Source of the DNA: Saprospiraceae bacterium
GTDB lineage: Bacteria > Bacteroidota > Bacteroidia > Chitinophagales > Saprospiraceae
Length of the DNA: 64,000 nucleotides
Direction of reading: 5' to 3'
Assembly: GCA_042095835.1 (NCBI GenBank)
Contig: JBELML010000010.1
Coordinates: 21,186-85,185 of the forward strand
In this document: positions 1 to 64,000 of the stretch, in pieces
Layout: every line of letters starts with the position of its first letter
Numbering within the stretch: position 1 is the first letter of the stretch
Program-made: the position numbers and the translations under genes
The notes under the pieces: generated by a model
What the model was told of the DNA's origin: nothing
Database searches by the model: none
The model's input: only the letters and a program-made list of their open reading frames with translations

Positions 1-3000
1 GCCTCTAATTATAGCTTTAAAAATACAAGTGTACTACAAGATGGTGCCCTCTTTAAGATGTCTATCACTACTACTGGTCTATATAAATTAAGCTATGATT
101 ATCTAAAAGATGAACTGGGCGTAGACATTGATAATATCGACCCAAGAAATATTCAAATTTTTTCTAACAAAGGAGGTCTAGCTCCTGAAATCATCGGCGA
201 TCAACCTTTAGACGATCTGCTAGAGCTGCCCATTCTAATAGAAGGAGAAGCTGATGGCAGTTTTGACAATAATGATTACCTAATTTTCTATGCCCAAGGG
301 CCTGATGTTTGGAGATTCAACGAGGAACTAGGGTATTTCGATTTTGAGAAAAACATCTACGATGAGGAGAATTATGTGTTCTTAAAAATTGGTAATAACG
401 AGGGCAGCCGTGTAGAGGAGACTCCTAATCTTAGTACCACGAATCCTCGCTTCAATAGCTTTGATGATTTTAAAGCCTTGGAAGAAGAAAAAGTCAACCT
501 CCTTCATTTTTGGGGAGAAACTACCGGAAAAGCCCAAGGGTCTGGTAGAATATGGTACGGAGATCATTTTAGAAACTTACGCTCCTACACCTATGATCAG
601 TCCTTCAACTTTCCCAACTTAGTGCGTTCTGAACCCATTCACATCAATGCGCGCATGGCACTGAGAGCAGTGCAGCGCTCCACTTTTAGCATCAGCATTG
701 ATAACCAAACCCTGACTAGTGCTAGAGCATCGCGAGTAGTCACTTTATCTGGCACCAACGACAATATCAATAATTATGCAAATACCGCCATCTTACAAGG
801 GACTACAAGCGCTAGTTCCGACAATATCAGTGTGACGGTAGAATACCCTTATCCGCAATCGACTAGCGATGGTAGTGAAGGATGGCTAGACTACATTTAT
901 ATCAATGCCAAAAGAGCTTTGGTAATGGAAGGTGCCAGCCTTGCTTTCCAGGTCATCGCCAGCAAAGACAATAGCCAAAATAACTACGCAGTAAATGAAG
1001 TCAATAGCAGCACGATTATCTGGAACATTAGTAAGCCACTAGAGCCAAATGCCCAGGCCTATTCGCTTGGTGGAAGTACCTTGATCTTTGGTACCAACCA
1101 TACCACTGGAGAAGTAGAGCGATTTGTAGCCTTTAATCCAGATCAAGTCACGAATACGCCTACTGCTTTAGGTAGTATTCCAAACCAGAACCTACACGCC
1201 ATAAGCGATATTGATATGCTCATCGTTGCTAGTTCGGAACTTCTGGCAGAAGCAGAAGTTTTAGCCAACCACCGTAGAGAATATTCCAAACTCAGCGTAG
1301 CGGTAGTAGATGCCGACCAGGTATACAACGAGTTTGCTTCTGGGAGACGCGAACCGACTGCAATCAGAGATATGGCTAGAATGCTATACAATAGGGATAC
1401 TAGTAATTTCAGGTATTTGTTGCTTTTTGGAGATGGTTCATTTGACCATAAAGACATATATGGTCTTGGTAATAATGTTTTGCCCACCTATCAACAAGAG
1501 TCTTTCAATCCATTATATGCTTTCCCTGCCGATGATTACTATAGCTTGGTTACAGCGGGCAATACAAATCCCTTGCGCGGTTCTTTGAAGCTGGCCGTCG
1601 GTCGAATCCCAATTTCAAAGACACTACAAGCCCAGCAAATGGTGAATAAGATCATCCAATATGATCAGAATCCTTCGGCATTTCAGGAATGGCGCAATCG
1701 CATGGTCTTTGTAGCCGATGATGAAGATAGCAACCTTCACCTGATTGATGCAGATAAAATTGCTGATGACTTTTCTGAGCGCTTTCCTGCCTACAACCTT
1801 AATAAAATATACCTAGATGCTTTTCCACAAGTATCTACTCCTGGTGGGAATCGGTTCCCAGATGTAACGGAAGCTTTGAATCAAGCCATTTTCCAGGGCA
1901 GTTTAGTCGTTACTTATTTAGGACACGGTGGGGAAAATGGTTGGGCGCAGGAGAGAGTGCTGAATATTTCTGACATTCAGAGTTGGGACAATATCAATCA
2001 AATGCCACTTCTGATGACTGCGACTTGTTCTTTTACAGGCTATGACGATCCAACTTTTGTCTCTGCGGGTGAAGAAGCGTTTCTTAATCCTAAAGGCGGA
2101 GCTTTTGCTTTGATGACGACTGTTCGGGCGGTTTTTGCCAACCAGAATGCAGACCTCACCGAAGAAACTTTAGATCAGCTATTTATCCAAGAGAATGGAC
2201 GTTTCCCGACGCTTGGAGAGGCCATGATCAAAGCCAAAAATAATCTACCTAATAATAGTGTGACCAATAATTCCAGGAAATTCACCCTCATTGGGGATCC
2301 TGCCCAGCATTTAGCTATACCTGAGTATACTATCAAAACCAGCTCTATTGATGGCAGAGATATCGAAGCTAATCAGGAGACCTTGGACACTTTGGGGGCA
2401 CTACAGCGGGTAAAAATCACCGGTGAGGTCGTTGATGTCAATGGAAATACTTTGAGTGGTTTCAATGGGATCATTTATCCTTCGGTATTTGATAAAAAAT
2501 TAACGCTCAAGACACTTGGCCAAGATCAAGGCAGTCGAGTTCGAGAATATGAGGTGCAGCAAAGCGTAATTTTTAAAGGTAGGGCAAGTGTACAAAATGG
2601 TCGATTCGAATTCACCTTTATTGTACCCAAGGATATCAACTACACCTTCGGTCCTGGTAAAATCAGCTACTATGCCTCCGATGGCAGCCAATTAATGGAT
2701 GCCAATGGAGACTTTGAAAACATCATTATCGGTGGTAGTAGAGCAGATGAAATCGATGATAATGAAGGCCCACTAGTCGATGTTTTTATGAATACAGAGG
2801 ATTTTGTCTTTGGTGGTATTACCGATGCCAACCCTACCCTATTGGTTAAATTGGAGGACGATTTTGGTATTAATGTTGTAGGCAATAGCATTGGTCATGA
2901 TCTCGAAGCTATATTAGATGATGATAGCCAGAATGCGATTGTATTAAATGACTTTTTCCAATCGGAGCTCAATGATTTCACCAAAGGAGAGGTCAGGTTT

Positions 3001-3441
3001 CCACTTGAGCAATTAGAAGAAGGCTTGCACAGCATCCGAGTGAAAGCTTGGGATGTGGCTAATAATTCTTCGGAGGGCTATACCGAATTTTTAGTAGCAG
3101 AATCAGAAGGCTTTATTCTAGAGCATGTCTTGAATTATCCGAATCCTTTTACAGACCGTACTTGCTTCCAGTTCGACCACAACAATGCGGGTCAGAATAT
3201 GGATGTATTGATACAAATCTTTACGGTATCTGGAAGATTGGTAAAAACACTAGAAGCCAACCTCTTTTCAGATGGTGCGATTCGGCAAGATGACTGTATC
3301 GAGTGGGATGGTAGAGATGATTTTGGAGACCCACTAGCGAAGGGCGTTTACCTGTATAAAGTAAAAGTGCGCGCTAATATCCTAGGTGGAGACCCCATCA
3401 AAGGAGAAAGCACTTTTCAGAAGTTGGTGTTATTGAAATAA
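1..3441 (+). CDS. porU: Type IX secretion C-terminal signal peptidase/sortase PorU, N-terminus off the left window edge
   Basis: Frame 1 is open from nt 1, with no stop before the ATG at 58. The upstream residues ASNYSFKNTSVLQDGALFK continue the protein. There is a gingipain/C25-like core with His/Cys context (VTYLGHGGENGW, LLMTATCSFTGYDD) and a type-A T9SS CTD at the C-terminus (NYPNPFTDRTCFQF...GVYLYKVKV). porV lies directly downstream. Confidence 0.85.
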   Translation, partial: ASNYSFKNTSVLQDGALFKMSITTTGLYKLSYDYLKDELGVDIDNIDPRNIQIFSNKGGLAPEIIGDQPLDDLLELPILIEGEADGSFDNNDYLIFYAQGPDVWRFNEELGYFDFEKNIYDEENYVFLKIGNNEGSRVEETPNLSTTNPRFNSFDDFKALEEEKVNLLHFWGETTGKAQGSGRIWYGDHFRNLRSYTYDQSFNFPNLVRSEPIHINARMALRAVQRSTFSISIDNQTLTSARASRVVTLSGTNDNINNYANTAILQGTTSASSDNISVTVEYPYPQSTSDGSEGWLDYIYINAKRALVMEGASLAFQVIASKDNSQNNYAVNEVNSSTIIWNISKPLEPNAQAYSLGGSTLIFGTNHTTGEVERFVAFNPDQVTNTPTALGSIPNQNLHAISDIDMLIVASSELLAEAEVLANHRREYSKLSVAVVDADQVYNEFASGRREPTAIRDMARMLYNRDTSNFRYLLLFGDGSFDHKDIYGLGNNVLPTYQQESFNPLYAFPADDYYSLVTAGNTNPLRGSLKLAVGRIPISKTLQAQQMVNKIIQYDQNPSAFQEWRNRMVFVADDEDSNLHLIDADKIADDFSERFPAYNLNKIYLDAFPQVSTPGGNRFPDVTEALNQAIFQGSLVVTYLGHGGENGWAQERVLNISDIQSWDNINQMPLLMTATCSFTGYDDPTFVSAGEEAFLNPKGGAFALMTTVRAVFANQNADLTEETLDQLFIQENGRFPTLGEAMIKAKNNLPNNSVTNNSRKFTLIGDPAQHLAIPEYTIKTSSIDGRDIEANQETLDTLGALQRVKITGEVVDVNGNTLSGFNGIIYPSVFDKKLTLKTLGQDQGSRVREYEVQQSVIFKGRASVQNGRFEFTFIVPKDINYTFGPGKISYYASDGSQLMDANGDFENIIIGGSRADEIDDNEGPLVDVFMNTEDFVFGGITDANPTLLVKLEDDFGINVVGNSIGHDLEAILDDDSQNAIVLNDFFQSELNDFTKGEVRFPLEQLEEGLHSIRVKAWDVANNSSEGYTEFLVAESEGFILEHVLNYPNPFTDRTCFQFDHNNAGQNMDVLIQIFTVSGRLVKTLEANLFSDGAIRQDDCIEWDGRDDFGDPLAKGVYLYKVKVRANILGGDPIKGESTFQKLVLLK

Positions 3442-3723
3442 TGTTAGCAATGGTGTCCACCATTTAATCATTACAACATTATTCATCTACCGAAGCTTTA
3501 GCGTAGGTAGGCAACAATCGTCTCTTGCATCAAATTAGTCTTAAAAAAATGTTAATAAAAATGAGAAATAAGATAATAAGCCTAGGAAAAAAACGTAAGA
3601 TGTAGGAATGTTTCCCGAAGTCAAAAATATGGCAAGGCTTTTGATATCTAGTTGATTAAGCCCTGTTGTTAAACCATATTCCTAAGTGATTTTAATGAAG
3701 GAGAAGCACTTGGAATAAAGAAC

Positions 3724-3731
3724 TATATTTG
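3724..3731 (+). promoter_or_regulatory. Candidate Bacteroidota -7 promoter box (TATATTTG, matches TAnnTTTG) for porV
   Basis: Exact match to the TAnnTTTG consensus, 28 nt upstream of the ATG at 3759, inside the 287-nt porU-porV spacer. Confidence 0.4.
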
Positions 3732-3758
3732 CAAAAAAAATTTAAAAAGATACCTTCC

Positions 3759-4973
3759 ATGAAGAATTTACTACTTTGTTTAGGGTTGATGATTGTTGCA
3801 GTGATAATTACCACAACCGATTTAAAAGCCCAGTGTATACCAAGTGACAATGGACTAATCAATCAAGACGGAACGCCTTGTATCAATACCGTAGTTACGG
3901 CCGTTCCTTTTCTAAGAATTGTTGCTGACGCTCGCTCGGGTGCGATGGGCGATGTAGGTATTGGATTAACGCCTGATGCCAACGCTATGCATTTTAATGC
4001 CTCCAAACTGGTTTTCGCAGAAGAAGATTTAGGTGTATCTGCTACTTATACGCCTTGGTTAAGAGCATTAGGTCTTAATGATGTATACCTAGCTTATCTG
4101 ACTGGCTACAATAAATTGAGTGACGACCAGGCCGTAGGCTTTGGACTTCGGTACTTCTCTTTGGGTAGCATTCAGTTCACCGATCCCAATGGACAACCAT
4201 TAAATACTGGACGTCCCAATGAGTTCGAAGTTTCTGTTGCTTACGCTAGAAAGCTAACCGAAAGATTCTCCGCAGCTATCACCGGTAAATTCATTTACTC
4301 CAACCTGGCAGCAGGACAGATCGTAGATGGAGAAACTATCGAACCCGGAGTTGCTGGCGCGGCAGATATTTCGCTAACCTATGTAACGCCTATTGAATTG
4401 AACAATGCAGAGTCTGAGTTGACAGTAGGGATGGCCATGACCAATATAGGATCTAAAATCACCTATACCAACTCCTTGAATCGCGACTTTTTACCTGCGA
4501 ACTTTGGCATTGGTGCCGGTTGGAAAATTGATATGGATGAATACAACTCTATCACTTTTGCAGCTGATATCAACAAGCTACTGGTACCTACACCATGCCA
4601 GGGCTTAGACTGTGATGAGAATAACGATGGTGTTCCTGATTTCAAGGATGAGTCTCCTATTGGTGCCATTTTTTCCAGTTGGTCTGATGCGCCAGAAGGT
4701 TTTTCTGAGGAGCTGAGAGAGTTGATGTACAGTGTAGGTGTTGAATATTGGTACGATCAGCAATTTGCTGTGAGAGCAGGTTACTTTAACGAGCATCGTC
4801 AGAAAGGGAACCGTAAATTCTTTACCGTAGGTTTGGGATTGAAATACAACATCTTCGGTTTAAATTTCTCTTATTTAATTCCGACGACCAACCAGCGTAA
4901 CCCACTAGACAACACTTTACGTTTCTCTCTACTATTCAACTTTGGAGAGTTGGATACTTTGAGTGACAACTAG
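3759..4973 (+). CDS. porV: Type IX secretion outer-membrane shuttle/channel protein PorV (LptO)
   Basis: The signal peptide MKNLLLCLGLMIVAVIITTTDLKAQ begins at the ATG at 3759; the ORF-track start at 3729 is a TTG inside the promoter box. The PorV signature TAVPFLRIVADARSGAMGDVGIG is present. The protein has beta-barrel character with an aromatic C-terminal end, and it is adjacent to porU. Confidence 0.85.
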   Translation: MKNLLLCLGLMIVAVIITTTDLKAQCIPSDNGLINQDGTPCINTVVTAVPFLRIVADARSGAMGDVGIGLTPDANAMHFNASKLVFAEEDLGVSATYTPWLRALGLNDVYLAYLTGYNKLSDDQAVGFGLRYFSLGSIQFTDPNGQPLNTGRPNEFEVSVAYARKLTERFSAAITGKFIYSNLAAGQIVDGETIEPGVAGAADISLTYVTPIELNNAESELTVGMAMTNIGSKITYTNSLNRDFLPANFGIGAGWKIDMDEYNSITFAADINKLLVPTPCQGLDCDENNDGVPDFKDESPIGAIFSSWSDAPEGFSEELRELMYSVGVEYWYDQQFAVRAGYFNEHRQKGNRKFFTVGLGLKYNIFGLNFSYLIPTTNQRNPLDNTLRFSLLFNFGELDTLSDN

Positions 4974-4991
4974 TAACGATTTTTTTATAAG

Positions 4992-5036
4992 AAAGCAAAA
5001 AGGGCTAGATCAGTTGATCTAGCCCTTTTTGCTTTT
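4992..5036 (+). terminator. Rho-independent terminator after porV
   Basis: Perfect 20-bp inverted repeat aaagcaaaaagggctagatc / gatctagccctttttgcttt with a 4-nt loop, followed by T residues. Confidence 0.8.
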
Positions 5037-5086
5037 GGAACTTTTTAATCGTAAATTGTATTGATTAGATCGTATAAACCCTAGCG

Positions 5087-7147
5087 ATGAAAAAATCACT
5101 ACCCGCAATTAGTCCCGCTTTCAAAGCGCAGCTTCGTTGGGCTATTTTTGGCTTGAGCGTATTTGTCTTTAGCTATTTTTTCCTATTGTTGCTTGCCTTT
5201 GCCATTATTGCTTTGAGCGTCTTGGTAGGTATCTATATTGTTTCTGCCGAACCTGGGCTATGGACGATTCTCATTGCCGTAGGAATGGTGATTACTTCCT
5301 GTTTTTTGGTATTCTTTCTTATTAAATTTTTATTTAAATCTCAGCAAGCAGACCGCTCTCACCTCATTGAGATCCAAGAAAAAGATGCCCCCTATTTATA
5401 TGAAATGATCAGAGAATTAGTAGCACAAGTAGGGACTAATTTTCCCAAAAAGATTTATATCAGCCCTGAAGTTAATGCGGGTGTGTTTTATGATTCTAGT
5501 TTTTGGAGTATGTTTTTGCCCGTAAGAAAGAATCTCCAGATCGGCTTAGGACTCCTGAATGCAGTAACCGACCAAGAACTGAAGGCCATTTTAGCCCACG
5601 AATTTGGGCATTTTTCTCAAGGCTCTATGAAGGTGGGTAGCTTTGTACATCAATTCAATAAAATCATCCATAATCTCCTTTATGATAATGATGGTTTCCA
5701 AGAAGCTTTGAATAAGCTGAGCAACGTGAGTTGGGTCTTTGATATTTTCGTTTATCTCGCTCTTTGGGTCGTTCGTTTTTTTCAGTGGATTTTAAAAGGC
5801 GTCTACAATTTCATGAACAAAGCTTACCTCGGACTATCCAGACAAATGGAATTCCATGCAGATGCTATCGCTGCTACCGTAGTCGCGCCACAAGCCCTCA
5901 TCAACTCCCTTCTCCGACTAGACCTTACCGACCAGTCTTATCAATCTGTTTTATATTATTATAATGGAAAATTAGAGCAGAAAGTAGGTACTAAAAACTT
6001 TTATACCCAACAACTACTAGTGATGAATCACCTCGCTCAAACTCAACAATTGGGTTTCAAAAATGGGCTTCCTGATGTTCGCTTGAATGATTTCAGAGCA
6101 CAGCAAAACTCAAAAATCAATTTCGAAGACCAATGGGCTTCTCATCCCAATCTAGAAGATCGCATTAAGCACTTAAACACTTTCGACAAAAACGAATCCC
6201 AGCCTACGGAACAGCCCGTAAGAAGCAGGATTCCTAATATTTTACAATGGGAAGAAAAAGCTACCCAGGATGCCTTTAAACAAATTTATAGAAAGGGAAT
6301 CCAAGAGTGGATCACTGATCCAATGTTTGAACAAGAATATCAAGAGCAGCAGATCGCCTACCAATTCCCCAAGCTATTCAATGGATATTTTGATCGCTAT
6401 AATCTATTTTTTGTCCCAATAGAAGAGCGCGTATTCGACCATGCCAAGCGCTATTCCGGTACTCCTCCCATCTTTAATAAAGATCAAATCAATAAGACAC
6501 ATCAGTATAAGACCTTGGAGAATGATATTGCCAACCTAGAGCAGATTAAGCAGGGCTATTTAAAAGTCAAATCTTTTGACTATGCAGGTCAAAAATACAA
6601 GGCTAAACAAGCAAAAACAATTCTCCCAACGCTCGAAAATGAAAAAGAAACCATCAAAACTGACCTCCTCAATTTTGACAAACATATTTTCTTTTATTAT
6701 TGGCAAGCACATCCGGAAGGCCAGGAAAGAGCCCAATATTTAGAAACCTATAAGGACTATGCTCACCTTGACGAGGAATTTGAAAGCTTATTTCTTGCAC
6801 ATCGCAGCATGATTCAGCATACCGATTTCTTTGCACAACAACTTCCTATTGCCACTATTGAAAAACTCCTAAAAACCTTAGCTCCAATGGAGAAAAGATT
6901 CAAGGATGCCGTCCAGGTTCTTTTGGAGTTCAAGCCCAAAGGTATTTTCCCTAATTCTGAAATCAGTACTGATCTAGAAAAATATACCGCTCAAAAATGG
7001 ACCTATTTCTTAGGCGATCGCTATGATGAGGCCGCTCTTGAAGTTTTATCAAAGGCACTGAATCATTTCCCTTTATTTCTTGATGAAGTTTATTTTCTAA
7101 TCAAAAAAAGATGGCTAGAGCAAGTAGCCAAAGCCCCACAACTGTAA
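5087..7147 (+). CDS. M48-family membrane zinc metallopeptidase with a long C-terminal extension
   Basis: Hydrophobic N-terminal helices, the HEXXH motif in LKAILAHEFGHFSQG, a downstream EFHADA segment, and about 330 aa of alpha-helical C-terminal sequence with no motif I recognise. Confidence 0.75.
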   Translation: MKKSLPAISPAFKAQLRWAIFGLSVFVFSYFFLLLLAFAIIALSVLVGIYIVSAEPGLWTILIAVGMVITSCFLVFFLIKFLFKSQQADRSHLIEIQEKDAPYLYEMIRELVAQVGTNFPKKIYISPEVNAGVFYDSSFWSMFLPVRKNLQIGLGLLNAVTDQELKAILAHEFGHFSQGSMKVGSFVHQFNKIIHNLLYDNDGFQEALNKLSNVSWVFDIFVYLALWVVRFFQWILKGVYNFMNKAYLGLSRQMEFHADAIAATVVAPQALINSLLRLDLTDQSYQSVLYYYNGKLEQKVGTKNFYTQQLLVMNHLAQTQQLGFKNGLPDVRLNDFRAQQNSKINFEDQWASHPNLEDRIKHLNTFDKNESQPTEQPVRSRIPNILQWEEKATQDAFKQIYRKGIQEWITDPMFEQEYQEQQIAYQFPKLFNGYFDRYNLFFVPIEERVFDHAKRYSGTPPIFNKDQINKTHQYKTLENDIANLEQIKQGYLKVKSFDYAGQKYKAKQAKTILPTLENEKETIKTDLLNFDKHIFFYYWQAHPEGQERAQYLETYKDYAHLDEEFESLFLAHRSMIQHTDFFAQQLPIATIEKLLKTLAPMEKRFKDAVQVLLEFKPKGIFPNSEISTDLEKYTAQKWTYFLGDRYDEAALEVLSKALNHFPLFLDEVYFLIKKRWLEQVAKAPQL

Positions 7148-7188
7148 CCTGAATACAGCTAATCGACGTCTTAGCTTTAAAAAAAATT

Positions 7189-7422
7189 ATGAGGAATCTA
7201 CTTATCCTATTGATAGCTATTGGAGCTGCATTTGCTATATTTCAGCCATTCGAGCAGCAAGGACAAAGCGATGATCCCTTCGTGGAAGCTAGTATTATCG
7301 AAGAAGATCCCAATGAGGTAGAAGCAATAAGCCTAATCGAAGAAGACCCATCAGAGGTGGAACCTGCTGGCGAGGTCGAACCCCTTGGAGAAGTTGAGCC
7401 AAAAGACGAAGTAGGATATTAA
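7189..7422 (+). CDS. Small N-terminally anchored or secreted acidic repeat protein
   Basis: Hydrophobic N-terminus (MRNLLILLIAIGAAFAIF) followed by tandem acidic repeats IIEEDPNEVEA / LIEEDPSEVEP and GEVEP x2. It has no known family, and coding status rests on ORF structure and the repeats only. Confidence 0.45.
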   Translation: MRNLLILLIAIGAAFAIFQPFEQQGQSDDPFVEASIIEEDPNEVEAISLIEEDPSEVEPAGEVEPLGEVEPKDEVGY

Positions 7423-7512
7423 GACCTTCGTATTTCGATAATCCGCAAGAATGGAAAGCTACCAAGCTTGTACAATCGCATTGATTCTGGTTCTTTTGAG
7501 CCAAAATTGTAT

Positions 7513-8238
7513 ATGCGCGCTATTAAATATTTTCTTCTTTTACTCCTGCTAGGCACAGGTCTCGACACTTACAGTCAAAAGGTAGATTCGGTCTTCATCT
7601 GTTCTGCTGAATTCACCGATACTACATTTAACAACGATCACGCTGGTAGTGGTTTTCTCATAGAACATGAGGGCAAGTATTACTTGTGTACTGCTAAGCA
7701 CGTCCTTTATTTTGCCAAGACCGACAAGATGGACGCCATCAGCTTTGGAGAAGAGTTGAAAGCTTGGAAAATGCGCAGTAAAAGTGGCGAAAAAGTACTC
7801 CTAGCTGGCCAACTTCTGAATGAAAATACCAGCGAAAAACTAAATCAACCGCTCCAAGGTGACTGGTTAATTTTTGAGTATAAGGGAGCACTCCCAGATC
7901 ATGCCGCTATTTATCAATTTCGCAGTACTCCTCTCCAAAGCAATGAGTATCTTGAATGCTTGGGCTTCCCTTATGAGCATCAAGCCGTCCAAGCGCTGCG
8001 CATCAAAGGCTCCTTTGTTGAATACAAGGATGATTGGAGTTTTGTAATGAATGTTCCCAGAGGCACCTATAATGGCTGTAGTGGAGGCCCTGTCATCGAT
8101 AAGGAGGGTCGCTTAGTAGGTCTAGTATCAATGGGCTATTATAATGAAGAGCAGCAGAAAATGATTTTTGAACCTGCGTCGATTAATTACTTTTTACAAA
8201 TCATAGATAAACAGCACCCTATATTAATTAAAAAGTAA
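7513..8238 (+). CDS. Secreted trypsin-like (S1/Trypsin_2) serine peptidase
   Basis: Signal peptide from the ATG at 7513 (MRAIKYFLLLLLLGTGLDTYSQ). Triad context is CTAKHV (His), GDWLIF (Asp) and YNGCSGGPVID (Ser). Confidence 0.7.
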   Translation: MRAIKYFLLLLLLGTGLDTYSQKVDSVFICSAEFTDTTFNNDHAGSGFLIEHEGKYYLCTAKHVLYFAKTDKMDAISFGEELKAWKMRSKSGEKVLLAGQLLNENTSEKLNQPLQGDWLIFEYKGALPDHAAIYQFRSTPLQSNEYLECLGFPYEHQAVQALRIKGSFVEYKDDWSFVMNVPRGTYNGCSGGPVIDKEGRLVGLVSMGYYNEEQQKMIFEPASINYFLQIIDKQHPILIKK

Positions 8239-8328
8239 TTTCCGGTTTTCTTATAAACTTTTTTCAGAACCTACCGTTACTACATCATCTAAAAACCCAT
8301 TTAAATAATTTACTTAAGATGTTCCTTA

Positions 8329-8486
8329 GGAATGGGGCATTAATAAAGTATACAAGATTTACACAGGTATTTTGCTGTTCAGTGAGGCAAAAAACGCAGG
8401 CGATGCAGCGCATCTACGAGGCTTTTTAACGAAACTGGGCGGCAAAAGAACAAGTAAAGATGTTTAATTTATTATTGACTCATTCC
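8329..8486. mobile_element. 158-bp MITE-like element with imperfect terminal inverted repeats
   Basis: The ends ggaatggggcattaataaagt and the reverse complement ggaatgagtcaataataaatt match at 17 of 21 positions. The element is flanked by tta on both sides. It has an A/T-rich body with a GC-rich core. There is no ORF. Confidence 0.45.
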
Positions 8487-8529
8487 TTAAAAACTTCTGA
8501 TTGTAAATTATGTAGTAGCAACAACACCA

Positions 8530-9768
8530 ATGACCCAAAATTCTCCTCGCCTACTGTTGGTAGGCCACCATATTGCTGGTTCTGGCTTTGGACGAGTCGT
8601 TCAGCATATTAGAAAAGCTGCTCTTCCTCACTTTGATGTACATCAACTTGGTCTTGGCTATCGAGGCCAAGCAACCATTACAGATGGATATCATCTCTAT
8701 CCTGAAAAATTACCTAACGAAGACAGTGGTCAATATCACTCCAAACGGATTGGACGGCTTCTGAATGAACTACAACCACACCTTTTCTTAGTCATCCACG
8801 ACTTTTTATATATTCGATTTATCCTGGAGTCCTTGAGGTATGTCCAACATCCAATGAAGACTTGCGTTTATTTAGCTTTAGATGGGAAAATTGTTAAAAC
8901 CCGTAAGATGATATCTCCTTTAAAAAAGGTAGATTCGGTTGTTCTCTATACTAACTTTGCCCGCCAACAAGTCCGTAATCTAATTACCGATTTTCCAAGT
9001 CTATTAAAAACAAAAGTTCATTTTGAGCAGATTCCACATGGAGTCGAAACGGATTTATTCTATCCAATTGGCGGAATAAAATCTATTAAAGACCAACAAG
9101 AAGGTAGAATTAGAGCCAAAAAGCAGCTATTTCCAAGCTTAGAAGAACCCGAAAAAACCTTCCTTGTTTTCAATGGCAACAGGTTAGATCCACGCAAGCG
9201 TCTCGATACTACAATTAAAGCATTTGCCCAATTTGCCAAAGGTAAATCCAAACACATCAAACTCTATTTACACACTCCTTTCAGCAGAGGAAAAATTGAG
9301 GATTTCATTATACAAATGGCTAAAAAAGAAGGCATAGAGGATCGGCTATTAAAGCTGGCTCCAGCCTATAGCCAAGGTGTTCTGGAGAATAAAACCCTCA
9401 ACTTGTTATATAACGCTGCTGACCTAGGAATAAACACCTGTGAAGGTGAAGGTTGGGGCTTGGTAAGCTGTGAGCACGCAGCAACTGGCGCGCCTCAAGT
9501 TTTGCCTGCTCATACTTCATTTCCAGAAATTTGGACTGGAGCAGCCCATTTGATTCCTCCTACGGAAACTAAAAGCGTGAACTATAGCAATCATGCCATG
9601 TACGACCTCGATGCAGCTTCCTTTGCACAAGCCATTGAGAAAATTTACACCGACAAAGTCTATCGACTACAATTAGCTGAAGCTGGATATCAACGAATGC
9701 AAACGCCTGATTATCGCTGGCAAAACATAACAAAACGCTGGGAACAACACTTATTAAGCTTTCTATAA
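8530..9768 (+). CDS. Glycosyltransferase, GT-B fold (family 1/GT4-like)
   Basis: E-x7-E region CEGEGWGLVSCEHAATGAPQV, an N-terminal Gly-rich loop LLLVGHHIAGSGFGRV, and a typical length of 412 aa. Confidence 0.75.
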   Translation: MTQNSPRLLLVGHHIAGSGFGRVVQHIRKAALPHFDVHQLGLGYRGQATITDGYHLYPEKLPNEDSGQYHSKRIGRLLNELQPHLFLVIHDFLYIRFILESLRYVQHPMKTCVYLALDGKIVKTRKMISPLKKVDSVVLYTNFARQQVRNLITDFPSLLKTKVHFEQIPHGVETDLFYPIGGIKSIKDQQEGRIRAKKQLFPSLEEPEKTFLVFNGNRLDPRKRLDTTIKAFAQFAKGKSKHIKLYLHTPFSRGKIEDFIIQMAKKEGIEDRLLKLAPAYSQGVLENKTLNLLYNAADLGINTCEGEGWGLVSCEHAATGAPQVLPAHTSFPEIWTGAAHLIPPTETKSVNYSNHAMYDLDAASFAQAIEKIYTDKVYRLQLAEAGYQRMQTPDYRWQNITKRWEQHLLSFL

Positions 9769-9782
9769 AATTTACTTTTCAC

Positions 9783-9803
9783 ATGCCCGATGGGCATTTT
9801 TTA
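9783..9803 (+). terminator. Short rho-independent terminator after the glycosyltransferase
   Basis: atgccc-gat-gggcat hairpin followed by tttttt, 15 nt after the stop codon. Confidence 0.55.
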
Positions 9804-9825
9804 ACATCTTAAATTCAATTTAATT

Positions 9826-10659
9826 ATGTCAAAGTTAGACCAGTACATTAGTAAACTAATGCACGATGATGATGCTTTAAAACATTTCCTTGTAGACCCC
9901 ATTACCGCAGCAGAAGACAAAAATGGGCTTACAAAAGCGGAGCGGAGCGTACTTCGAAGGGTTGTTGCTGGAATTAGTAACAACGCAACGAATGGTTTTT
10001 CAATCGTGAGACACCTCGATTCCTATCGAAGATCACTAAGGTTGCTACAGAATGTCCTGCACAAGCACCAAGGTAGCCACCCTGCCAACTTCGCAGCAAA
10101 TATTGCCAACGTGGAAGGTGGAACGACGTATAACTTTTCGGTATTCCTATACTACCCTCCACAGGTGATGAACCCTTGGCCTGTACCTGTACCAGGTGCC
10201 TATTCGAACTACTTGTTATTTACAGGCTCCTTCACCACAAGTGACGGAACAGTAACCGTAAAGCAAGTGATGGATAGCGTGACAGAAAATGGCGCGGGCG
10301 CAACTACACTTACTTCCTTGGCTAATATTGTGACCGGAGTGCATGGCGAACCCATTGTATCCGCATTTAATATTAACGGCGCAAATTATAAGGCGATCCC
10401 AGGAGATCCCAATCAGGGCAGCCACAATCCATTTTGGTTCTATTCTTTTAATGGTACAGCAAGACCTGGCGCACCCTATTATGGAAATTATTACGGAACA
10501 TTTGAAACTGGTTCTTCCCAAACCGGCTTAAACCAAAATGTACCCTTACAACCAGCAGGGACTGCAAATGTGATGTTTTGGCAATTAATTGCTCCCGAAC
10601 AGTCTTATGGATTTGATTCTTGTGTAACCACCTCAGTGGAACAAGCCTTCAAAGCTTAA
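9826..10659 (+). CDS. Hypothetical protein with a LigA/NHLP-like helical N-domain and a Gly/Asn/Tyr/Pro-rich C-terminal region
   Basis: 277-aa ORF with an ATG start and its own terminator. The N-terminal DDALKHFLVDPITAAEDKNGLTKAERSVLRRV resembles the LigA-subunit / NHLP-clan helical domain. There is no signal peptide or TM segment. Confidence 0.6.
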   Translation: MSKLDQYISKLMHDDDALKHFLVDPITAAEDKNGLTKAERSVLRRVVAGISNNATNGFSIVRHLDSYRRSLRLLQNVLHKHQGSHPANFAANIANVEGGTTYNFSVFLYYPPQVMNPWPVPVPGAYSNYLLFTGSFTTSDGTVTVKQVMDSVTENGAGATTLTSLANIVTGVHGEPIVSAFNINGANYKAIPGDPNQGSHNPFWFYSFNGTARPGAPYYGNYYGTFETGSSQTGLNQNVPLQPAGTANVMFWQLIAPEQSYGFDSCVTTSVEQAFKA

Positions 10660-10687
10660 ATTTTATTTTTAAACATGCTGCTTATTG

Positions 10688-10719
10688 ACCCACTGATTGA
10701 GCAAATCAGTGGGTTTTTA
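10688..10719 (+). terminator. Rho-independent terminator after the 277-aa gene
   Basis: 11-bp stem acccactgatt / aatcagtgggt with a 5-nt loop, followed by ttttt. Confidence 0.75.
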
Positions 10720-11059
10720 TCAAGATGCTTTTTCCCTTCCCTTCCAACAATTGATTCAACAATTTGACGAAGATCAAAAATTAATCTCCTCTATTTGTAC
10801 AGGTGCTCTTCCTTTAGCTAAAAGTGGCATCTTAAATAACCGACCAGCGACCACTTATAATCACTCAGGTAAAGAAAGGCAAATCCAGCTGGCAAATTTA
10901 GGCGCTAATGTGATTGAGGATCAAGCAATTGTCATCGATGGCAATGTGACTACTTCTTGGTCTCCGGTCACTGCTATGGATGTGGCTATTCACTTATTAG
11001 AGCAGCTGACTTCAACAGAAAATGTGTATCATATTAAAAAGATCATGGGCTTTGTTTAA
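10697..11059 (+). pseudogene. 5'-truncated DJ-1/PfpI-family (class I glutamine amidotransferase-like) remnant
   Basis: The nucleophile-elbow motif SSICTGALPLAKSG lies only about 30 codons into the ORF, instead of about 100. There is no in-frame ATG upstream. The only TTG/GTG candidates upstream of an internal TTG lie inside the preceding terminator hairpin. Confidence 0.6.
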
Positions 11060-11490
11060 TAAAATTTACTTATAGTCAAGCCAATAATTTGAAATCTTTG
11101 AAAATTTCTCCTATTTTTGCTTGTACAATTAGAAATCTTTAATTCTTCCTTCTCTATTCCTCTTATCAATTCAACAACCCTGTCCAATATTTTTTTTATT
11201 TGAAAAAAATAACCTGACATTTCATTTACTACCCGCAAGTATACTTTATCTACTCCCTTCTCCTTATTGCTCTGCATGTCGCTGAGCACCCTACTTTAGC
11301 GCTTTAAAGAAATAAATTAGTTGTTTCTAGCCTAAGATCGATATTGCTGCGGTCTTGATAAAAGCTAGAAGGCTAAGAAAAGGCTAAGCCTATATTTTTA
11401 TCATACACACAACAACCTTTACCTGCGGTCTATCCACTTGGCAGACCGCAATTTGGACATTTTAGTTCCCTTTTGATAAATATATTACTG

Positions 11491-11519
11491 CCAGACTACG
11501 ACTGTAGTCTGGTTTTTTT
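11491..11519. terminator. Hairpin terminator at the 3' end of mlaF, with its T-run on the plus strand
   Basis: ccagactac-gact-gtagtctgg followed by ttttttt on the plus strand, 7 nt from the mlaF stop. It may work in both directions. Confidence 0.6.
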
Positions 11520-11525
11520 ATGCGC

Positions 11526-12287
11526 TTATTTAGATAAGGCCGCATTGCGTAATCGCTGTAAAAATGGAGAGGCAAAAATAAATTGTTGGAGAATTTCATT
11601 ATCACTCTCTAGTACTTGATCTTTATCACCTCGCCAAGCTAGTTTCCCTAGATGGAGCAAAACGATATTCTCTCCAATCTCCATCACGGAGTTCATATCA
11701 TGCGTATTAATGATAGTGGTGATGTTGTTATCGTGGGTGATACTTTGGATCAATTCATCGATCACAATGGCTGTTTTTGGGTCTAGGCCAGAGTTGGGCT
11801 CATCACAAAAAAGATATTTGGGGTCCAATACAATAGCCCTGGCTATACCCACTCGCTTCTGCATACCGCCACTCACCTCCGAGGGGTAGCGCTTATTGGC
11901 ACCTTCTAAGGTTACGCGCTCCAGACAGTAATCGACCCGTTGCTGCTTTTCCTTAGCGGTCATACTGGTAAACATATCTAAAGGGAATCGCACATTCTCC
12001 TCTACGGTCATGGAGTCAAACAAAGCAGACGCTTGAAAAAGCATTCCGACATCCATCCGCAGCTTACGCACATCCTTTTTGGAAAGTTTACAGAAGTTGA
12101 CATCATCATAAAAGATATCTCCACTCGTGGGCGCAAACAAGCCTACCAATAGCTTGAGCAATACCGTCTTACCAGCACCACTTCGTCCAATAATGAGATT
12201 GGTTTTACCTTTATAAAACTCGGTATCGATGCCTTTCAATACTTCGTGTTCACCAAATGATTTAATTAAATTGACGGTACGGATCAT
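11526..12287 (-). CDS. mlaF: MlaF/Mkl-type ABC transporter ATP-binding protein
   Basis: Walker A GRSGAGKT, signature VSGGMQKR, Walker B LFCDEPNSGLDP. It lies downstream of an MlaE-type permease. Confidence 0.8.
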   Translation of the reverse strand: MIRTVNLIKSFGEHEVLKGIDTEFYKGKTNLIIGRSGAGKTVLLKLLVGLFAPTSGDIFYDDVNFCKLSKKDVRKLRMDVGMLFQASALFDSMTVEENVRFPLDMFTSMTAKEKQQRVDYCLERVTLEGANKRYPSEVSGGMQKRVGIARAIVLDPKYLFCDEPNSGLDPKTAIVIDELIQSITHDNNITTIINTHDMNSVMEIGENIVLLHLGKLAWRGDKDQVLESDNEILQQFIFASPFLQRLRNAALSK

Positions 12288-12307
12288 ATTTGAATAATTC
12301 GAAGGGC

Positions 12308-13054
12308 TTATGTAAATATTACGGCAATGAGATAATCTGCTAGCAAGATCAGGACATTACTAAAAACAACTGCATTAGTACTTGCTTTCCCCAACTCAAT
12401 ACTACCGCCCGTAACGTAATAACCCTGGAAACAGGATACAGAAGTTAATAAAAAGGCGAAAACAACCGATTTGAGAAACATTAGAAAGACATTATAACTG
12501 TCAAAGAAAGAGCGAATACCTAAAATATACTCCTCTGAAGACATATACCCTGCGGGTACAGTAGCGATATAACCTCCAATAACACTTACAAAAGCAGCAA
12601 TAGCTACCAATAAAGGAATGACGACCAAAGCCGCTATTATCTTAGGCATAACGAGGTAAGCTGCTGTATTGACGCCCATAATCTCCATAGCATCAATATG
12701 CTCTTTTTGTCGCATACCACCTATCTCTGCCGCCATATTGGAGCCTACTTTGCCTGCCAATACCAAACAAGTAATGGTAGGTGCTAATTCGATAATCGTA
12801 CTATCCCTGACGATGTATCCAATATAATAAACCGGCACAAGCGTACCATCTAATTGGTAGGCAAACTGTACTGCGGTCACCGCTCCAATGAAAAAAGCAA
12901 TCAAGAACACAATAGACACAGACCCTACCCCAATATCATCCATCTGACGAAGGGTCTCCTTATAGTACATCGAAGATTTTTCCGGCCTTTGTAAAGCAGT
13001 ACCTAACATGAGAAGGTACTTGCCAAAATCCCGAAGAAAATTAATAATTATCAT
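12308..13054 (-). CDS. mlaE: MlaE-family ABC transporter permease
   Basis: 248-aa polytopic membrane protein of the MlaE/YrbE type (EIGGMRQKEHIDAMEIMGVN), positioned for translation with mlaF. Confidence 0.8.
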   Translation of the reverse strand: MIIINFLRDFGKYLLMLGTALQRPEKSSMYYKETLRQMDDIGVGSVSIVFLIAFFIGAVTAVQFAYQLDGTLVPVYYIGYIVRDSTIIELAPTITCLVLAGKVGSNMAAEIGGMRQKEHIDAMEIMGVNTAAYLVMPKIIAALVVIPLLVAIAAFVSVIGGYIATVPAGYMSSEEYILGIRSFFDSYNVFLMFLKSVVFAFLLTSVSCFQGYYVTGGSIELGKASTNAVVFSNVLILLADYLIAVIFT

Positions 13055-13228
13055 ACATGCTGATTTCTAGGTCAGGCCACCGCCTGCTTTTTGCGCCACA
13101 AAGATAACAAACAATATTAGCATTGGAGTGGTTCAGTTGGGAATGGTGATTGATCTAATGTTGTCTACCTACGCGAAGGACTCAGCAGATGGATCATGAG
13201 GTAATTAAATGGGAGGATACGGAAACTA

Positions 13229-13478
13229 GGGTAAACGCATTAAAATAAAAACTTAAAAAGAAATAGTTATTACCGAAAGTTAAGTGTCAAAAAGATAATA
13301 AGTGAAGTGCGGGATGCCGCCTAGGCACTGTTCGAGTGGAACGAGTTTGGCTAGGCAAGATTTTTTTGCTTCGTTTTTGTATCGAATGACAAAAATGAAG
13401 ATGCTAGAGCGGTTTTGAATTGGAATTTCATTTGAATTTATAAAAAATTATAGTGTAATTTTTTTGGTGCGTTTGCCC
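13229..13478. mobile_element. 250-bp MITE-like element, copy A
   Basis: Terminal inverted repeats gggtaaacgcattaaaa... and ...ttttggtgcgtttgccc. TA flanks both ends. It is close to 90% identical by eye to a second copy at 43984..44232, including an identical central block of about 80 nt. Confidence 0.7.
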
Positions 13479-13628
13479 TATACGGGAACGCGCGAAAGTT
13501 ATAGGTGTTTTGTAGTTTTATCTTTTGTCTGGATGCTAGTCGGTGAAATAAGGCGTATTTTACTACTATCACTAGAACTATGCACTCATTGACATATGAT
13601 CTCATTACATCATTAAATCATAATACAC

Positions 13629-14330
13629 ATGACCGTTGTAATTACAGGGAGTACTCAAGGGATAGGTCTCGCTATTGCTAAGGCCTTTGCGGCAGAAGGG
13701 GCCAACTTAGCCTTGACTGCCAGAACCGGTGTACACCTACAAAGGACACAAGAAGAACTAGCTAAGCGCTTTCCTAGCAGCCAAATCCTCATCCACCCCA
13801 GTGATATGGGTCTTATGGAGGAGGTGAGGTCTTTTGCAGAAAAGGTGAAATCAACTTTTGACCAAGTTGACGTACTCGTCAATAATGCAGGCCTTTTTCT
13901 AGTCGGAAATATGCTAGAAGAGCCAGAGGAGAATTTATCCCAGATGATGGCCGTAAATGTACTAGGCCCGGCCACCCTGACTAGAGCCTTAATGCCTTGG
14001 ATCAAAAAATCGGACAAGGGGCATATCTTCAATATTTGTTCGGTGGCTAGCCAAACTTACTTCCCCATGAGTGGCTCCTATAGTACGACCAAATATGCTT
14101 TCCTAGGATATACCAGAGCGCTCCGACAAGCACTAAAAGATAAAAACATCAAGGTTACCGCCATGCTTCCTGGTGCTACCCTAAGTCGGTCATGGGATGG
14201 AGTAGAAGTCGATCCGCAACGATTAATGCAAGCCGATGATGTAGCACAGGCCGTCGTATCCGCTTGGAAATTACCCCCAACAGCACTGGTAGAGGAGTTA
14301 ATCATGCGTCCTCCCTTGGGAGATTTGTAG
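13629..14330 (+). CDS. Short-chain dehydrogenase/reductase (SDR)
   Basis: TGSTQGIG cofactor loop, NNAG, and the catalytic YSTTKYA (YxxxK). Confidence 0.85.
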   Translation: MTVVITGSTQGIGLAIAKAFAAEGANLALTARTGVHLQRTQEELAKRFPSSQILIHPSDMGLMEEVRSFAEKVKSTFDQVDVLVNNAGLFLVGNMLEEPEENLSQMMAVNVLGPATLTRALMPWIKKSDKGHIFNICSVASQTYFPMSGSYSTTKYAFLGYTRALRQALKDKNIKVTAMLPGATLSRSWDGVEVDPQRLMQADDVAQAVVSAWKLPPTALVEELIMRPPLGDL

Positions 14331-14410
14331 GTGTCATTTAAACATTATTTCCTCATTTTTATCCGCCAAAGCTTCTGCGAAGGCGGTCACTATTAAATTA
14401 TTCACCCAAC

Positions 14411-15109
14411 ATGAACATACTCATCACTGGCGCTAGCCAAGGCATAGGAGCCGCACTAGCTTACCAACTCGGTAAAATGGGACATCAAATACTAGTGGTG
14501 GCTCGAAATGAGGATAAACTCAAAGCACTTCAGACAAAAATACTAGGAGCAACTGCAGGTAAGATAGACTATCTTGCCGCAGATATCACTCAGCTTAAAG
14601 AGGAAGACCTGGTGGAAAAAATCCATCATTTAGGTGGCCTGGATATCTTGATCAACAATGCTGGTTTGCTCAAGAAAGCACCATTCCAACAGCTTAGTAT
14701 AGCAGATTGGCGACATACCTTTGAAGTTAATTTTTTTGCTACCGTTCAGCTGATCCAGTTTTGCCTACCTTACCTACAGAAAAGCGAGGGTGCCCACGTC
14801 GTCAACATCGGTAGCATGGGCGGCTATCAGGGCGGACAGCGCTTCGAGGGCCTTGCTGCTTATGCGGCAAGTAAAGCAGCACTCGCCAATCTAACGGAGA
14901 GCTTAGCGGTAGAATTGGTGAATCAAAAAATAGCTGTAAATTGCTTGGCCTTAGGCGCCGTGCAAACCGAGATGCTAAATACGGCATTTCCGAATTACAA
15001 GGCGCCTTTGACACCTGAGAAGATAGCCCAATATATCGCTTGGTTTAGTACTGAAGGGCAGGCCTTTTTTAATGGAAAGATCATCCCCGTCAGTAGCTCA
15101 AATCCTTAA
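14411..15109 (+). CDS. Short-chain dehydrogenase/reductase (SDR)
   Basis: TGASQGIG, NNAG, and YAASKAA (YxxxK). Confidence 0.85.
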   Translation: MNILITGASQGIGAALAYQLGKMGHQILVVARNEDKLKALQTKILGATAGKIDYLAADITQLKEEDLVEKIHHLGGLDILINNAGLLKKAPFQQLSIADWRHTFEVNFFATVQLIQFCLPYLQKSEGAHVVNIGSMGGYQGGQRFEGLAAYAASKAALANLTESLAVELVNQKIAVNCLALGAVQTEMLNTAFPNYKAPLTPEKIAQYIAWFSTEGQAFFNGKIIPVSSSNP

Positions 15110-15134
15110 GAAACTTAAAAAACATACGTCGAGT

Positions 15135-15806
15135 ATGAATCCGACACTAGACAATTTTCATCCTTACCAAGCACGCAAGTTGAGTATCGATGAAACCCAA
15201 AATGCTGCAAAAGCATACTATAACTTACTAGACCAGAGGAGGTCGGTAAGAGAGTTTTCTGATCAAGCCATTCCTATAGAGGTCGTTGAAAATATTATCA
15301 TGACCGCTAGTTCTGCACCTTCTGGCGCGCATAAGCAACCTTGGACCTTTTGTGTCATCCAAGACCCAGCCATCAAAAAAGCGATACGAGAAGCCGCAGA
15401 AAAAGAAGAGTATGAGAACTACCACGGCCGGATGTCTGAAGAATGGCTAAAGGACCTCGAAAAATTCGCTACCGACTGGAATAAACCCTTCCTTGAAACC
15501 GCACCCTATCTTATAGTGTTATTCAAAAAGGCTTATGATTTTAATGAGGATGGGTCAAAGTCAAAAAACTACTACGTCAATGAATCTGTAGGAATTGCAG
15601 CTGGGTTTTTGATCTCAGCGATTCACCAAGCGGGACTCGTCACGCTGACACATACCCCTAGCCCCATGAATTTTCTACAGAAAATATTAAATCGACCTGA
15701 AAACGAAAGAGCTTTTTTATTATTACCCATCGGATACCCTGCCGACGATGCTCAAGTACCTATACTCCATAGAAAATCAAAAGAAGACGTAATCGTAGTG
15801 TATTAA
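15135..15806 (+). CDS. Nitroreductase-superfamily flavoprotein, iodotyrosine-deiodinase-like
   Basis: RRSVREFSDQAIP...SSAPSGAHKQPWTF matches the IYD/BluB-like branch of the nitroreductase fold. I chose the ATG at 15135 (MNPTLD) over the ORF-track start at 15072, which overlaps the SDR. Confidence 0.7.
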   Translation: MNPTLDNFHPYQARKLSIDETQNAAKAYYNLLDQRRSVREFSDQAIPIEVVENIIMTASSAPSGAHKQPWTFCVIQDPAIKKAIREAAEKEEYENYHGRMSEEWLKDLEKFATDWNKPFLETAPYLIVLFKKAYDFNEDGSKSKNYYVNESVGIAAGFLISAIHQAGLVTLTHTPSPMNFLQKILNRPENERAFLLLPIGYPADDAQVPILHRKSKEDVIVVY

Positions 15807-15875
15807 ATCACCATGTTCACAAACAAACAAAAACGATCTCTGTCCGGACCATAAGATAGAGTGCTATTCTTAACT

Positions 15876-16613
15876 ATGTGTACAGTTACTTTTATCCCGC
15901 AAGAGGGTCAAGACTTTATATTGAGTTCGAATCGCGACGAACAAGCTAGCCGATCGCCACAGGGACTCTCTCGAATAGATCAATACGAAAAAGAGCTACT
16001 TTTTCCTAGAGATACGGAAGCAGGAGGCACTTGGATCGCAGCCTCTAATAAAGACCAAGTGGTTTGCTTACTTAATGGTGCTTTTGAAAGCCACCATCGC
16101 CAACCACCTTATCGAAAGAGTAGAGGAATCATGGTCTTAGAGTTCTTTGAATTTGATCGAGCTGAAGGATTCCTGCAAAATTATTCGCTGGATAATATGG
16201 AACCTTTTACTTTTGTAATATACGATCAAGGGCAATTGTTTGAATTACGGTGGGATGGGAGCAAAAAACACATCAAACTGCTCTCTCCTCAAGAAATGCA
16301 TATTTGGTCTTCAGCAACGCTTTACGACCAAAAAGCACAGCAAAAAAGACAAAGTTGGTTCGAAAGCTGGAAAGTCAGCTACCCGAATCCTAGCCTTGCT
16401 GCTATTCTTGACTTCCACCATAATACAGGAGAAGGAAATCCCTGGAATGATGTGGTCATGAACCGGATGGGAATCGTCCAGACCGTAAGTGTCACCAATA
16501 TTTCTAGAACTAAAGAAGCCATAGATATACAGTACCATGAGATTGTAAAGGATACCATTGTCAAATCAAAAATATTGTTGAGTGGTGAAGTGGTGGAGTC
16601 AACTAAAATATAA
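15876..16613 (+). CDS. NRDE-family (TANGO2-like) protein
   Basis: Starts MCTVTF with the Met-Cys N-terminus typical of the family, and carries the SSNRDE motif. The ATG at 15876 is preferred over the upstream GTG. Confidence 0.75.
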   Translation: MCTVTFIPQEGQDFILSSNRDEQASRSPQGLSRIDQYEKELLFPRDTEAGGTWIAASNKDQVVCLLNGAFESHHRQPPYRKSRGIMVLEFFEFDRAEGFLQNYSLDNMEPFTFVIYDQGQLFELRWDGSKKHIKLLSPQEMHIWSSATLYDQKAQQKRQSWFESWKVSYPNPSLAAILDFHHNTGEGNPWNDVVMNRMGIVQTVSVTNISRTKEAIDIQYHEIVKDTIVKSKILLSGEVVESTKI

Positions 16614-17670
16614 ACCTTCTTTTATCAAGCTCACCCAGTGGGAATACTGGCCAATGATTGCGTTTTATTGGCCGATGTTCTTGTATGGTCCTGTTTTGGC
16701 CTTTCGCACGAAGCATCTCTGCTTTTTTACACCAGCCAATCCAGGATTAGATGCAGGTGGTATGTGTATGGAATCTAAATTTCACACGCTAGATTTACTT
16801 CCAAAGGCAGCTCGCCCTACCTCTATATTCGTACCTGATGGAATGCTTAGTAGGGATATCGAAACTGCAATTGCAAATTCGGGCCTCAGCTATCCTATGA
16901 TTGTAAAACCTAATGTAGGTTTTAGAGGGCTTTTAGTAAAAAAAGTAAATACTTTTCAGGAGCTTGACCAGTATATCAAGCAATATCCAATTGATTTCCT
17001 CATCCAGGAATTCCTAAGTCATGCTGAAGAAGTAGGCGTATTCTACGCCCGACTACCAGATGAGAAGCAAGGCGAGATCATTTCGCTTACCTTGAAAGAG
17101 TTTTTATATGTAACTGGTGATGGACAGGCGACGGTTGCAGAACTCGTTCAACGCAAACCAAGGGCTTTATTGCAATGGGAAAGGCTACAAGAAACCCATT
17201 CGGATGTATTATACACTATTCCAAAGGTTGGAGAAAAGGTACGCCTTGGCGTCATTGGCAATCATTCTAAGGGGACCACTTTTATAAATGGCAATGACCA
17301 AATTGATACTCAATTGACCAAGGTATTTGATGACTTAGCCACTCGGATCGAAGGCTTTTACTACGGTCGATTCGATATTAAATGTGAGAGTTTGGAGGAG
17401 CTTAAAGCTGGTAAGAATTTCAAAGTGATTGAGCTTAATGGTGTTTTTGCCGAGCCTACACATATCTACGATCAAACTAAAATTTCCTATTTTGGTGCGC
17501 TAAAGACGATCCTAAAACACTGGGATATTGTCCAAAGAATTGGCTTACAAAATAAAGCCCGCGGCGTCAAACCCATGCCATTACCAGAAATGCTCAAAGT
17601 GATCAAAAGTATCAGAGATTACGGCAAATTGATTGAATATCACGCTCAAAAAGAAATCTCTCCTTCTTAG
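16582..17670 (+). CDS. ATP-grasp domain protein with a hydrophobic N-terminal segment
   Basis: MIVKPNVGFRGLLV, IQEFL and VIELNGVFAEP are ATP-grasp-type motifs, and WEYWPMIAFYWPMFLYGPVLAF lies at the N-terminus. The start is uncertain: the GTG at 16582 overlaps the NRDE gene, and the next ATG at 16654 would remove the conserved WEYWP. Confidence 0.65.
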   Translation: MVKWWSQLKYKPSFIKLTQWEYWPMIAFYWPMFLYGPVLAFRTKHLCFFTPANPGLDAGGMCMESKFHTLDLLPKAARPTSIFVPDGMLSRDIETAIANSGLSYPMIVKPNVGFRGLLVKKVNTFQELDQYIKQYPIDFLIQEFLSHAEEVGVFYARLPDEKQGEIISLTLKEFLYVTGDGQATVAELVQRKPRALLQWERLQETHSDVLYTIPKVGEKVRLGVIGNHSKGTTFINGNDQIDTQLTKVFDDLATRIEGFYYGRFDIKCESLEELKAGKNFKVIELNGVFAEPTHIYDQTKISYFGALKTILKHWDIVQRIGLQNKARGVKPMPLPEMLKVIKSIRDYGKLIEYHAQKEISPS

Positions 17671-17673
17671 GAT

Positions 17674-18321
17674 ATGCCACTCTTTTTACAACAACATATC
17701 GAACCTCAAGGGGAAATTGGTCTCTGGCAAATCGAAGAATCCGAAGATTGGTTTCTAGATCGATTAGTATTACATCCCACCGAATATGCACAGCTCGACC
17801 AAATCAAAGGCCGTAAACGAACCGAGTGGTTGGCCGTACGACAGCTGATTCATCAAATGTCAGGACGGGAAAAACGAGGTATTTTCATTAAGGATGAGTT
17901 TGGTAAACCCCGTTTAGAAAATTCTGATTGGCAGATCTCCATTAGTCACTCCAGACTACTTGGTGCCGCCATTGCAGCGCCTATGGCTGTAGGAATTGAC
18001 ATCCAAAAAATCGTACCTAAGATAGAGCGCCTGATCCCTAAGTTCATGAACAAGGCAGAACAGGACTCCCTTTCTATCCAGGACAGAATCGTACATGCCC
18101 ACATTTATTGGGGTGCTAAAGAGGCATTATATAAAGCCTATGGCCGTCGAGAGCTAGACTTCTGCGAGCACCTGCTAGTAGAGCCATTCTCCTTTTCAAA
18201 TAAAACAGGTCAAACTACCGCAACCATTATTAAAGGTGATTTTTTAGAATCACATAACATATACTACTCTATTTTAGAAAATGGATACGTATTGGTCTAT
18301 TGCTTAAGCAATAACTCCTAA
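17674..18321 (+). CDS. 4'-phosphopantetheinyl transferase (Sfp-type)
   Basis: ISISHS...GIDIQ and WGAKEALYKAYG motifs. It starts 3 nt after the ATP-grasp stop codon. Confidence 0.8.
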   Translation: MPLFLQQHIEPQGEIGLWQIEESEDWFLDRLVLHPTEYAQLDQIKGRKRTEWLAVRQLIHQMSGREKRGIFIKDEFGKPRLENSDWQISISHSRLLGAAIAAPMAVGIDIQKIVPKIERLIPKFMNKAEQDSLSIQDRIVHAHIYWGAKEALYKAYGRRELDFCEHLLVEPFSFSNKTGQTTATIIKGDFLESHNIYYSILENGYVLVYCLSNNS

Positions 18322-18385
18322 AATGTTGAATACTCTGAATATAATTCAATAACTTGGACCATCTAATAGCAAATCCGAGTAAAAA

Positions 18386-19648
18386 ATAAAAAAGCACCTA
18401 TTAGGACTACTGATCCTACTCCTATCTTTCAGTACTGCAAGTGCAAAGATATTCGACGTCACCAACAATAATGATGCTGGAGCAGGCTCATTCCGTCAAG
18501 CCTTATTAGACGCACGAGCTGATTCTACTCACACTATGGATACCATCAACTTTGTGTTTGATGCTACCCTAAATCCTGAGATTTTAATCACAAGTGCAGA
18601 ATTCCCCGATTTAGAATTATTACCCACTGCCTTTGATGTCGTCATCAATGGTAATGGCGCGGTAATAAAAAAAGGGCCGAATGTTCTAGGAAGATTCATC
18701 GAGACCAATAATTCAAGGATAAGTAACCTAAGTTTTGAAGGGGCAAATTCTAGAGTAACGGGAGGAGGAATTTTTATAAGCGATAATAATGCTACCCCTG
18801 GTAAAGATTCTGTTTTTATAGAAAATTGCTTTTTCACCAACAATATTGCTGGAAATTTAGAATTTGCCGGTATGGGATCTGGAGGTGCGATTCGAGTTAA
18901 TGAAAATGGCTATGCTAAAGTCACCAATTGTACGTTTACTGGAAACCGTGCCAAATTCGGGGCAGCATTTAGAGTTTACTCAGATGCTGTACTTGATTTA
19001 GTAAGTTGTACCATTTATGGAAACTTAGTGGACGGTGATGGTACTAGCGACCCAGCCGCTATCTGGATTTTTAGTGGCGGAACAGTCAATTTAGAAGGTA
19101 CAGTAATCTGGGATACCTACCAACTTCCAGATAGTACTGCCGCCCCTGATCTACATGACGAGCCATTAATTGTTGGGCCTTCCAACTCAGGCATCGCCAA
19201 CAGAAATTCGGCTGGTGTAGGTCTACATCTATTCCCCATTAAAGGTTTGCAGCTTGGATCAAGGACAGTCGACCCAGAGGATGACAAGCAGGGGAAAGTA
19301 AAATCTAGAATTGGCACTTTAGTTAATAATATTATAGGTATCTGTACGGGAGCTTGTCCTAGTCCAAGTACTGGCACTTATGTGGTGGTTGATCCTATGC
19401 TGGCGCCATTAGTTAGGCAACCTGGAGTGATACCAGCATTTACCCCTATGGCAGGTTCTCCATTACTTTCAACACCTGGCTTGGGTTCAACATCTGTGAC
19501 TCCTGCCGCAATCGCACCACAAGCGAGTACCAATACAGGATCAGCTGATGCACAAGAATTACCAGCACTTCGACCATTGACTATTTTCTTATTCTCTATC
19601 CTGGTCATTGGATTTGGGGTATTGATGATGGGAAGATTTAAGTTTTAA
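18386..19648 (+). CDS. Secreted right-handed beta-helix (choice-of-anchor-Q-like) protein with a C-terminal TM/basic tail and an apparent ATA start
   Basis: In frame upstream of the ORF-track ATG (18536), the sequence encodes (ATA)KKHLLGLLILLLSFSTASA / KIFDVTNNNDAGAGSFRQALLDA. That is a textbook signal peptide followed by the conserved N-terminal motif of this family. A stop codon lies at 18380. There is no ATG/GTG/TTG between the stop and the signal peptide. Confidence 0.55.
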   Translation: MKKHLLGLLILLLSFSTASAKIFDVTNNNDAGAGSFRQALLDARADSTHTMDTINFVFDATLNPEILITSAEFPDLELLPTAFDVVINGNGAVIKKGPNVLGRFIETNNSRISNLSFEGANSRVTGGGIFISDNNATPGKDSVFIENCFFTNNIAGNLEFAGMGSGGAIRVNENGYAKVTNCTFTGNRAKFGAAFRVYSDAVLDLVSCTIYGNLVDGDGTSDPAAIWIFSGGTVNLEGTVIWDTYQLPDSTAAPDLHDEPLIVGPSNSGIANRNSAGVGLHLFPIKGLQLGSRTVDPEDDKQGKVKSRIGTLVNNIIGICTGACPSPSTGTYVVVDPMLAPLVRQPGVIPAFTPMAGSPLLSTPGLGSTSVTPAAIAPQASTNTGSADAQELPALRPLTIFLFSILVIGFGVLMMGRFKF

Positions 19649-19666
19649 TAGCTTTCCATATCTAAT

Positions 19667-19709
19667 AAAAATGAGCCAAGTCGACAGCAGTAAACTTGGC
19701 TCATTTTTA
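19667..19709 (+). terminator. Rho-independent terminator after the beta-helix protein gene
   Basis: 11-bp stem atgagccaagt / acttggctcat with a 12-nt loop and a T-run, flanked by A/T extensions. Confidence 0.75.
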
Positions 19710-19872
19710 TTATACCCTAGGTCAAATGCTCCTGTTATTGATTTACTCCGATTTTATAGCAATTACCCATCTATCTCATTGACCTCACCAAAATTCACTT
19801 CCTTAATCTATCTTGTTTTAGGATATTGGCTACCTAATCATCCGATATTTTTGATTTAAAATCAACAAGCCA

Positions 19873-21678
19873 TTGTCAAAAAGACGAAACGCTTTATATC
19901 ATAAAGCAAGCCTTATATGTATTTCTTTCTGCCTTTTGAACTGTACATTTTCTAATGCACAGGAGCAGGAATTATTCCTTCATCATTCCCTTTCAGACTC
20001 CATCCAAGTAGGCCAAACCCAATATTATCATATAGATTTAGGTAGTGGAGAAGTCGCCTTAATTCGCTTAGAAAGGGGTTCTTTTGAAATAAATAAGGAG
20101 ATCAACCTACTAGTGACCATTATCAATCCTGGAGGCGAGATCATAGAAGAAATCAATACGGCCAGCGATGCCAGTGTGGTCATTTTTAAAAGTCGTAGTT
20201 CCGGGCTCCATCAAATTTTGGTTCGGAGATGGAATGGTGCCTCAAAGGGGGCTTATAAAATAACTTATGATTTTCACCAAAAAGAAACTGAAGATAAGCT
20301 TCTGCAAATTGAAGGGCTGCTAAGCTATTTTTATAACCAACAGCAACCTGGGCTTGCCATGGCTATCCTACAAGATGGTAAAGTACGGGTCGAAAAGTAT
20401 GTAGGCTTGAGGCAGGTAGAAGAGGGGCTTCCCCTCAATACCAACACCCTCTTGGAGTGGGCTTCCTTGTCAAAAATGGTAACTGCATATGCGATTGCTC
20501 TATTGATTGATCAAGGTAAATTAGAGCGTCATGCTCCTCTTTCAAAGTATCTACCTCAAATGCCTGAATACATGCAAGGCATCACCATTCATCAATTGGT
20601 CCATAACCTTAGTGGCCTCAGAGATTATCAACCACTTTTAGACCTTCTGGGCTACCTCAATAATCAACATAACGCCTGGGATCATGACCTTTTAATCCAT
20701 ACACTCCACCTGCATCAAGACGTTTATTTCCAGCCTGGTTCAGATTATCGTTATTGTAATATCGGCTATATTCTTCTGTCAAAAATCATAGAAGAGGTGG
20801 GTGGGCTCCCATTTGCAGATTGGATAAAACAACACCTATTCGATCCCATAGGTATGGACAATTCTTTTATTTTTAAAATGGATCGCTCCCTGAAATCTAA
20901 TCTGGCAAAATCGTATAAAAAAGAAAACGGTAGTTATGATGACATCCAAGTATCACCAGAGCACTATAAGTGGCAGGAGAAAAACTTAGAAGCTCTAGGA
21001 GCGGCTCAAGTACATAGCACCTTGAGGGATTTTATAAAGTGGGACCAAAACTATCAGAACAATAAAGTCGGTAGTAGCAACATCAAGCAAATCATCCGTG
21101 AAGGAATTATTCCAGAGGAACAAGCCTGGGATTGGTATTATGGTTTCCAACGGTATAAATACCGCGGACAAGAAAAATGGGCTTCCGAGGGACTTACACA
21201 AGGCTATCGCACACTCTATGCTCGATTTCCACAGTTAAAAACTAGTTTCATCTTCCTAAGCAATGATGGCGAATGGCGCACCTACTATTTAGCTAATAAG
21301 ATCATTGATCTTTACCTAGAGGACAGCCTCGAAAAGGAAACTATAGCCACTGCCTATCGGGCCGAGACAAATGCCATCCAGAATACACCAGAAAAAACAG
21401 CCCCTTCCTATGCTTATGATCCCGCTATATTAGGTCATTATTATAATACCTCTTTAAAGACCATTTTTACCATTGAAGCATCCAAAGGAAAAGCTATTAT
21501 TGTAGCAGAAGAGCAACTTGACCTCCAATCTTCAGCAGGTCAAAAAGACGAGTATACTACTGATAAATGGTTTATCAAAAAGCTGATTTTCCAAAGGACA
21601 AAAGAACAAAAAGTCCAATCCTGCACCATTTATAATAGTAAAGATGATAGTTTCTTTGAGTTCAAAAAACTTCATTAA
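19873..21678 (+). CDS. Secreted serine hydrolase of the beta-lactamase/PBP4* (class C-like) family
   Basis: SxxK motif (WASLSKM) and YxN motif (YRYCNIGY). An N-terminal signal peptide is reached from a TTG start, and there is an extra N-terminal domain of about 120 aa. Confidence 0.75.
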   Translation: MSKRRNALYHKASLICISFCLLNCTFSNAQEQELFLHHSLSDSIQVGQTQYYHIDLGSGEVALIRLERGSFEINKEINLLVTIINPGGEIIEEINTASDASVVIFKSRSSGLHQILVRRWNGASKGAYKITYDFHQKETEDKLLQIEGLLSYFYNQQQPGLAMAILQDGKVRVEKYVGLRQVEEGLPLNTNTLLEWASLSKMVTAYAIALLIDQGKLERHAPLSKYLPQMPEYMQGITIHQLVHNLSGLRDYQPLLDLLGYLNNQHNAWDHDLLIHTLHLHQDVYFQPGSDYRYCNIGYILLSKIIEEVGGLPFADWIKQHLFDPIGMDNSFIFKMDRSLKSNLAKSYKKENGSYDDIQVSPEHYKWQEKNLEALGAAQVHSTLRDFIKWDQNYQNNKVGSSNIKQIIREGIIPEEQAWDWYYGFQRYKYRGQEKWASEGLTQGYRTLYARFPQLKTSFIFLSNDGEWRTYYLANKIIDLYLEDSLEKETIATAYRAETNAIQNTPEKTAPSYAYDPAILGHYYNTSLKTIFTIEASKGKAIIVAEEQLDLQSSAGQKDEYTTDKWFIKKLIFQRTKEQKVQSCTIYNSKDDSFFEFKKLH

Positions 21679-22437
21679 TTAACGATCCAACCACTCCTTG
21701 AAAGCAGCACTACGACTATTCGAGGTATACAATTCCATAGTAGGTGTTTGCAATTGAATAGCCAAGCGGTTTTTGATATAAGTACTAAAACTCACGATTC
21801 TTTCGAAACGTACGATCTCGCTGCGATTAATCCGAAAAAACAAATTGGGGTCAAGGCTATTTTCCAAATCACTCAGGGTATGGTTGAGCATATGTCGCTT
21901 GCCTTTGGTATCAAAAGCCAAGGTAAAATCACTTTGACTTTGAAAAAGGCTAATATCACTCGTCTTCAATAGAAAGACGCCTTCTTTCTTTTTCACGGGG
22001 AAAGTACTCTTGTAGCTAGGACCAGCTGCCGTAGTATTGAGCTGTGACAACAGTCCTTGCAGGTCAATATTGGGTAGTTCTTTTTGAAAAAGTTGCTGGT
22101 ATTTTTGCCAGGCTTTCTGAAAATCAGTCTTGCTATAAGGCTTTAATAAATAAGCGATACCATTGGTTTGGAAGGCATCGGTGTAGTAGGTATTATAGGC
22201 CGTACAAAAGATAATCGGACACTTGGGCGTGATCTGTTCGTAAAGCTGAAATACATTCCCATCAAGCAACTCAATATCTGAAAAGATCACGTCCAATTGT
22301 GGAGCTCCGCTTAAATAGGCCATTCCTTCGCTAATACTCCTCCCCCACTCTAGCTGTGCTTGAGGCACCTGCTCGCGAATCAAATCAATAAGCTTCTCTC
22401 CAGCCCTTTGCTCATCTTCTAGAATATAAATACGCAT
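21679..22437 (-). CDS. LytTR-family response regulator
   Basis: Receiver domain (DVIFSDIELLDGN, LLKPY) plus a C-terminal LytTR DNA-binding domain (FFRINRSEIVRFERI). Confidence 0.85.
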   Translation of the reverse strand: MRIYILEDEQRAGEKLIDLIREQVPQAQLEWGRSISEGMAYLSGAPQLDVIFSDIELLDGNVFQLYEQITPKCPIIFCTAYNTYYTDAFQTNGIAYLLKPYSKTDFQKAWQKYQQLFQKELPNIDLQGLLSQLNTTAAGPSYKSTFPVKKKEGVFLLKTSDISLFQSQSDFTLAFDTKGKRHMLNHTLSDLENSLDPNLFFRINRSEIVRFERIVSFSTYIKNRLAIQLQTPTMELYTSNSRSAAFKEWLDR

Positions 22438-22438
22438 A

Positions 22439-23479
22439 TTACAGCTGCTTAATTAAAGGTAGTCGTACCATAAAGCGGTCTCCATCGAGTAGCTCCATCT
22501 CCTGATCACTCAACAATCGATAACGAGCAGCCAGGTTTTTCAAGCCTGTTCCCAGGCTTTTCTCCCTGACCAGTTTAGGTCTTTTGATATGCTCGACTTT
22601 GATACCATCCTCTCCAATATACAGGTCTACTACCAGTGGATCAGCGGGTAGCCCCTGATTATGCTTGACTACATTTTCTACCAAAACCTGTAAGGCAGCA
22701 GTAGGGATGAGATATGATCTTAAATCACCGACTTGATTATCTAGCCGGAATTGATAGCTCTCTCCAAAACGCGTTTCTATTAGGAAAATATAATCCTTAA
22801 TGAAGGACCACTCCTCCTGAAGCGAAACTACATTATCCTCAAGGTTAGCTGCCAGATAGCGATACAAACCGGCTAGCTTTTGGACATATTCCTTAGCCAA
22901 GGCTTGATCTCGATCAATAAGATCATCCAAGGTATTGAGGTTATTAAATAAAAAATGGGGATCGATTTGCGATTGCAGGGCGTTGAGCTGGGCTTCGGTT
23001 TTTTCGGCTCTCAATTGCATAATCTCTTGATTATTCACGATCCAATCTCTAGAAAAGCGATAAGCAAAAGACATAGCCAAAGCAGAAAGCAAGGAATTCG
23101 GAAAACCAATCGCTAGGTTATCTCTACTCCACCATTGATTTGCGAAACCATCAATAAACCCTCCTGAACCAAGAGATAGTGTGGTCACTAGCATAATTCT
23201 TAAAACTTCAACCAGGAGCAATGCTAAAACAACTACTCCTATGTAGCGCAGCCACGCACCATCTCTCAGGTAACGTGGTATCCACCACAAAGCGTTGGCA
23301 TAAAAGAAAACAGGCATCAGCAAAGCGGAAATGGGAGAAATATGCTCTAGGTGCTGCTTCCCATCCACCCAACTTGCTCCCCAATTGACATTGATCGTAC
23401 TATAAAAGAAAAGCCAGGTCATCAAATGGATGATCCCTTCCCGATAGCGAAAGATGGCGGCACTCAGTTTATTGAACAT
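22439..23479 (-). CDS. LytS-type sensor histidine kinase (His_kinase/PF06580 type)
   Basis: Multi-TM N-terminus, QIDPHFLFNNLNTL phosphoacceptor box, and a C-terminal ATPase region. It is 1 nt from the response-regulator gene. Confidence 0.85.
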   Translation of the reverse strand: MFNKLSAAIFRYREGIIHLMTWLFFYSTINVNWGASWVDGKQHLEHISPISALLMPVFFYANALWWIPRYLRDGAWLRYIGVVVLALLLVEVLRIMLVTTLSLGSGGFIDGFANQWWSRDNLAIGFPNSLLSALAMSFAYRFSRDWIVNNQEIMQLRAEKTEAQLNALQSQIDPHFLFNNLNTLDDLIDRDQALAKEYVQKLAGLYRYLAANLEDNVVSLQEEWSFIKDYIFLIETRFGESYQFRLDNQVGDLRSYLIPTAALQVLVENVVKHNQGLPADPLVVDLYIGEDGIKVEHIKRPKLVREKSLGTGLKNLAARYRLLSDQEMELLDGDRFMVRLPLIKQL

Positions 23480-23539
23480 AATTAGGATGAATAAAACGCT
23501 CCTGTAAAATTATAAAACAAAAAAGACAAGTCCTGCCAA

Positions 23540-23565
23540 CTCACCGGCACTTCACCCCAGTTCAC
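23540..23565. promoter_or_regulatory. Candidate regulator (LytTR?) site: three helically phased TCACC direct repeats
   Basis: aacTCACCggcacTTCACCccagTTCACCtg has TCACC at 23540, 23551 and 23561 (spacing 11 and 10 nt). It sits in the 143-nt divergent spacer between the kinase and the ABC genes. CCAGTTCAC shares 6 of 9 positions with the AgrA-type ACAGTTAAG half-site. Confidence 0.25.
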
Positions 23566-23622
23566 CTGATTTTGCTTCCAATCCCATTCTGTATTGCATA
23601 CTTTGTACACGAATCTACCATA

Positions 23623-24498
23623 ATGCTAAATATGCTTCACATCCAGAATCTCAATAAAACTTATCCAAACGGCGTCAAAGCTTTAAACAACCTCTCCTTG
23701 ACTTTAGCCAAAGGCATGTTTGGTCTTTTGGGGCCAAATGGCGCGGGAAAATCAAGTCTAATGCGTACTATCGCCACCCTCCAAACACCAGATAGTGGTC
23801 TACTTTCTTTTAATGGCATAGACTTGCTAAAAAACCCCATGGAACTCCGCAAAACTCTTGGTTATTTGCCCCAATCTTTTGGCGTCTACCCGAGGGTTTC
23901 TGGAGAACGCCTGCTGCATTATTTTGCTCAACTTAAAGGAATTGCCTCCAAGAAAGACCGCAATAAGATGGTGCAATATGTGTTGGAACTTACCAATCTT
24001 TATGATGCCCGCAAGAAAGCGGTCAGTGGCTATTCAGGTGGTATGCGCCAGCGCTTTGGCATTGCCCAATTATTGCTCAACCAACCGCAACTAATCATCG
24101 TAGATGAACCTACAGCCGGATTAGATCCTGCCGAGCGCAACCGCTTCTTGAACGTCCTGCGCGAAGTCGGCACCGATCATACGGTGATCTTCTCGACCCA
24201 CATCGTAGAAGATGTCAAAGAACTTTGTACAGACATGGCCATCATGCACCAAGGTCAAGTCATCCAGCATACCACTCCTCAACAAGCTTTGCAAGAATTG
24301 GAGCAGAAAATTTGGGTAGCGGATATAGAGAAACCAGCACTAGCTCAATATCAAACCCAATATCAAGTCCTTTCTAATAGCTTCAACCCAGATCACTCTA
24401 TTCAATTGCGGGTATTCAGCGAGGTATGCCCAGGCCCTCATTTTAATCCTTCTATTCCTCACCTGGAGGATGTCTACTTTATCGCCCTTGCTCAATAA
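23623..24498 (+). CDS. ABC transporter ATP-binding protein (ABC-2 type partner)
   Basis: Walker A GLLGPNGAGKSS, signature YSGGMRQR, Walker B LIIVDEPTAGLDP. The likely start is the ATG at 23623 or 23632 rather than the TTG at 23572. Confidence 0.85.
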   Translation: MLNMLHIQNLNKTYPNGVKALNNLSLTLAKGMFGLLGPNGAGKSSLMRTIATLQTPDSGLLSFNGIDLLKNPMELRKTLGYLPQSFGVYPRVSGERLLHYFAQLKGIASKKDRNKMVQYVLELTNLYDARKKAVSGYSGGMRQRFGIAQLLLNQPQLIIVDEPTAGLDPAERNRFLNVLREVGTDHTVIFSTHIVEDVKELCTDMAIMHQGQVIQHTTPQQALQELEQKIWVADIEKPALAQYQTQYQVLSNSFNPDHSIQLRVFSEVCPGPHFNPSIPHLEDVYFIALAQ

Positions 24499-24526
24499 TT
24501 TATTCGCCATTTATTAAACCTTTGCT

Positions 24527-27500
24527 ATGTTCTGGTCTATCTTTAAATACGAAGTTAAACATTGGTTGAGGCAGCCGGCAACCTACCTTTATTATATCGT
24601 CTTTGCCGCTATTGCTTGGTTCCTTTTTGTAGGTTCCGCAGGGTATTTTGATGGGCCTTCTACTGCGAGTGGACCTCAAAAGCTTTTGAATAGTCCCTTG
24701 GGTATTCACTCTTTCTTCCAGTATTTTGGGAAGTTTATTTTGTTCCTATTGCCAGCGATACTAGGACAAGGCTTGTACCGTGACTTCAGTAGTAATACTT
24801 ATCAGCTCATGTACAGTTATCCCATTTCAAAGCCAGCCTATTGGTGGGCCAAATTATCTAGCGGTTTAGTTGTGGTATTGCTGATCTCTACGGCCCTTGG
24901 AGTAGGTCTCCTCCTGGGAGAATATACACCTGGTTTGGACAGGGCTCGAATGGGGCCATTTCAAGCTATGGCTTATCTTAGAGCATATCTGGTACATCTT
25001 TGGCCGAACTTATTGAGCTACGGCCTTTTGGTATTTTTGATAGTGGCCTTAAGTAGAAATATCTACGCCGGTTTTTTAAGCATTTTAGGTCTTTACATCT
25101 TACAACTAATCAGCCAAAATGCCTTTGCTAATCAAGCTTACTATATCGGTCTATTCGATCCTTATGGACAAAATACGGTGGCCTATCTCACTCGCTTTTG
25201 GACTTTGGAGGAGCAAAATACCAAGCATTTCCCCATTCAAGGTATCTTACTCAACAATAGACTACTCTTTTTTGGTGCGAGTTTATGTTTGATGATATGG
25301 GCCTATCGAAAGTTTCAACTACACACACAATCCCCACTATTTCGGACTAAACGTCTCCACCTGAGCTTTGGTAAAAAAGCAAACCCAAAAAGAATAAACA
25401 CTGCTTTTACTCCTCAAGTAAGCATCAGTTTTAGTAGCTGGCAAAACTTAATCCGCAGTTGGCAGTTGGGTGTTTTCCACTTAGGAACCATTCTTAGCAG
25501 TTGGATATTCCAAAGTTTGGTAGGTCTAGGACTCTTGGCTATGGTCTTTGCTTTGGGTAGAGTCACCAACACAGGGGAGATGACCGTATTGCCTCTTACC
25601 AGGATCATGCTGACGGTACCAGCCACTTTTTTCAACCTCATCATCATGATTTTGACCTTTATCTATACTGGGATGCTGGTACATAAAGACCGTAGCAACC
25701 AGATGGACCAGTTAGTCGATAGTACGGCAGTACCGAATAGTGTTTTATTTGGTGCGCCCTTTTTTGCTATTCTTCAAATGCAAATCATCCTGCTATTCAC
25801 TATGATGATTGCTGGAGTGAGCTTGCAGATATATAATGGATATTATCATTTCGAATGGGGTCTTTACTTCTACCACTTATTTGGGATTTATTTGATCAGT
25901 TTGGTGATTTGGGCCTTGTTATCCTTTTTCATCCATAATATCTTGCCCAATCCTTATTTGGGTATCTTCCTTCTATTCCTGATGTGGATAGGCTTTGCTA
26001 ATCTTCCTCAACTCGGCATAGATACTAAAGTACTGGCCTTTAACTCCCCAGAGACACTGCGCTACTCTGATATCAATGGTTTTGGTCATGGTCATCGCAG
26101 CTACTGGAGGCTCGAATGGTATTGGTTGACGCTAGCTTTGCTACTAGCATTATTTAGTAATCTTCTTTGGAGAAGGGGTGTAGTCAATCGACTAGTAGAA
26201 CGGGCCAAACAAATAAGGGTTCGTTGGAATCGGATGACAAGTGTCCTTGTCTTAGCCTTAACATTACTCGTTATAGGCCAGGGATTTAGCTTACTTACAG
26301 AAGAAGCGAAAGCGATCTCCAGAGACATAGAAAATCAGCTTTTTAAAGATTTTGAGCAGGCGTTTGCCAAATACAGCGGCACCCAACAAGCTCAAATCAA
26401 AGCGATAGACTTACACATCGATTTATTCCCTGAAGAAAACAACTTCCGCGCTAATGGCAGCTATCTCCTACATAATGAAAGTGATCAATACATCGATACC
26501 ATCCTCGTCAAGGCGGGATTTGGAGAGCGTAGTACCTTTGACTTTGATCGTGCATTCCAGATGATTGACCAAGATACTTTTGTACAATTCTTTGTCTTTC
26601 AACTAGACCATAAACTAGCGCCTGGTGATTCCCTACAAATGAATTTCTCTATTCGAAATCAAGCCAACACCCTTTTTGAACGCCGATCAAATATTCTAAA
26701 AAATGGCACCTTTCTGCAAAGTGATATCTTTCCGCGTTTAGGATATTTCTTAGAAGAATACACTTTAGCGCCTACTGATACGAGCGCGCATCAAACCAAT
26801 ATGCAGTATCCTTTTGCGGACCGTATAGACTTTTCGGCTACAGTAAGCACCTCCGCAGATCAAATCGCCATTGCACCTGGATACTTACAAAAGCAATGGG
26901 AAATAGATGGTAGAAATTATTTCCAATACAAAATGGATCATCCCATCAAGTTTTTATTTAGTATCAACTCTGGTCGATTTAAGGTAAAAGAAGAATCTTA
27001 TAAAGGTACTAACCTCAAAGTTTTCTATCATCCGCAGCACTCCTATAATCTCGAAAAGATGATGGGAGGTCTAAAAGGAGCCTTGGATTATAACAGCGAA
27101 TTTTTCAGCCCTTATCAACATCGAGAAGCACGTATTATTGCATTTCCGGAACCAGAAGGCACTTTTGCTACCACCTCGGCCAATAGTATCCCTACTTCTG
27201 AAATCCGTTTTATAGCCAATACCGATATAGAGGACGAGCAAATTGATATTGCCTTTTACGTATCTGCTCATGAATTGACCCATCAGTGGTGGGGCAACCA
27301 AGTGCTACCGGCCGATGCTCATGGAAGTGCCTTTCTGGTCGAAAGCATCACCGAATACATCAGCCTCAAAGTTTACGAACGCCAATACGGTTTTGAGAAA
27401 GCCATGCAATTCCTCAGAGCACAGCACGGTCGCTACCTTCGCGGGCGAAATCGAGAGCGAGACCAAGAATATCCATTACTGAACCTTAGGCAGCAGCAGC

Positions 27501-28033
27501 AATATCTTTCTTATGGTAAAGGAGCTATGGTATTATGGTCCCTGAGTCAGCAGATGGGAGAAGCAGATTTTAATGCCGTTTTAAAAACATTTTTAGAAAA
27601 ATATCAATTCAAAGCTGCTCCTTATCCAACTTCGGTTGATTTTCTTCAGCATTTACTTTCCGCTGCCCCTGAGCGAATGCACCAAATCATAAAAGATCAA
27701 ATAACGGATGTACAGATTTTCAATAATCGAATCGTCGAAGCCAAGCCGACAAAACTTTCGACCAAGCAATACCAAGTGCAAATTGAGTGTACACTGGAAA
27801 AATTCAGAAGCAGTCTAGAAAACAGGCTTCCATTCGATCAGGCCATTGAAATAGGGTTCTACGACCAGCAAAATCAATTGCAAAGCATCCAAAGATGGAA
27901 GCCCGATCTTGAGCAAAAAAGCAAGACCTTCAGCCTGGATTTCCAAGCATCTAGAGTGGTAATTGACCCCAGGATGCTACTCATCGACCTAGATTTAGAT
28001 GACAACGAAATTTCATTGGCGTGGAGAGATTAA
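24527..28033 (+). CDS. Fusion protein: polytopic ABC-2-like permease region (about 560 aa) plus an M1 (gluzincin) peptidase-like domain
   Basis: Roughly 12 hydrophobic helices fill the N-terminal half. The C-terminal half carries VSAHELTHQWWGN (HEXXH) and a downstream FLVESITEY Glu. It follows the ABC ATPase after a 28-nt gap. Confidence 0.8.
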   Translation: MFWSIFKYEVKHWLRQPATYLYYIVFAAIAWFLFVGSAGYFDGPSTASGPQKLLNSPLGIHSFFQYFGKFILFLLPAILGQGLYRDFSSNTYQLMYSYPISKPAYWWAKLSSGLVVVLLISTALGVGLLLGEYTPGLDRARMGPFQAMAYLRAYLVHLWPNLLSYGLLVFLIVALSRNIYAGFLSILGLYILQLISQNAFANQAYYIGLFDPYGQNTVAYLTRFWTLEEQNTKHFPIQGILLNNRLLFFGASLCLMIWAYRKFQLHTQSPLFRTKRLHLSFGKKANPKRINTAFTPQVSISFSSWQNLIRSWQLGVFHLGTILSSWIFQSLVGLGLLAMVFALGRVTNTGEMTVLPLTRIMLTVPATFFNLIIMILTFIYTGMLVHKDRSNQMDQLVDSTAVPNSVLFGAPFFAILQMQIILLFTMMIAGVSLQIYNGYYHFEWGLYFYHLFGIYLISLVIWALLSFFIHNILPNPYLGIFLLFLMWIGFANLPQLGIDTKVLAFNSPETLRYSDINGFGHGHRSYWRLEWYWLTLALLLALFSNLLWRRGVVNRLVERAKQIRVRWNRMTSVLVLALTLLVIGQGFSLLTEEAKAISRDIENQLFKDFEQAFAKYSGTQQAQIKAIDLHIDLFPEENNFRANGSYLLHNESDQYIDTILVKAGFGERSTFDFDRAFQMIDQDTFVQFFVFQLDHKLAPGDSLQMNFSIRNQANTLFERRSNILKNGTFLQSDIFPRLGYFLEEYTLAPTDTSAHQTNMQYPFADRIDFSATVSTSADQIAIAPGYLQKQWEIDGRNYFQYKMDHPIKFLFSINSGRFKVKEESYKGTNLKVFYHPQHSYNLEKMMGGLKGALDYNSEFFSPYQHREARIIAFPEPEGTFATTSANSIPTSEIRFIANTDIEDEQIDIAFYVSAHELTHQWWGNQVLPADAHGSAFLVESITEYISLKVYERQYGFEKAMQFLRAQHGRYLRGRNRERDQEYPLLNLRQQQQYLSYGKGAMVLWSLSQQMGEADFNAVLKTFLEKYQFKAAPYPTSVDFLQHLLSAAPERMHQIIKDQITDVQIFNNRIVEAKPTKLSTKQYQVQIECTLEKFRSSLENRLPFDQAIEIGFYDQQNQLQSIQRWKPDLEQKSKTFSLDFQASRVVIDPRMLLIDLDLDDNEISLAWRD

Positions 28034-28646
28034 TATGCCCATTCAGACCTTATTTAGCCCGATTCGGACTTTTCTTAACATATTTTTTCAAGCTCTGTTA
28101 AAATAAATTTAAAAAATAACCATTCATATAGTGGTCTTACTTTGTGGGGTAGAAAATTGAGAATAGAAGTAATTCAATTATTTCATACAATCTACTACCT
28201 TTGGTGCGCATTTATAAAAACGAGTCTCCTTCACCAAAGGAGTGCTGTTGTTAAGATGTAATTTCTTTTAAAAGTCCAGCGGTTGATCCCAATAATGAAG
28301 TAGATCTTATTGATATCAGCCGAAATAAGTGGATTTTCTAAAGAACCAATATGTTAGAAGCTATAAATTATAAAAAAAAATATATTTTCGCAGAATTGGC
28401 GAGAGAGGCTATTTAACTGGGAATTATGCACACAGCATTGATCTGTAGTACTTGGTTGATTGAATAATAACAAATCATATCTCCAAATCATAGGGCTTGC
28501 CCTACCCTCCTACTTAGATACGTCCTATCTCCTGTTCTGGTTCAGTATTGAATGAAGATAAATTATCGATTGAGGTGGTAGATCTCTATTCATTACTTAA
28601 TTGAGTAGTAAAATTTTAACTTTTGGATATCTCAAAAACTTATCAG

Positions 28647-29609
28647 ATGTCTGGATTACGTCTAATTGCAATCCTATGTCTTGTTGGCACCGCTAACGGA
28701 CTTTTTGCTCAGCAACTTTCCTTATTCACGCAGTACCGCGAAAACGCAACCATTATTAATCCAGCCGCAGTCGAGTCCGACTTCCTCGTTTTTGGCAATA
28801 ATCTCACCTTTGGAGCTTCCTACCGACAGCAGTGGGTGGGCCTCGAAGGCGCTCCGACTACTCAGGTGGTCCGAGGGAGCTATATTGCCAGTGGAATGAG
28901 TGGCGTAGCCTTGATGGCTGGTGGCCATATCATCAATGATGTGACTGGCCCTACTGGATTTACAGGCTTTTATGGTCGTATCGCAGGTATACTTAGTGGC
29001 GACCCTGAATACGGCGGCCTCGTAGTTGGCCTAAGTGCAGGTTATGTTCAATACCGTGTGAACGGTTCCGAACTAGTCTTCCGAGATGGTGTGGATAATA
29101 TCGGTGGTGTAGATCAATCTCAAATGTATCCCGATTTGGGGGTTGGTTTGTATTATTACCAAGCCGTGGGTGGCGGTCGCTACAGTAGTGACTTCATTTA
29201 TGGTGGGCTTTCCGTACCTCAACTTTTTGGCTTAGACCTGACTTTTCAAAATGATGCAGGAGAGTTTATTACCACAAGGGTGCAGCATATCTATGCCACC
29301 GCTGGTTACATCAAAACCTTCGATAACGAAAGCTTTATCGAGCCGTCGATCTGGGTGAAAAGTGTAGAAAACGCCGACATCAATGTCGATGTTAATCTTC
29401 GATACCAATTACCCTCTACCCTTTGGATAGGTGCTGGTTATTCTACCGCACAAACAATCCATTTGGAGACAGGTTTGGTGCTGAATGAGAACGTAGGACT
29501 AGACAACATGATCAGGATTGGTTATGGCTATGATTATTCCTTCACCTCTTTTGGTCCGACTGCTGGGAATACCCACGAAATCAACGTCACCTTTTCTTTT
29601 GACCGATAA
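28647..29609 (+). CDS. PorP/SprF-family T9SS outer-membrane protein
   Basis: Signal peptide from the ATG at 28647, then QQLSLFTQYRENATIINPAAV and YRQQWVGLEGAPTTQ, which are hallmark PorP/SprF motifs. It is directly upstream of a type-B CTD cargo gene. Confidence 0.85.
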   Translation: MSGLRLIAILCLVGTANGLFAQQLSLFTQYRENATIINPAAVESDFLVFGNNLTFGASYRQQWVGLEGAPTTQVVRGSYIASGMSGVALMAGGHIINDVTGPTGFTGFYGRIAGILSGDPEYGGLVVGLSAGYVQYRVNGSELVFRDGVDNIGGVDQSQMYPDLGVGLYYYQAVGGGRYSSDFIYGGLSVPQLFGLDLTFQNDAGEFITTRVQHIYATAGYIKTFDNESFIEPSIWVKSVENADINVDVNLRYQLPSTLWIGAGYSTAQTIHLETGLVLNENVGLDNMIRIGYGYDYSFTSFGPTAGNTHEINVTFSFDR

Positions 29610-29691
29610 ACAAATGCTTGATATCTGTAGAAGCACAGCCTAGTGATTGCACTTGTTTTGTGCCCTCTTCTATTAAAAATTAATTCAACTC

Positions 29692-32600
29692 ATGAGATTG
29701 ATAAAAAATATAGCACTGTTCGTCACCCTCTTGGTATCCCTACCACTAAGTGTATGGTCGCAAGGAGGTGGTCCTACTTTTTCATTTACCTCTGAAACGC
29801 CATGTACGGGTGATGACTTCTGCCTCGATGTGACAGTAGAGGATTTCACTGATATCTTGGCGATTAAGTTTCCAGTCACCTGGGATACTTCTGTAGTCGA
29901 GTTTCAATCTATCACCAATTTTGGTCTCCCAGGTATGAACCTAGCGGATTTCGATCTTTCTACGGTCAATGAGGGACTGATTCGAGTCAATTGGCAATTC
30001 GATGATTGTGAAGTGGCGACTCAGGGTTCAACTATTCAGGATGATGTCATCATCTTCACCCTTTGTTTCCGAGCTATCGGCGATTATGGGGCCGTTACTA
30101 ATGTGAGCATTCTCAACCAAGACACGGTACTACTTGGCGATCCTGATCCCGTAAATATTCAGCGTTTTGGTATCGATTGTTCGATTGATATTCAAATCAA
30201 CAGTGTCAACCCTGGTGTTGTCTCTACCTGTGTAATTCCGGTAGAACTTTATGCTACGAGTACTCTTGGTAATACCGGCGAACTCGTATCTATCGATGTA
30301 AAATCCAGAGGATTCACAGACCTCAATGCTTTACAATTCACCATGGTCTGGGATTCAAGTATTTTGATGTTGGAGGAAGTCATTCCACTAGAGGCACTGA
30401 TCAACCTCAATGTCAACAACTTTGGTACTCCGGTCAATAACATCAATGTTCCAAGAGGTAATTTGACTTTTACCTGGAACTATATTGACCCTACCGGAAA
30501 TGACTTGGGTGCCACCTTAGTCAACGATGAAAGTGTATTCACACTAAACTTCCGAATCATAGGAGATTGTGAAACTTCTAGCGCTGTGGGTATTGATCTA
30601 AGCGAAGATGCCCTCACGCCCTTGGAAGCTATTAGCTCCCGTGAAGAAAATGGGCAAGTCATCAATGATAATATTCCTTTAATAACCACCGACGGAGAAG
30701 TAGCCACAGGAGCCTGTACCCCTGATGGTTTGATTTTGTTTACCGATTGTGGAGCACCTACTGGCCTAGACTCTATCGTATGTGTTACGGTATCAGCTGG
30801 AGCCATCAACGATTTGACAGATATCCGCTACCTCATGGAGTGGAATCCCAATATACTAGAGTATCAAAACATCAATATCCTGACCAACTCCATGCAAGGA
30901 CTCAATCAGGGAAGTTTTGATGCCGCCAATGCCAGCAATGGTCTTTTAGAATTAGATTGGTCTTCTCTCAGTTCATTATTTAATGCCAGCTTTGTAGAAG
31001 GCGAGCAACTCTACGAGGTATGTTTTAAAGTCGTCGGACTTGGAGGAAATAGCCCGGTAAGGATTGATCCGACAGCTCCCGCAGCCAGAGTTCGTAGAGA
31101 AGGCTCCTTCATTCCAGTAGGTTTATTCCCGAACAATTGCGAGGTAGAAGTCAACCAACCAGCGGGAGTTACACTCAACCTTTCAGACGCGCAAGCACCA
31201 CAAGGCGATACCATGTGCGTAGACATCACCGCTGCGAACTTCAACGAATTGGTCAATCTCCAATTTTCCCTTAGCTGGGAAACGACACATGCTATATATG
31301 CTGGCATTAGAAATATCAATCCTTTACTAGCAGATAGTATCACCATAGATACAGGAGGTATTGGTTCTGGTAGTTTCACCTTCTTGTGGAATAATACCAA
31401 CGGCGTTACCTTAAATAGCGATGAGGTCCTCTTCTCCCTTTGTTTGGCGGCAATAGGTCCCTCACCGGGGGAGCTGTCCCAAAATAATAACTGTCAGGAG
31501 CTACAAGTTGTACCATTTCCATTAGTTGGGCAAGCAAAAAGTCTTGCTTCTCTAGATAATGATATTGGCCTAACGGGGGTCAATGGCGAAATTTGTATCC
31601 TGAACCCAGAAGGATTCTTTCTGGTTGTAGAAAACGAAGAAGGTTTTGTCAACTTTGGTACTTGTATTGATTTCAAAGTTGCGGAGTTTGATAGTATCAC
31701 CTCTGCTCAGTTTTCTCTCAACTGGGATGCTACCGATTTAAGCTTTGATAGTATCGTTTTACGAGATTTTCCAGGTTTGGAGATCGGTACCAACTTAGAC
31801 ACCTCAGCAGTCCGTACCGGATTGATTAGATTCGATTGGACAGACCTACAATCTCAGACAGTAGCCGATAGTACGGTCTTATTTGAGGTCTGTTATACCC
31901 TAATTGGACCTGTGAACACCTGTACAGACATCGAGATCAATAGTGATCCGAATCCCTCTGTTACGACCATCAATGGCGCAGGTAGTGTATTTCCACTTGG
32001 AGGAGGGGTTTGCATCAAAGATACCCTGATTATAGTTGATTCGATCATCACGGCAGTTACCTGTCCAGATGCTATCGATGGCACCATAGAAGTAAGCGTA
32101 ACAGGAGCAACCGGAGAACCTGTCTTTTATAACTGGGTCTCCTTGGAATCCGAAAACGTACCGGTGCAATCTGGCCCTAAGGCAGTCAACCTACCTGTTG
32201 GTCGGGTAGCGGTTACGGCATTTACGCTAACGAATCCACCGTTAGTTACAAGAGATACTTTTTCGATTCCGCTTACTACTGTTTTACCGGAAGCTAATGC
32301 AGGAGATGATGTGGACTTTAATTGTGTAACGGATGCTGCACGTTTAGAAGGTAGCGGATCAACTGGAGATATTTATGATTATCGTTGGACTGCGCTTAGT
32401 GGTACGATCGCTAGTGGCACGGACAACGCTATTGTATTAGTTAGCTCTCCAGGAACTTATGTATTTAGCGTGATCAACTCTGAATCACTTTGTTCTGCAC
32501 GAGACACCATGATTGTACGTAGTCCTGTGATCCCTTCAGTCAACGCTGGACAAGATGTATTCCTAACCTGTGCTGATTCCTCAAAAGTGTTGGATGGAAC

Positions 32601-35367
32601 ATTGTCTTCTCCAACTGATTCGAGTGTTTCTATAACATGGACTGCTTTCTCAGGAGGAGTAATTGAAGCTGGTGAAGCCAATGTGATTTCACCAAGAGTC
32701 AGTCTACCTGGAACGTATGTCCTAGAGATTGCTTTTAAAGAGACTGGATGTTCTGAAACGGATACCGTACGAGTAGAAAGTGTGGAAGAATTCACGCCGG
32801 TATCAGCAGGACCCGATGTGGAATTAAACTGCGATACGAATGGTGTCACTTTATTTGCCAATATTGATAACTCCGTAAGGGACTTTAATTTCTCGTGGTT
32901 TGATGAAAATGACTCGCTTATTATTGTCGATGACCGCGTAAATGTCAATACACCAGGTTTATATCGCATCGTTGCGCAGGATAGAGATAACTTCTGCGAA
33001 ACTACAGATACCATAGAAGTACTGCCTAATAGTCGTCAACCAGTAATCGATTTGATAGATTCCTCAGCACTCGACTGTACGAATCCGACCCTAGACTTGA
33101 TGGCTGTGGTGAGTAATACCGATAGCTTCACCGTTGCTTGGCAAGCATCAGCTGGTGGTGTATTCGAGCAAGATACCACCGATGCTTTAGCCATAACAGC
33201 TACTGCTGCAGGTGTGTTTACGCTTACGATTACAGATACCACCACTAGTTGTATAACCATTGATTCGGTAATGGTCGACAACCAAATCGAAACGATCAGT
33301 GTAGATGCAGGTATAGGTGGCGACTTGACTTGTGAGGCTCCAAACTTGACGCTGCGATCAACAGTAGATACCAGTCTGTCGCTGGAATGGACGCTCAATG
33401 ACAATCCAATTGGCGACCAAGACACGCTAGCCGTAACCACCGCAGGAACCTATTTCCTAACTGCGACCAACCTAGCAACGGGTTGTAATAATATAGATTC
33501 GGTGGCCGTAACTAGCTCGGCTGACTTACCAGAAATCACGGCTCCTAATTTGCCTACTATTACCTGCGAAGAAACCACTGTGGTTTTAAATGCAGAGGTT
33601 ATGCCTAGTGATGCTGATTATGCCTACAGCTGGTCTGTAGTAGATCAAGGAGAAATTGTAAGCGGTGAAAATACGGCTGCGCTTACAGTGGGTGCCGCTG
33701 GAACCTATCTATTACAGGCTACAAATACAGCAACGGGTTGTACTAGTTCCAATAGCTTCACCGTACCAACCGATACCATTACTCCTACGGCTATTGCTGG
33801 AGATGATCAGGTACTCACTTGTACCCAAAATTCTGTCTCTCTGAATGGTGTAGGTTCAGAAGTTGGACTAAATATTGTTTACAATTGGTCTACCCTTGAA
33901 GGTAATGGCATGGCTAGTCCTGCTAATCAGCTACAAACAACAGTGGATGGTCCTGGTACATATATGTTGGAAGTAAGAGATACCCTTACCGGTTGCTCAA
34001 GTACAGATATGGTAGTGGTTACTCCAGATACTGCTTTACCCAATGTTACATTGGCTCCACTTACAGAAGTGTTGACTTGTACCACAAATATGCTAATGCT
34101 TGATGGAACTGGATCTGACTCTGGTGCAGGCTTTTCTGCCAACTGGAATGCCCTAGATGGACAACTTGCCCCACAGACGGGTAACGATCCTTTGATGGCC
34201 TCCGTCACACAAGCAGGAGATTATGAACTTGTCATATTGAACCTAGCCACCGGATGCCAAAGTAATGCCAATATCACCGTAACAGAGGACCGCGACTTGC
34301 CAATGGCTTCTGCAGGAGAAGATGTGACTGTAACCTGTCCAGGAAATCCTGTCAGTCTAGATGGTTCCCTATCAGAACAAGGGCCTAATTTATCCTATAG
34401 CTGGACAACGATCTCTGGCGGTGAATTATCCAATCCTACTTCTTTGGCACCAACTGTTAATGAACCAGGAGAATTTGAAATCGTTGTTACCGATTCTACT
34501 AATGGCTGTACCAACTCAGATATCGTACTAGCGATCTTAGATCCAAACCTAACAGTAGCTAATGCTGGAATGGACGATTCCAGCTGTGATTCCCTTGCTT
34601 TAATTGTAGCAGAACCACCATTAGGCGCAACGGGCTTATGGACGACAACGGGTGCTGCAATTATTGATGTAGCAGATGGAAACTCAACGACCATCAATAA
34701 CTTGCAACCTGGTCCAAACGTATTTGTATGGACACTTTCTACTGCTGACTGTCCTAATTATAGTAGTGATTCTGTCACTGTCATTAGAGAGCAGGCACCA
34801 CAGGCAAATATTGATGCCGTTGATTTACCCGTAGGAACAAATCAGACCACGATTAGTGTGACTGCTAATGATATCATCACCTCCCAAAGTGGTGCCAATA
34901 TCAGCATCGTTTCTAATCCTACTTTAGGTGCGGTTGACTCGGTGACGGGCAACACCGTTACTTATCGGGTAGCGCGAGGAATTGTTGGTGAGGATATGTT
35001 TACTTATGAGATTTGTAATAATGAATGTCCCAACTTATGTGATAGAGCTACGGTCTCTGTAAACGTACCTTTTGACCCTAACTACAGCCCGACGCTCGCC
35101 AATGGTATCACGCCCAACGGCGATGGACAAAATGATGAGCTCAGGTTTGAGGTATTAGAAATTGAGCCAGATGCTTTCCCTGATAATGAGATTATTATCT
35201 TCAATAGATGGGGAGATATTGTTTTCCAAGCCAAACCTTACAACAACAATTGGCGAGGCACCAATGATTCTGGACAAGAATTACCACAAGGAACCTACTA
35301 CTATATTTTGAGACTAGATATCTCAGAAGGTAATATCGTCTCGGGAGATGTGACCATCGTCAAATAA
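29692..35367 (+). CDS. Giant T9SS type-B-CTD surface protein: five cohesin-like modules, an SprB-like repeat, about ten Ig/PKD-like repeats and a cadherin-like domain
   Basis: Signal peptide, then five modules of about 120-150 aa between aa 28 and 775 sharing the pattern C.DV.V..F.D...LQF...WD...L.F......G.(L/I).(F/L).W......V(L/I)F.(L/V)CF. Tandem repeats of about 78 aa of the form (A/V)xAGxDxxLxC...Y.W...G...PGTY......GC..D...V follow. The C-terminal TPNGDGQNDELRF...IFNRWGDIVF...GTYYYIL is a type-B CTD. Confidence 0.85.
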   Translation: MRLIKNIALFVTLLVSLPLSVWSQGGGPTFSFTSETPCTGDDFCLDVTVEDFTDILAIKFPVTWDTSVVEFQSITNFGLPGMNLADFDLSTVNEGLIRVNWQFDDCEVATQGSTIQDDVIIFTLCFRAIGDYGAVTNVSILNQDTVLLGDPDPVNIQRFGIDCSIDIQINSVNPGVVSTCVIPVELYATSTLGNTGELVSIDVKSRGFTDLNALQFTMVWDSSILMLEEVIPLEALINLNVNNFGTPVNNINVPRGNLTFTWNYIDPTGNDLGATLVNDESVFTLNFRIIGDCETSSAVGIDLSEDALTPLEAISSREENGQVINDNIPLITTDGEVATGACTPDGLILFTDCGAPTGLDSIVCVTVSAGAINDLTDIRYLMEWNPNILEYQNINILTNSMQGLNQGSFDAANASNGLLELDWSSLSSLFNASFVEGEQLYEVCFKVVGLGGNSPVRIDPTAPAARVRREGSFIPVGLFPNNCEVEVNQPAGVTLNLSDAQAPQGDTMCVDITAANFNELVNLQFSLSWETTHAIYAGIRNINPLLADSITIDTGGIGSGSFTFLWNNTNGVTLNSDEVLFSLCLAAIGPSPGELSQNNNCQELQVVPFPLVGQAKSLASLDNDIGLTGVNGEICILNPEGFFLVVENEEGFVNFGTCIDFKVAEFDSITSAQFSLNWDATDLSFDSIVLRDFPGLEIGTNLDTSAVRTGLIRFDWTDLQSQTVADSTVLFEVCYTLIGPVNTCTDIEINSDPNPSVTTINGAGSVFPLGGGVCIKDTLIIVDSIITAVTCPDAIDGTIEVSVTGATGEPVFYNWVSLESENVPVQSGPKAVNLPVGRVAVTAFTLTNPPLVTRDTFSIPLTTVLPEANAGDDVDFNCVTDAARLEGSGSTGDIYDYRWTALSGTIASGTDNAIVLVSSPGTYVFSVINSESLCSARDTMIVRSPVIPSVNAGQDVFLTCADSSKVLDGTLSSPTDSSVSITWTAFSGGVIEAGEANVISPRVSLPGTYVLEIAFKETGCSETDTVRVESVEEFTPVSAGPDVELNCDTNGVTLFANIDNSVRDFNFSWFDENDSLIIVDDRVNVNTPGLYRIVAQDRDNFCETTDTIEVLPNSRQPVIDLIDSSALDCTNPTLDLMAVVSNTDSFTVAWQASAGGVFEQDTTDALAITATAAGVFTLTITDTTTSCITIDSVMVDNQIETISVDAGIGGDLTCEAPNLTLRSTVDTSLSLEWTLNDNPIGDQDTLAVTTAGTYFLTATNLATGCNNIDSVAVTSSADLPEITAPNLPTITCEETTVVLNAEVMPSDADYAYSWSVVDQGEIVSGENTAALTVGAAGTYLLQATNTATGCTSSNSFTVPTDTITPTAIAGDDQVLTCTQNSVSLNGVGSEVGLNIVYNWSTLEGNGMASPANQLQTTVDGPGTYMLEVRDTLTGCSSTDMVVVTPDTALPNVTLAPLTEVLTCTTNMLMLDGTGSDSGAGFSANWNALDGQLAPQTGNDPLMASVTQAGDYELVILNLATGCQSNANITVTEDRDLPMASAGEDVTVTCPGNPVSLDGSLSEQGPNLSYSWTTISGGELSNPTSLAPTVNEPGEFEIVVTDSTNGCTNSDIVLAILDPNLTVANAGMDDSSCDSLALIVAEPPLGATGLWTTTGAAIIDVADGNSTTINNLQPGPNVFVWTLSTADCPNYSSDSVTVIREQAPQANIDAVDLPVGTNQTTISVTANDIITSQSGANISIVSNPTLGAVDSVTGNTVTYRVARGIVGEDMFTYEICNNECPNLCDRATVSVNVPFDPNYSPTLANGITPNGDGQNDELRFEVLEIEPDAFPDNEIIIFNRWGDIVFQAKPYNNNWRGTNDSGQELPQGTYYYILRLDISEGNIVSGDVTIVK

Positions 35368-35386
35368 ATCGATGTAAACCATCTTT

Positions 35387-35428
35387 AAAAGTCCCGTTTG
35401 GCATGGCCAAGCGGGACTTTTTTTTTAC
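35387..35428 (+). terminator. Rho-independent terminator after the 1891-aa gene
   Basis: aaaagtcccgtttggc-atg-gccaagcgggactttt hairpin with one G-T wobble, followed by a T9 run. Confidence 0.8.
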
Positions 35429-35627
35429 TTTTGTCCTACCTATCATAAACACCTCCACGAATTTAGACCTCAAATACTCTTTTCGTCAGTATTCCCTTGA
35501 TGAAGTTTCTCGGTTTTTTTAATCAATCGACTGACACCTCTGATAGCTCTACTTATCTACTCAACTTGTGTAGCTAGATAGTAGTTGGCCATTAGCTAAA
35601 GTCAGTCCCGTAAAATGTTGAGGCGAC

Positions 35628-38600
35628 ATGTTTTCAAATATTAAGATTAATGGGCTTAAACTAGGCTATTTTTTATTAGCATTCCTAGGTTTTCAAGTAG
35701 GATCGTATGCTCAAGGGCAAGTAGCGCTGGAGATCATCGGCGCCAATGTATTTTCAAATTGTACAGATATTGTCACTCAGGAGGACTTTATGTACGGTGT
35801 CAGCATCGAAGGAGGAGATTATCTTTATTATCCCAAAATTGGCCCCTGTCATACTGCTGCACCTAATGTACAATGGAGTCTATCCTACGAATGCTCTAGC
35901 GAATTACGAGATAGCATTAACCTCTGTTTTCAAATCTTCGAAAACGACGGACTTCCTTTCACTTGTCAAATACTAAAAGAATGCCTAGTAGAAAGATGTT
36001 TTAAGGTGCCCCTCAGTAAAAACCAAGGCAATACCAACTCTACACTCAGCATAAGTCCAGGAAATGATTCCTGGGGAGATCTTTTTATTAGCTTGAGAAA
36101 CTCTAACGATGCCAACGACGAGAATGATCTCATCTGCAATGCTGTCGACTTGGGTAGTCTCACCTTTCAAGACACGATAGGTACTAAACTTCGCTCTGAC
36201 TATCAAAATCTTTGTGCCACCAACTTTGACGAATTCAACCCCGCAGATGAGGGTAGCTTTCAAAACGACGCTGGTGTTTGGTTTAGGTTTCAAACAAGGG
36301 ATATGCCTAGTTCGATTATTCAAATTGAAGCCAATAGCGATCCGTCCAACTTAGGTGACCCTATCGATTTGGAGTTGGCCTTATTTACCAGCGATCAGAC
36401 CTGCTCTGGCAATTTAAGTCTGCTCAAAACAGGCTATGATCTCAATAGCAATAACGCCAGCCTCACCCTTACTTGCCTCAACCCCAATCAAACCTACTAT
36501 CTCTTGGTAGATGGACGCTCTAATCCTGTAGATTTCGTCAAAGGCTATTTTGGCCTACAGATCTCTGCTCAAGGCGTCATCGAAGGTCAGGATATTATTT
36601 GCAATGCAGCCCAATTACAAAGCAGCAGCGGAGAAGGATCGGTAATAGGCGAAGCCTTATTTTCTAATTTCTGCTCTTCGGATCAAAGTGATTCTACCAG
36701 TGCTTGGTTTGAGTTTACAGCTCCCGAATCAGGAAATGTGCTCATCAATAATTTAAGTCAAAGCACCCTCAGCAGTACAGATATCGAGCTCGCTTTATTC
36801 CAACTCGGTAATGGAGACTGCCAAGGTCAGTTGGAATTGATTACCAGCACTGATAATGGCCAATCATTAGAAGCCTCTTGCTTGTATCCAGGCGAAGACT
36901 ATTATGTTCTAGTAAAAAGTAATGGTACCCTGGCGCAGGGTATTTTCAATCTTACGGTTGCTGATGCCGGATTATCTCTACCACCCCAAACTAGCATTGA
37001 AAGTGTACAATGCTATGGTGGCTCCTATACGATTGGCGATACGACCTTTACCGCTTCGGGAGATTATAGTTGGCGTATTCCGCAAGCAGGTACCTGCGAC
37101 AGTCTTGTCAATTTGAATCTAACCATTCTAGATTCCCTAACTGCTGAGATCGACATTGTTCGTCCCGCTACAAATCTAGGCATACAAGATGGTGCAGCGA
37201 GAGTCAGAATAAGCGGTGGTTCAGGCAATTATACTATCGAATGGTGCGATGGTTCTAATACCATTGGAGTTGATAATTTAGAAGGTGGTCAGACCTGCTG
37301 TGTTCAAATTACTGATGAGATTGGTTGTTCCGTTGAGGTCTGTTTTGAAGTGCCCTATCTCGATAAAATTGTCTTGGATTCACTAGACATCAATACGGTT
37401 AATTGTGCGGGAGAGGCTACAGGTATGATCCAATTCATTCCTAAAGGCGGTGTTGCTCCTTATCGAGCCGTTTTACAAGGGCCACTGCCATGCGACAACT
37501 GCGGTATAGTCTATCGTAGAATCACTGGTCCTGTTAACTTTAGTGCCCTTAAAGCAGGCCAATACCAATTACAAGTTTTTTCAAGATTCCAGGATACGAT
37601 TTTGCAAATTGAAATTGCAGAAAACACCATTCTTCAGGTAGATACGATTAGTGTCCAAGCTACCAGCTGTGCTGGTGTCTGCGATGGCTTACTCGAAATA
37701 GCTCCTAAAGGTGGCCTCCCTCCTTACAACTTGATCTGGCAAGACAATTTGAGCAATACCACACTTCGGAGTAATTTATGTGCAGGAAGCTATACCCTAA
37801 ACCTGATAGATAGCCTTGGTTGTGCGATAGATACCTCCTTTGTAATCAATGCTCCACCACCCATCGATGTGCAAGCCCAGGTTATCCAAGCGGTGTCTTG
37901 TGAAGGGGCCAACAATGGAATCATCCAAGCTGTAGCCTCCGAAAACGATCTCAACTACCAGTGGAACAGTGGCCAAACCTCCAATCAGATTGAAGGACTT
38001 GGCCTAGGAACTTATAGTGTATCTGTCACCAACAGCGAAGGATGTACAGGCCAAGCAAGTGTTTCTTTTGAGAATTATGAAGCCCCACTTAGCCTTTCTT
38101 TAGCATTACAAAAATCTGTCTCCTGTAATGGCGGCAGCGATGGGTTCATAGAGGCGCAACTCAATGGCGCAGGCCAAAATTTCACCTATATCTGGAGTGA
38201 TGGAAGTACTCAAAAAAACAATACTAAAGCCAGTGCTGGTCTCAATTCCTTGATAGTACAAAACGAATTGGGCTGCACCGCACAGGATGCTATTTCCTTA
38301 GACCAACCGACCGCTATTGAAGTCGCTTTTGCAATCAAAAATATCGACTGTATTGGTGGTCCCATCAGTGGGCGCTTGAATATCGACTCCGTTTCTGGTG
38401 GTAATGGTGGTTACAGCTATGCCATTGATGGTGGAGGCTTCACCTTTGACCCCGAGCTGAATTATATCCCAGAAGGTAATTATATGCTACAGGTCAGAGA
38501 TCAAAAAGGTTGCCAAGCCTCCTTCCCTTTTGAGCTAGAAGGTCCGCCAGATGTAAAAGTCACCATACCCGAAAATGAAGATTTACTTTTAGGCGATTCA

Positions 38601-39086
38601 ATCACGATAAGGCCAAGGGTTAATATTAGAAATTTAGAATTTTTCTGGTTCCAGGGACAAGAAAATTTCTCCTTTGATCAGACTGTAAAGCTATCTCCAC
38701 AACAGACCACTGGGTATATTGTCCAAGCATTTGATCCAATATCCGGCTGTAGTGGTTTCGATACTTTACTTGTTTCGGTTGATCAGCGCAGAAGAGTCTA
38801 CATTGCTAATGTCTTTAGTCCAAATGGTGATCAGGTGAATGACTATTTCGGCATCCAAGGCGATTTTGATATCGTATCCATTGCTCAGCTTTCTATTTAT
38901 AACCGAAATGGAGCCCTCCTCTTTAACAAGGAGAACTTAATGCCCAATCAGCTTGAGACCGGATGGGATGGTCTGATGCCTAGTGGCGAACCGGCTCCGG
39001 CGGGCACCTATATCTATCTAGCTAAGATTACTTTTATTGATGGCAAGACAGAAGTCTTTAGAGGAGATGTGAGTGTAATAAGGTAG
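35628..39086 (+). CDS. T9SS type-B-CTD surface protein with two PPC-like N-terminal modules and multiple SprB repeats
   Basis: Signal peptide and a duplicated module of about 150 aa (LICNAVDLGS...YYLLVDGRS / IICNAAQLQS...YYVLVKSNG). SprB-type repeats are present (VNCAGEATGMIQFIPKGGVAPY, TSCAGVCDGLLEIAPKGGLPPYNLIW, VSCNGGSDGFIEAQLNG...YIWSDG). The C-terminal FSPNGDQVNDYF...IYNRNGALLF...GTYIYL is a type-B CTD. Confidence 0.85.
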   Translation: MFSNIKINGLKLGYFLLAFLGFQVGSYAQGQVALEIIGANVFSNCTDIVTQEDFMYGVSIEGGDYLYYPKIGPCHTAAPNVQWSLSYECSSELRDSINLCFQIFENDGLPFTCQILKECLVERCFKVPLSKNQGNTNSTLSISPGNDSWGDLFISLRNSNDANDENDLICNAVDLGSLTFQDTIGTKLRSDYQNLCATNFDEFNPADEGSFQNDAGVWFRFQTRDMPSSIIQIEANSDPSNLGDPIDLELALFTSDQTCSGNLSLLKTGYDLNSNNASLTLTCLNPNQTYYLLVDGRSNPVDFVKGYFGLQISAQGVIEGQDIICNAAQLQSSSGEGSVIGEALFSNFCSSDQSDSTSAWFEFTAPESGNVLINNLSQSTLSSTDIELALFQLGNGDCQGQLELITSTDNGQSLEASCLYPGEDYYVLVKSNGTLAQGIFNLTVADAGLSLPPQTSIESVQCYGGSYTIGDTTFTASGDYSWRIPQAGTCDSLVNLNLTILDSLTAEIDIVRPATNLGIQDGAARVRISGGSGNYTIEWCDGSNTIGVDNLEGGQTCCVQITDEIGCSVEVCFEVPYLDKIVLDSLDINTVNCAGEATGMIQFIPKGGVAPYRAVLQGPLPCDNCGIVYRRITGPVNFSALKAGQYQLQVFSRFQDTILQIEIAENTILQVDTISVQATSCAGVCDGLLEIAPKGGLPPYNLIWQDNLSNTTLRSNLCAGSYTLNLIDSLGCAIDTSFVINAPPPIDVQAQVIQAVSCEGANNGIIQAVASENDLNYQWNSGQTSNQIEGLGLGTYSVSVTNSEGCTGQASVSFENYEAPLSLSLALQKSVSCNGGSDGFIEAQLNGAGQNFTYIWSDGSTQKNNTKASAGLNSLIVQNELGCTAQDAISLDQPTAIEVAFAIKNIDCIGGPISGRLNIDSVSGGNGGYSYAIDGGGFTFDPELNYIPEGNYMLQVRDQKGCQASFPFELEGPPDVKVTIPENEDLLLGDSITIRPRVNIRNLEFFWFQGQENFSFDQTVKLSPQQTTGYIVQAFDPISGCSGFDTLLVSVDQRRRVYIANVFSPNGDQVNDYFGIQGDFDIVSIAQLSIYNRNGALLFNKENLMPNQLETGWDGLMPSGEPAPAGTYIYLAKITFIDGKTEVFRGDVSVIR

Positions 39087-39095
39087 CCATTGATC

Positions 39096-39572
39096 TTAAA
39101 AGGAGACAGCAGCCCGTTTTTTCTTTTTATTTAAAATCATGGATCCTTCTTTTTTTCCTGCTATCCGAAGGTGTACCATGTTTTTTTGATCATCGAAGTG
39201 CTCTAATAAAAGGGTATTCTCGATTTCAAAGGATTGGACTTCTTTAGGCGGAGATTTGAATTGCATATAGCAGGTAACCGCAGGAAAATTACTCTCTGTT
39301 TCTTGGATGGCATATTTCATGGTTTTGCCATTCACTTTGATTTTCAACTTCTCCTCTAGGTGCTGGAGGATGAAATCATCGACAGTCATTTTACCACGAT
39401 TTATTTTATCGACATAGGCATTATAATCGGCAGCAGCCCCAAAGTCATCCATAAAAAAAGTGATAGAAAAGGCCAAATCTTCACTGGCCTCTATTCGGTA
39501 GACTTCTGTAACCGTTAGATGAATCGGATGAGGATTGAAAGTATAAAGAAAAATTAACAATAATGGATACAT
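39096..39572 (-). CDS. Conserved hypothetical protein, DUF6702-like
   Basis: NPHPIHLTVTEVYRIEASEDLAFSITFFMDDF resembles the HxxH(V/L)S/T..E start of DUF6702 proteins, which commonly sit next to M1 peptidases. I chose the ATG at 39572 (MYPLLLIFLY). The family assignment is from memory. Confidence 0.55.
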   Translation of the reverse strand: MYPLLLIFLYTFNPHPIHLTVTEVYRIEASEDLAFSITFFMDDFGAAADYNAYVDKINRGKMTVDDFILQHLEEKLKIKVNGKTMKYAIQETESNFPAVTCYMQFKSPPKEVQSFEIENTLLLEHFDDQKNMVHLRIAGKKEGSMILNKKKKRAAVSF

Positions 39573-39710
39573 ACAATTGGATGCTATTCTAATTAAATAA
39601 CAAACGCTATCTAACTCCCAAATGATAGCATGCAAGTCCTACTTTAACGAAACTTTAGATCGAGAGACTTTGAATACTTTTACAAAAGCTAAAATTTCGT
39701 CAAAGCACTT

Positions 39711-41327
39711 TTATTTTTTAGCGATGCGTGACTTAAACAACAACTGCGTATCTGGATCTAGGCGGATAGATTTCGGCACAGCTCCTCGTATCTCTATCTT
39801 TTTTGACACCTCTTTCTCATCTATTTCTAGTTCAAAAAGTAAAAGATCTTCGCCCTTTTCATCTAGTACTTGCACCTTTAATGGAAAAGCAAATGGAGCA
39901 GCCTGCTTTTGCACTACCTCTATCGAAAGGGCATTCGTCGTGGAGTTGAAATCCCAATTCACCTGTAAGTCTGGTAAACCAGGTTGGAAAAACCACTGCT
40001 GAAAAAAAGTATCTAGTTCCTGGCCAGAAACCACCTCCATGATGTGCTTAAAATCTTCGGTATAAGCGTTGGAAAATTGATATTTCTGATAATACCTTTT
40101 TATCCCTTTCCAAAAAACATCCGTCCCCACTTTTTGCCGAAGCATATGTAATACCCAAGCGGCTTTTTGGTAAGTATTAGTACTTAAGACCTGATTATAA
40201 TCGGTGATCGTCGTATCTACAATGGGCTGCTTGGGGTTTTGACCAGCGTAGCGAATGATATTGGTGCGATCTGTCTGTAGGCGATCAACGAGTACATCTC
40301 TGCCGTGATTATGCTCGAAATAAAGGTGGGTAAAATAAGTAGCAAAGCCTTCACTCAACCACACGTGATGCCAATCGGCCTCAGAGGCGGAATTGCCAAA
40401 CCACTGGTGGGCAATCTCATGAGCAATGAGTCCCTCGCGTTCTTCCTTACCAGTCACGCTATTCTCAAAATAGAAAATGTTCGAGGCGTTCTCCATACCT
40501 CCCCATCGAGTTTTAGATTGCACATTGGCCAATTTGGTATAGGGATAAGGCGCGACATGTGTATGGAACCAGTCGAGTACGCCCACGGCATCATCATAAT
40601 CTACAAAACCCGCTGTCCGATTTTGTGGAAAAACCCAGCTGGTCACTGGTATCTGATCTACCATGCCCGCCAATTGAACTGCAAATTCGGCAGCGCCTAC
40701 CACCATCACTTTAGTTGGGAGTGGTACATCACAACGCCAGGTGGTGCGCTTGGTACCATCCAGGAGATTGGTCTCTTCTATTTTTCTACCGGTACCTACT
40801 ACCTCATATTTTGCAGGAGCATGAACAGTGAAGGCTACCGTCGCTTTCTCCGAAGGGTGATCTACAGTGGGCAACCAATGTCTAGCCCGATTAGGCCAAT
40901 TATCACCAAAAAATGTCCTTCCCCCAAACTTATTTTCACCGATGACCATACCATCCTCTGGTATCCCTTCGTAACTAATGTTAAATTGGTAGGGTTCGTT
41001 GATCAATAGATTTTTAGGTATTTCTATAAACAATTGATCTTGCCAATGTCTGTAGGCTACTTCCTGGCCATCCAGCTCCACCTGACGAACCAACATCCCT
41101 TTCCCTGTGGTCTTTTTCACAATTAAGTCCAAGGCCAGCTCTTCGACTGCTTTTTTAAGTACAAAATCTATCCTAGCCTGACCTTTGATCAGGTTGCTCT
41201 CATCTGATAATTCAAGTTGAAAATCGTAGTGTAGAATATCAAGGCTGGCTTTTCGCTCTAAATGCTGCTGTGCGCATAAAAAAGAGGAAAAACAGCACAG
41301 ACATAGGACTAGAAAAAGGTGACGCAT
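39711..41327 (-). CDS. Secreted M1-family zinc metallopeptidase
   Basis: Signal peptide, a GAMEN-type exopeptidase motif (WGGMENAS), and HEIAHQWFGN followed by WLSEGFATY (HEXXH-X18-E). Confidence 0.9.
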   Translation of the reverse strand: MRHLFLVLCLCCFSSFLCAQQHLERKASLDILHYDFQLELSDESNLIKGQARIDFVLKKAVEELALDLIVKKTTGKGMLVRQVELDGQEVAYRHWQDQLFIEIPKNLLINEPYQFNISYEGIPEDGMVIGENKFGGRTFFGDNWPNRARHWLPTVDHPSEKATVAFTVHAPAKYEVVGTGRKIEETNLLDGTKRTTWRCDVPLPTKVMVVGAAEFAVQLAGMVDQIPVTSWVFPQNRTAGFVDYDDAVGVLDWFHTHVAPYPYTKLANVQSKTRWGGMENASNIFYFENSVTGKEEREGLIAHEIAHQWFGNSASEADWHHVWLSEGFATYFTHLYFEHNHGRDVLVDRLQTDRTNIIRYAGQNPKQPIVDTTITDYNQVLSTNTYQKAAWVLHMLRQKVGTDVFWKGIKRYYQKYQFSNAYTEDFKHIMEVVSGQELDTFFQQWFFQPGLPDLQVNWDFNSTTNALSIEVVQKQAAPFAFPLKVQVLDEKGEDLLLFELEIDEKEVSKKIEIRGAVPKSIRLDPDTQLLFKSRIAKK

Positions 41328-41622
41328 CTTTTTATGCCTAAATTAAGAGGAAATTTTGATTGGAGACTAGTCCTATTTCCTATTTTTCTTCCAAATAGCT
41401 GCCGACTCCTATTTCTTCCTGCCCAAAAAATGCACTTTCACCATTCCATACTCCCTGAATACTGGCGTATTTTTCTCTTTAAAATAGAAGGATTCTATGG
41501 TGTGTTTTTTCTTTACATAAGGGGCCGTTTAGCTCGTTGGGGCACCATCAATATTCGATTTCTGATAAATAAAAGCCTACTCTAGAGGGATCAGATTTGG
41601 ATTGTTTTAATATCTTGAATAC

Positions 41623-42114
41623 ATGCTTGAGTATCATTCTTTTATAAGACAATCCATTCAACTAGCTCGGCAATCCGCCGAGAAAGGTTTTGATCCTTTT
41701 GCCGCTCTACTTGTCAAAGACGGAATGGTAGTCGCACAGACCGTAGACCAGTGTATCATTCAATCTGATCCAACCGCTCATGCAGAGTTGAGTCTCATCA
41801 GGGAATCCTGTAGAAAAGAAGGGCTTATTGATTTAGCAGGCTACACCTTGGTCGCTAATGTAGAACCCTGCCTGATGTGCTGTGGCGCTATCCATTGGGC
41901 CAAGATAGAAAAAGTGGTATTCTCCGTTCCACAAAGTAGCTTACAAAAAACAAGTGGAGGCACACCCAAACCAAGTAGCCGAGAATTGCTAAATTTAGGT
42001 GGCCGTACAGTAGAAGTGATTGGACCTCTATTGCTAGAAGAAGGCCAAAGTATTTTAAATGAATTTGAATGGAAATCAAAACGAGACCGACATCAGCAAT
42101 ACTGGAGGTCTTAG
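41623..42114 (+). CDS. CMP/dCMP-type zinc deaminase (nucleoside/guanine/tRNA-adenosine deaminase family)
   Basis: The HAE zinc ligand and catalytic Glu (PTAHAELSLI) and the PCxxC motif (EPCLMCCGAI). Confidence 0.8.
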   Translation: MLEYHSFIRQSIQLARQSAEKGFDPFAALLVKDGMVVAQTVDQCIIQSDPTAHAELSLIRESCRKEGLIDLAGYTLVANVEPCLMCCGAIHWAKIEKVVFSVPQSSLQKTSGGTPKPSSRELLNLGGRTVEVIGPLLLEEGQSILNEFEWKSKRDRHQQYWRS

Positions 42115-42342
42115 TCTTTACGCAGGTTTCCCATTTATCAAATAAAAACATATGAAATGAGCATGATCTTATTTAATCATAAAATCACCAAACGGTGATG
42201 ATTAAAAAAGATTATGCGCAATCGAAGATTCATGAACTCCTTTAAAGTCATTAATGCGTAAGTGAATAAAGCGAAGCGGTTGCAGATGTTTAAAATTTCT
42301 GCAAAAACTTAGCTTTCAAGCATTTGCATAAATTTTAAACAC

Positions 42343-43965
42343 ATGAAATATCTCCTACATCTGATTTTATTAGCGGTCATCTTTAGTAGCTGCCAAGGCG
42401 AGCAAGCAGCAACATTAACAGAGCAACAACAACCCAATATCCTGTGGATCGTCGTGGAGGACCAATCGCCTGAGTTTTTTCCATTTTATGGAAATGAAGT
42501 AGTACAATTACCCAATTTAGAGCGTCTGGCCGCTGAGTCCGTTATCTATGACAAAGCTTGGGCAGTCGTACCAGTTTGTGCTCCTGCCAGAAGTGGTATT
42601 GCTACGGGTATGTATCCAAGTACCTTAGGTACGCATAATATGCGCGTGTTTACCGCTTATAAACCCACGAATCAGCCAAAGATCAATATTCCGAGCTACT
42701 CCCCTATCCCACCAGATGGCGTAAAACCATTTACGGAGTACCTGCGTAAAGCTGGTTATTATTGCACTAATAATGCAAAAGAGGATTATAATTTCCAGAC
42801 CCGCTCCTCGCAATGGGATGAAAGAGGTAGGACTGCCACCTGGAAGAACCGAGGAAAAGATCAGCCTTTTTTCTCCATCTTCAACTATGAATATTGTCAT
42901 GAATCTGGAATCTGGCGCTTTGGTAAAGATTCTCTTTTTGTTGATCCGGCCGATGTACCTGTTCCACCCTATTTTCCTGACGACTCCATTATCCGGCATG
43001 ATCTAGCAGTGAACTATAGTAACTTAATACGCATTGACCGTCAAATTGGACAGATGATCGCCAAGCTGGAAGCAGATTCTCTTTTGGACGAGACCATTAT
43101 TTTCTTTTATAGCGACCACGGTGGCCCTTTCCCAAGGCATAAGCGCTCCTTGTACGAAACAGGTACAAGAGTACCCATGTTTGTTCGATTTCCGGGAGGA
43201 GAAAGGAAAGGTGAACGGATCCAAGATATGGTCAACTTCATAGATTTAGGGCCTACTGCCTTATCTCTTGCAGGTATAGCGCCTCCGGCCGTCATGCAGG
43301 GTGTACCTTTCTTGGGCAAGTATAAACCAGCAGCGCCTAGAGCCTACAATTTTGCCACTTCTGATCGTTTCGATGGGAAATATGATCGCAAAAGGGCCGT
43401 TCGAGATCAACGCTATAAGTATATCCGCAATTTCAAACCGGAGGTACCTTATGATCTTGAAGTTAGTTATCGTCAACAGATGCCAATGATGCGTCGACTC
43501 ATGGAGTTGGATAGTCTAGAGCAACTCGAAGGAACAGCAGCTTTGTGGATGGCCGATTCTAAACCAGCAGAAGAGCTCTACGACCTAGAGCAGGATCCAT
43601 ATGAATTAAACAATCTGGCTGGCGAAGCAGCACAAGCCGAACGACTAGCTAGCTTCAGACAGGTATTAGAAGAATGGATTGTAGAGACTGGAGACCTAGG
43701 TGGCACAGAAGAGCAAGTACTTATTGATCGATGGTTAGTTGATCGAAAACAGCAAATCCTCCCAACACCACGCGTCACCCTTCAGGACGGGAAAGTAGAA
43801 ATTCAGTGTGATCACCAAGAGGCAACTGTACTCTGGCGTACTAGTCCCGAAGCACCCTGGACAATCTACCAATCACCATTGGCGAGTAATAGCATTACAG
43901 ATACGCTCTGGACTAGAGCTACACGTATTGGCTATCAGGAATCTGATTTTACTTTTGTCCCTTAA
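42343..43965 (+). CDS. Secreted Cys-type sulfatase
   Basis: Lipoprotein-like signal (AVIFSSC) and the formylglycine motif VCAPARSGIATG (C-x-P-x-R), plus sulfatase core motifs (SDHGG). Confidence 0.85.
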   Translation: MKYLLHLILLAVIFSSCQGEQAATLTEQQQPNILWIVVEDQSPEFFPFYGNEVVQLPNLERLAAESVIYDKAWAVVPVCAPARSGIATGMYPSTLGTHNMRVFTAYKPTNQPKINIPSYSPIPPDGVKPFTEYLRKAGYYCTNNAKEDYNFQTRSSQWDERGRTATWKNRGKDQPFFSIFNYEYCHESGIWRFGKDSLFVDPADVPVPPYFPDDSIIRHDLAVNYSNLIRIDRQIGQMIAKLEADSLLDETIIFFYSDHGGPFPRHKRSLYETGTRVPMFVRFPGGERKGERIQDMVNFIDLGPTALSLAGIAPPAVMQGVPFLGKYKPAAPRAYNFATSDRFDGKYDRKRAVRDQRYKYIRNFKPEVPYDLEVSYRQQMPMMRRLMELDSLEQLEGTAALWMADSKPAEELYDLEQDPYELNNLAGEAAQAERLASFRQVLEEWIVETGDLGGTEEQVLIDRWLVDRKQQILPTPRVTLQDGKVEIQCDHQEATVLWRTSPEAPWTIYQSPLASNSITDTLWTRATRIGYQESDFTFVP

Positions 43966-43983
43966 GTAACGGATATAGAATTA

Positions 43984-44232
43984 GGGCAAACGCATTAAAA
44001 TAAAAACTTAAAAAGAAATAGTTGTTTCTCGAAGTTAAGTGCAAAAAAGGTCATAAGTAAAGTGCGGGAGGCCGCCTAGGCATTGTCTGAGCGGAGCGAG
44101 TTTGGCTAGGCAAGATTTTTTTGCTTCGTTTTTGTATCGAATGACAAAAATGAAGATGCTAGAGCGGTTTTGAATTGGAGTTTCAGTAAGAATTATAAAA
44201 AATTGCAGGGTAATTTTTTGGTGCGTTTGCCC
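43984..44232. mobile_element. 250-bp MITE-like element, copy B
   Basis: It has the same inverted termini (gggcaaacgcattaaaa ... ttttggtgcgtttgccc) and TA flanks as copy A at 13229..13478, and the central block is identical. The 93-aa ORF at 44035..44316 is an artefact of the element. Confidence 0.7.
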
Positions 44233-44359
44233 TAACATAGAATAAGTCTCGCATTTTGATCGGGAAGATTCCATCAAAATCGAAAAATTATTTTTTTGGC
44301 TGTTACTGAAAATCAATAGGAGCTGGGTCCCTACATCCAGCTCCTATATAAGATTGACC

Positions 44360-44773
44360 TTAATGTGGCAAGCGATCACGCACAGCACCATAGACATAAG
44401 CACCTAAGATGCCTCCTAAAAGAATCAGCCCTACAATCCAGTATCCTTGCCCTAAGAGTACATACATTGGTCCAGGGCAGCAACCTGTAATCGCCCAACC
44501 CAAACCAAAAATAGTACCTGCCATCAGGTGTCTTGGAATATGTAGCTTCATCGGTAAGTAGGTCACTACTGCATCGTTCAGGGTTTTCATCTTGGTGCCT
44601 TTCATCAGCGCTATTATAGCTGCACCTAAAACCACCGCAGTACCAATGATACCGTACATATGGAAGCTTTCAAAACGGAACATCTCATAAATTCTGAACC
44701 AGGAAATGGCCTCTGATTTAGTCATGACAATTCCAAAAAATACACCTACACTTAGAAATGCTATATTTTTCAT
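44360..44773 (-). CDS. YeeE/YedE-family membrane protein (short half)
   Basis: Four hydrophobic helices and the conserved GCCPGP motif. It is adjacent to the longer YeeE/YedE half. Confidence 0.75.
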   Translation of the reverse strand: MKNIAFLSVGVFFGIVMTKSEAISWFRIYEMFRFESFHMYGIIGTAVVLGAAIIALMKGTKMKTLNDAVVTYLPMKLHIPRHLMAGTIFGLGWAITGCCPGPMYVLLGQGYWIVGLILLGGILGAYVYGAVRDRLPH

Positions 44774-44788
44774 TCGTTTAATAGTTAG

Positions 44789-45385
44789 TTAAGGCAATAA
44801 AAAAGGTAAAAAGAGGTGCGTCATGATCAAGCCCCCAATAAAAAATCCAATAACCGTGATCAAAGAAGGTAATTGTAGATGAGATAAGCCAGTAATGGCA
44901 TGTCCTGAAGTGCAGCCACCACCGTAACGAGCTCCAAACCCCACCAGAAAACCTCCTACAATCGCCATCAAGACGCCTTTTAAGCTAGTGAAATTCAGTA
45001 ATTGAGTAGGCACAAATCCGGCACCTGTAGCATCCATTTCGGGATAACTATAACCGTAGCTACCTAGCGCGGTGATAGTATCTTCTGAAATAGCGACTGC
45101 TTCTGGACTACTCAAGAAGGTAGAAGCAATCCAACCACCAATCATGGCTCCAATCACAAAAGCGAATCGCCACCGTTCCTGTTTTAAATCCAATTTAAAA
45201 TAGTCTAAGCGCTTGCCAGCTCCTGCTACTGCACAAATGCCTCTAAAACTACTCGACACCCCAAAGCTACGCCCTAGCCAGGTCATTAAAAATACGATCA
45301 AAGCAATAGCAGCTCCTGAAGTAAACCAATGCCAGGGCTGTCTGATGACATCCAACAGCATACTTGGATTAGAAGTTAATTCCAT
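44789..45385 (-). CDS. YeeE/YedE-family sulfur-compound transport membrane protein (long half)
   Basis: RQPWHWFTSG N-terminus and the conserved GARYGGGCTSGHAITG motif. Confidence 0.8.
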   Translation of the reverse strand: MELTSNPSMLLDVIRQPWHWFTSGAAIALIVFLMTWLGRSFGVSSSFRGICAVAGAGKRLDYFKLDLKQERWRFAFVIGAMIGGWIASTFLSSPEAVAISEDTITALGSYGYSYPEMDATGAGFVPTQLLNFTSLKGVLMAIVGGFLVGFGARYGGGCTSGHAITGLSHLQLPSLITVIGFFIGGLIMTHLFLPFLLP

Positions 45386-45595
45386 TGTTGTTGTTTCTAT
45401 TTTCTATTTAGAATAACCATTCCATTATCTAATGGTTGATGGCCTTTCCTCTTCAATGTCCGAGTCCAGACCATCAGACAAAGACAAAAATGACAGGAAT
45501 TAAAGAAGATAATGGTGACAAAAGTCACAAAGCACACATTGCAGCCTAGGATTATACTTTAAGCATAATTTAAAAATGCCCTAGATAAAGTAAAT

Positions 45596-45633
45596 AAAAA
45601 AAGAGCAGCCGTAAAATCAATACGTAACTGCTC
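45596..45633 (-). terminator. Candidate minus-strand terminator downstream of the LytTR regulator gene
   Basis: On the minus strand this reads gagcag..cgta-loop-tacg..ctgctc followed by T7. The stem is interrupted, and it lies about 200 nt from the stop codon. Confidence 0.45.
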
Positions 45634-45837
45634 TCATGCAAGGGAAACTGTCTGTCCTAAAAATTTTGTACTTATATTTTCTGCAATTAATGGTACCAGG
45701 CAACGTCCTTTTTACAGCAAATCTTTGGTCGTCGTCTTTATTATGCATCATGAAGATAGAGGCAAAAAAAGTAGGAATGGGCCACTTTTCAGCGATTGGT
45801 AAGAATCAACATTTTTTTGGTAGAGAATGCTTGGGAA

Positions 45838-46572
45838 TCAGAAAATGAGGTCTTTCACTTTATCCATATATCCACGACTTACTCGGACTACGTCCCCATT
45901 TTGCATCACCAGATCATAGCTTCCTGTATACTTATCTAAGCTTCGAATAGCGTTGATATTGACCATTGCAGAGCGGTGGACCCTTAAAAACAGAGACGGA
46001 TTAAGCTTTTCCTCCAATTTGGAGATTCCATAATTACTGAGATAATTATGCTGCGGGGTCACCAGTACAGAATAGTCTCCATCTGCTTCGACTCTGATGA
46101 TATCACTCACGGCTATCGTCACCAACTTTTTCCCATTCTGGACTAGAATTCGCTCGGGATAAGTCTGCTTTTCCATAATGATAGCCTCAGCTAGTGGGCT
46201 TACCTTGGCGATGGCATTATTCTGATCTAGGCGTTCTACAGCAGCTTTAAACCGCTCTTTCGTATACGGTTTCAGTAAATAGTCGACCGCATGCACCTCG
46301 AATGCTTTCAAGGCGTATTGGTCGTATGCGGTAGAAAAGATAATGTTCGGAATTTCTTCCAGATGAGCTAATACCTCAAAACCCGTTAAGCCAGGCATTT
46401 GTATGTCTAGAAATATCAAATCAGGTTTGAATTCATTGATAACCTTTATGGCATCTACTCCATTATTCGCTTCTCCTACTACAATCAAGTCTGGAAAAGC
46501 TTGTAAATATTCTTTAATTAATTTCCTACCTGATGTTTCGTCATCGACGATGACCACTTTCTTCATCTTCAA
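45838..46572 (-). CDS. LytTR-family response regulator
   Basis: Receiver domain (DLIFLDIQMPGLTG, LLKPY) plus a LytTR domain (FLRVHRSAMVNINAI). Confidence 0.85.
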   Translation of the reverse strand: MKMKKVVIVDDETSGRKLIKEYLQAFPDLIVVGEANNGVDAIKVINEFKPDLIFLDIQMPGLTGFEVLAHLEEIPNIIFSTAYDQYALKAFEVHAVDYLLKPYTKERFKAAVERLDQNNAIAKVSPLAEAIIMEKQTYPERILVQNGKKLVTIAVSDIIRVEADGDYSVLVTPQHNYLSNYGISKLEEKLNPSLFLRVHRSAMVNINAIRSLDKYTGSYDLVMQNGDVVRVSRGYMDKVKDLIF

Positions 46573-46593
46573 AGTTTATTTGGAGTAAAATCC

Positions 46594-47670
46594 TCAAATT
46601 GCAAACTGAATCTTCAATCCCCGCGGTTGATTATCACTGATTACCATTTCACTATCATATTGCTTCTCTAGACGCAACTTGGTATTGGTCAAGCCTACAC
46701 CTTCTTTGAAGAGTACGCTTTTGTCTTGTACACCAGTTCCGGTATCGGAGACCTCGAAATGTATCTTTTCGCCCTTTTTTTCTGCTTTAATATACACTTC
46801 ACCTCCTTCAATCAAGGAAGAAATGCCATGCTTGACCGAGTTCTCTACTAGAGGCTGTAAAATCATAGGTGGTATCAATGCATTCTCTAGGATTTGTGGA
46901 ATATCAATTCGCACCTGCAAGCGCTCCTCAAAGCGGGCTTTTTCCAGAGACAGGTATTTCTTTATAAAATCAATTTCCTCCTGTAAGGGCACTAGATCAG
47001 AACGGCTAGCTTTTAATTGATACCGAAATAAATCAGAAAGAGTAGCAATCATCTCGCGGGTCTGTTCTTGCTCAGGAGGTAGAGAAGCACTAATCGTGTT
47101 GAAGGTATTGTATAAAAAGTGAGGATTGAGTTGAGCTTTTAGAGCTGACAATTCACTTTTAAGTGCGGCCTCGGTTAACTGTGCTTTCAATTTGAGGTTG
47201 CGTTGATTATTATGATAATGCTCATAGGCATGAAAAACCCCAAATTGTAATAAATAAAACAAAGCAGGTATGAAAATATCCCAAATGGAGGAAGAACCAC
47301 TCAAATGCCCCCAATCCAACCAGTCTGAGATCTGATAGTAAATACGCTGACCTACAATCACAAAAAAAGGTCCAGTCACCACATGAATCAGCAACCTATA
47401 TTTCAACGGCCAGTGCCCAAACTTTCTAAAAATTAGCCACCATATGATAATAGTGAGCAACAGCATAACAATGTAATGCAGTCCAGAATATTCCAGGAAA
47501 ACCGCAGGTGTATAAAGATCACTAAGAGGAGGTTGATAATTTTGGGAAAAACTATTGATCCAAATACTCAAAGCATAGGAATAGGCAATGAAGAAATAAA
47601 AACCCAAAACGAGTAAATATTCCTGTAGCTGAATGCCTAAAAACCGGTATTGTAATAAAGAGGAGTGCAT
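46594..47670 (-). CDS. LytS-type sensor histidine kinase (His_kinase/PF06580 type)
   Basis: Multi-TM N-terminus, the QLNPHFLYNTFNTI box, and an ATPase domain (VENSVKHG, DTGTG). Confidence 0.85.
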   Translation of the reverse strand: MHSSLLQYRFLGIQLQEYLLVLGFYFFIAYSYALSIWINSFSQNYQPPLSDLYTPAVFLEYSGLHYIVMLLLTIIIWWLIFRKFGHWPLKYRLLIHVVTGPFFVIVGQRIYYQISDWLDWGHLSGSSSIWDIFIPALFYLLQFGVFHAYEHYHNNQRNLKLKAQLTEAALKSELSALKAQLNPHFLYNTFNTISASLPPEQEQTREMIATLSDLFRYQLKASRSDLVPLQEEIDFIKKYLSLEKARFEERLQVRIDIPQILENALIPPMILQPLVENSVKHGISSLIEGGEVYIKAEKKGEKIHFEVSDTGTGVQDKSVLFKEGVGLTNTKLRLEKQYDSEMVISDNQPRGLKIQFAI

Positions 47671-47868
47671 AGTAATTGGTGTATCTCCCTACAAATAAAG
47701 CAGGATTAGCTCCTAAAATACAGTTATTTCCGTCGAATCGACAAATAAGCCGATGAATGAAGCGTCCTGCTACTCATCGATCTATTTGGTCACTCAACGG
47801 ATAACACTTTTATATAAAGGCGTACTAGTGCAATTTTGAAGCATCAAGAAACAAATCACCCAAAGTTT

Positions 47869-50289
47869 ATGAAAAGCGTTATTTACAAAATCACCCTACT
47901 GTTTTTATTAACAGGTCTTAGCTTACAAATCAAGGCTCAATCAGGCAGAATTCAAGGTCAATTGACTAGTGCAGAAGGACCACTCGCCTACGCCAATTTG
48001 CTCCTCAATCTGACGAAAGACTCCTCTATGGTCAAAGCGGCTATCACCGATGAGCAAGGCCAATTTGTTTTCCCAGGCCTTGCAGCTGGCGACTACTTCA
48101 TCGAGGCCTCTTACGTAGGTCTACAGACTTACCAATCTCAAAAGATACTAGTAGAAAGTCGTACCATTAATCTTCCTCCTATTATTCTTGAGCCCAATAC
48201 TGCCGAAATCGATGCGGTAGAAGTAACGGCTAAAAGACCGATGATCGAGGCTTTAGCTGACAAGACCGTTTTCAATATAGAAAACACCCTCAACTCTACT
48301 GGTACCGATGGCTTCGAGTTGCTACGCAAGGCGCCAGGTGTAGTAGTCGACAACAATAATAACATTATTGTAGATGGGAAAACCGGCGTACAAATTTTCA
48401 TTAATGGCAAGCCTTCTATTTTGGCGGGAGATGACCTAGTCGCTTACTTACAGACGCTGCAAGCCTCTGATATCTCCGCCATTGAAATCATTACGCAGCC
48501 TTCCTCTAAATATGATGCTGCTGGAAATGCCGGCATTATCAATATTAAACTCAAAAAAGACAAGCGATTAGGGACCAATGGTAATCTAAGTGTCGGTTTT
48601 GCTCATGGTAGAAATAGTCGTTACAATAGCTCCCTTTCTCTGAACAATCGATCTAAGAAGACCAATATTTTTGGAACTTATAGCAATCGCTTTGGTGACT
48701 CCTGGGACTTTATCAATTTGAATCGATTCCAAAATGGTGTACAATACGATTCAAGAACAGAAGGTGTCAATTCTAATACAGCTCATAATGGCAAAATAGG
48801 CTTGGACTACTTTGCCAATGACAAGCATACTTTTGGTGTCTTATTTAATGGAAATTTCTTTGACCGAGAAAGAAATGAAGTCAATAGAACGCCTATTATT
48901 CCCTTGAACACAGGCGAATTGAGCCAAACGCTGATTGCCAACAACTATGATGTAAGTAATAATTATAATATCACTAGCAACTTCAACTATCGTTTCCAAG
49001 ATACGCTTGGTAATGAGGTGACCTTTGATATCGATTATGGCCAATATAGCCGCGATGCCAATAATTTTCAGCCCAACACTTATATTACAGGAGATGATGG
49101 CCCTACGATCTTCGAGAATAACTCTCGGATGATTACACCTACGAATATTGACATCTTTACGGTTAAACTGGATTATGCCTTAAATGCATTAGGTGGAAAA
49201 GCTACGGTCGGATTGAAATATTCAAGCGTTATCACTGACAATGATTTCCAATTTTTTGATGTATTTGATGAGATGGACTTTCTCAACGAAATGCGTAGTA
49301 ACCGATTTGAATATAACGAACAGATTAATGCAGCCTATGTAAACTATAATAAAAAATGGAATAAATGGAATCTTCAAGTCGGTCTAAGAGCAGAGCAAAC
49401 CGTTTCAGAAGGAGACCTGACCAGCGCGCAATCTACGACCCAAGACAATGTCAAGCGCAACTACCTAGACTGGTTTCCTAGTGGTGGCTTGACATTCGCA
49501 CCTAGTTATAAAAGCTCTTGGGCTTTGACTTACAGTCGTCGGATTCAAAGGCCCACTTACCAGTCCTTAAACCCTTTCGAGAGCCAACTCAATGAATTAA
49601 GCTTTTCTAGAGGAAATCCATTTTTACAACCTCAATACACCGACAATCTCAAACTTTCTCATACACATAAATACCGCCTCACTACTTCCATCAGCTATAG
49701 TTACATCAGCGACTTTTTCGCTAAGGTGACCGTACCTGAAGGAGAGACGCGCAATTATTTAATCACTAAAAATGTCGCTGACCAGGAGATCATTAATCTA
49801 GGGATAAGCTATCCTTTCGATGTTAATAAATGGTGGAGCGTGTACATGAGTGTCAATGCTTACCGAGCATCCTATATCGGTACCGATGAGAGTTTTGTTT
49901 CTGTCGATCAGAATACATTAAGCTTTTATGCCCAAAACTCTTTCAGCTTGCCAGCAGGACTCCGGTTTGAAGTGTCTGGTTGGTACAACTCGCCTTCGGT
50001 TTGGGGAGGGACTTACTTGACCAAGAGTATGGGTTCCTTGGACCTGGCGGTACAAAAGAAATTCCTAAATGATAAATTATCCTTGCGTATTTCGATGAGT
50101 GATGTCCTATTTACCTCTCCTTGGAAAGCTGATATGCGCTTTGGTGATCTGTACATCGATGGCAGCGGAGGCTGGGAAAGCCGCCAAGTGAGAGTCAACC
50201 TGAGCTATGCATTCGGCAATCAGAATGTAAAGAAATCGCGCAGTCGCAAAACGGGTCTCGAAGCGGAAGGTAATCGAGTTGGAAACTAG
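47869..50289 (+). CDS. Outer-membrane beta-barrel protein with a carboxypeptidase-regulatory-like N-domain (TonB-dependent-receptor-like)
   Basis: Signal peptide from the ATG at 47869, a CarbopepD_reg-like segment (GRIQGQLTSAEGPLAYANLLL), a plug-like segment (VEVTAKRPMIE...), and a long beta-strand-rich region ending in VRVNLSYAF. Confidence 0.8.
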   Translation: MKSVIYKITLLFLLTGLSLQIKAQSGRIQGQLTSAEGPLAYANLLLNLTKDSSMVKAAITDEQGQFVFPGLAAGDYFIEASYVGLQTYQSQKILVESRTINLPPIILEPNTAEIDAVEVTAKRPMIEALADKTVFNIENTLNSTGTDGFELLRKAPGVVVDNNNNIIVDGKTGVQIFINGKPSILAGDDLVAYLQTLQASDISAIEIITQPSSKYDAAGNAGIINIKLKKDKRLGTNGNLSVGFAHGRNSRYNSSLSLNNRSKKTNIFGTYSNRFGDSWDFINLNRFQNGVQYDSRTEGVNSNTAHNGKIGLDYFANDKHTFGVLFNGNFFDRERNEVNRTPIIPLNTGELSQTLIANNYDVSNNYNITSNFNYRFQDTLGNEVTFDIDYGQYSRDANNFQPNTYITGDDGPTIFENNSRMITPTNIDIFTVKLDYALNALGGKATVGLKYSSVITDNDFQFFDVFDEMDFLNEMRSNRFEYNEQINAAYVNYNKKWNKWNLQVGLRAEQTVSEGDLTSAQSTTQDNVKRNYLDWFPSGGLTFAPSYKSSWALTYSRRIQRPTYQSLNPFESQLNELSFSRGNPFLQPQYTDNLKLSHTHKYRLTTSISYSYISDFFAKVTVPEGETRNYLITKNVADQEIINLGISYPFDVNKWWSVYMSVNAYRASYIGTDESFVSVDQNTLSFYAQNSFSLPAGLRFEVSGWYNSPSVWGGTYLTKSMGSLDLAVQKKFLNDKLSLRISMSDVLFTSPWKADMRFGDLYIDGSGGWESRQVRVNLSYAFGNQNVKKSRSRKTGLEAEGNRVGN

Positions 50290-53200
50290 CGCAGCAAGGC
50301 AAAATCTCCAGATATCACTTCCCGCTGACCATTGGTAAACTCTACTTCAGCACTGAAGATGTAGGTGCCTGATTGTGCAAGTTGGCCTTGGTAAATACCA
50401 TTCCAACCATTGAGTTCATCGTTGGGCAAGAGTGTAGGACGTTCATAGATCAAAGTGCCCCAGCGGTTAAAGATGCGGAAACTATTGAATTGAGCAACGT
50501 TTGCTCCTCCAAATAAGGTAAAGGTGTCATTAAAGCCATCTTCGTTGGGTGAGAAGCCGGTGGGTGCGTAGTATCCCCGGTTTTCCTCAACGAAGACATT
50601 TATAAAATCTGTAGCCGTACAGCCATTAGCACTTTCCACGGTAATCCCATAGGTAGCACTAATCTCTGGAGTCACCCTCAATTCAAGATCATTAAGAAAG
50701 GTGCCAGATGCTGCATTAACCCAAGATATACTAGTTGGGGCGAAAGTGGTACTCGCAACAAGCACAATACTTTCTCCTTGTTTGATACTAGTATCGGGTC
50801 CAAAACTGACCGTTAGGGCCTCCTCACTTCCAAGTGTTATTCCTAAATCTGTAGTACAGTTATTGTCATCAATGACATTGAGGGTGTAGCTGCCTGGTGT
50901 TAAACTATTATCGGTTAATGGCAAGCTATTCACCGAATTGAAGGTGCCACCATCTATCGCATAGCGATATCCACCAACACCGCCGGTGATCTGTTCTATA
51001 ACCAATTCGCTAGCTTGACCAGAGCATGCTGTGGTATCCAAGTCTAATTGCACATTTACAGGGCTGGGCGCATCGATGGTAATAGAGGCATTTTGGGAAC
51101 AACCTGCAATATCCAGCACATCTAGTTCGTAGGTACCTGCCGTTAAACCACTTATCAGAGCCGTGGTATCTCCATTGCTCCAAATATAGGAATAAGGGCC
51201 TGTATTCCCTGTGACATTAGCCCTGAGAGCACCATCTGAAGCAATAGGGCAACTTACGCTAAAGCCATTGTAATCAACCGCTGGTTCTATATCAATTGTA
51301 TAATCACTTACTTCGACGGTAGCGATGCTTCCGGGCATATCTACACAGGTGGAGCCATCTGAGCGGACGCTCACCAAGGTGTAATTCGTAGTAGTGCTGG
51401 GGTTGATTGGAAATTGCGCGCCATCTTGCACACCACTCAAACTGAGGGTAGTACCATCATCTCCCAATAATTCAAGGGTATATCCAACGCCACTTCCTCC
51501 TGATAATTCAAAAGTCAGAAAGGCTTGATCACCAGGACAAATAGCGGCAGGAGCACTTAAGCTACCCGAGGCAGGGAGCTCAAAATTGAGGGTCACATTG
51601 ATGATACTATCACAACCATTAGCTGCACCGCCTGGAATAATTTCCTGCCCGCTTGGATTGAGTTCATCATATACTACGCCATTCACCAGGACACTGTCTC
51701 CCGTACAAAGTGTTTGTACCAGATCAGACTCTGCCGGTCCTCCATTATACACGACGACTGTATCATTCAATGGAATCGTACAACTAAAGTCTGCAATCGA
51801 TACAAACCGAATACTGACGGGCGTAGAGCCTAGCGGAAAGTCAGCTGGACAAATATCTATTGACTGGCTAGGTGTCAAAGAAATTAAAGTATCCAATTCG
51901 TTATCATCCTCAAAACTAAAGCCATATACTAGGAAAAAAGGTCTTTGGCCCGAGAAATTGACATCCATTGTAAAGCAGGTAGAGTCACATACATCTCCAT
52001 TAAAAGTAAAGGAAAAATCGGGTCTTGGATTGACAAACAGATCCACACCTACAGCCACTGAGGGGCAACCTTGATCTATAACTTGTGCAAACACACGGCT
52101 GCTATCAGCTGCCTCAAAACTACTAGGATCTGCGATCTGTTGTAGACTTCCATTATTGGTAAACCAAAGCACTGTACCACTATTAGGGCCTTTAATTAGC
52201 GTATCACCTGCTGTCAAGTCAAAGATACCGAGCCCATTAGTTTCTTCACAAGTACGCAATCGAGATAAAGAGTTGGCCGTAGGGAAAGGGGTAATCGAAG
52301 TCGTAAATCCGCCTTCAAAATTAGAAAACACTGGACAGGAATTAGCATCCGTCACGGAGACGATGTCAAAAACGGTGGTAGTATCTAATATCAAAGCCAA
52401 GGAATCGCCATTCAGCACATTAGCAGCGAGCATGGTATCACCATTGACGGTATATTCCACCATAAAAGGTCCACCAAAATCTGGTAAATTGAAGAAAAAG
52501 GTCTCCTCGATAATCCCACAACCATCACAGATACTACAGCTCAATGAAATGCCACTTGGAGAGATTGGAATACTTCCGAAAGGTGCTAAAAAAGTGGTGC
52601 AATCAGAGAATGATTGCCAATTAGCGGGGTTGGCTACCCGATCGATCCACTCCAATTGGGTTGCCGTTGTGAAGAGCCCATTATAACTCAGAAAGTCACT
52701 CGCAGCACCAGCAGGTGCCATATTAAAGCAATTCGCGATTTCGGGATGTAATCCCGAGTTCTGCGTATCGTCCAGAAAAGCATTCCATTGGGTAGTCGTA
52801 TTGAACCCGAATAAGACTCTTCCACCAGTATAGCTTGCATCTTGACTAAAGCCTCCCAGACCAACAGAGCTACCATCAAACCAAGTACCACCTTGCATAA
52901 AAAGGAGTTGATCGCCTCCGGCATTGAGGTTGACGACGTTGGCCAAAGTATTCAGAGGCGTAAAATCCCAATTAGAATCTGGAGCCGTACCGAAATAGTC
53001 TCCTCCAATTGCAGGTAATAAGATGCTAATAACTGTTCCTGCCGGAATAGTATTTCCTGTACGCGTCATCCGTACAATAGATTCTGAATTTCCAAAAGTA
53101 TTGGGGTTGAGTCGCTCCCAGCCATTATCAGTAATATCAATCGTAGTACCAGGTTCGATATCTTTGAAGCAGACAAAACTGATACGATCCTCTCCATTAC

Positions 53201-53357
53201 CGCCCATACAGGCCCCATTGTTAGTATTGACCCCTAATACAAGCAGGTCCCCAGGTTCGAGGACTGTTTGCCCGTTCAAGGAATTGGAAATAAAAAACAG
53301 CAATAGAATGGGAAGAAACCATAGAGTGCCATGCCCTGGCTGTAATCTTGCATTCAT
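50286..53357 (-). CDS. T9SS type-B-CTD surface protein with SprB-type repeats
   Basis: Signal peptide, an uncharacterised N-terminal region of about 270 aa, and SprB-type repeats (VSCPIASDGALRANVTGNTGPYSYIW, TACSGQASELVIEQITGGVGGYRYAIDGG). The C-terminal FSPNEDGFNDTF...IFNRWGTLIY...GTYIFS is a type-B CTD. Confidence 0.85.
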   Translation of the reverse strand: MNARLQPGHGTLWFLPILLLFFISNSLNGQTVLEPGDLLVLGVNTNNGACMGGNGEDRISFVCFKDIEPGTTIDITDNGWERLNPNTFGNSESIVRMTRTGNTIPAGTVISILLPAIGGDYFGTAPDSNWDFTPLNTLANVVNLNAGGDQLLFMQGGTWFDGSSVGLGGFSQDASYTGGRVLFGFNTTTQWNAFLDDTQNSGLHPEIANCFNMAPAGAASDFLSYNGLFTTATQLEWIDRVANPANWQSFSDCTTFLAPFGSIPISPSGISLSCSICDGCGIIEETFFFNLPDFGGPFMVEYTVNGDTMLAANVLNGDSLALILDTTTVFDIVSVTDANSCPVFSNFEGGFTTSITPFPTANSLSRLRTCEETNGLGIFDLTAGDTLIKGPNSGTVLWFTNNGSLQQIADPSSFEAADSSRVFAQVIDQGCPSVAVGVDLFVNPRPDFSFTFNGDVCDSTCFTMDVNFSGQRPFFLVYGFSFEDDNELDTLISLTPSQSIDICPADFPLGSTPVSIRFVSIADFSCTIPLNDTVVVYNGGPAESDLVQTLCTGDSVLVNGVVYDELNPSGQEIIPGGAANGCDSIINVTLNFELPASGSLSAPAAICPGDQAFLTFELSGGSGVGYTLELLGDDGTTLSLSGVQDGAQFPINPSTTTNYTLVSVRSDGSTCVDMPGSIATVEVSDYTIDIEPAVDYNGFSVSCPIASDGALRANVTGNTGPYSYIWSNGDTTALISGLTAGTYELDVLDIAGCSQNASITIDAPSPVNVQLDLDTTACSGQASELVIEQITGGVGGYRYAIDGGTFNSVNSLPLTDNSLTPGSYTLNVIDDNNCTTDLGITLGSEEALTVSFGPDTSIKQGESIVLVASTTFAPTSISWVNAASGTFLNDLELRVTPEISATYGITVESANGCTATDFINVFVEENRGYYAPTGFSPNEDGFNDTFTLFGGANVAQFNSFRIFNRWGTLIYERPTLLPNDELNGWNGIYQGQLAQSGTYIFSAEVEFTNGQREVISGDFALLR

Positions 53358-53498
53358 GGGAGTGAGTCCGTTTTTGGGTTAAACTGTATAGATCAGTTTT
53401 GCTTTCTATACACTTACTTCGTATAAGATATTAACGTCTAGCCTTCAGATAAAGTATATCTGAATAGGTCAACGAAACGCCACAAAAGTAGTAATTAT

Positions 53499-53996
53499 TT
53501 ATCCTTCTTGATCCAGAATCTCCCAAGTATGATCAGAAAGCATTTTGACCGAGCTAATAAAAGTATAAGGAGGATTTCCACCCCACTCCTTTGGGCCGAC
53601 CATAGACAAGACATATTTGCCGTTACTCCGTTCGTAAAGGTGGTAGTTAAAACCGATTAGAGGTTCAAAACCAATATCTGCTTGGTAGATTTTTTCTGAG
53701 ATAGCTACCCTGTCATAGATATTTTGGGCCTGTTTAGCCAAAAGCTCGATTTGCTTGCGCAATTGATCCAATTGCATATCAGTCTGCTCATACATAGCTG
53801 ATACCGCGCGGCCTTTCACCCGACCTTTGTCGATGGGTTTAATGACTACACCACCTACGGTATGCGCATAAGGTAGTAGATGAGGATTCTCCGCCACCTT
53901 ATCTTTATCAATTGGATTGAAACTTAGATGTTCTTGTTCTTGCTTTTCTTGCTGCTCGGTCATTCCTCTACGATTTGATTCCTTCAGATTTTTCAA
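53499..53996 (-). CDS. Conserved hypothetical protein (possibly DUF2452-like)
   Basis: 165-aa ORF with a clean ATG start and no TM or signal peptide. The DUF assignment is from memory of NPID...ENPHLLPYAH-type sequences and is tentative. Confidence 0.5.
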   Translation of the reverse strand: MKNLKESNRRGMTEQQEKQEQEHLSFNPIDKDKVAENPHLLPYAHTVGGVVIKPIDKGRVKGRAVSAMYEQTDMQLDQLRKQIELLAKQAQNIYDRVAISEKIYQADIGFEPLIGFNYHLYERSNGKYVLSMVGPKEWGGNPPYTFISSVKMLSDHTWEILDQEG

Positions 53997-54095
53997 TACA
54001 AAGATCAGGATTATTCACCTGATTTGCAATTCACTCTCATGGCAAACGGATAGCAGTGACTTTAGTTTAAGGCTTAGCTGGATTGATTGTAAAAT

Positions 54096-54310
54096 TTGTT
54101 TGGGTTTAGGGTTTAGGGGGGTATGAGTTTATAAGTTTACTAGGTTAGGAGGCATGCTGACAGAGGTGACGCTGGGAACCTTTCGTTAGTGGAGATTTAG
54201 GGGTTTAGGGAGGAAATAGGTTATGGGGTTATTTGTTTATAGGGTTAATGGGTTAAGAGGAATACTGACAAAGGGGAGGTTTAAGCGTTTAGTATGTTTT
54301 GGGGTTTTGG
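54096..54310 (+). repeat. C-poor G/T-rich degenerate short-repeat block containing one copy of a conserved 32-nt core
   Basis: Runs of GGTTTAGG, GTTTATAA and GGTTAtGG-like 7-8-mers. The core gaggtgacgctgggaacctttcgttagtggag (54164..54195) recurs twice downstream of bglX. Confidence 0.7.
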
Positions 54311-54554
54311 CAAAGCATCCCAACATCCCCTTACGCTCCGCCGGGATTAATTCGACCAACGCTGCTGAAGCATCGGGTCTCATTAACTTGACACCTGACA
54401 CCTGACACTTGGCACTTGACACTTGGCACTTGGCACCTGACAAAGCATCCCAACATCCCCTTACGCTCCGCCGGGATTAATTCGACCAACGCTGCTGAAG
54501 CATCGGGTCTCATTAACTTGACACCTGACACCTGACACTTGGCACTTGGCACAT
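54311..54554 (+). repeat. Perfect 130-bp tandem duplication ending in a heptad microsatellite (GACACCT/GACACTT/GGCACTT)n
   Basis: Unit 1 (54311..54440) and unit 2 (54441..~54554) are identical over the first 80 nt and the first four heptads. Unit 1 has 7 heptads and unit 2 has 5. Confidence 0.9.
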
Positions 54555-54663
54555 AACACAGTAGAGGTATACTGTAATTCATGAATTTCCTTAAGCTATT
54601 ATTTCAAAATATAGGGGAGACTGTCGTATCATTACGACATCAATTGAGAAACCATACAGCATC

Positions 54664-56832
54664 ATGCATATAGACCAGCTATTACAACAAATGACCCTGG
54701 AGGAAAAAGTGGGTCAGATGACACAAGTCTCTATCGACATTCTACATCATGGAGAACCTATGAAAATTGAGCTTCCTCCACGGATCAATGAAGAAGCTTT
54801 CGACACTCTTGTCCGCAAAAAAATGGTGGGTTCTATTTTGAACGTACCGAGTGGCTACCTACCTAGCCGCCAAGAATGGTATGAGTTGATCAAAAAGATT
54901 CAAGACAAAGCAGAAGAAACCCGCTTGAAAATTCCCGTTCTCTATGGTATTGATGCCATCCACGGCGTCAACTATTGTAAAGATGCTACGCTTTTTCCGC
55001 AACCCTTAAGTATAGGCGCCTCTTTCAATCTCGAAAAAGCAGCACAAATCGCTGAAGCTACTGCTTACGAATGCAGAGCCGCATCTATGCCCTGGAATTT
55101 TTCCCCAGCCCTTGATGTGGGACGCAACGTAGAGTGGCCCAGAATGTGGGAGTCTTTCGGTGAGGATGTCTACCTCAATACTGTCATGGGGGTCGCTACC
55201 GTGAAAGGATACCAGGGAGATGACCCTAGCGCTAAAGACAAAGTCGCCGCTTGCCTCAAACATTTTACGGGCTATGGTATACCCTTGAGTGGTAAAGATC
55301 GAACACCAGCCTGGATTCCCGAGCGCTACCTGAGAGAATATTTCCTCCCTGCCTATGAAGCAACCATTGAAGCTGGCGCCTTAAGTATCATGATTAATTC
55401 AGGTGAAATCAACGGTATACCTGTACACGCTAGCCATTATTTATTGACAGAAATTCTACGCGGTGAGCTCGGCTTTGAAGGGCTATTGGTGACCGATTGG
55501 AGAGACATTATCTATCTACATACTCGCCACCGCATTGCTCCTACCATGAAAGAAGCGGTACGCTTGGCAGTAGAAGCAGGTGTAGATATGAGCATGACTC
55601 CTTTTAATACAGAATTCACCGATCTATTGATAGAATTGGTGAGAGAAGGCAGTATCAGTATGGATAGAATCGACACTTCCGTACGAAGAATTCTAGCAGT
55701 CAAACAACAATTGGGTTTATTTGACGAAGCGGTACATCTACCTGCTGATTATCCAGCCTTTGGAGGACAAGAGCATCAACAATTGAGCTACGACAGTGCT
55801 GCGGAGTCTATTGTTTTATTAAAAAATGAAGATCAGCTCCTCCCTTTAGCCAAGGACGCCAAAATTTTAGTCTGCGGTCCTGCAGCCAATAACCAGCGGG
55901 CCCTTAATGGTGGATGGACCTCCTCCTGGCAAGGAGATATGGCAGACGAGGCCCTCCGTAATCATCCTACTATTTTGGAAGCCATTAAAGATCGACAAGG
56001 CGATCACTTCTTTGAATACCGTGAAGGAGTCAATTATGAGGTTGAAGTCGATTTCCGAGAAGCCATTTGGAAAGCCCAGGAAGCAGACTATATCGTACTT
56101 TGCTTAGGAGAAGATAGCTATACAGAAGATTGTGGAAACCTCAATGATTTGCACATTCCTGACCATCAAATGCACCTCGCTTTAGCTATGGTAGAGACTG
56201 GCAAGCCCGTCATTTTGGTACTTGCTGAAGGTCGCCCAAGAATCATTAGTCAATTTGAAAAAGAAGTAAAAGCGGTATTAGCTTGCTTTTATCCGGGCCC
56301 GAGAGGTGGAGAAGCCCTGGCAGATATTCTTTTCGGAAAAGTGAACCCAAGCGCTAAAATGCCCTTCACCTATCCGCAATATGCCAACTCTCTCGTTCCT
56401 TATGATCATAAATATACCGAAGATAGAGATGTCGATGAATCTGGTCTATCCTTCAACCCACAATATGCGTTTGGACATGGCCTAAGCTACACTAGCTTTG
56501 AATACAGTGATCTACAACTAAACCAAAAGAGCTATAAAGCCGACGAACATATTCAACTGAGCCTCATCGTAAAAAATACCGGCCAACGCAGTGGTAAAGA
56601 AGCCGTACTCGTCTATATAAGTGATCTCTATGCCAGTATCACCCCTCCAGTAAAACGGTTAAGAGCATTCGACAAAATCGAGCTTGCCGCCGGCGAAAGT
56701 AAAGAAATCCGCTTCTCGATCAACCCTTCAGACTTATCTTTTGTTGGTCAAAACAACGAGTGGATATTAGAGGCAGGGACTTTCAAAGTAGAGATTGGTT
56801 CGTTGTCGCAGGAGTTTGAATTGTTGGGTTAA
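54664..56832 (+). CDS. bglX: Glycoside hydrolase family 3 beta-glucosidase
   Basis: N-terminal LEEKVGQMTQ, the nucleophile region GFEGLLVTDW, and a C-terminal fibronectin-like domain. The length (722 aa) is typical, and no signal peptide is evident. Confidence 0.85.
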   Translation: MHIDQLLQQMTLEEKVGQMTQVSIDILHHGEPMKIELPPRINEEAFDTLVRKKMVGSILNVPSGYLPSRQEWYELIKKIQDKAEETRLKIPVLYGIDAIHGVNYCKDATLFPQPLSIGASFNLEKAAQIAEATAYECRAASMPWNFSPALDVGRNVEWPRMWESFGEDVYLNTVMGVATVKGYQGDDPSAKDKVAACLKHFTGYGIPLSGKDRTPAWIPERYLREYFLPAYEATIEAGALSIMINSGEINGIPVHASHYLLTEILRGELGFEGLLVTDWRDIIYLHTRHRIAPTMKEAVRLAVEAGVDMSMTPFNTEFTDLLIELVREGSISMDRIDTSVRRILAVKQQLGLFDEAVHLPADYPAFGGQEHQQLSYDSAAESIVLLKNEDQLLPLAKDAKILVCGPAANNQRALNGGWTSSWQGDMADEALRNHPTILEAIKDRQGDHFFEYREGVNYEVEVDFREAIWKAQEADYIVLCLGEDSYTEDCGNLNDLHIPDHQMHLALAMVETGKPVILVLAEGRPRIISQFEKEVKAVLACFYPGPRGGEALADILFGKVNPSAKMPFTYPQYANSLVPYDHKYTEDRDVDESGLSFNPQYAFGHGLSYTSFEYSDLQLNQKSYKADEHIQLSLIVKNTGQRSGKEAVLVYISDLYASITPPVKRLRAFDKIELAAGESKEIRFSINPSDLSFVGQNNEWILEAGTFKVEIGSLSQEFELLG

Positions 56833-57050
56833 TGGGCTTAGAGTTTAGGGGGTTATGAGGTTATATGTTTATGAGTTTATGAGTTTATGAGGTTAAGAAG
56901 GCGACGCTTGGAATCTTTCGTTAGTAGAAGGTTAGGGGGTTATGAGTTTAGTGGGTTATGAGGTTATGAGTTTATGAGGTTATGAAGGCGACGCTTGGAA
57001 CCTTTCGTTAGTAGAGGGTTAGTGGGTTATGAGTTTATGAGATTTAGGTA
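56833..57050 (+). repeat. C-poor G/T-rich repeat block with about 2.5 copies of an 87-bp unit built of GTTTATGA/GGTTATGA octamers plus the 32-nt core
   Basis: Cores aggcgacgcttggaatctttcgttagtagaagg (56899..56931) and aggcgacgcttggaacctttcgttagtagaggg (56986..57018) lie 87 nt apart. They belong to the same family as the core at 54164, and in the same orientation. Confidence 0.8.
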
Positions 57051-57102
57051 GGTATACTTCTATGTAACCTATTGTTCCTATTGTGGTTTAAAATAGAATA
57101 CT

Positions 57103-57624
57103 ATGTCAGCAAGTGCAACTATGCCATACTTTATCAAACCGTCTGTCCAACTCAGCAGGCAGGAGAAAAAGGCCGCTTACGAAGAAGCGATCGCAGGAAT
57201 TGAGGCCAATCTAATCGGCATTGACAACCCAGTGACGAAGATGGCGACCATCAACGCTCTGCTCAAGACTTATCTCCCCTACTACTATTGGGTAGGCTTC
57301 TATTTGGTAGAAAATGGACGATTGGTTGTGGGGCCTTACCAGGGTACGCTTGGATGTATTTTTATTGATTTTTCTAGAGGCGTCTGTGGTAAAGCAGCTA
57401 GAGAGCAAAAAACCCAAATCGTCGGTGATGTACACGCACTAGACCAAAGCAAGGATCACATCGCCTGCGATCCCAACTCTGCTTCTGAGATTGTTGTCCC
57501 TGTTTTTAATGATAAAAAAGAGTTGATAGCTGTCTTTGATGTAGATAGCACCTTGCCTAAGTCATTTGATGAAATAGATCAGCAGTATTTAGAAGCTTTA
57601 ATCCAAAAGCATTTTGCAGGGTGA
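57103..57624 (+). CDS. msrC: GAF-domain free methionine-(R)-sulfoxide reductase (fRMsr/YebR-like)
   Basis: GPYQGTLGCIFIDFSRGVCGKAA and DHIACDPNSASEIVVPVF match the fRMsr Cys-containing motifs, at 173 aa. Confidence 0.8.
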   Translation: MSASATMPYFIKPSVQLSRQEKKAAYEEAIAGIEANLIGIDNPVTKMATINALLKTYLPYYYWVGFYLVENGRLVVGPYQGTLGCIFIDFSRGVCGKAAREQKTQIVGDVHALDQSKDHIACDPNSASEIVVPVFNDKKELIAVFDVDSTLPKSFDEIDQQYLEALIQKHFAG

Positions 57625-58005
57625 ATCTAGATTTCTTCTTATTTGATTTTGGCTCTTGAGCTACGAGGCTTGGCAAAACGAGGTACTTTAGAGGAAATTC
57701 CTCTTCCTTCGTGTGGAAACCTACGCCAAAGCGGTATTTTTCCTAGGCAACTTTCTATATTTTTCTAGCTCGACTATTTCTCCGAAATAACGTCGATTGG
57801 AGTCTCTAAAAAAGCTTGATCTTATTGAGATCGCAACTCTTCTTTTTCAATTTCACTCAATTGTTGAGCATTCATAAATAAAGGTTAGCAAGCGAATACT
57901 ACTAGTATCATATTTTTTCATAGTGGTGGTTTTTAATAGCAACGCGCAAGAAGGGAATCAAGTCTTAAATTGAGAATTTTTCAAAAAACCAAGGCGTACT
58001 ACTTG

Positions 58006-58062
58006 ACTAGTACACTAAAAGTATTTATACTTGCAGTGCACTAATCAACTAGTACACTAAAA
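58006..58062 (+). promoter_or_regulatory. Candidate GntR/YtrA operator: two 15-nt direct repeats ACTAGTACACTAAAA, 42 nt apart
   Basis: Exact 15-mers at 58006..58020 and 58048..58062; the second ends 10 nt before the ATG of the ABC gene. Each contains the inverted half-sites TAGT-AC-ACTA. The operon encodes a YtrA-like GntR regulator. Confidence 0.45.
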
Positions 58063-58072
58063 CACTTCGGGT

Positions 58073-58930
58073 ATGATTGAACTCCATAACATACATTTTA
58101 GCTATAAAAAGAAGAAGCCTCTACTACAAGGTATCCATTTGGACCTTGATCCAGGAGTCGTATATGGTCTCTTTGGACTCAACGGTGAAGGAAAATCTAC
58201 ACTACTCCGTCTTCTACAAGGTTTATTATTTCCTAAGAAAGGGAATATCATTATTGAGGGTTACCAACCTAAAAGAAGGCAAGTTACATTTCTGCAAAAG
58301 GTATTTCTACTACCTGAAAATCACGTAAAAGGTGGACAAGGGACACTAGGGAAATTTAAGTCGATTTACGCTCCTTTTTATCCTAATTTCTCTAACGAGC
58401 AATACCAATCTATCCTATCTCAATTTGGATTGCATGAAAAACTGCGCTTCGCTAAATTATCGACAGGAGAGCTTAAAAAAGCATGGCTCAGTTTTGCCTT
58501 AGCTAGCAACACGCCCATCCTACTGCTAGACGAACCTACCAATGGACTAGATATTCCCTCTAAAACTATTTTCAGGCGACTACTCGCCGACACGATTGAC
58601 GATGACCGTACAATCCTCATTGCAACGCACCAAATCAGAGATGTGCACCATCTGATAGATCATTTCCTGATGCTAAAAGAGGGCCAAATGGTCTTCGATC
58701 AAAGCTTGCTTGAGATACAAGAACATTTCCATTTTGAAATTGTACGCAAAGAACCTGATCCAGCAACCTATCTCTACTACGAGCGCGTACCTGGCGGCTA
58801 CTTCACTCTCTCAAAATCAAACGGCTACCAGGAATCCTTAGACCCTGATCTTGAGTTTCTGTTCAACGCGATCAATGCTCAGCCATCTAATTTTATTTCT
58901 AAAGCCCAAAAAGTCAATAGCCATGCATAA
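58073..58930 (+). CDS. ABC transporter ATP-binding protein (YtrB-like)
   Basis: Walker A GLFGLNGEGKST, a degenerate signature LSTGELKK, and Walker B ILLLDEPTNGLD. Confidence 0.85.
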   Translation: MIELHNIHFSYKKKKPLLQGIHLDLDPGVVYGLFGLNGEGKSTLLRLLQGLLFPKKGNIIIEGYQPKRRQVTFLQKVFLLPENHVKGGQGTLGKFKSIYAPFYPNFSNEQYQSILSQFGLHEKLRFAKLSTGELKKAWLSFALASNTPILLLDEPTNGLDIPSKTIFRRLLADTIDDDRTILIATHQIRDVHHLIDHFLMLKEGQMVFDQSLLEIQEHFHFEIVRKEPDPATYLYYERVPGGYFTLSKSNGYQESLDPDLEFLFNAINAQPSNFISKAQKVNSHA

Positions 58931-59741
58931 TAAAACATTTTCCTGGCAGCGAGTGCTGCTGCTACTTCGGCAGGATTGGTATAATATTCGATCATTCATT
59001 TTATTCACATTGGTTGGTTCTTATGCCTCTATGATTGGTTTTATGTTGTATCAACAAAGTCAAAAATGGGCCCGGCTCAATCTATCTTCTTTGGGGCTTC
59101 GTGAAGAATTGGTTTTAGACATGTTCTTTTATTACATCGAGTATTTTCCTCTATATTTTGGAATTAATCTATTTGCTTGTTGCAGTGTGGCCTACGCTAA
59201 TCATATCACCAAACAGGGAACAAGTTGGCACCTGGGTTTGCCAGGATCGCTAAATGAGAAATGGTTGAGCAAAATCATATTGTTTCTGATCATCACTCCG
59301 GTACTCATTTCGCTAATCTTTCTGTTAATCGCTAACGTGCACATGGTATTCATATCCACAAAAGGTCATGCTGTGCGTTGGATAATGCCTCATGACTTAC
59401 AGGTACTGGCATATGTAGTTCCGATATGGGTATTTGGGGCTTCTATATTTCTCATTTCTAGCTGGCAGCCTCGCTACACGTGGGCAAAGGCCCTTGTCTT
59501 TTTAGTGGGGATTTTGTTCATCTTTTTTTTTGTTGGACCTTTTATTTCAACGAGAGTAAGCGGATTACCTTTCATGCATACTTTTCAAGATCCAGCAATT
59601 CGTTCACTACCTTCCGAAATTTGGGATTTAAGCAGAGCAGAAAATGATTTCCTACAGACCTACCTCAGGACAGCTGTTTACCTCTTTTCTTTATGTTGTT
59701 TAGTTGCCAGCTATTTTTCCATTCGCGAAAAACAAGTGTAG
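58923..59741 (+). CDS. Polytopic membrane protein (putative permease partner)
   Basis: The ATG at 58923 overlaps the ATPase stop by 8 nt (ATGCATAA). It has about six hydrophobic helices and no recognisable family motif. Confidence 0.6.
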   Translation: MHNKTFSWQRVLLLLRQDWYNIRSFILFTLVGSYASMIGFMLYQQSQKWARLNLSSLGLREELVLDMFFYYIEYFPLYFGINLFACCSVAYANHITKQGTSWHLGLPGSLNEKWLSKIILFLIITPVLISLIFLLIANVHMVFISTKGHAVRWIMPHDLQVLAYVVPIWVFGASIFLISSWQPRYTWAKALVFLVGILFIFFFVGPFISTRVSGLPFMHTFQDPAIRSLPSEIWDLSRAENDFLQTYLRTAVYLFSLCCLVASYFSIREKQV

Positions 59742-59743
59742 TT

Positions 59744-60133
59744 ATGCAGTTCCAAGATCCAAAACCAATCTATCGGCAAATTGCTGACTTCATTTTAGAG
59801 AATATTCTTTCTGAAGTGCTAAAACCAGGTGATCGTGTTCGGTCCGTAAGAGCTTTAGCCAAGGAAATTGAAGTCAACCCAAATACGGTAGTTCGTAGCT
59901 ATAACTACCTCAACGAAGTAGGAGTTATTGAGAATAAGCGTGGGGTTGGCTACTTTATTAGCTCGGCTGCTGCATCTACTGCCAAAACCATTAAGCGTAA
60001 AGAGTTCATTGAGAATCAATTACCGACCATCTACCATAATATGGAATTACTGGGAATTGAATTGACCGAACTTGAAGAACTATTTAACGATATTCCAGAA
60101 ATAAAATATTCATTCATATTAAATAAACTCTAA
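59744..60133 (+). CDS. GntR-family transcriptional regulator, YtrA subfamily (short C-terminal domain)
   Basis: PIYRQIADFILENI...GDRVRSVRALAKEIEVNPNTVVRSYNYL is a GntR winged-helix domain. The roughly 130-aa length is typical of YtrA-like regulators. The ATG lies 2 nt after the upstream stop. Confidence 0.85.
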   Translation: MQFQDPKPIYRQIADFILENILSEVLKPGDRVRSVRALAKEIEVNPNTVVRSYNYLNEVGVIENKRGVGYFISSAAASTAKTIKRKEFIENQLPTIYHNMELLGIELTELEELFNDIPEIKYSFILNKL

Positions 60134-60137
60134 ATTC

Positions 60138-61094
60138 ATGACTCGTAGTTATCAAATTTTCACCCTAGGATTATTCCTTTCAAGTATCATTTTTTTTCAG
60201 AGTTACAGCAAACAAGGAAATATTCGCCTGACCAAAAAGCAGGAATTCAGGGCAGATAAAACGCTTTATTCTTGGCAAAGCGATTTTGGCCCAACTGAAG
60301 CTATTCAATTGCCAATAATCCGACATGTAGTAGCAGATTTTCCTAAATATGACATCCTCATCAACCACTCTGAAAGCTTCAATGGCATAAAATACCGTAC
60401 CCTTATCCCTGAATTAAAGCTAAATGATGTAGTTGAGTTTAGAATGAGTAGAGATACTCTTTTTATATACGGTAAAATCAACTTAAATAAAAAGCGTTAC
60501 CGCAATTCTGAAGGAAAGGTTTTTCGTTTCGAAGAAGCTGGTACAATCGGTTTTCCTAGTATGAAATCAATCCATATAAGTGTCCAAACCGATTCTCTAC
60601 AAAGTTTTACTTTATTAAATGATACCTATGGGCAGGTATTCATGCAATTCCCAGAATATACTGATGATAATTTAGGTCGAGTAACTGAATATTTAGATGA
60701 AATTCTAGAGCAAGACTACCATCAAAATAGAATTGAATACCATCTCCATAAAGGAGCCCTCTTATTCTCTTATTTAAACACCAAAAAAATGGATATTACT
60801 TATTACGATGGAGTTCCTTTATTAAATTTAATCCATTTAGTAGGCAAACTAGATCGTCTTAACGTTAACAATCCTGCAGGCAGGGTTGGCTATACAAACG
60901 GTTTTGTTGTTGATTCTTTAATCCTCAAAGGAGAACCCAATATTTATGACTTCTGGGAATTCAGAATCAAAGACTACCTCTATACCGACCTCAAAGGCAA
61001 AAATAAATTCCATCTCAAATACCTACCTTATAAAGAGCCAATCACAGTAGAAGGGCAATTCAGTAAGTATCATTTACTTAGTGAGGTGCAGTAA
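60138..61094 (+). CDS. Hypothetical exported or membrane-anchored protein, last gene of the ABC/GntR operon
   Basis: It starts 4 nt after the GntR stop, has a hydrophobic N-terminus (IFTLGLFLSSIIFF), and has no recognisable domain. Confidence 0.55.
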   Translation: MTRSYQIFTLGLFLSSIIFFQSYSKQGNIRLTKKQEFRADKTLYSWQSDFGPTEAIQLPIIRHVVADFPKYDILINHSESFNGIKYRTLIPELKLNDVVEFRMSRDTLFIYGKINLNKKRYRNSEGKVFRFEEAGTIGFPSMKSIHISVQTDSLQSFTLLNDTYGQVFMQFPEYTDDNLGRVTEYLDEILEQDYHQNRIEYHLHKGALLFSYLNTKKMDITYYDGVPLLNLIHLVGKLDRLNVNNPAGRVGYTNGFVVDSLILKGEPNIYDFWEFRIKDYLYTDLKGKNKFHLKYLPYKEPITVEGQFSKYHLLSEVQ

Positions 61095-61100
61095 AAACAA

Positions 61101-61136
61101 AAATACCATCTTGAGTTCCTCAAGATGGTATTTTTT
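61101..61136. terminator. Bidirectional terminator between convergent genes
   Basis: aaataccatcttgag-ttc-ctcaagatggtattt hairpin with an A-run upstream and a T-run downstream. It sits between the stops at 61094 (+) and 61158 (-). Confidence 0.8.
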
Positions 61137-61157
61137 GAAAGCATTAAGACCAAAAAC

Positions 61158-62000
61158 TTACTGCTTCAAAGCATCAATTCTAGATTGAGCTGCTGCTTTG
61201 TATTTTTCATTTTTCTCGCCTTTCACCATAGAGTAGGCTTCGATCGCCGCATCGTTGTTTCCTAAAATTTGGTTGACGATACCGTGTAGGAGATGATACT
61301 TATCTGCATCTTCACCTTCTGGAAGAGCCGCCACAGAAGCTTGGATTACAGGAAGTGCATCTTCGTTCTTGTCCATTTTGTTAAGAGAAGCTGCTTTGTA
61401 ATAGTTGGCAATGTAGGCATCATTCACCTCTTCTCCTCTTGCTGCCAAGTAAGCATCTGCTAAAGCGATAGACTGCTCATAGTCCTTAGCCTTCACATAT
61501 GCCGAAGAAGAAAAGCGCTGTGCCTTGCTATACATTTTTGGCATTTGCTTCATGGTCTTTTCTGACTTTGCAGCCATGTCTCCTGCCATTACATAGGCGT
61601 TGAGAGCCGCAATCTTATCTTCTCCAATTCCTTCGATTGCCTGGGCTTTTCCAAGGTAGTTACCAAAGTAATCAGGATTCATGGCGATTCCTTTTTCAAA
61701 AAGCTCCAATGCTTTCGCATGATCTCCCCCTTTTCTAGTAGCAGAACCTAAGCGGTAGGCACAAGAAGCACCATTGCGGTTGGCCAACCTAATAACTTTG
61801 AGATCATTTTCTTTGGTAGTATCCGCCTTTGCAAGCGCCTCTTCAAACATAGGAAAGGCTTCTTCGTAAGCTTTCTCTTTCATCTTTGCTAATGCATTAT
61901 TATACAATTTAGCCGGAGATAAATCTTCCTGAGCGATTAAAGAAACGGAGCTTGCGAATAGTAAAGCGAATGTGATTAATTGTGTAGTAAATTTCAACAT
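61158..62000 (-). CDS. Secreted tetratricopeptide-repeat protein
   Basis: Signal peptide followed by repeated A/Y/L helical TPR-like pairs (AYEEAFPMFEEALA, ALELFEKGIAMNPDY, AIEAYSMV). Confidence 0.7.
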   Translation of the reverse strand: MLKFTTQLITFALLFASSVSLIAQEDLSPAKLYNNALAKMKEKAYEEAFPMFEEALAKADTTKENDLKVIRLANRNGASCAYRLGSATRKGGDHAKALELFEKGIAMNPDYFGNYLGKAQAIEGIGEDKIAALNAYVMAGDMAAKSEKTMKQMPKMYSKAQRFSSSAYVKAKDYEQSIALADAYLAARGEEVNDAYIANYYKAASLNKMDKNEDALPVIQASVAALPEGEDADKYHLLHGIVNQILGNNDAAIEAYSMVKGEKNEKYKAAAQSRIDALKQ

Positions 62001-62468
62001 AACAGTAGTAATATCTTAGTAATTTGAATGAATTAATGTGTTAATCAATTAATGCTGATCCCTCAAATACCCCTTCATTATTTTCATCGAGAGTACTGAA
62101 AGCCGCAAAATACCTTCTACAATATTTAATATACAAACCATCAAAGTCCAACATAGATGCTTAGCATCTTGGTATGAATAGCGATGATCTCAGACGTAAT
62201 TAGTGGTTTGTCGTAGTGTTTGTGTTTGCTTTGTATAACTGTCTAGGTGCTCTATAATAACGTTTCAATATTCCTATTTCAGGAAATAAATATTCCTTTT
62301 GCCTACCCAAAAAGATGCATTTTTTTTGGCTTAGGCCAAAAAAAAGGACCGCTTTAACAAAATTTTTATTCTTCTATTTATGCTTTTCAACTTGATTTCA
62401 AGTAAAAAATTATGTCTCAAATAATTGATTATCAACACGCTACCCTTCATAAACGTGGCGCACTGCTA

Positions 62469-64000
62469 CTACGCTGCGTCAAGGTCAATAATAAAGGTCG
62501 TTCCTACCTTTTCTACGGTTTCAAAGTAAATTCGACCACCAAATTGCTCAATAATGTTCCTACTCATCGATAAACCAATCCCTGTTCCAGAGGATTTTGT
62601 TGTGAAATTTGGATAAAAGACTTTCTCCTGGAGTTCAGGCGCTATGCCCTGGCCATTATCCTTAATGCGCACCTGATATCCCTTTCCATTTTCTATCAAG
62701 GATACTTCAATACAAGCCTGCCGATCATCGGGAATAGCCTGAATAGCATTGGTCATTAAATTATTAAACACCCGAATCAACTGATCTTTGTCTGCCCTAA
62801 TCATCGCAGTACTCACCTCCATCGAGAGTTGAATGTCTGTACCCGACTCTTGAGTTCTAAATAAATCGACTACCGAAGCTAATTGGCTTGCAAGATCCAA
62901 ATCGACCATTTCCGCTTTTGGCATTTTAGCAAAATTCGAAAACTCATTCGCAATTTTGGTAAGACCTTCAATTTGTTCTACTAGAGTAGCCGATACTCTT
63001 TTTAATAAGGGCCCAATTTCATCGGGATTCATTTGGTAGGCTCTCAATAGGTGCTGTACACTCAGCTTCATAGGCGTCAAAGGATTCTTGATCTCATGCG
63101 CTACTTGCTTGGCCATTTCGCGCCAAGCGCCTTCTCGCTCTGATAAACGTAGCTGTCGGGTGCTATCCTCTAACTTATCCAAAGCTTGGTTGTATTCTTG
63201 AATGAGTAGACCTATTTCATCTTCATTTTTCCATACCAATGGCGTATTTGACCCCAACTTCAGTTGCCGCAGCCCTCGACCTATTGCATTGATGGGCTCT
63301 GTAATCGAATTGGCTACCCAGATCGCTACACCCCCCGCGATGAACATAAAGAAAACATATAAACTAAAGATAGAGCCTACAAAATTATTGATCTCCAACT
63401 GACTAGCTGGATCAGAGTAGGAAAATGGAATGGCGATATAAGATTCAATACTACCGCTTGGTCCATTGATGGTATTAAAAATGGTCTGCCGTTGGGATTC
63501 CCTACTGATCGCATAAGGTAGCAACTGAATTTTTAATATTTCTAGAACACTCGGTGGCATATACTGCTGCACAATAGGTTGAGGGAGCTTGGAATAAATC
63601 AAAGCGCCTTGTCGGTTGTAGAGTGCAAATGATTGGGTACTGCCCTCCAAGCCTAGCCTATCAATACTTCTTCCATTGGCATCCAACAGCACCAGGTCCT
63701 CTTCTAATGCAGCCTTCAAAGTCTCCATTTCGCTCAGCACCAATCGATCTTTGCGTTCTGTAGCTATCGACTTGAAATAGAAAATCGTCACTACTGCAAT
63801 CACAATGGAGCTCGCCAAGATGATCCCAATAATAGAAAGCTGTATCCGATTCTGTAGGGAATGGCGCGTTTGAAAAAGGCCATAGAAAAAAGGAGGCAGT
63901 ACAGGTGTAAGCGTTTGCAAAGCGACCATAATCAAGATAATGGCCAAGAGCAACACAAAAAACACCGCAAAAAGAGACAAGGGTTTAAAGTAGCTCCCCA
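62469..64000 (-). CDS. Membrane sensor histidine kinase (HAMP, HisKA, HATPase; NtrY-like), N-terminus probably off the right window edge
   Basis: H-box AHEIKNPLTPM, N-box FNNLMTNAIQA, G-boxes DNGQGI and GTGIGL, and a HAMP-like segment. The ORF-track start at 63980 is a TTG, and the frame stays open to nt 64000. Confidence 0.8.
   Translation of the reverse strand, partial: GSYFKPLSLFAVFFVLLLAIILIMVALQTLTPVLPPFFYGLFQTRHSLQNRIQLSIIGIILASSIVIAVVTIFYFKSIATERKDRLVLSEMETLKAALEEDLVLLDANGRSIDRLGLEGSTQSFALYNRQGALIYSKLPQPIVQQYMPPSVLEILKIQLLPYAISRESQRQTIFNTINGPSGSIESYIAIPFSYSDPASQLEINNFVGSIFSLYVFFMFIAGGVAIWVANSITEPINAIGRGLRQLKLGSNTPLVWKNEDEIGLLIQEYNQALDKLEDSTRQLRLSEREGAWREMAKQVAHEIKNPLTPMKLSVQHLLRAYQMNPDEIGPLLKRVSATLVEQIEGLTKIANEFSNFAKMPKAEMVDLDLASQLASVVDLFRTQESGTDIQLSMEVSTAMIRADKDQLIRVFNNLMTNAIQAIPDDRQACIEVSLIENGKGYQVRIKDNGQGIAPELQEKVFYPNFTTKSSGTGIGLSMSRNIIEQFGGRIYFETVEKVGTTFIIDLDAA

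Follow-up and report, generated by a model that had tools for sequence, protein, structure and literature searches.

A putative four-helix sensor domain adjoins operons for ABC permease/M1 peptidase fusions in Bacteroidota

The window analysed here, a stretch of 64,000 nucleotides from a Saprospiraceae bacterium, contains a two-component system that diverges from an operon for an ABC ATPase and a permease::M1-peptidase fusion. Judged by sequence comparison, the N-terminal domain of the histidine kinase (aa 1-150), with four predicted transmembrane (TM) helices, defines a small sensor family that is new here. Over all strong, assessable matches, this domain was linked exclusively to ABC-M1 operons. 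A preliminary description of the locus had taken the four genes for a functional module. The linkage bears this out, as does the presence of an adjacent kinase or regulator at 17 of 19 loci of the subfamily that holds the window's fusion. The coordinates first given for the four genes were confirmed, and the locus has the following features.

21679-22437, minus strand: LytTR response regulator, 252 aa (REC and LytTR, the latter at aa 153-250)
22439-23479, minus strand: PF06580 histidine kinase (kinase core and N-terminal sensor domain)
22439-23029, minus strand: kinase core, aa 151-346 (PF06580 His_kinase and GHKL ATPase part)
23030-23479, minus strand: kinase sensor domain, aa 1-150 (four predicted TM helices, short periplasmic loops)
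23480-23631, no strand: divergent regulatory spacer from the kinase start to the conserved ATPase start (sequence and comparison with locus L137)
23536-23566, plus strand: three tandem repeat units, predicted LytTR regulator site (pattern count, conservation)
23599-23605, plus strand: candidate -7 promoter box TACTTTG (read from sequence)
23632-24498, plus strand: ABC-2-type ATPase, 288 aa from the conserved ATG (Pfam ABC_tran, NCBIfam)
24527-28033, plus strand: permease::M1-peptidase fusion, 1168 aa (Pfam, fold models)
24527-26308, plus strand: fusion membrane part, aa 1-594 (two 6-TM ABC-2 halves, linker, TM13)
26309-28033, plus strand: predicted periplasmic M1-fold metallopeptidase, aa 595-1168 (Pfam, Foldseek)

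The sensor domain is present once in the window's own genome, and the family comprises just 47 representative clusters among 1.84 billion proteins. Its alignment shows invariant residues. Across 121 genomes of the order, the domain matched in three places, all of which adjoin a fusion operon. A sensor-based scan found ATPase and fusion adjacent in 7 of 7 assessable loci, and in 401 genomes of the phylum, sampled without regard to context, all nine strong sensor matches adjoined the ATPase and fusion genes. The linkage persists through three gene orders (a divergent pair; an AraC-type sensor followed by ATPase and fusion; ATPase, fusion, kinase and regulator with 4-nt overlaps) and three outputs (kinase plus LytTR regulator, direct LytTR fusion, direct AraC fusion). 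In the single-chain sensor-LytTR proteins, the LytTR domain matches that of the window regulator (E 1e-27 to 1e-33), and all three of their loci are divergent from an ATPase-fusion operon. On a tree of M1 domains, the sensor-linked fusions group together. In the whole fusion family, a kinase or regulator is adjacent at about 13 of 53 loci (roughly a quarter). Since most operons of the wider family have no adjacent regulator, regulation by this sensor would be a subfamily trait.

PF06580 was the sole Pfam domain reported in the kinase (His_kinase, E 2.2e-23, aa 163-241). The phospho-acceptor histidine can be read from the translation in PHFLFNNLN, and the GHKL part in ENVVKHN and GTGLKNL. The regulator carries a LytTR domain (Pfam E 4.4e-15) and matches the NCBIfam LytR model over its full length. 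Its Pfam Response_reg match scored 29.0 bits, just under the cut-off of 30.2, and by eye the receiver motifs are recognizable as the acidic pocket ILEDE, the acceptor Asp in FSDIEL and the conserved Lys in LLKPY. A REC-LytTR regulator is shared with the LytS/LytR systems (BtsS/BtsR, YehU/YehT). However, the kinases of those systems carry 5TM-LYT and GAF domains before the PF06580 core, whereas the window kinase has its different 150-aa 4-TM domain, and Pfam reported neither 5TM-LYT nor GAF in it. The label LytS initially given to the kinase is thus apt for the core but not for the sensor of a true LytS/BtsS, and the name is a loose one.

The fusion itself is a member of a large, already known family, listed at NCBI as "ABC transporter permease/M1 family aminopeptidase". 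It is 38-48% identical, over 96-100% of its length, to proteins with that name; the closest full-length protein found was at most 47-48% identical. The family was catalogued in 2013 as TCDB 3.A.1.145, with Myxococcus xanthus Q1D520 as founder (PMC3924187). The window protein shares with it an N-terminal 13-TM ABC-2 domain joined to a Peptidase M1 domain at the C-terminus, and homology over the full length. The entry is a catalogue record only, without the dedicated sensor or the interchangeable outputs seen here. Our literature search yielded no experimental work on any family member, in line with the initial view that the architecture is uncharacterised. A misassembly had been considered and is ruled out, because more than 1100 full-length homologues occur in many phyla. 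The fusion has an accessory character: it is patchily distributed, being present in 21 of the 121 genomes of the order, occurs twice in some genomes and is found in several phyla.

The ATPase gene lies directly 5' of the fusion gene in each of the 20 loci from the same order and in almost all of 35 distant loci, usually with E <1e-90. The intergenic gaps measured 28 nt between ATPase and fusion and 1 nt between kinase and regulator, both as first noted. The ATPase (Pfam ABC_tran, 3.1e-28) has DrrA and GldA of the ABC-2 type as best NCBIfam matches, and its Walker A, signature, Walker B and H-loop motifs are all intact.

The membrane part of the fusion was originally counted at roughly 12 TM helices, but hydropathy and AlphaFold2 predict 13: two 6-TM ABC-2 halves and TM13 (aa 569-594), which is predicted to bring the chain out of the cytoplasm. 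A K/R-rich cytoplasmic linker (aa 263-303) is predicted to be disordered. Because the number of helices is odd, the M1 domain should lie outside. Its extracytoplasmic placement, already suggested in the preliminary description, is predicted by hydropathy, positive-inside counts and AlphaFold2. The AlphaFold2 models (pLDDT 83 and 82) have a type V ABC (ABC-2) fold in the membrane part, and homologues of the fusion carry ABC2_membrane_2/4/5. Foldseek matched this part to a 12-TM mycobacterial efflux pump, PmtCD, NosY and ABCG5/8. The best of these, PmtCD and the mycobacterial pump (PDB 6xjh, 8k1p), reached TM-scores of 0.57-0.62 on the target at 12-19% identity. The mycobacterial pump has both ABC-2 halves in one chain, as does the window fusion; neither it nor PmtCD has a peptidase or a 13th helix, both of which are predicted for the window fusion.

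Peptidase_M1 (PF01433) was identified at aa 855-1054 (Pfam, E 1e-14), and the model of the M1 part shows a beta domain I, a catalytic domain II and a beta domain III. Sequence matches in the PDB were ColAP, APA and ERAP, and Foldseek matches were IRAP, ERAP and PepN (E ~1e-18). The catalytic sites are encoded at 27269-27283 (HELTH), 27341-27343 (Glu939) and 27512-27514 (Tyr996). Residues H915, E916, H919, E939 and Y996 are invariant in 25 homologues. The HELTH...E gluzincin site reported at the outset is indeed present, with a spacing of x19 family-wide and not x18. Y996, in YGKG, aligns to SYSKG of glutamyl aminopeptidase (PDB 4kx7). Canonical M1 enzymes (E. coli PepN, ERAP1/2, IRAP, LTA4H, ColAP) thus have domains I-III, the HExxH...E zinc site and the YxKG tyrosine in common with the fusion. 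The fusion differs from them by its x19 in place of x18 spacing, by its tether through an ABC permease, and by the absence of two elements. The first is the glutamate of the exopeptidase motif GxMEN, by which these enzymes hold the free N-terminus of a substrate: in the HMMER alignment GAMEN aligns to FATTS, and the column of the glutamate is T, V, I, A or S across the 25 homologues. The second is the helical cap, domain IV, absent from the model, which ends with a beta domain at aa 1063-1165. Because both are lacking, classical N-terminal aminopeptidase action is unlikely for the modelled enzyme, with the reservation that inferences on specificity are soft because the loop equivalent to GxMEN was modelled at pLDDT <50.

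The divergent spacer was at first given as 143 nt, which holds if the ATPase begins at ATG 23623. With the conserved start at ATG 23632 (MLHIQNL), it measures 152 nt. TCACC occurs at 23541, 23552 and 23562, a triplet pattern found once in the window against 0.00 expected (100 shuffles). The three repeats originally described are thus present, but their unit is longer than TCACC. The tandem units of 10-11 nt are CCAACTCACC (23536-23545), GCACTTCACC (23547-23556) and CCAGTTCACC (23557-23566). The outer two fully match CCA(A/G)(C/T)TCACC, and a pair of 10-bp direct repeats at a distance of 21 bp is the better reading. Compared with the closest relative, L137, the only well-conserved block of the spacer is ~23533-23575, with the repeats inside it. 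The pattern CCA[AG][CT]TC[AG]C had 7 matches in 2.1 kb of regulator/ABC spacers, all in the sense of the ATPase, against 9 in 124 kb elsewhere, where the patterns were picked after viewing the data and several of the compared loci are related by descent. We infer that the repeats are the binding site of the LytTR regulator. Going by the published Bacteroides promoter consensus, TACTTTG (23599-23605) may be a -7 box of the Bacteroidota type, paired with a possible -33 element, TTTG at 23571-23574. A TAnnTTG similar to this candidate is seen in L137 and L129. Given this candidate promoter, the repeats might lie ~45-75 nt upstream of the transcription start. In two further loci (L164 and L165), the repeats and the ATPase are separated by a conserved ORF of ~83 aa for a secreted product, which was not seen in the other loci examined.

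Tentatively, we favour the reading of the locus as an inducible envelope device, in which a sensor-controlled exporter pulls out a membrane-associated peptide and cleaves it on the outer side. Two copies of the ATPase would power the single-chain 12-TM type V (ABC-2) exporter, and the 13th helix would tether an active M1-fold zinc peptidase on its periplasmic side. The 4-TM domain would serve as an intramembrane-type sensor of the PF06580 kinase, which would phosphorylate the LytTR regulator. The regulator would then bind the two direct repeats just upstream of the ATPase promoter and activate the ATPase-fusion operon. The exporter would extract a peptide or lipopeptide from the inner membrane or the cytoplasm, and the M1 domain would cut it at the outer face. 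The logic of such a module would be resistance or detoxification.

A peptide as substrate is suggested by analogy with PmtCD and with the Nsr and Bce modules (PMC10314905, PMC11009047). PmtCD of Staphylococcus aureus exports amphipathic peptides. The BceRS-BceAB modules of Firmicutes sense and detoxify antimicrobial peptides. In them, an ABC transporter is coupled genetically to a kinase of the intramembrane type, whose extracellular loops are minimal and which induces the genes of the transporter. The window shows a genomic linkage of sensor domain and transporter, and the likeness would be one of logic only. BceB, an FtsX-type permease, has 10 TM helices and a large extracellular domain, whereas the window transporter has the type V ABC-2 fold; no BceB or MacB type was among the fold matches of the membrane part, nor did Pfam report FtsX. 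The Bce regulator is of the OmpR type and acts with a BceS-type kinase, in contrast to REC-LytTR with a PF06580 core, and a peptidase fused to the transporter is not a Bce feature. An assignment of the components themselves to the Bce type was rejected on these grounds of fold (type V ABC-2, not BceB/FtsX) and regulator class (LytTR, not OmpR-type). The nsr operon of Streptococcus agalactiae encodes NSR, a peptidase anchored in the membrane that cleaves a peptide antibiotic outside the cell, together with the ABC transporter NsrFP, with which PMC8913810 and PMC12484072 are concerned, and the two-component system NsrRK. It resembles the window in that a single locus unites an extracellular peptidase with an ABC transporter and a two-component system. 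However, NSR is a separate S41 serine peptidase and NsrFP is of the BceAB type, while the window peptidase has a zinc M1 fold and is fused to an ABC-2 permease.

In the strongest alternative, which we nevertheless regard as unlikely, nothing crosses the membrane. The ATP cycle of the ABC part would displace the tethered M1 domain, or make its uncapped site accessible, to cleave a periplasmic, lipoprotein or cell-wall peptide, comparable to FtsEX-controlled hydrolases and to NosD driven by NosFY. One of the best fold matches is NosY of NosDFY, a protein with a periplasmic partner. In canonical M1 enzymes the domain IV cap acts as the gate; the M1 domain here is without it, so gating of its active site may fall to another part, and the covalent TM13 tether would pass movement on directly. 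However, the mycobacterial efflux pump and PmtCD, which are the other best fold matches, are genuine exporters, and a dedicated inducible sensor would be no less fitting for a response to a compound from outside. Furthermore, no conserved precursor, biosynthetic, partner or substrate gene was found beside the operon in 58 loci, where only the ATPase and regulators recur.

The pump might instead export the cell's own peptide or amino-acid derivative for trimming by M1 outside, a counterpart of the peptidase-containing ABC exporters, though with an outward-facing peptidase. The 2013 catalogue entry (PMC3924187) suggested an amino acid or a derivative as the exported compound, and the secreted ORF of L164 and L165 could be counted in favour. 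This ORF, however, did not turn up in the other loci examined, no small conserved ORF was seen near the window's operon, and the 58 loci lack a conserved precursor or biosynthetic gene, which makes such a maturation role improbable.

Bacteroidota are known as peptide degraders and M1 enzymes typically trim peptides, so that the periplasmic domain could digest oligopeptides for uptake, with the ABC part otherwise involved in the same process. Against this highly improbable reading, the transporter has an ABC-2/type V fold and no substrate-binding protein, both of which speak against import, the exopeptidase motif is lost, and a patchy distribution and an intramembrane sensor are ill-suited to a core nutritional role.

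Finally, the two-component pair might be a chance neighbour that regulates something else, a reading that the linkage data come close to refuting. With 33 PF06580 kinases and 44 LytTR proteins in the genome, such pairs adjoin many genes, and most fusion operons are without one, but the sensor domain occurs once in the genome and elsewhere lies beside an ABC-M1 operon in every strong, assessable match, across three orders and three outputs, and the repeat motif is kept in the shared spacers.

Returning to the sensor of the inducible device, it is possible, if on balance doubtful, that the 4-TM domain is no independent ligand sensor but a reader of the ABC-M1 transporter, which would bind the permease in the membrane and report its transport or conformational state. 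Flux sensing like that of BceS-BceB would then have an independent origin in Bacteroidota, built on a type V ABC-2 exporter. If true, the same 4-TM reader would have been plugged into three outputs, kinase and LytTR regulator, LytTR fusion and AraC fusion. The tight link between sensor and operon offers a practical route to what the exporter responds to.

All four open reading frames of the module proposed in the preliminary description were present exactly as described there:

21679-22437, minus strand: LytTR response regulator, 252 aa, with REC and LytTR domains (Pfam, NCBIfam)
22439-23479, minus strand: sensor kinase, 346 aa, with a His_kinase domain (PF06580), 1 nt from the regulator
start ATG at 23632, plus strand: ABC ATPase (ABC_tran), with best matches to DrrA/GldA-type ABC-2 ATPases
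24527-28033, plus strand: fusion protein, 1168 aa, with Peptidase_M1 at aa 855-1054, beginning 28 nt after the ATPase

The longest open reading frame of the ATPase has a TTG start at 23572, and conservation with the closest relative begins at the ATG at 23632 (MLHIQNL). We therefore take 23480-23631 as the divergent spacer. No Rfam match was found within 21000-29000, nothing notable emerged among the small open reading frames 3' of the fusion, and PADLOC identified no defence family, its sole similarity being to a generic ABC ATPase.

A database search with the fusion returned at least 1137 homologous proteins (E <= 0.001). The best 120 of these span 90-100% of its length, with one partial record at 66%, and among the matches listed the best full-length ones are 37-48% identical to it. 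Full-length relatives occur in Bacteroidota, Gemmatimonadota, Alpha-, Beta- and Gammaproteobacteria, Acidobacteriota and one cyanobacterium, and many homologues carry the NCBI name "ABC transporter permease/M1 family aminopeptidase" together with Pfam ABC2_membrane_2/4/5 and Peptidase_M1. A misassembly or gene-fusion artefact is ruled out by the more than 1100 full-length homologues and the conserved operon structure. The architecture had been thought uncharacterised, and a literature search agreed, finding no experimental paper on it; the only mention was a catalogue entry of 2013, TCDB 3.A.1.145.1, for M. xanthus Q1D520 (1200 aa, 13 TMS, ABC-2 and Peptidase M1), with the function given as a guess only (PMC3924187). 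The window's fusion is a member of this catalogued, unstudied TCDB 3.A.1.145 family. In the order to which the window belongs, it was present in 21 of 121 sampled genomes, in some of them twice. Four of these genomes (G034, G028, G063 and G088; loci L084-L108) each have two diverged operons of ATPase and fusion, 29-43% identical to the window's, and in G028 and in G063 the sensor accompanies just one of them.

Hydropathy and an AlphaFold2 model (pLDDT 83 for the whole fusion, 82 for the membrane part) divide the membrane part into two ABC-2 halves, each with six TM helices and a preceding amphipathic helix. The halves are joined by a disordered linker (aa 263-303), and the loop at 259-318 contains 10 K/R and no D/E. 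A second K/R-rich loop (aa 548-568) is followed by a 13th helix (aa 569-594) leading into the soluble part. With the N-terminus inside, these 13 helices would place the M1 part in the periplasm. A PDB sequence search with the membrane part gave no match. The best fold matches were 8k1p, a 12-TM single-chain mycobacterial efflux pump (TM-score 0.49/0.57), PmtCD, NosY of NosDFY and ABCG5/G8, and together they indicate, for the modelled structure, a type V exporter fold.

In a fold search the soluble part matched IRAP, ERAP and PepN (E about 1e-18). Its catalytic domain (aa 842-1060) is flanked by two beta domains, I (aa 623-834) and III (aa 1063-1165). Residues H915, E916, H919, E939 and Y996 (in YGKG) are invariant across 25 homologues. 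The exopeptidase motif GxMEN is not conserved: FATTS aligns with GAMEN of glutamyl aminopeptidase, the Glu column is variable across the fusion family, and the loop is modelled at low confidence. The helical domain IV, which caps the active site of canonical M1 enzymes, is absent from the model. Canonical M1 aminopeptidases have both the GxMEN Glu and domain IV, whereas the fusion has neither and so falls outside that class. The invariant zinc ligands and tyrosine, taken with the loss of GxMEN, suggest that the domain is an active zinc peptidase, probably not a classical aminopeptidase. A stand-alone M1-family peptidase is also encoded in the window, at about 40059-40427 on the minus strand (543-aa frame), with weak similarity to the catalytic domain of the fusion (E 2.8e-8).

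The ATPase is an obligate partner of the fusion. An orthologous ATPase gene lay directly upstream at 20 of 20 loci from the same order and at nearly all of 35 distant loci, usually with E < 1e-90. When the flanking open reading frames of 58 loci were clustered, only the ATPase and the kinase/regulator genes recurred, which excludes the beta-lactamase-family, PorP/SprF and adhesin genes as parts of the module. In the window, a 601-aa beta-lactamase-family serine hydrolase gene (19873-21678, plus strand) is convergent with the regulator and ends directly against its stop codon. The region downstream of the fusion (28623-35367, plus strand) contains a type IX secretion gene of the PorP/SprF type and a gene for a 1891-aa repeat-rich surface protein.

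The genome encodes 33 PF06580 kinases and 44 LytTR proteins, so that chance adjacency had to be excluded. In the whole fusion family, a kinase or regulator adjoins about 13 of 53 loci, roughly a quarter. At two loci of the same order (L112 and L117), the similarity of the ATPase's upstream neighbour to the kinase was confined to the kinase's first 150-200 residues (E 1e-21 to 1e-26), and this neighbour encoded the kinase's four-TM domain fused to an AraC-type HTH. The 150-aa sensor domain was therefore handled as a unit of its own. Searched against 121 genomes of the order (E <= 1e-5), it was found in three places including the window's own, all three adjoining a fusion operon. A GTDB pattern scan built on a five-sequence alignment identified eight loci, with ATPase and fusion adjacent in all seven that could be assessed. 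At two of these loci (L129 and L130) a pair of kinase and LytTR regulator is divergent from the operon, as in the window, and at L131-L135 AraC fusions lie upstream of it on the same strand. The closest relative, 83% identical in the sensor, has the identical divergent layout.

The sensor family is small. A word-based homology search with the sensor region returned three proteins only, and an exhaustive HMMER search, blind to genomic context, across 1.84 billion representatives returned 47 clusters only. An HMM built from the alignment of these clusters matched in 15 of 401 genomes of the phylum. All nine strong matches (E <= 1e-22) adjoin an ABC-M1 fusion, in seven genomes of one family in the order ATPase-fusion-kinase-regulator with 4-nt overlaps. 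The six weak matches belong to different kinases, of which three are divergent from a plain ABC-2 pair lacking M1. The grouping of the four genes into one module was thus borne out, with the sensor domain beside an ABC-M1 operon at every strong, assessable match.

Among 48 proteins (the window's and 47 representatives), the sensor is joined to a PF06580 kinase in 29, to a fused LytTR domain in 6 and to an AraC HTH in 4. The LytTR domains of the one-component proteins match that of the window's regulator (E 1e-27 to 1e-33), and at three of three genome loci their genes are divergent from an ATPase-fusion operon. By "Rosetta stone" reasoning, these single-chain proteins support placing the window's sensor and its LytTR domain in a single pathway directed at the operon. 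Sensor-linked fusions group together when M1 domains are placed on a tree: a 19-row set (support 95) comprises 15 sensor-linked loci, two with other kinase/regulator pairs and two without, and the remaining 46-row clade contains no sensor-linked locus. Relatedness of the loci inflates the linkage counts. Despite this, the same linkage of sensor and operon occurs in at least three independent gene orders, with three outputs and in several families.

At L153 (G499:C6), L150 and L152, weakly related four-TM sensor kinases (E 1e-7 to 1e-8), accompanied by LytTR regulators, are divergent from plain ABC-2 pairs of an ATPase and a 265-aa ABC2_membrane_4 permease without M1. On the strength of these pairs, coupling of PF06580 kinases to ABC-2 exporters may be a broader Bacteroidota theme. 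The window itself holds a second pair of PF06580 kinase and LytTR regulator (45844-47154, minus strand; G000:C10:67029-68339), whose sensor lies outside the sensor family of the module.

As a triplet, the three TCACC repeats noted in the spacer occur nowhere else in the window, and chance would not be expected to produce them. Compared with the closest relative, the spacer has diverged save for the block GCCA(A/G)(C/T)TCAC...CCCCAGTTC(A/G)CCTGATT. The repeat unit is longer than TCACC: CCAACTCACC (23536-23545) and CCAGTTCACC (23557-23566) lie 21 bp apart and enclose a weaker copy. The classical LytTR site consists of two 9-10-bp direct repeats about 21 bp apart, as in the AgrA, ComE, PlnC and BtsR sites. 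In the seven closest loci, the pattern CCA[AG][CT]TC[AG]C occurs 7 times within 2.1 kb of regulator/ABC spacer, always in the sense of the ATPase, versus 9 times in the remaining 124 kb of their sequence. A looser TCAY-N17-TCAY pair at exactly 21 nt is present in 6 of 16 kinase-type promoters versus 1.5 expected. Both patterns were defined after the data had been seen and are therefore supportive, not decisive. At two loci (L164 and L165), CCCAGTTC(G/A) occurs twice, 22 nt apart. Sigma-70 promoter and terminator scans gave counts at shuffle level. Candidate Bacteroidota promoter elements are:

23599-23605, plus strand: candidate -7 box TACTTTG
23571-23574, plus strand: candidate -33 element TTTG

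These elements may put the repeats at the usual activator position.

A tandem CATAGCA run in the spacer of the closest relative (L137:3270-3330) is absent from the window. At L164:6586-6835 (minus strand), and at the same place in L165, a conserved open reading frame of some 83 aa separates the direct repeats from the ATPase; it was not seen in the window or the other examined loci. Its product, with a signal-peptide-like N-terminus and two Cys residues (MIKRIFIYLSIGFFVTFGQA...), might act as an accessory protein in the periplasm or be a substrate. At the AraC-type loci, the stretch separating the ATPase from the sensor-AraC gene contains an inverted repeat some 22 bp long, approximately (G/T)TCCCAnnGCnTCnnnTGGGAC, once or twice in each of the following regions:

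L131:8838-9032: AraC-type inverted-repeat region
L132:843-962: AraC-type inverted-repeat region
L133:8856-8952: AraC-type inverted-repeat region
L134:1711-1882: AraC-type inverted-repeat region
L135:2559-2703: AraC-type inverted-repeat region

The inverted repeat bears no sequence relationship to the CCAryTCACC repeats at LytTR-type loci; it probably serves as operator for the membrane-bound AraC regulator.

The analysis establishes which parts are present, what topology and fold they are predicted to have, that sensor and operon are exclusively linked, and that the repeats are conserved. In the mechanism that we propose, the kinase would phosphorylate the regulator, which would activate the ATPase-fusion operon; the ATPase dimer would power the single-chain exporter, and a membrane-associated peptide or lipopeptide would be extracted and then cleaved by the tethered peptidase. 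An accessory role in resistance or detoxification is consistent with the patchy spread over several phyla, with the existence of paralogous copies and with inducible control. It is conceivable, if rather doubtful, that the four-TM domain senses the transporter itself. We consider it unlikely that ATP merely gates the peptidase, with no transport taking place. Maturation of a product coupled to its export appears less probable again, and a role in nutrition is the least probable of the three. The likeness of the extraction-and-cleavage module to Bce and Nsr systems is one of logic: Bce systems have a BceB-type permease and an OmpR-type regulator, whereas the module has a type V fold and a LytTR regulator and does not belong to them, and the same two features place it outside the Nsr systems.

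The module is unsurprising in kind; it is a tractable way into a very large unstudied family, since ABC permease::M1 fusions number thousands across Bacteroidota, Proteobacteria, Gemmatimonadota, Acidobacteriota and Cyanobacteria. What is newly added is a dedicated sensor family with swappable outputs and a refined operator. The window's locus belongs to a subfamily with a dedicated sensor and a short, well-defined promoter element, which together make the substrate question screenable, the inducer being a good guess at the substrate. One four-TM sensor on three outputs is also a natural experiment on the coupling of membrane sensors to transporters. If membrane-active peptides are degraded by the module, it would represent an undescribed resistance mechanism of Gram-negative environmental bacteria.

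Follow-up and report, generated by a model that had tools for sequence, protein, structure and literature searches.

The locus examined here raises the question of what a giant surface protein with five cohesin-like modules does for its bacterium, and in particular whether it is a T9SS-anchored scaffoldin, as an initial annotation of this DNA proposed. We refer to the whole 64-kb stretch of DNA that was analysed as the window, and the coordinates of its relevant features are collected in Table 1. The open reading frames and the family matches agree with the annotated arrangement, in which a PorP/SprF gene lies 82 nt upstream of the gene for a 1891-aa protein whose C-terminal domain (CTD) is of type B. 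The upstream product matches PF11751 (2e-42) and TIGR03519 (168.6 bits, cutoff 90.55), and the end of the downstream product matches CHU_C PF13585 (80.8 bits, 8.1e-23) and TIGR04131 (45.1 bits, cutoff 35). A TTG at 28623 is an alternative start of the PorP/SprF reading frame; in public assemblies the gene is called from the ATG, which gives 320 aa. The hairpin begins 20 nt past the stop codon of the 1891-aa gene and, judged by its terminator-like form, probably closes a two-gene unit. The window also contains the T9SS genes porU and porV, and 7 metagenome contigs encode the identical 1891-aa protein.

Table 1. Features of the PorP/SprF-cohesin gene pair, in window coordinates.
Feature	Residues	Position (nt)	Strand	Basis
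PorP/SprF-family outer-membrane beta-barrel gene	320 aa from ATG	28647..29609	+	PF11751 and TIGR03519
1891-aa type-B-CTD surface protein gene		29692..35367, stop codon included	+	ORF listing
Predicted Sec signal peptide (MRLIKNIALFVTLLVSLPLSVWS)		29692..29760	+	By eye: basic N-terminal region, then hydrophobic core
Cohesin module 1	29-184	29776..30243	+	Pfam Cohesin, AlphaFold/Foldseek
Cohesin module 2	185-347	30244..30732	+	Pfam Cohesin, BLASTP
Cohesin module 3	348-493	30733..31170	+	BLASTP, AlphaFold/Foldseek
Cohesin module 4	494-642	31171..31617	+	BLASTP, module HMM
Cohesin module 5	643-780	31618..32031	+	BLASTP, ortholog identity
Junction, SprB-repeat-like segment (ITAVTCPDAIDGTIEVSVTG...)	781-864	32032..32283	+	Aligns with family consensus
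Stalk, nine tandem PKD-like (K319L-like) Ig-fold repeats	865-1615	32284..34536	+	PF22352, 4.8e-27
Big_9 bacterial Ig-like domain	1701-1790	34792..35061	+	PF17963
Type-B T9SS C-terminal sorting domain	1802-1889	35095..35358	+	PF13585 CHU_C and TIGR04131
Intrinsic-terminator-like hairpin		35387..35421	+	16-bp stem, then T-run

The gene pair, whose conservation the initial annotation had proposed to check, recurs in three further genomes of Saprospiraceae or Saprospirales. In the three orthologous loci (L001, L002 from OZ245751.1, and L003; ~54 kb together), a PorP/SprF counterpart (75, 69 and 60% identity, respectively) stands directly upstream of the ortholog of the 1891-aa protein. This pair is the only unit that the window and the three loci have in common, and the remaining flanking genes of the loci are unlike those of the window.

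The N-terminal head consists of five divergent tandem modules within residues 29-780, as had been described by eye, and the motif strings that mark them lie at aa 44, 199, 363, 508 and 658. All ten pairwise BLASTP comparisons support mutual homology (E 2e-14 to 3e-5, 22-31% identity), including module 1 against module 2 (1.4e-12), module 3 (5e-9), module 4 (2e-11) and module 5 (2e-14), and module 5 against module 3 (3e-10) and module 4 (7e-13). Individually, only module 1 (31.7 bits) and module 2 (31.9 bits) exceed the Pfam Cohesin cutoff of 24.1, and module 3 alone has no Pfam match; the N-terminal 803 aa together score 69.3 bits (E 5e-19). Of 17 related modules, 12 match Cohesin (best 1.6e-15). 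Module 4 scores 170.8 bits with the module HMM. Modules 1 and 3 were modelled with AlphaFold (pLDDT 89.3 and 91.7) and compared with the PDB by Foldseek, and for both the top 50 matches are exclusively cohesins, with no carbohydrate-binding module (CBM) among them. Identity to the solved cohesins is low (11-20%). The best match of module 1 is 5lxv (E 3.6e-10), and 5nrk reaches a TM-score of 0.76; both are modules from Firmicutes scaffoldins. By HMM and predicted fold, the five modules are members of the cohesin family. The matches do not specifically support the proposed assignment to type I: the best TM-scores of module 1 are to type I and Ruminococcus flavefaciens cohesins, but its matches include cohesins of types I, II and III and non-cellulosomal ones. 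The non-cellulosomal structures 2jh2/2vo8/2w1n (Clostridium perfringens) and 2xdh (Archaeoglobus fulgidus) are significant matches (E 1e-5 to 1e-4).

A cysteine in the first strand, which had been ascribed to every copy, is present in modules 1, 3, 4 and 5 and not universal; neither of the conserved cysteines occurs in module 2 (VSIDV, TLNFRI). Across 749 family modules, both cysteines are present in 662, both are absent from 85, and a single one is found in 2. This co-variation among related sequences suggests that four of the five modules have a disulfide joining strand 2 to strand 7.

Between the head and the CTD, an iterative self-search of the stalk recovers nine repeats (E 1e-18 to 3e-37). 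The Big_9 match (22.9 bits, E 1.6e-4) is slightly below its cutoff of 23.6, and the domain occurs in 10 of 25 full-length relatives. SprB repeats are found in 18 of these 25, while the Pfam search gives no significant SprB repeat in the 1891-aa protein itself. Pfam and HMM searches detect no CBM in this protein.

An exhaustive profile search identifies 10,264 representative proteins that carry the cohesin module. The best 150 mostly have an N-terminal array, most commonly of five modules, together with a C-terminal type-B CTD. Of 154 family proteins, 148 begin their array no more than 60 aa from the N-terminus, 86 have five modules and 118 have a type-B CTD. The named members are Saprospiraceae. 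Over its full length, the 1891-aa protein can be aligned with 24 family members (21-42% identity), and Pfam Cohesin already matches 23 of the 25 full-length relatives. The module family is widespread and mostly recognised already, and a cohesin scaffoldin with a T9SS CTD was proposed earlier in Cloacimonadota (PMC8542988); the idea of such a scaffoldin is thus less unusual than it had seemed. In all four orthologs, the best match of each module is its counterpart at the same position (31-65% versus 18-36% identity), which points to five distinct, maintained modules. Module 5 is the best conserved between the orthologs in L001 and L002, with 65% identity to its L001 counterpart. By these alignments, the five cohesins are old paralogs that have diverged while their order has stayed fixed.

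Type-B cargo binds a cognate PorP/SprF-like protein and is dependent on it (PMC9143113; PMC12618676), and the PorP/SprF protein of the window is predicted to shuttle and anchor the cargo encoded downstream as its cognate partner. Fjoh_3952 is an example of static type-B cargo that is not driven along a track, while Fjoh_4750, a type-B cargo other than SprB, moves helically (PMC12618676). Coupling of SprF to the gliding track and sustained movement require a Cys-X-Cys motif in its C-terminal tail (PMC12635249). This motif is absent from the PorP/SprF protein of the window and from its three orthologs, and the mature proteins contain no cysteine at all and have no C-terminal tail. This suggests static anchoring of the 1891-aa protein and places the pair closer to the class of Fjoh_3952 and its cognate shuttle than to SprB-SprF; the requirement is known for SprF only, and other mobile type-B systems might reach the track differently. 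As in the Flavobacterium johnsoniae pairs, cargo and shuttle are conserved together across genomes, whereas here the cargo has a five-cohesin head and PorP/SprF is encoded upstream of it. It is improbable, in our judgement, that the protein is a mobile gliding adhesin like SprB, moved by PorP/SprF along a helical track for traction with the cohesin head as no more than the tip that contacts the substrate. The SprB-like architecture (a giant repetitive type-B cargo, an SprF-family neighbour and an SprB-repeat-like junction) and the helical movement of Fjoh_4750 speak for it, but the missing Cys-X-Cys tail speaks against it, and the name 'gliding motility-associated' that relatives carry mirrors only their CTD family.

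The scaffoldin idea itself is unproven. It holds that the five cohesins would each bind one of the bacterium's own secreted proteins through a dockerin or another tag, and we regard it as possible but rather doubtful. The cohesin fold and HMM matches are in its favour, and many of the matched structures are solved cohesin-dockerin complexes, some of them non-cellulosomal. To our knowledge, all experimentally tested cohesin-family modules bind a dockerin-type partner, including the non-cellulosomal ones of C. perfringens and A. fulgidus, for which dockerin partners have been demonstrated; this favours a scaffoldin over a generic adhesin. Dockerins also accompany the same cohesin clade: the relative P0064 combines five cohesins with a Dockerin_1 domain (30.6 bits, cutoff 22.9), and P0003, P0114, P0146 and P0150 have dockerin-like segments below threshold (12-20 bits). 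The position-specific conservation of five distinct modules would suit five specificities, and the scaffoldin inferred in Cloacimonadota is a further point for the idea. However, as the initial annotation had noted for the window, no dockerin-like partner is evident: Pfam Dockerin matches no window ORF of at least 150 aa, the dockerin-type calcium-loop motif is absent from six-frame ORFs of the window (at least 80 aa) and of L001-L003, and neither a dockerin nor another recurrent partner domain is found in the window or the orthologous loci. Among the family proteins with a type-B CTD, the motif scan flags none with a dockerin-like loop, and our literature search found no paper tying dockerins to Saprospiraceae. 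Primary scaffoldins have near-identical cohesin copies separated by Pro/Thr-rich linkers, whereas the divergent modules here abut without such linkers. Type-B cargo, moreover, is generally considered to consist of adhesins (PMC12618676).

Like the scaffoldins that anchor Firmicutes cellulosomes to the cell surface (for example Clostridium thermocellum OlpB/SdbA, R. flavefaciens ScaB/ScaC/ScaE), the protein is non-catalytic and secreted, with several tandem cohesins and a C-terminal surface-anchoring element. Their anchors are SLH domains or sortase signals, whereas here a type-B CTD and a PorP/SprF barrel would serve at a Gram-negative outer membrane; the protein further differs in its divergent, unlinked cohesins (22-31% identity) with their conserved cysteine pair, in the ~1000-aa PKD/Ig stalk between head and anchor, and in having neither a CBM nor dockerin partners in the window and L001-L003. 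A precedent is 'Ca. Stygibacter' (Cloacimonadota), in which a scaffoldin-like protein with a T9SS CTD, tandem cohesins and CBM2/CBM3 was inferred from MAGs, together with dockerin-bearing GH18, GH57 and S8 and C25 peptidases in the same genome (Williams et al. 2021, PMC8542988). It embodies the same concept, but the window and L001-L003 have no such dockerin-bearing enzymes, and the protein here has a type-B CTD and a dedicated PorP/SprF partner in a Saprospiraceae-type Bacteroidota. The non-cellulosomal cohesins of C. perfringens glycoside-hydrolase toxin complexes and of A. fulgidus likewise use the fold outside cellulose degradation, but as single modules within enzymes or small proteins and not, as here, in a row of five on a T9SS fibre.

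The modules could also lack a specific protein partner and act as spacers that lengthen the fibre or as CBMs, given that some CBMs have a beta-sandwich similar to that of cohesins. Passive beta-sandwich modules are common in surface fibres, and the low identity to solved cohesins and the missing partner domain would fit. We nevertheless consider this quite unlikely: no CBM is among the 50 best fold matches of either modelled module, the array lies in the family at the distal N-terminus and not inside the stalk, and separate conservation of each position across species exceeds the constraint expected of a simple spacer.

We therefore favour, at roughly balanced confidence, a two-gene unit of type-B cargo and its cognate shuttle and anchor that yields a fibre-like protein held statically at the cell surface and headed by cohesins. 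The 1891-aa protein would be exported by Sec and folded in the periplasm, forming the disulfides there; the T9SS would recognise its type-B domain, and the adjoining barrel would pick it up and retain it in the outer membrane. The PKD-like repeats and other Ig-like domains would form a stalk that displays five different cohesin modules at the tip farthest from the cell, as a multivalent binding device. The head is most likely of the adhesin type and would find its protein ligands on another cell, a particle or a further copy of itself; this is more likely than an enzyme-recruiting scaffold. Should the protein prove to be a true scaffoldin, it would form a multi-enzyme platform tethered by the T9SS to a Gram-negative surface and offering at most five different specificities.

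Sequence profiles and predicted structures together identify the N-terminal part of the 1891-aa giant protein as an array of five tandem cohesin modules. The initial annotation had described five divergent copies of one cohesin-like module, and the strand motifs that it quoted are located at aa 44, 199, 363, 508, and 658. With module boundaries set at aa 29-184, 185-347, 348-493, 494-642, and 643-780, all ten module pairs are significant by BLASTP (E 2e-14 to 3e-5, identity 22-31%), indicating that the tandem repeat is real and well past chance. The Cys-containing strand said to begin each copy is found in modules 1, 3, 4, and 5, but module 2 lacks both conserved cysteines.

The Pfam scan of the whole 1891-aa protein at E up to 1 and the NCBIfam scan return no Cohesin match, and the precomputed Pfam list for the exact protein in public assemblies contains only PKD, Ig_2, K319L-like_PKD, and CHU_C. 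A "not cohesin" reading of these whole-protein scans was overturned by scanning the modules and the N-terminal half separately. Against Pfam Cohesin (PF00963, cutoff 24.1), module 1 by itself reaches 31.7 bits, module 2 by itself 31.9 bits, and the first 803 aa 69.3 bits (E 5e-19), in agreement with the proposed cohesin identity. Modules 3-5 have no Pfam Cohesin match when scanned singly and are linked to cohesins via their homology to modules 1 and 2. Alignment A2 brings together 17 modules of the window protein and of three relatives; 12 of these match Cohesin individually (best 1.6e-15). Sequence search against the PDB is weak (E ~0.1, with cohesins as 6 of the 10 matches), and a phmmer search with the first 803 aa yields nothing useful.

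Structure prediction decides in favor of the cohesin assignment. The AlphaFold models of module 1 (pLDDT 89.3, pTM 0.84) and module 3, the weakest by sequence (pLDDT 91.7, pTM 0.85), were compared with the PDB by Foldseek, and for each model cohesins fill the whole top 50 (E as low as 3.6e-10, TM 0.6-0.76). These matches span types I, II, and III and, outside cellulosomes, cohesins from C. perfringens and A. fulgidus, and neither a CBM nor a generic Ig domain appears among the top 50 for either module. The modules are thus predicted to have the cohesin-type beta-sandwich fold, and the outcome that would have spoken for generic Ig or CBM folds was not observed.

The other features of the locus are listed in the table below. 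The type-B CTD of the giant protein scores above both its TIGR04131 and CHU_C cutoffs and a PorP/SprF gene lies 82 nt upstream, as the initial annotation had it. An exact-protein look-up in a public collection matched the ATG-start version of the PorP/SprF protein, while the TTG-start version is unmatched. The giant protein contains 44 cysteines. Pfam and NCBIfam scans detect no catalytic domain in it, and searching the full length and the N-terminal half with Pfam reveals no CBM family, even when E up to 1-10 is allowed.

Features of the PorP/SprF and giant protein gene pair (window positions; aa numbering of the giant protein)
Feature	Position	Strand	Remarks
PorP/SprF-family gene	ATG 28647, stop 29609; in-frame TTG 28623	+	Pfam PorP_SprF 2e-42; TIGR03519 168.6 bits (cutoff 90.55)
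Giant protein ORF	29692-35367	+	1891 aa; 82 nt 3' of the PorP/SprF gene
Sec signal peptide	N-terminal		MRLIKNIALFVTLLVSLPLSVWS; by-eye reading of the sequence, not a dedicated predictor
Cysteine pair of module 1	29821-29823 and 30064-30066 (aa 44, 125)		equivalents in modules 3-5
Junction segment	directly after the cohesin array		short; counterpart in relatives is an SprB repeat
Nine PKD-like repeats	aa 865-1615		after the junction
Big_9 Ig-like domain	aa 1701-1790		Pfam 22.9 bits, slightly below cutoff 23.6
Type-B T9SS sorting domain (CTD)	aa 1802-1889		PF13585 CHU_C 80.8 bits (cutoff 27); TIGR04131 45.1 bits (cutoff 35)
Terminator	35387-35421		16-bp stem and T-run; begins 20 nt past the giant-gene stop codon

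Because a terminator follows the giant gene and none is found within the 82-nt gap separating it from the PorP/SprF gene, the two genes appear to form one unit, apart from the next gene. The 613-nt non-coding gap upstream of the PorP/SprF gene (28034-28646) has no Rfam match, and Rfam and tRNA scans across the window give no matches. In the promoter scan, sigma-70-like sites (25 observed vs 23.4 expected) and the Bacteroidota TAnnTTTG motif (64 observed vs 62.7 expected) both occur at chance level; the upstream gap holds just one candidate promoter signal of each type, sigma-70-like at 28075-28104 and TAnnTTTG at 28196.

The gene pair is conserved in related genomes, as the initial annotation had proposed to check. 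In three orthologous loci from Saprospiraceae/Saprospirales MAGs (L001, L002, and L003, with L002 coming from OZ245751.1), whose heads are 38-53% identical to that of the window protein, a PorP/SprF gene lies directly 5' of the ortholog in every case, with 75, 69, and 60% identity, respectively, and is better conserved than the cargo (38-57% identical). The remaining flanking genes are common to the three loci and differ from those in the window. The PorP/SprF gene and the giant gene are therefore a conserved, mobile unit. This agrees with published work, in which type-B cargo is bound by its cognate PorP/SprF-like protein and needs it (PMC9143113, PMC12618676). The pairs in which secretion and anchoring have been demonstrated to require the shuttle are those of F. 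johnsoniae and P. gingivalis alone (PMC12618676, PMC9143113). By analogy with the pairs in PMC9143113, we infer that the giant protein would be anchored at the surface via its type-B CTD and PorP/SprF. Such anchoring would be functionally analogous to the SLH or sortase anchoring of anchoring scaffoldins, although the modules involved are not homologous. Two T9SS core genes, porU (Peptidase_C25, 4e-102) and porV (7e-55), lie next to each other at 1-4970 of the window, ~24 kb upstream of the locus, with the other core genes located beyond the window; porU encodes a C25 peptidase with a type-A CTD, and its ORF extends beyond the window start.

Several further genes of the window were noted. Two more type-B-CTD (CHU_C) proteins with SprB repeats are encoded at 35628-39086 (+) and 50289-53378 (-), neither adjoining a PorP/SprF gene; these orphan cargo proteins may use a common shuttle, a situation demonstrated for three F. 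johnsoniae orphans. The protein at 35628-39086 has a counterpart 3' of the ortholog in L003 and none in L002, and the sole match in its N-terminal 450 aa is a 34-aa galactose-binding-like segment at 19.8 bits, below the cutoff of 27. The stretch 23491-28033 holds an ABC ATPase gene followed by a gene for a 1168-aa protein with a C-terminal M1-peptidase domain and an N-terminal half that, by eye from the translation, is hydrophobic and membrane-spanning; a second M1 peptidase is encoded at 39714-41342 (-). Two LytTR response-regulator and histidine-kinase pairs, at 21682-23509 (-) and 45841-47688 (-), flank the region. Either pair could conceivably regulate the surface-protein genes, though nothing ties them together.

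An exhaustive search of 1.84 billion representative proteins with the A2 profile matches 10,264 proteins when E up to 1e-3 is accepted, of which 1,162 have E up to 1e-30. Among 154 proteins analysed, namely the best matches listed of these 10,264 together with the window protein and four relatives, 148 have an array that begins no more than 60 residues from the N-terminus, exactly five modules are present in 86 (range 3 to 13), and a type-B CTD is found at the end of 118, the remainder being mostly short fragments. End-to-end alignment with the window protein includes 24 full-length five-module members with 21-42% identity. CHU_C matches all 25 proteins of this alignment and Pfam Cohesin matches 23 (best 1.6e-37), which makes the window protein an outlier in going undetected; its whole-protein miss looks like a HMMER filter artefact that hits a minority of long multi-domain proteins. 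The cohesin content of the family is visible to routine annotation. Where a source name is given, the relatives are called 'gliding motility-associated C-terminal domain-containing protein [Saprospiraceae bacterium]', and a fragment with 89% identity (P0001) is named 'cohesin domain-containing protein [Bacteroidota bacterium]'. Searches of an annotated database, whose word index does not reach such divergent or such short domains, return a single fragment with the A2 profile and nothing with the dockerin-like profile A3. In the literature that we searched, type-B cargo with cohesin arrays is not described. Two known kinds meet in the locus, type-B T9SS cargo paired with PorP/SprF and cohesin proteins of the non-cellulosomal kind, and their combination is both common and conserved.

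Each module of the window protein best matches its positional counterpart in all four orthologs (31-65% identity vs 18-36% off-diagonal), indicating that the five-module array is old and that its positions are five different types, each maintained on its own. In primary scaffoldins, for example CipA, the cohesins are near-identical, with Pro/Thr-rich linkers between them, whereas the modules of the window protein are divergent and, by sequence, abut directly. Of 749 near-full-length modules, 662 have both the cysteine of strand 2 ('vCvDV') and that of strand 7 ('FxxCF'), 85 have neither, and just 2 have one without the other (phi 0.99); a second cysteine pair co-varies likewise in 114 modules (phi 0.95). 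This co-variation, in sequences that are related and not independent, strongly suggests that the pairs are probable conserved intramodule disulfides. Such a cysteine pair is not known to be a feature of cellulosomal cohesins.

The window protein carries several cohesins in one non-catalytic polypeptide (five modules, aa 29-780), and we searched for dockerins that could partner them. Pfam Dockerin matches no window ORF of at least 150 aa, and the dockerin-type calcium-loop motif is absent from six-frame ORFs of at least 80 aa in the 64-kb window and in ~54 kb of L001-L003, which are small genome samples; the remark that the window holds no dockerin-like partner thus stands. Dockerin-like loops occur in 5 of the 154 family proteins analysed, none of which has a type-B CTD and four of which (all except P0064) have type-A CTDs. 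P0064 has a Dockerin_1 match of 30.6 bits, over the cutoff of 22.9, alongside its five cohesins (171 bits), and the dockerin-like segments of P0003, P0114, P0146, and P0150 fall below the Pfam threshold. In P0003, a dockerin recognized by eye scores 19.6 bits against the same cutoff, so it is classed as dockerin-like only. These matches show that dockerins do occur within this cohesin clade. For Cloacimonadota, a tandem-cohesin scaffoldin with a T9SS CTD and dockerin-bearing enzymes have been inferred (PMC8542988), and our literature searches found no paper linking dockerins to Saprospiraceae.

Regarding domain order in these relatives, the dockerin or dockerin-like module sits between cohesin modules (P0064 aa ~215-290 and ~830-905; P0003 aa ~930-990), and CarboxypepD_reg, where detected, adjoins it (the second P0064 copy and P0003). 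A second dockerin-like type, the two-loop 'VWPGD...', is located ahead of the type-A CTD in P0114, P0146, and P0150.

With moderate confidence, we favor the reading that the cargo/shuttle pair builds a statically anchored surface fibre, in which a distal head of five distinct cohesins, probably disulfide-stapled, would serve as a multivalent binding device. The static part of this reading follows from the PorP/SprF partner. SprF couples to the moving gliding track (GldK) through a periplasmic C-tail Cys-X-Cys (PMC12635249). The window PorP/SprF and its three orthologs lack Cys-X-Cys, their mature proteins being cysteine-free and ending at the last barrel strand, and some type-B cargo of F. johnsoniae is static, not track-driven (PMC12618676), so static anchoring is predicted. 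The missing tail likewise marks down a mobile SprB-like adhesin, which we regard as improbable and rank below the two leading readings.

The main rival is a true scaffoldin, whose head would recruit dockerin-tagged proteins made by the organism itself. Knowledge of other cohesins speaks for it, but no partner has been found so far in the window and L001-L003 and no CBM is detected; we consider it possible, although clearly less probable than the statically anchored binding device. A purely structural or glycan-binding head also ranks below these two and seems quite unlikely to us; no CBM is found among the top fold matches, and the CBM reading of the modules was downgraded for this reason. The most far-reaching version, which we regard as doubtful, is that the protein is a Gram-negative counterpart of the cellulosome scaffold, widespread in Saprospiraceae and relatives. 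It would be a static T9SS fibre on a PorP/SprF barrel with five non-interchangeable, disulfide-stapled cohesins, each recruiting a different dockerin- or otherwise-tagged secreted protein; together these would make up an extracellular assembly line with five ordered slots, used to degrade polymers or attack prey.

Even as an ordinary adhesin, the locus neatly illustrates how type-B cargo and its shuttle are conserved as a pair, and a shuttle without the gliding-track coupling motif offers a useful test of the recent static-versus-mobile model. If the head docks partner proteins, it would connect the fields of cellulosome-style modular assembly and Bacteroidota type-IX secretion, and ordered extracellular scaffold assembly would not be restricted to Gram-positive anaerobes. 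For synthetic biology, the five fixed, divergent cohesins would then offer a ready supply of orthogonal docking pairs. Because the family comprises thousands of representative clusters, a function found for it would hold for many environmental bacteria.

Follow-up and report, generated by a model that had tools for sequence, protein, structure and literature searches.

Repeat blocks flanking a bglX-like gene in a Saprospiraceae bacterium as probable members of a genome-wide family of polar mosaic intergenic repeats

We analysed a 64,000-nt stretch of Saprospiraceae DNA (the window), in which a bglX-like gene is flanked by two G/T-rich repeat blocks. Both blocks probably belong, as ordinary members, to a lineage-specific family of intergenic repeats, polar mosaics that occur throughout the genome. 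The family is apparently confined to non-coding DNA, is abundant in the genome and was not found in the close relatives searched. Its mosaics appear to be built from several kinds of module: degenerate 8-nt arrays with almost no C on one strand, 7-nt arrays that read GTGYYAW on the other strand, a hairpin of ~45 nt formed by an imperfect palindrome (CTGACAAAGG - loop - CCTTT-C-GTCAGTAG) and an 80-nt two-hairpin element. Repeats of this kind are already known in bacteria, while the family itself is specific to this species. Our verdict is that the mosaics are selfish or neutral DNA of the LSSR/STRR/BIME kind, with a mode of spreading that we infer from their distribution.

The original prediction placed the blocks correctly, at 54096-54310 and 56833-57050; both are tandem arrays of degenerate 8-nt units. 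The features of the region are listed below.

54096-54149, + strand: G/T-rich degenerate 8-nt array of the GTTTAGG / GGTATGAG type, first three units TTTAGGG-like (TRF, repeat finder family D1, composition)
54150-54195, + strand: complete hairpin element with the upstream core, CTGACAGAGGT - 10-nt loop - ACCTTTC-GTTAG (model R1, 44.1 bits, local E = 2e-11)
54196-54257, + strand: second G/T-rich 8-nt array stretch (TRF, repeat finder)
54258-54298, + strand: decayed fourth hairpin copy, left arm TACTGACAAAGG intact, right arm eroded (model R1, 10.5 bits, E = 0.1)
54311-54559, + strand: element X (80 nt, two hairpins) at 54311-54390 and again at 54441-54520, with CACYTGR heptamer arrays after each copy (TRF)
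54664-56832, + strand: GH3 beta-glucosidase gene, bglX-like, 722 aa (Pfam Glyco_hydro_3, Glyco_hydro_3_C, Fn3-like)
56833-56885, + strand: G/T-rich 8-nt array, GGTTATGA / GTTTATGA (TRF, repeat finder, composition)
56886-56930, + strand: partial hairpin element, loop and 3' arm kept, 5' arm replaced by array-like sequence (model R1, 21 bits)
56931-56972, + strand: G/T-rich 8-nt array (TRF, repeat finder)
56973-57017, + strand: another partial hairpin element, which repeats the copy at 56886-56930 in tandem (87 nt, 78/87 positions identical) (TRF, alignment, model R1)
57018-57050, + strand: final G/T-rich 8-nt array stretch (TRF, repeat finder)
57103-57624, + strand: gene with a GAF domain, whose position downstream of bglX is conserved in two same-genus species (Pfam GAF_2)

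Base counts bore out the near-absence of C on the + strand. The upstream block contains 49 A, 12 C, 79 G and 75 T and the downstream block 51 A, 12 C, 75 G and 80 T, corresponding to ~5.5% C in both compared with ~21% in the genome, and C-free runs reach 44 and 80 nt upstream and 64 and 69 nt downstream. The strand asymmetry is real and is shared by the whole repeat family, not special to the bglX locus. TRF and the repeat finder identified arrays of period 8 (GGTTATGA / GTTTAGG type) together with a higher-order unit of 87 nt (2.2 copies, 90% identity), and the periodicity of the downstream array begins at ~56822, within the last three bglX codons (repeat finder D1 copy at 56822). On the other side of the gene, both X copies and their heptamer arrays constitute a 130-nt tandem duplication with 99% identity (TRF period 130), and 54311-54559 and the upstream block form part of one mosaic. 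A MITE was rejected, since the repeat finder detected no terminal inverted repeat bounding either block. The sole inverted pair found (18 nt, 78% complementarity, 877 nt between arms) is unrelated to the blocks.

The common core at 54164, 56899 and 56986 was confirmed, with copies pairwise identical at 26-30 of 32 positions. The 32-nt core is not a complete element, however, but the loop and 3' arm of the ~45-nt imperfect-palindrome hairpin (CTGACAAAGG..CCTTTCGTCAG). When all 45 nt are compared, identity of the upstream copy is 64-69% with the downstream copies and up to 70% with some copies on other contigs, so the three cores need not share a single local origin. The hairpin has a 13-bp stem with one bulge, in which 88.8% of cells pair in a 20-sequence alignment, compared with only 27-56% when the partners were slid by 1-3 columns. 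In silico folding of both strands, proposed earlier as a check, supported the structure upstream only: the complete hairpin folds on the + strand (-14.9 kcal/mol, z = -2.1) and not on the - strand, because several of its pairs are G-U, whereas shuffled sequences folded at least as well as the two downstream copies, which lack the 5' arm (z = +0.4 to +1.0, with +1.0 for the copy at 56886-56930). Rfam covariance models gave no match at E <= 5 on either strand of 53400-57700.

Simple motif searches, with either a 13-nt box allowing 2 mismatches or a regular expression for the left and right arms, performed at the noise level of reversed controls, and a covariance model, R1, was therefore needed to find the hairpin family. 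R1 gave 31 matches at E <= 0.01 in the genome (hence at least 31 copies) and zero or one marginal match in each of 30 relatives; 30 of the 31 lie outside the ORF calls of a crude ORF map. Element X is present in at least 41 copies, with none in the 30 relatives. Arrays of period 7 or 8 number 398 (157 and 241, respectively) compared with 2 in 60 shuffled contigs, although in this 252-contig draft genome array lengths could be affected by mis-assembly and counts slightly inflated by overlapping contig ends. Other periods (5, 6 and 9-12) yielded 3-41 arrays. The repeat units are GTGYYAW (7-nt) and GKTTAKGR (8-nt), and the octamer pattern matched the genome 64 times, compared with 0 for the pattern read backwards and 0-1 matches per genome in the 30 relatives. 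At least one period-7/8 array occupies each of ~203 spacers, and the GGTTATGA-type array occurs at ~30 loci. All inspected arrays sit between long ORFs; the corresponding count of 0/398 arrays inside ORFs holds by construction, because arrays were masked before ORF calling on the crude map.

The original prediction had raised a REP/BIME-like extragenic family, to be sought through the core and the octamer arrays elsewhere in the genome. That search returned related hairpins and the same arrays at ~30 other loci, with period-7/8 arrays in ~200 spacers, and the family interpretation is essentially right, while the gene-linked roles attached to it were not supported. The reading of the blocks as chance low-complexity DNA without any family relationship could draw on the 23-nt core, which at <=1 mismatch was found at the bglX locus only, but it has virtually no chance of being correct, as the covariance model, the pattern controls and the shuffles all show a large structured family.

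Relative to one another, the modules have a fixed polarity, and they follow a preferred order. Among arrays, hairpins and element X, 257/275 neighbouring module pairs are co-oriented (93%), including 24:0 for octamer-hairpin pairs; hairpin-hairpin neighbours have the same orientation in 3 cases and are inverted in 0. The 5' flank is C-poor for 14/31 hairpins and G-poor for 0/31. Relative to neighbouring genes, array orientation is random, with the G-rich strand sense in 51 spacers and antisense in 42 (p = 0.41), and convergent, divergent and tandem spacers carry arrays equally often. The gene preceding a hairpin is co-oriented with it in 22 cases and opposed in 12.

REP elements stabilise or process mRNA for some E. 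coli operons, and a role in mRNA stability had been suggested for the present blocks. By this account, hairpins and unstructured G/U-rich arrays, co-transcribed with bglX, would act on its RNA, stabilising or processing the 3' end of the message or tuning its 5' leader. The G-rich strand is indeed the bglX sense strand on both sides, the upstream hairpin folds on that strand only, and the downstream array begins at the stop codon. We nevertheless regard a role in bglX RNA as unlikely. Neither downstream copy has the 5' arm or folds better than shuffles, neither block contains a terminator-like site, and the complete hairpin lies ~470 nt upstream of the start codon, beyond two other repeat elements. 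The genome-wide orientation counts given above for arrays and hairpins also speak against it, as do the orthologues in two congeners, which do without the repeats.

These congeners, L004 and L005, have the same GAF gene start after bglX, with orthologues at 69-70% amino-acid identity. Their bglX-GAF spacers are short (~115 and 25 nt) and array-free, indicating that the blocks are recent additions; the bglX-GAF adjacency is ancestral. Conservation of the flanks as a pair around bglX, a point raised in the original prediction, does not extend to these two same-genus species. Upstream of bglX lies a synteny breakpoint among the three congeners. The neighbouring genes encode DUF2452, GAF-domain, type IX secretion cargo and ABC ATPase proteins, and a Pfam search of the neighbours identified no adjoining recombinase or transposase gene. 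A peptide-pattern search of genome and metagenome collections returned no strain-level relatives, the GH3 proteins found being only ~33-36% identical. An exact-protein look-up retrieved the one contig on record, a Logan contig from an independent assembly that matches the window exactly over 54519-56874 and ends within repeats on both sides.

The direct repeats had also been proposed to mediate bglX deletion or amplification. In this reading they would mark the gene as a mobile or amplifiable cassette that flank recombination deletes, duplicates or transfers. The flanks are co-oriented and have the core in common, and the upstream synteny breakpoint could be taken in the same sense, but we consider such a cassette distinctly improbable. 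Efficient RecA recombination in E. coli needs ~23-27 bp; the upstream and downstream blocks share no exact match longer than 16 nt and so offer homologous recombination a poor substrate. Furthermore, bglX and the GAF gene are ancestral neighbours whose pairing is free of repeats in two congeners, unrelated genes (xerD and an alcohol dehydrogenase) are bracketed likewise, and the single exact-protein contig on record matches the window. A mobile gene cassette or composite transposon was rejected on the lack of a recombinase or transposase neighbour and on the repeat-free bglX-GAF linkage.

Three genes in the genome (bglX, xerD and a zinc-type alcohol dehydrogenase gene) are bracketed by the same array type, compared with 0.18 expected (permutation P = 0.001), and all three bracketing pairs are co-oriented. 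The same array type tends toward neighbouring spacers. The like bracketing of xerD and the alcohol dehydrogenase gene therefore points to short-range copying, and not bglX function, as the origin of the arrangement at bglX. The bracketed tyrosine recombinase gene is housekeeping xerD by a curated cut-off. It had suggested integron attC sites, whose core is GTTRRRY; this idea was dropped, since the gene is xerD and the hairpin consensus GTCAG lacks that core.

Simple-sequence repeats are classic slippage hot spots, and the arrays might accordingly be contingency (phase-variation) loci, in which gain or loss of units shifts bglX promoter spacing and switches expression. Consistent with this, the upstream mosaic lies within a divergent promoter region, and the higher-order duplications show length change at the locus. 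Switching of this kind is nonetheless very improbable. The units are degenerate (72-85% matches) and would therefore slip at lower rates, ~100 nt of unique sequence separate the end of the arrays from the start codon, and arrays are equally frequent in all three spacer types. The blocks show no sign of serving bglX and are best read as selfish or neutral DNA with an occasional potential to alter spacing or promote rearrangement.

Selfish or neutral mosaics of this sort resemble several known systems. According to the summary in PMC4679880 of Mrazek, Guo and Shah (2007), LSSRs (long simple sequence repeats) are arrays of 5-11-nt units with heptamers dominant and a sporadic phylogenetic distribution, and PMC4679880 describes Bacteroidetes spacers full of heptamer arrays, where close relatives with the same gene neighbours have short repeat-free spacers. 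The present arrays agree in their sporadic distribution and in the excess of tandem short units beyond chance length (398 period-7/8 arrays vs 2 in shuffled contigs), and the bglX-GAF spacer matches the filled and short spacers described. In contrast to LSSRs, octamers outnumber heptamers here (241 vs 157), units are degenerate and near C-free on one strand, and arrays are joined to hairpins in fixed polarity and preferred order.

Mazel et al. in 1990 and Elhai et al. in 2008 reportedly described STRR heptamers and nested small dispersed repeats in heterocystous cyanobacteria. The likeness lies in intergenic tandem heptamers with nested small hairpin-forming dispersed repeats that are lineage-specific and of unknown function; however, the unit sequences here are unrelated and octamer arrays are prominent. 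Membership of the cyanobacterial STRR/SDR group was rejected, as there is no photosystem reaction-centre (Photo_RC) gene, HIP1 is at chance level and type IX secretion cargo domains are present.

The REP, BIME and REPIN sequences of enterobacteria and pseudomonads (PMC3116915, PMC3733652) are species-specific extragenic imperfect palindromes of 20-45 nt, clustered in mosaics with other motifs and often tandemly reiterated with flanking DNA. The hairpin described here is likewise a short repeated extragenic imperfect palindrome, and it shares the mosaics, species specificity and reiteration with flanking DNA. Unlike REPs, it occurs in tens and not hundreds of copies and is embedded in 7/8-nt arrays, and unlike REPINs the hairpins are single or co-oriented and not inverted doublets. 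The hairpin end ...CGTCAGTAG has both tetranucleotides of GTAG/CGTC-tagged REPs, but we do not claim membership, as the geometry differs: unlike in published tagged REPs, the GTAG is partly paired and, read on the G-rich strand, follows the stem on its 3' side.

A further difference from REPs is that no REP-associated tyrosine transposase (RAYT) was found beside the hairpins and no gene reaches the RAYT cut-off. The genome has two Y1_Tnp genes, both of which pass the IS200 model only; against the RAYT model (cut-off 80) one scored 27.6 bits and the other gave no match. R1 found no hairpin on the contigs of these two transposases. Their homologues are scattered among relatives without these repeats, and a RAYT link was rejected on the IS200 classification and this distribution. 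One Y1 transposase (C144) is flanked by inverted hairpins, with 12 nt in common with element X, which we note as a lead only.

In the mechanism we propose for the mosaics, arrays would lengthen and shorten through replication slippage and unequal recombination, of which the 87-nt and 130-nt duplications at the bglX locus would be products. Hairpin-plus-array modules would be copied to near and far spacers by a strand-specific process involving a putative enzyme, and modules of one subfamily would have landed or spread on either side of the ancestral bglX-GAF pair. The near-absolute shared polarity, the lack of C in the arrays and the dependence of the hairpin on one strand, through its G-T/G-U pairs, suggest, as a speculative reading with a small chance of being right, that a single-strand copying process makes the mosaics, with the bulged hairpin as a candidate recognition site beside which 7/8-nt units are laid down or expanded. 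Candidate agents may include a single-strand DNA transposase or recombinase, or template switching at the replication fork. If this were true, the repeats would be traces of a way of generating repeats that is as yet undescribed and common to many bacterial lineages.

In annotation, the blocks need no labelling as bglX regulatory elements, and automated pipelines should neither call ORFs through them nor infer a mobile cassette from them. The arrays also break short-read assemblies, as seen in the 23 of 504 contig ends that lie at an array and in the Logan contig that stops inside both blocks. The genome offers a clean example of the recurrent, unexplained bursts, each specific to a lineage, of 7/8-nt arrays linked with small hairpins, in which period, strand polarity, module order and short-range clustering are measurable rules for any proposed generating mechanism. 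With respect to replication strand, the GC-skew test was not significant for heptamers, and the G-rich strand of octamers shows a weak preference for the strand whose local GC skew is negative (odds ratio ~0.4, p ~0.01). A complete genome from another genus of the family has its own heptamer arrays, whose orientation tracks the replichore (13:0 vs 4:4).

The C-poor, G/T-rich repeat blocks that the original prediction placed around the GH3 beta-glucosidase gene bglX were borne out by base composition, C-free runs and period-8 arrays, as was a shared 32-nt core with one copy upstream and two downstream. The features of the locus are as follows:

54096-54310, + strand, upstream block (A49 C12 G79 T75)
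54150-54195, + strand, full copy of the hairpin that holds the core (scores 44 bits; folds on the + strand alone, at -14.9 kcal/mol and z = -2.1)
54258-54298, fourth hairpin copy, decayed
54311-54559, two copies of the element X with heptamers after each, separating the upstream block from bglX
54664-56832, + strand, bglX
56833-57050, + strand, downstream block (A51 C12 G75 T80)
57103-57624, + strand, GAF-domain gene

Cytosine makes up ~5.5% of both blocks (genome G+C, 41.7%), and the longest C-free runs measure 44 and 80 nt in the upstream block and 64 and 69 nt in the downstream block. Tandem Repeats Finder and a repeat search revealed period-8 degenerate arrays (GGTTATGA, GTTTATGA, GTTTAGG), with an 87-nt higher-order unit in the downstream block (2.2 copies, 90% identity); higher-order tandem duplications at the locus measure 87 and 130 nt. 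The core copies, at 54164, 56899 and 56986, agree at 26-30 of 32 positions, and the two blocks share exact matches of up to 16 nt. A 2356-bp Logan contig from an independent assembly (run ERR12652140, locus L083) is identical to the window, ending at 54519 in the heptamer array upstream of bglX and at 56874 in the octamer array downstream. Three units similar to TTTAGGG, the plant-type telomere heptamer, open the upstream block (54098-54118); six perfect copies of this heptamer lie in a spacer on another contig (C15:28168-28210).

Analysis of the 6.42-Mb genome with a self-match detector revealed 398 period-7/8 arrays (157 of period 7 and 241 of period 8), while control periods of 5, 6 and 9-12 gave 3-41 arrays and 60 shuffled contigs gave 2. 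The arrays occupy ~203 spacers, with tandem, convergent and divergent kinds all represented, and comprise GTGYYAW heptamers and the octamers GGGAGACT, GATGTGGW and GKTTAKGR, the octamers being nearly C-free when read in the G-rich orientation. Genome-wide, 68-nt windows with at most one C form 98 regions and those with at most one G form 79, with 4 each for A and T. Arrays of the GGTTATGA type found beside bglX occur at ~30 loci, and the blocks are not special to this gene. Array lengths and copy counts are approximate, because the genome is a 252-contig draft, contigs end at arrays (23 of 504 contig ends) and the Logan contig stops in both blocks. A 45-nt-period coding repeat beside a run of N (C33:38579-38924), read by eye as collagen-like Gly-X-Y, is unrelated to the mosaics.

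The heptamers suggested a cyanobacterial host, a reading ruled out by the type IX secretion cargo genes (CHU_C, SprB) adjoining the GH3 gene in the window, by a search of the genome that found no photosystem reaction-centre gene, and by HIP1, whose 53 copies in 6.4 Mb are what chance would give. The host genome is thus that of a member of Bacteroidota despite its cyanobacteria-like heptamers. STRR arrays of cyanobacteria, reportedly described by Elhai in 2008, contain nested small dispersed repeats and are one of the closest known systems; with a host that is not a cyanobacterium, the arrays here are not STRRs in the strict sense.

The possibility, raised in the original prediction, that the core occurs nowhere else held for the exact 23-nt core, which a genome search returned only at the bglX locus, but not for the element that contains it. 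The contexts of related matches gave a common element of ~45 nt with the consensus TATGCTGACAAAG..G.TAGGAG.CTTTCGTCAGTAG, in which the arm CTGAC+AAAGG pairs with the arm CCTTT-C-GTCAG over 13 bp, leaving a single C bulged. Across 20 aligned members, 88.8% of cells are paired, versus 27-56% after a shift of the 3' partners by 1-3 columns. Covariation is modest, and because many pairs are G-U the fold belongs to the G-rich strand alone. The covariance model derived from these members has at least 31 genomic matches at E ≤ 0.01 and 43 at E ≤ 1, the copy count being a lower bound from 150 scored candidates.

Of the three core-bearing copies at bglX, only the upstream one was favoured by structure prediction; the two downstream copies consist of the loop and 3' arm, score 21 bits and fold no better than shuffles. 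Compared across all 45 nt, the downstream copies match each other at 93% identity and the upstream hairpin at 64-69%, and the upstream hairpin itself reaches up to 70% with some copies on other contigs (family median, 56%). Copies on C86 and C100 also carry the GTTAG form of the 3' arm. The upstream and downstream cores probably share a local origin.

The dispersed element X is 80 nt long and has two hairpins, ATCCCGAC..GTCGGGAT and TTAATTCGACC..GGTCTCATTAA, the first of which has compensatory variants such as CCCGAA..TTCGGG. No Rfam family matches it, and the genome contains at least 41 copies, almost all of them inside heptamer arrays (e.g., C65:7517-7711 and C128:9340-9544); one variant carries a different second loop, AGATTGTATTGCTGCGCACTACAAT. 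Adjacent modules are co-oriented in 257 of 275 pairs genome-wide (octamer-hairpin, 24 co-oriented and 0 opposed; heptamer-X, 42 and 1; octamer-heptamer, 57 and 5). The preferred order runs from G-rich octamers through the hairpin to heptamers and X, and the order seen in the window is repeated on C77, C114, C221 and C1/C192. A long composite common to C106:2835-3245 and C232:1839-2085 consists of GGGAGACT octamers, a GGAGAGAGGAGTTAGGAGAGTTGT linker, heptamers, octamers and CATTACAT-type octamers, with an identical unique tail (..ATCTACCGAAGC.TTAGCGTAGGTAGACAT), which suggests that mosaics are copied whole.

In the 30 relatives searched, the octamer pattern gave 0-1 matches per genome versus 64 in the genome under study, X gave no match, and the hairpin model gave none or one marginal match per genome. 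The GTGYYAW heptamers, with 235 matches here, have 64 in one same-genus species, and a search of 119 further genomes of the family (118 other genera) found essentially none; 319 kb sampled from the congener contained 5 arrays, about one quarter of the density here. G124, a complete genome of 6.52 Mb from a different genus of the family, has dispersed (GTGAACC)n arrays of its own at 25 or more loci (including L086, L089 and L092-L111). From this distribution, arrays of this kind appear repeatedly in the family but with differing units, and the repeat families seen in our genome are young.

The flanks are not conserved as a pair around bglX in two congeners. Its orthologues there (69-70% amino-acid identity) are directly followed by the same GAF-domain gene, across array-free spacers of ~115 and ~25 nt compared with 270 nt here, while the upstream neighbour differs in all three genomes. 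The array-free spacers therefore indicate that the blocks were added around an ancestral bglX-GAF pair. The same pattern is seen for heptamer arrays in other Bacteroidetes, where a close relative has the same neighbours and a short repeat-free spacer (PMC4679880).

Arrays of the GGTTATGA type occupy the spacers on either side of three genes (expected, 0.18; permutation P = 0.001), and arrays of any type do so for 19 genes (expected, 10.9; P = 0.01); arrays of one type thus cluster in neighbouring spacers. The three are bglX, the housekeeping gene xerD and a zinc-type alcohol dehydrogenase gene, and all three array pairs are co-oriented. This same-type clustering speaks for short-range copying and not for a connection with the function of any gene. 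The arrays bracketing xerD (C114:1-1800, locus L118) are the largest of their type in the genome and accompany three hairpin copies (143-187, 1398-1443 and 1488-1533); the position of a tyrosine recombinase gene beside bulged palindromes is probably a coincidence.

The G-rich strand is sense in 51 and antisense in 42 co-directional spacers (p = 0.41, counted by spacer); the array-level sense figure of 63% is inflated by non-independent arrays. The gene before the hairpin is co-oriented with it in 22 cases and opposed in 12, and neither bglX block contains a terminator-like site or an Rfam match. Orientation relative to local GC skew is weakly biased for octamers (odds ratio ~0.4, p ~0.01) and not significant for heptamers. 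In G124, heptamer orientation follows GC-skew domains (13:0 in the negative-skew half vs 4:4 in the other, p = 0.012), which hints that it follows replication direction; the samples from both genomes are small and non-independent, and serve as leads only.

The repeat family is polar, modular, species-specific, non-coding and clustered in adjacent spacers. It fits the long simple sequence repeats (LSSR) with 5-11-nt units of Mrazek et al. 2007, as that class is summarised in PMC4679880. Like the LSSRs, REP/BIME/REPIN mosaics are among the closest known systems, in line with the REP/BIME-like option originally put forward: the family has the palindrome expected of a REP, but neither a REP-associated tyrosine transposase (RAYT) nor inverted doublets. 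A full-text literature search returned no paper combining Saprospiraceae, tandem repeats and intergenic. We rate the mosaics as an already known kind of bacterial repeat and the particular family as new.

We propose that array units would be gained and lost through slippage and unequal recombination, and that the modules may spread via a strand-specific copying step in which a hypothetical enzyme recognises the hairpins. A RAYT was rejected as the mobiliser, the two Y1 transposases of the genome classing as IS200 and not as REP-associated. One of these is encoded by a single-copy gene (C144:14642-14980, locus L052) with inverted copies of two short hairpins, GCCCTGAAAGGGC and ATCCCTTCGGGAT, on both sides; the second is followed by the 12-mer GGGATTAATTCG, identical to part of X. 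The layout is REP/RAYT-like, and the locus could be the source or mobiliser of X; homologues of the Y1 gene are also present in relatives without X.
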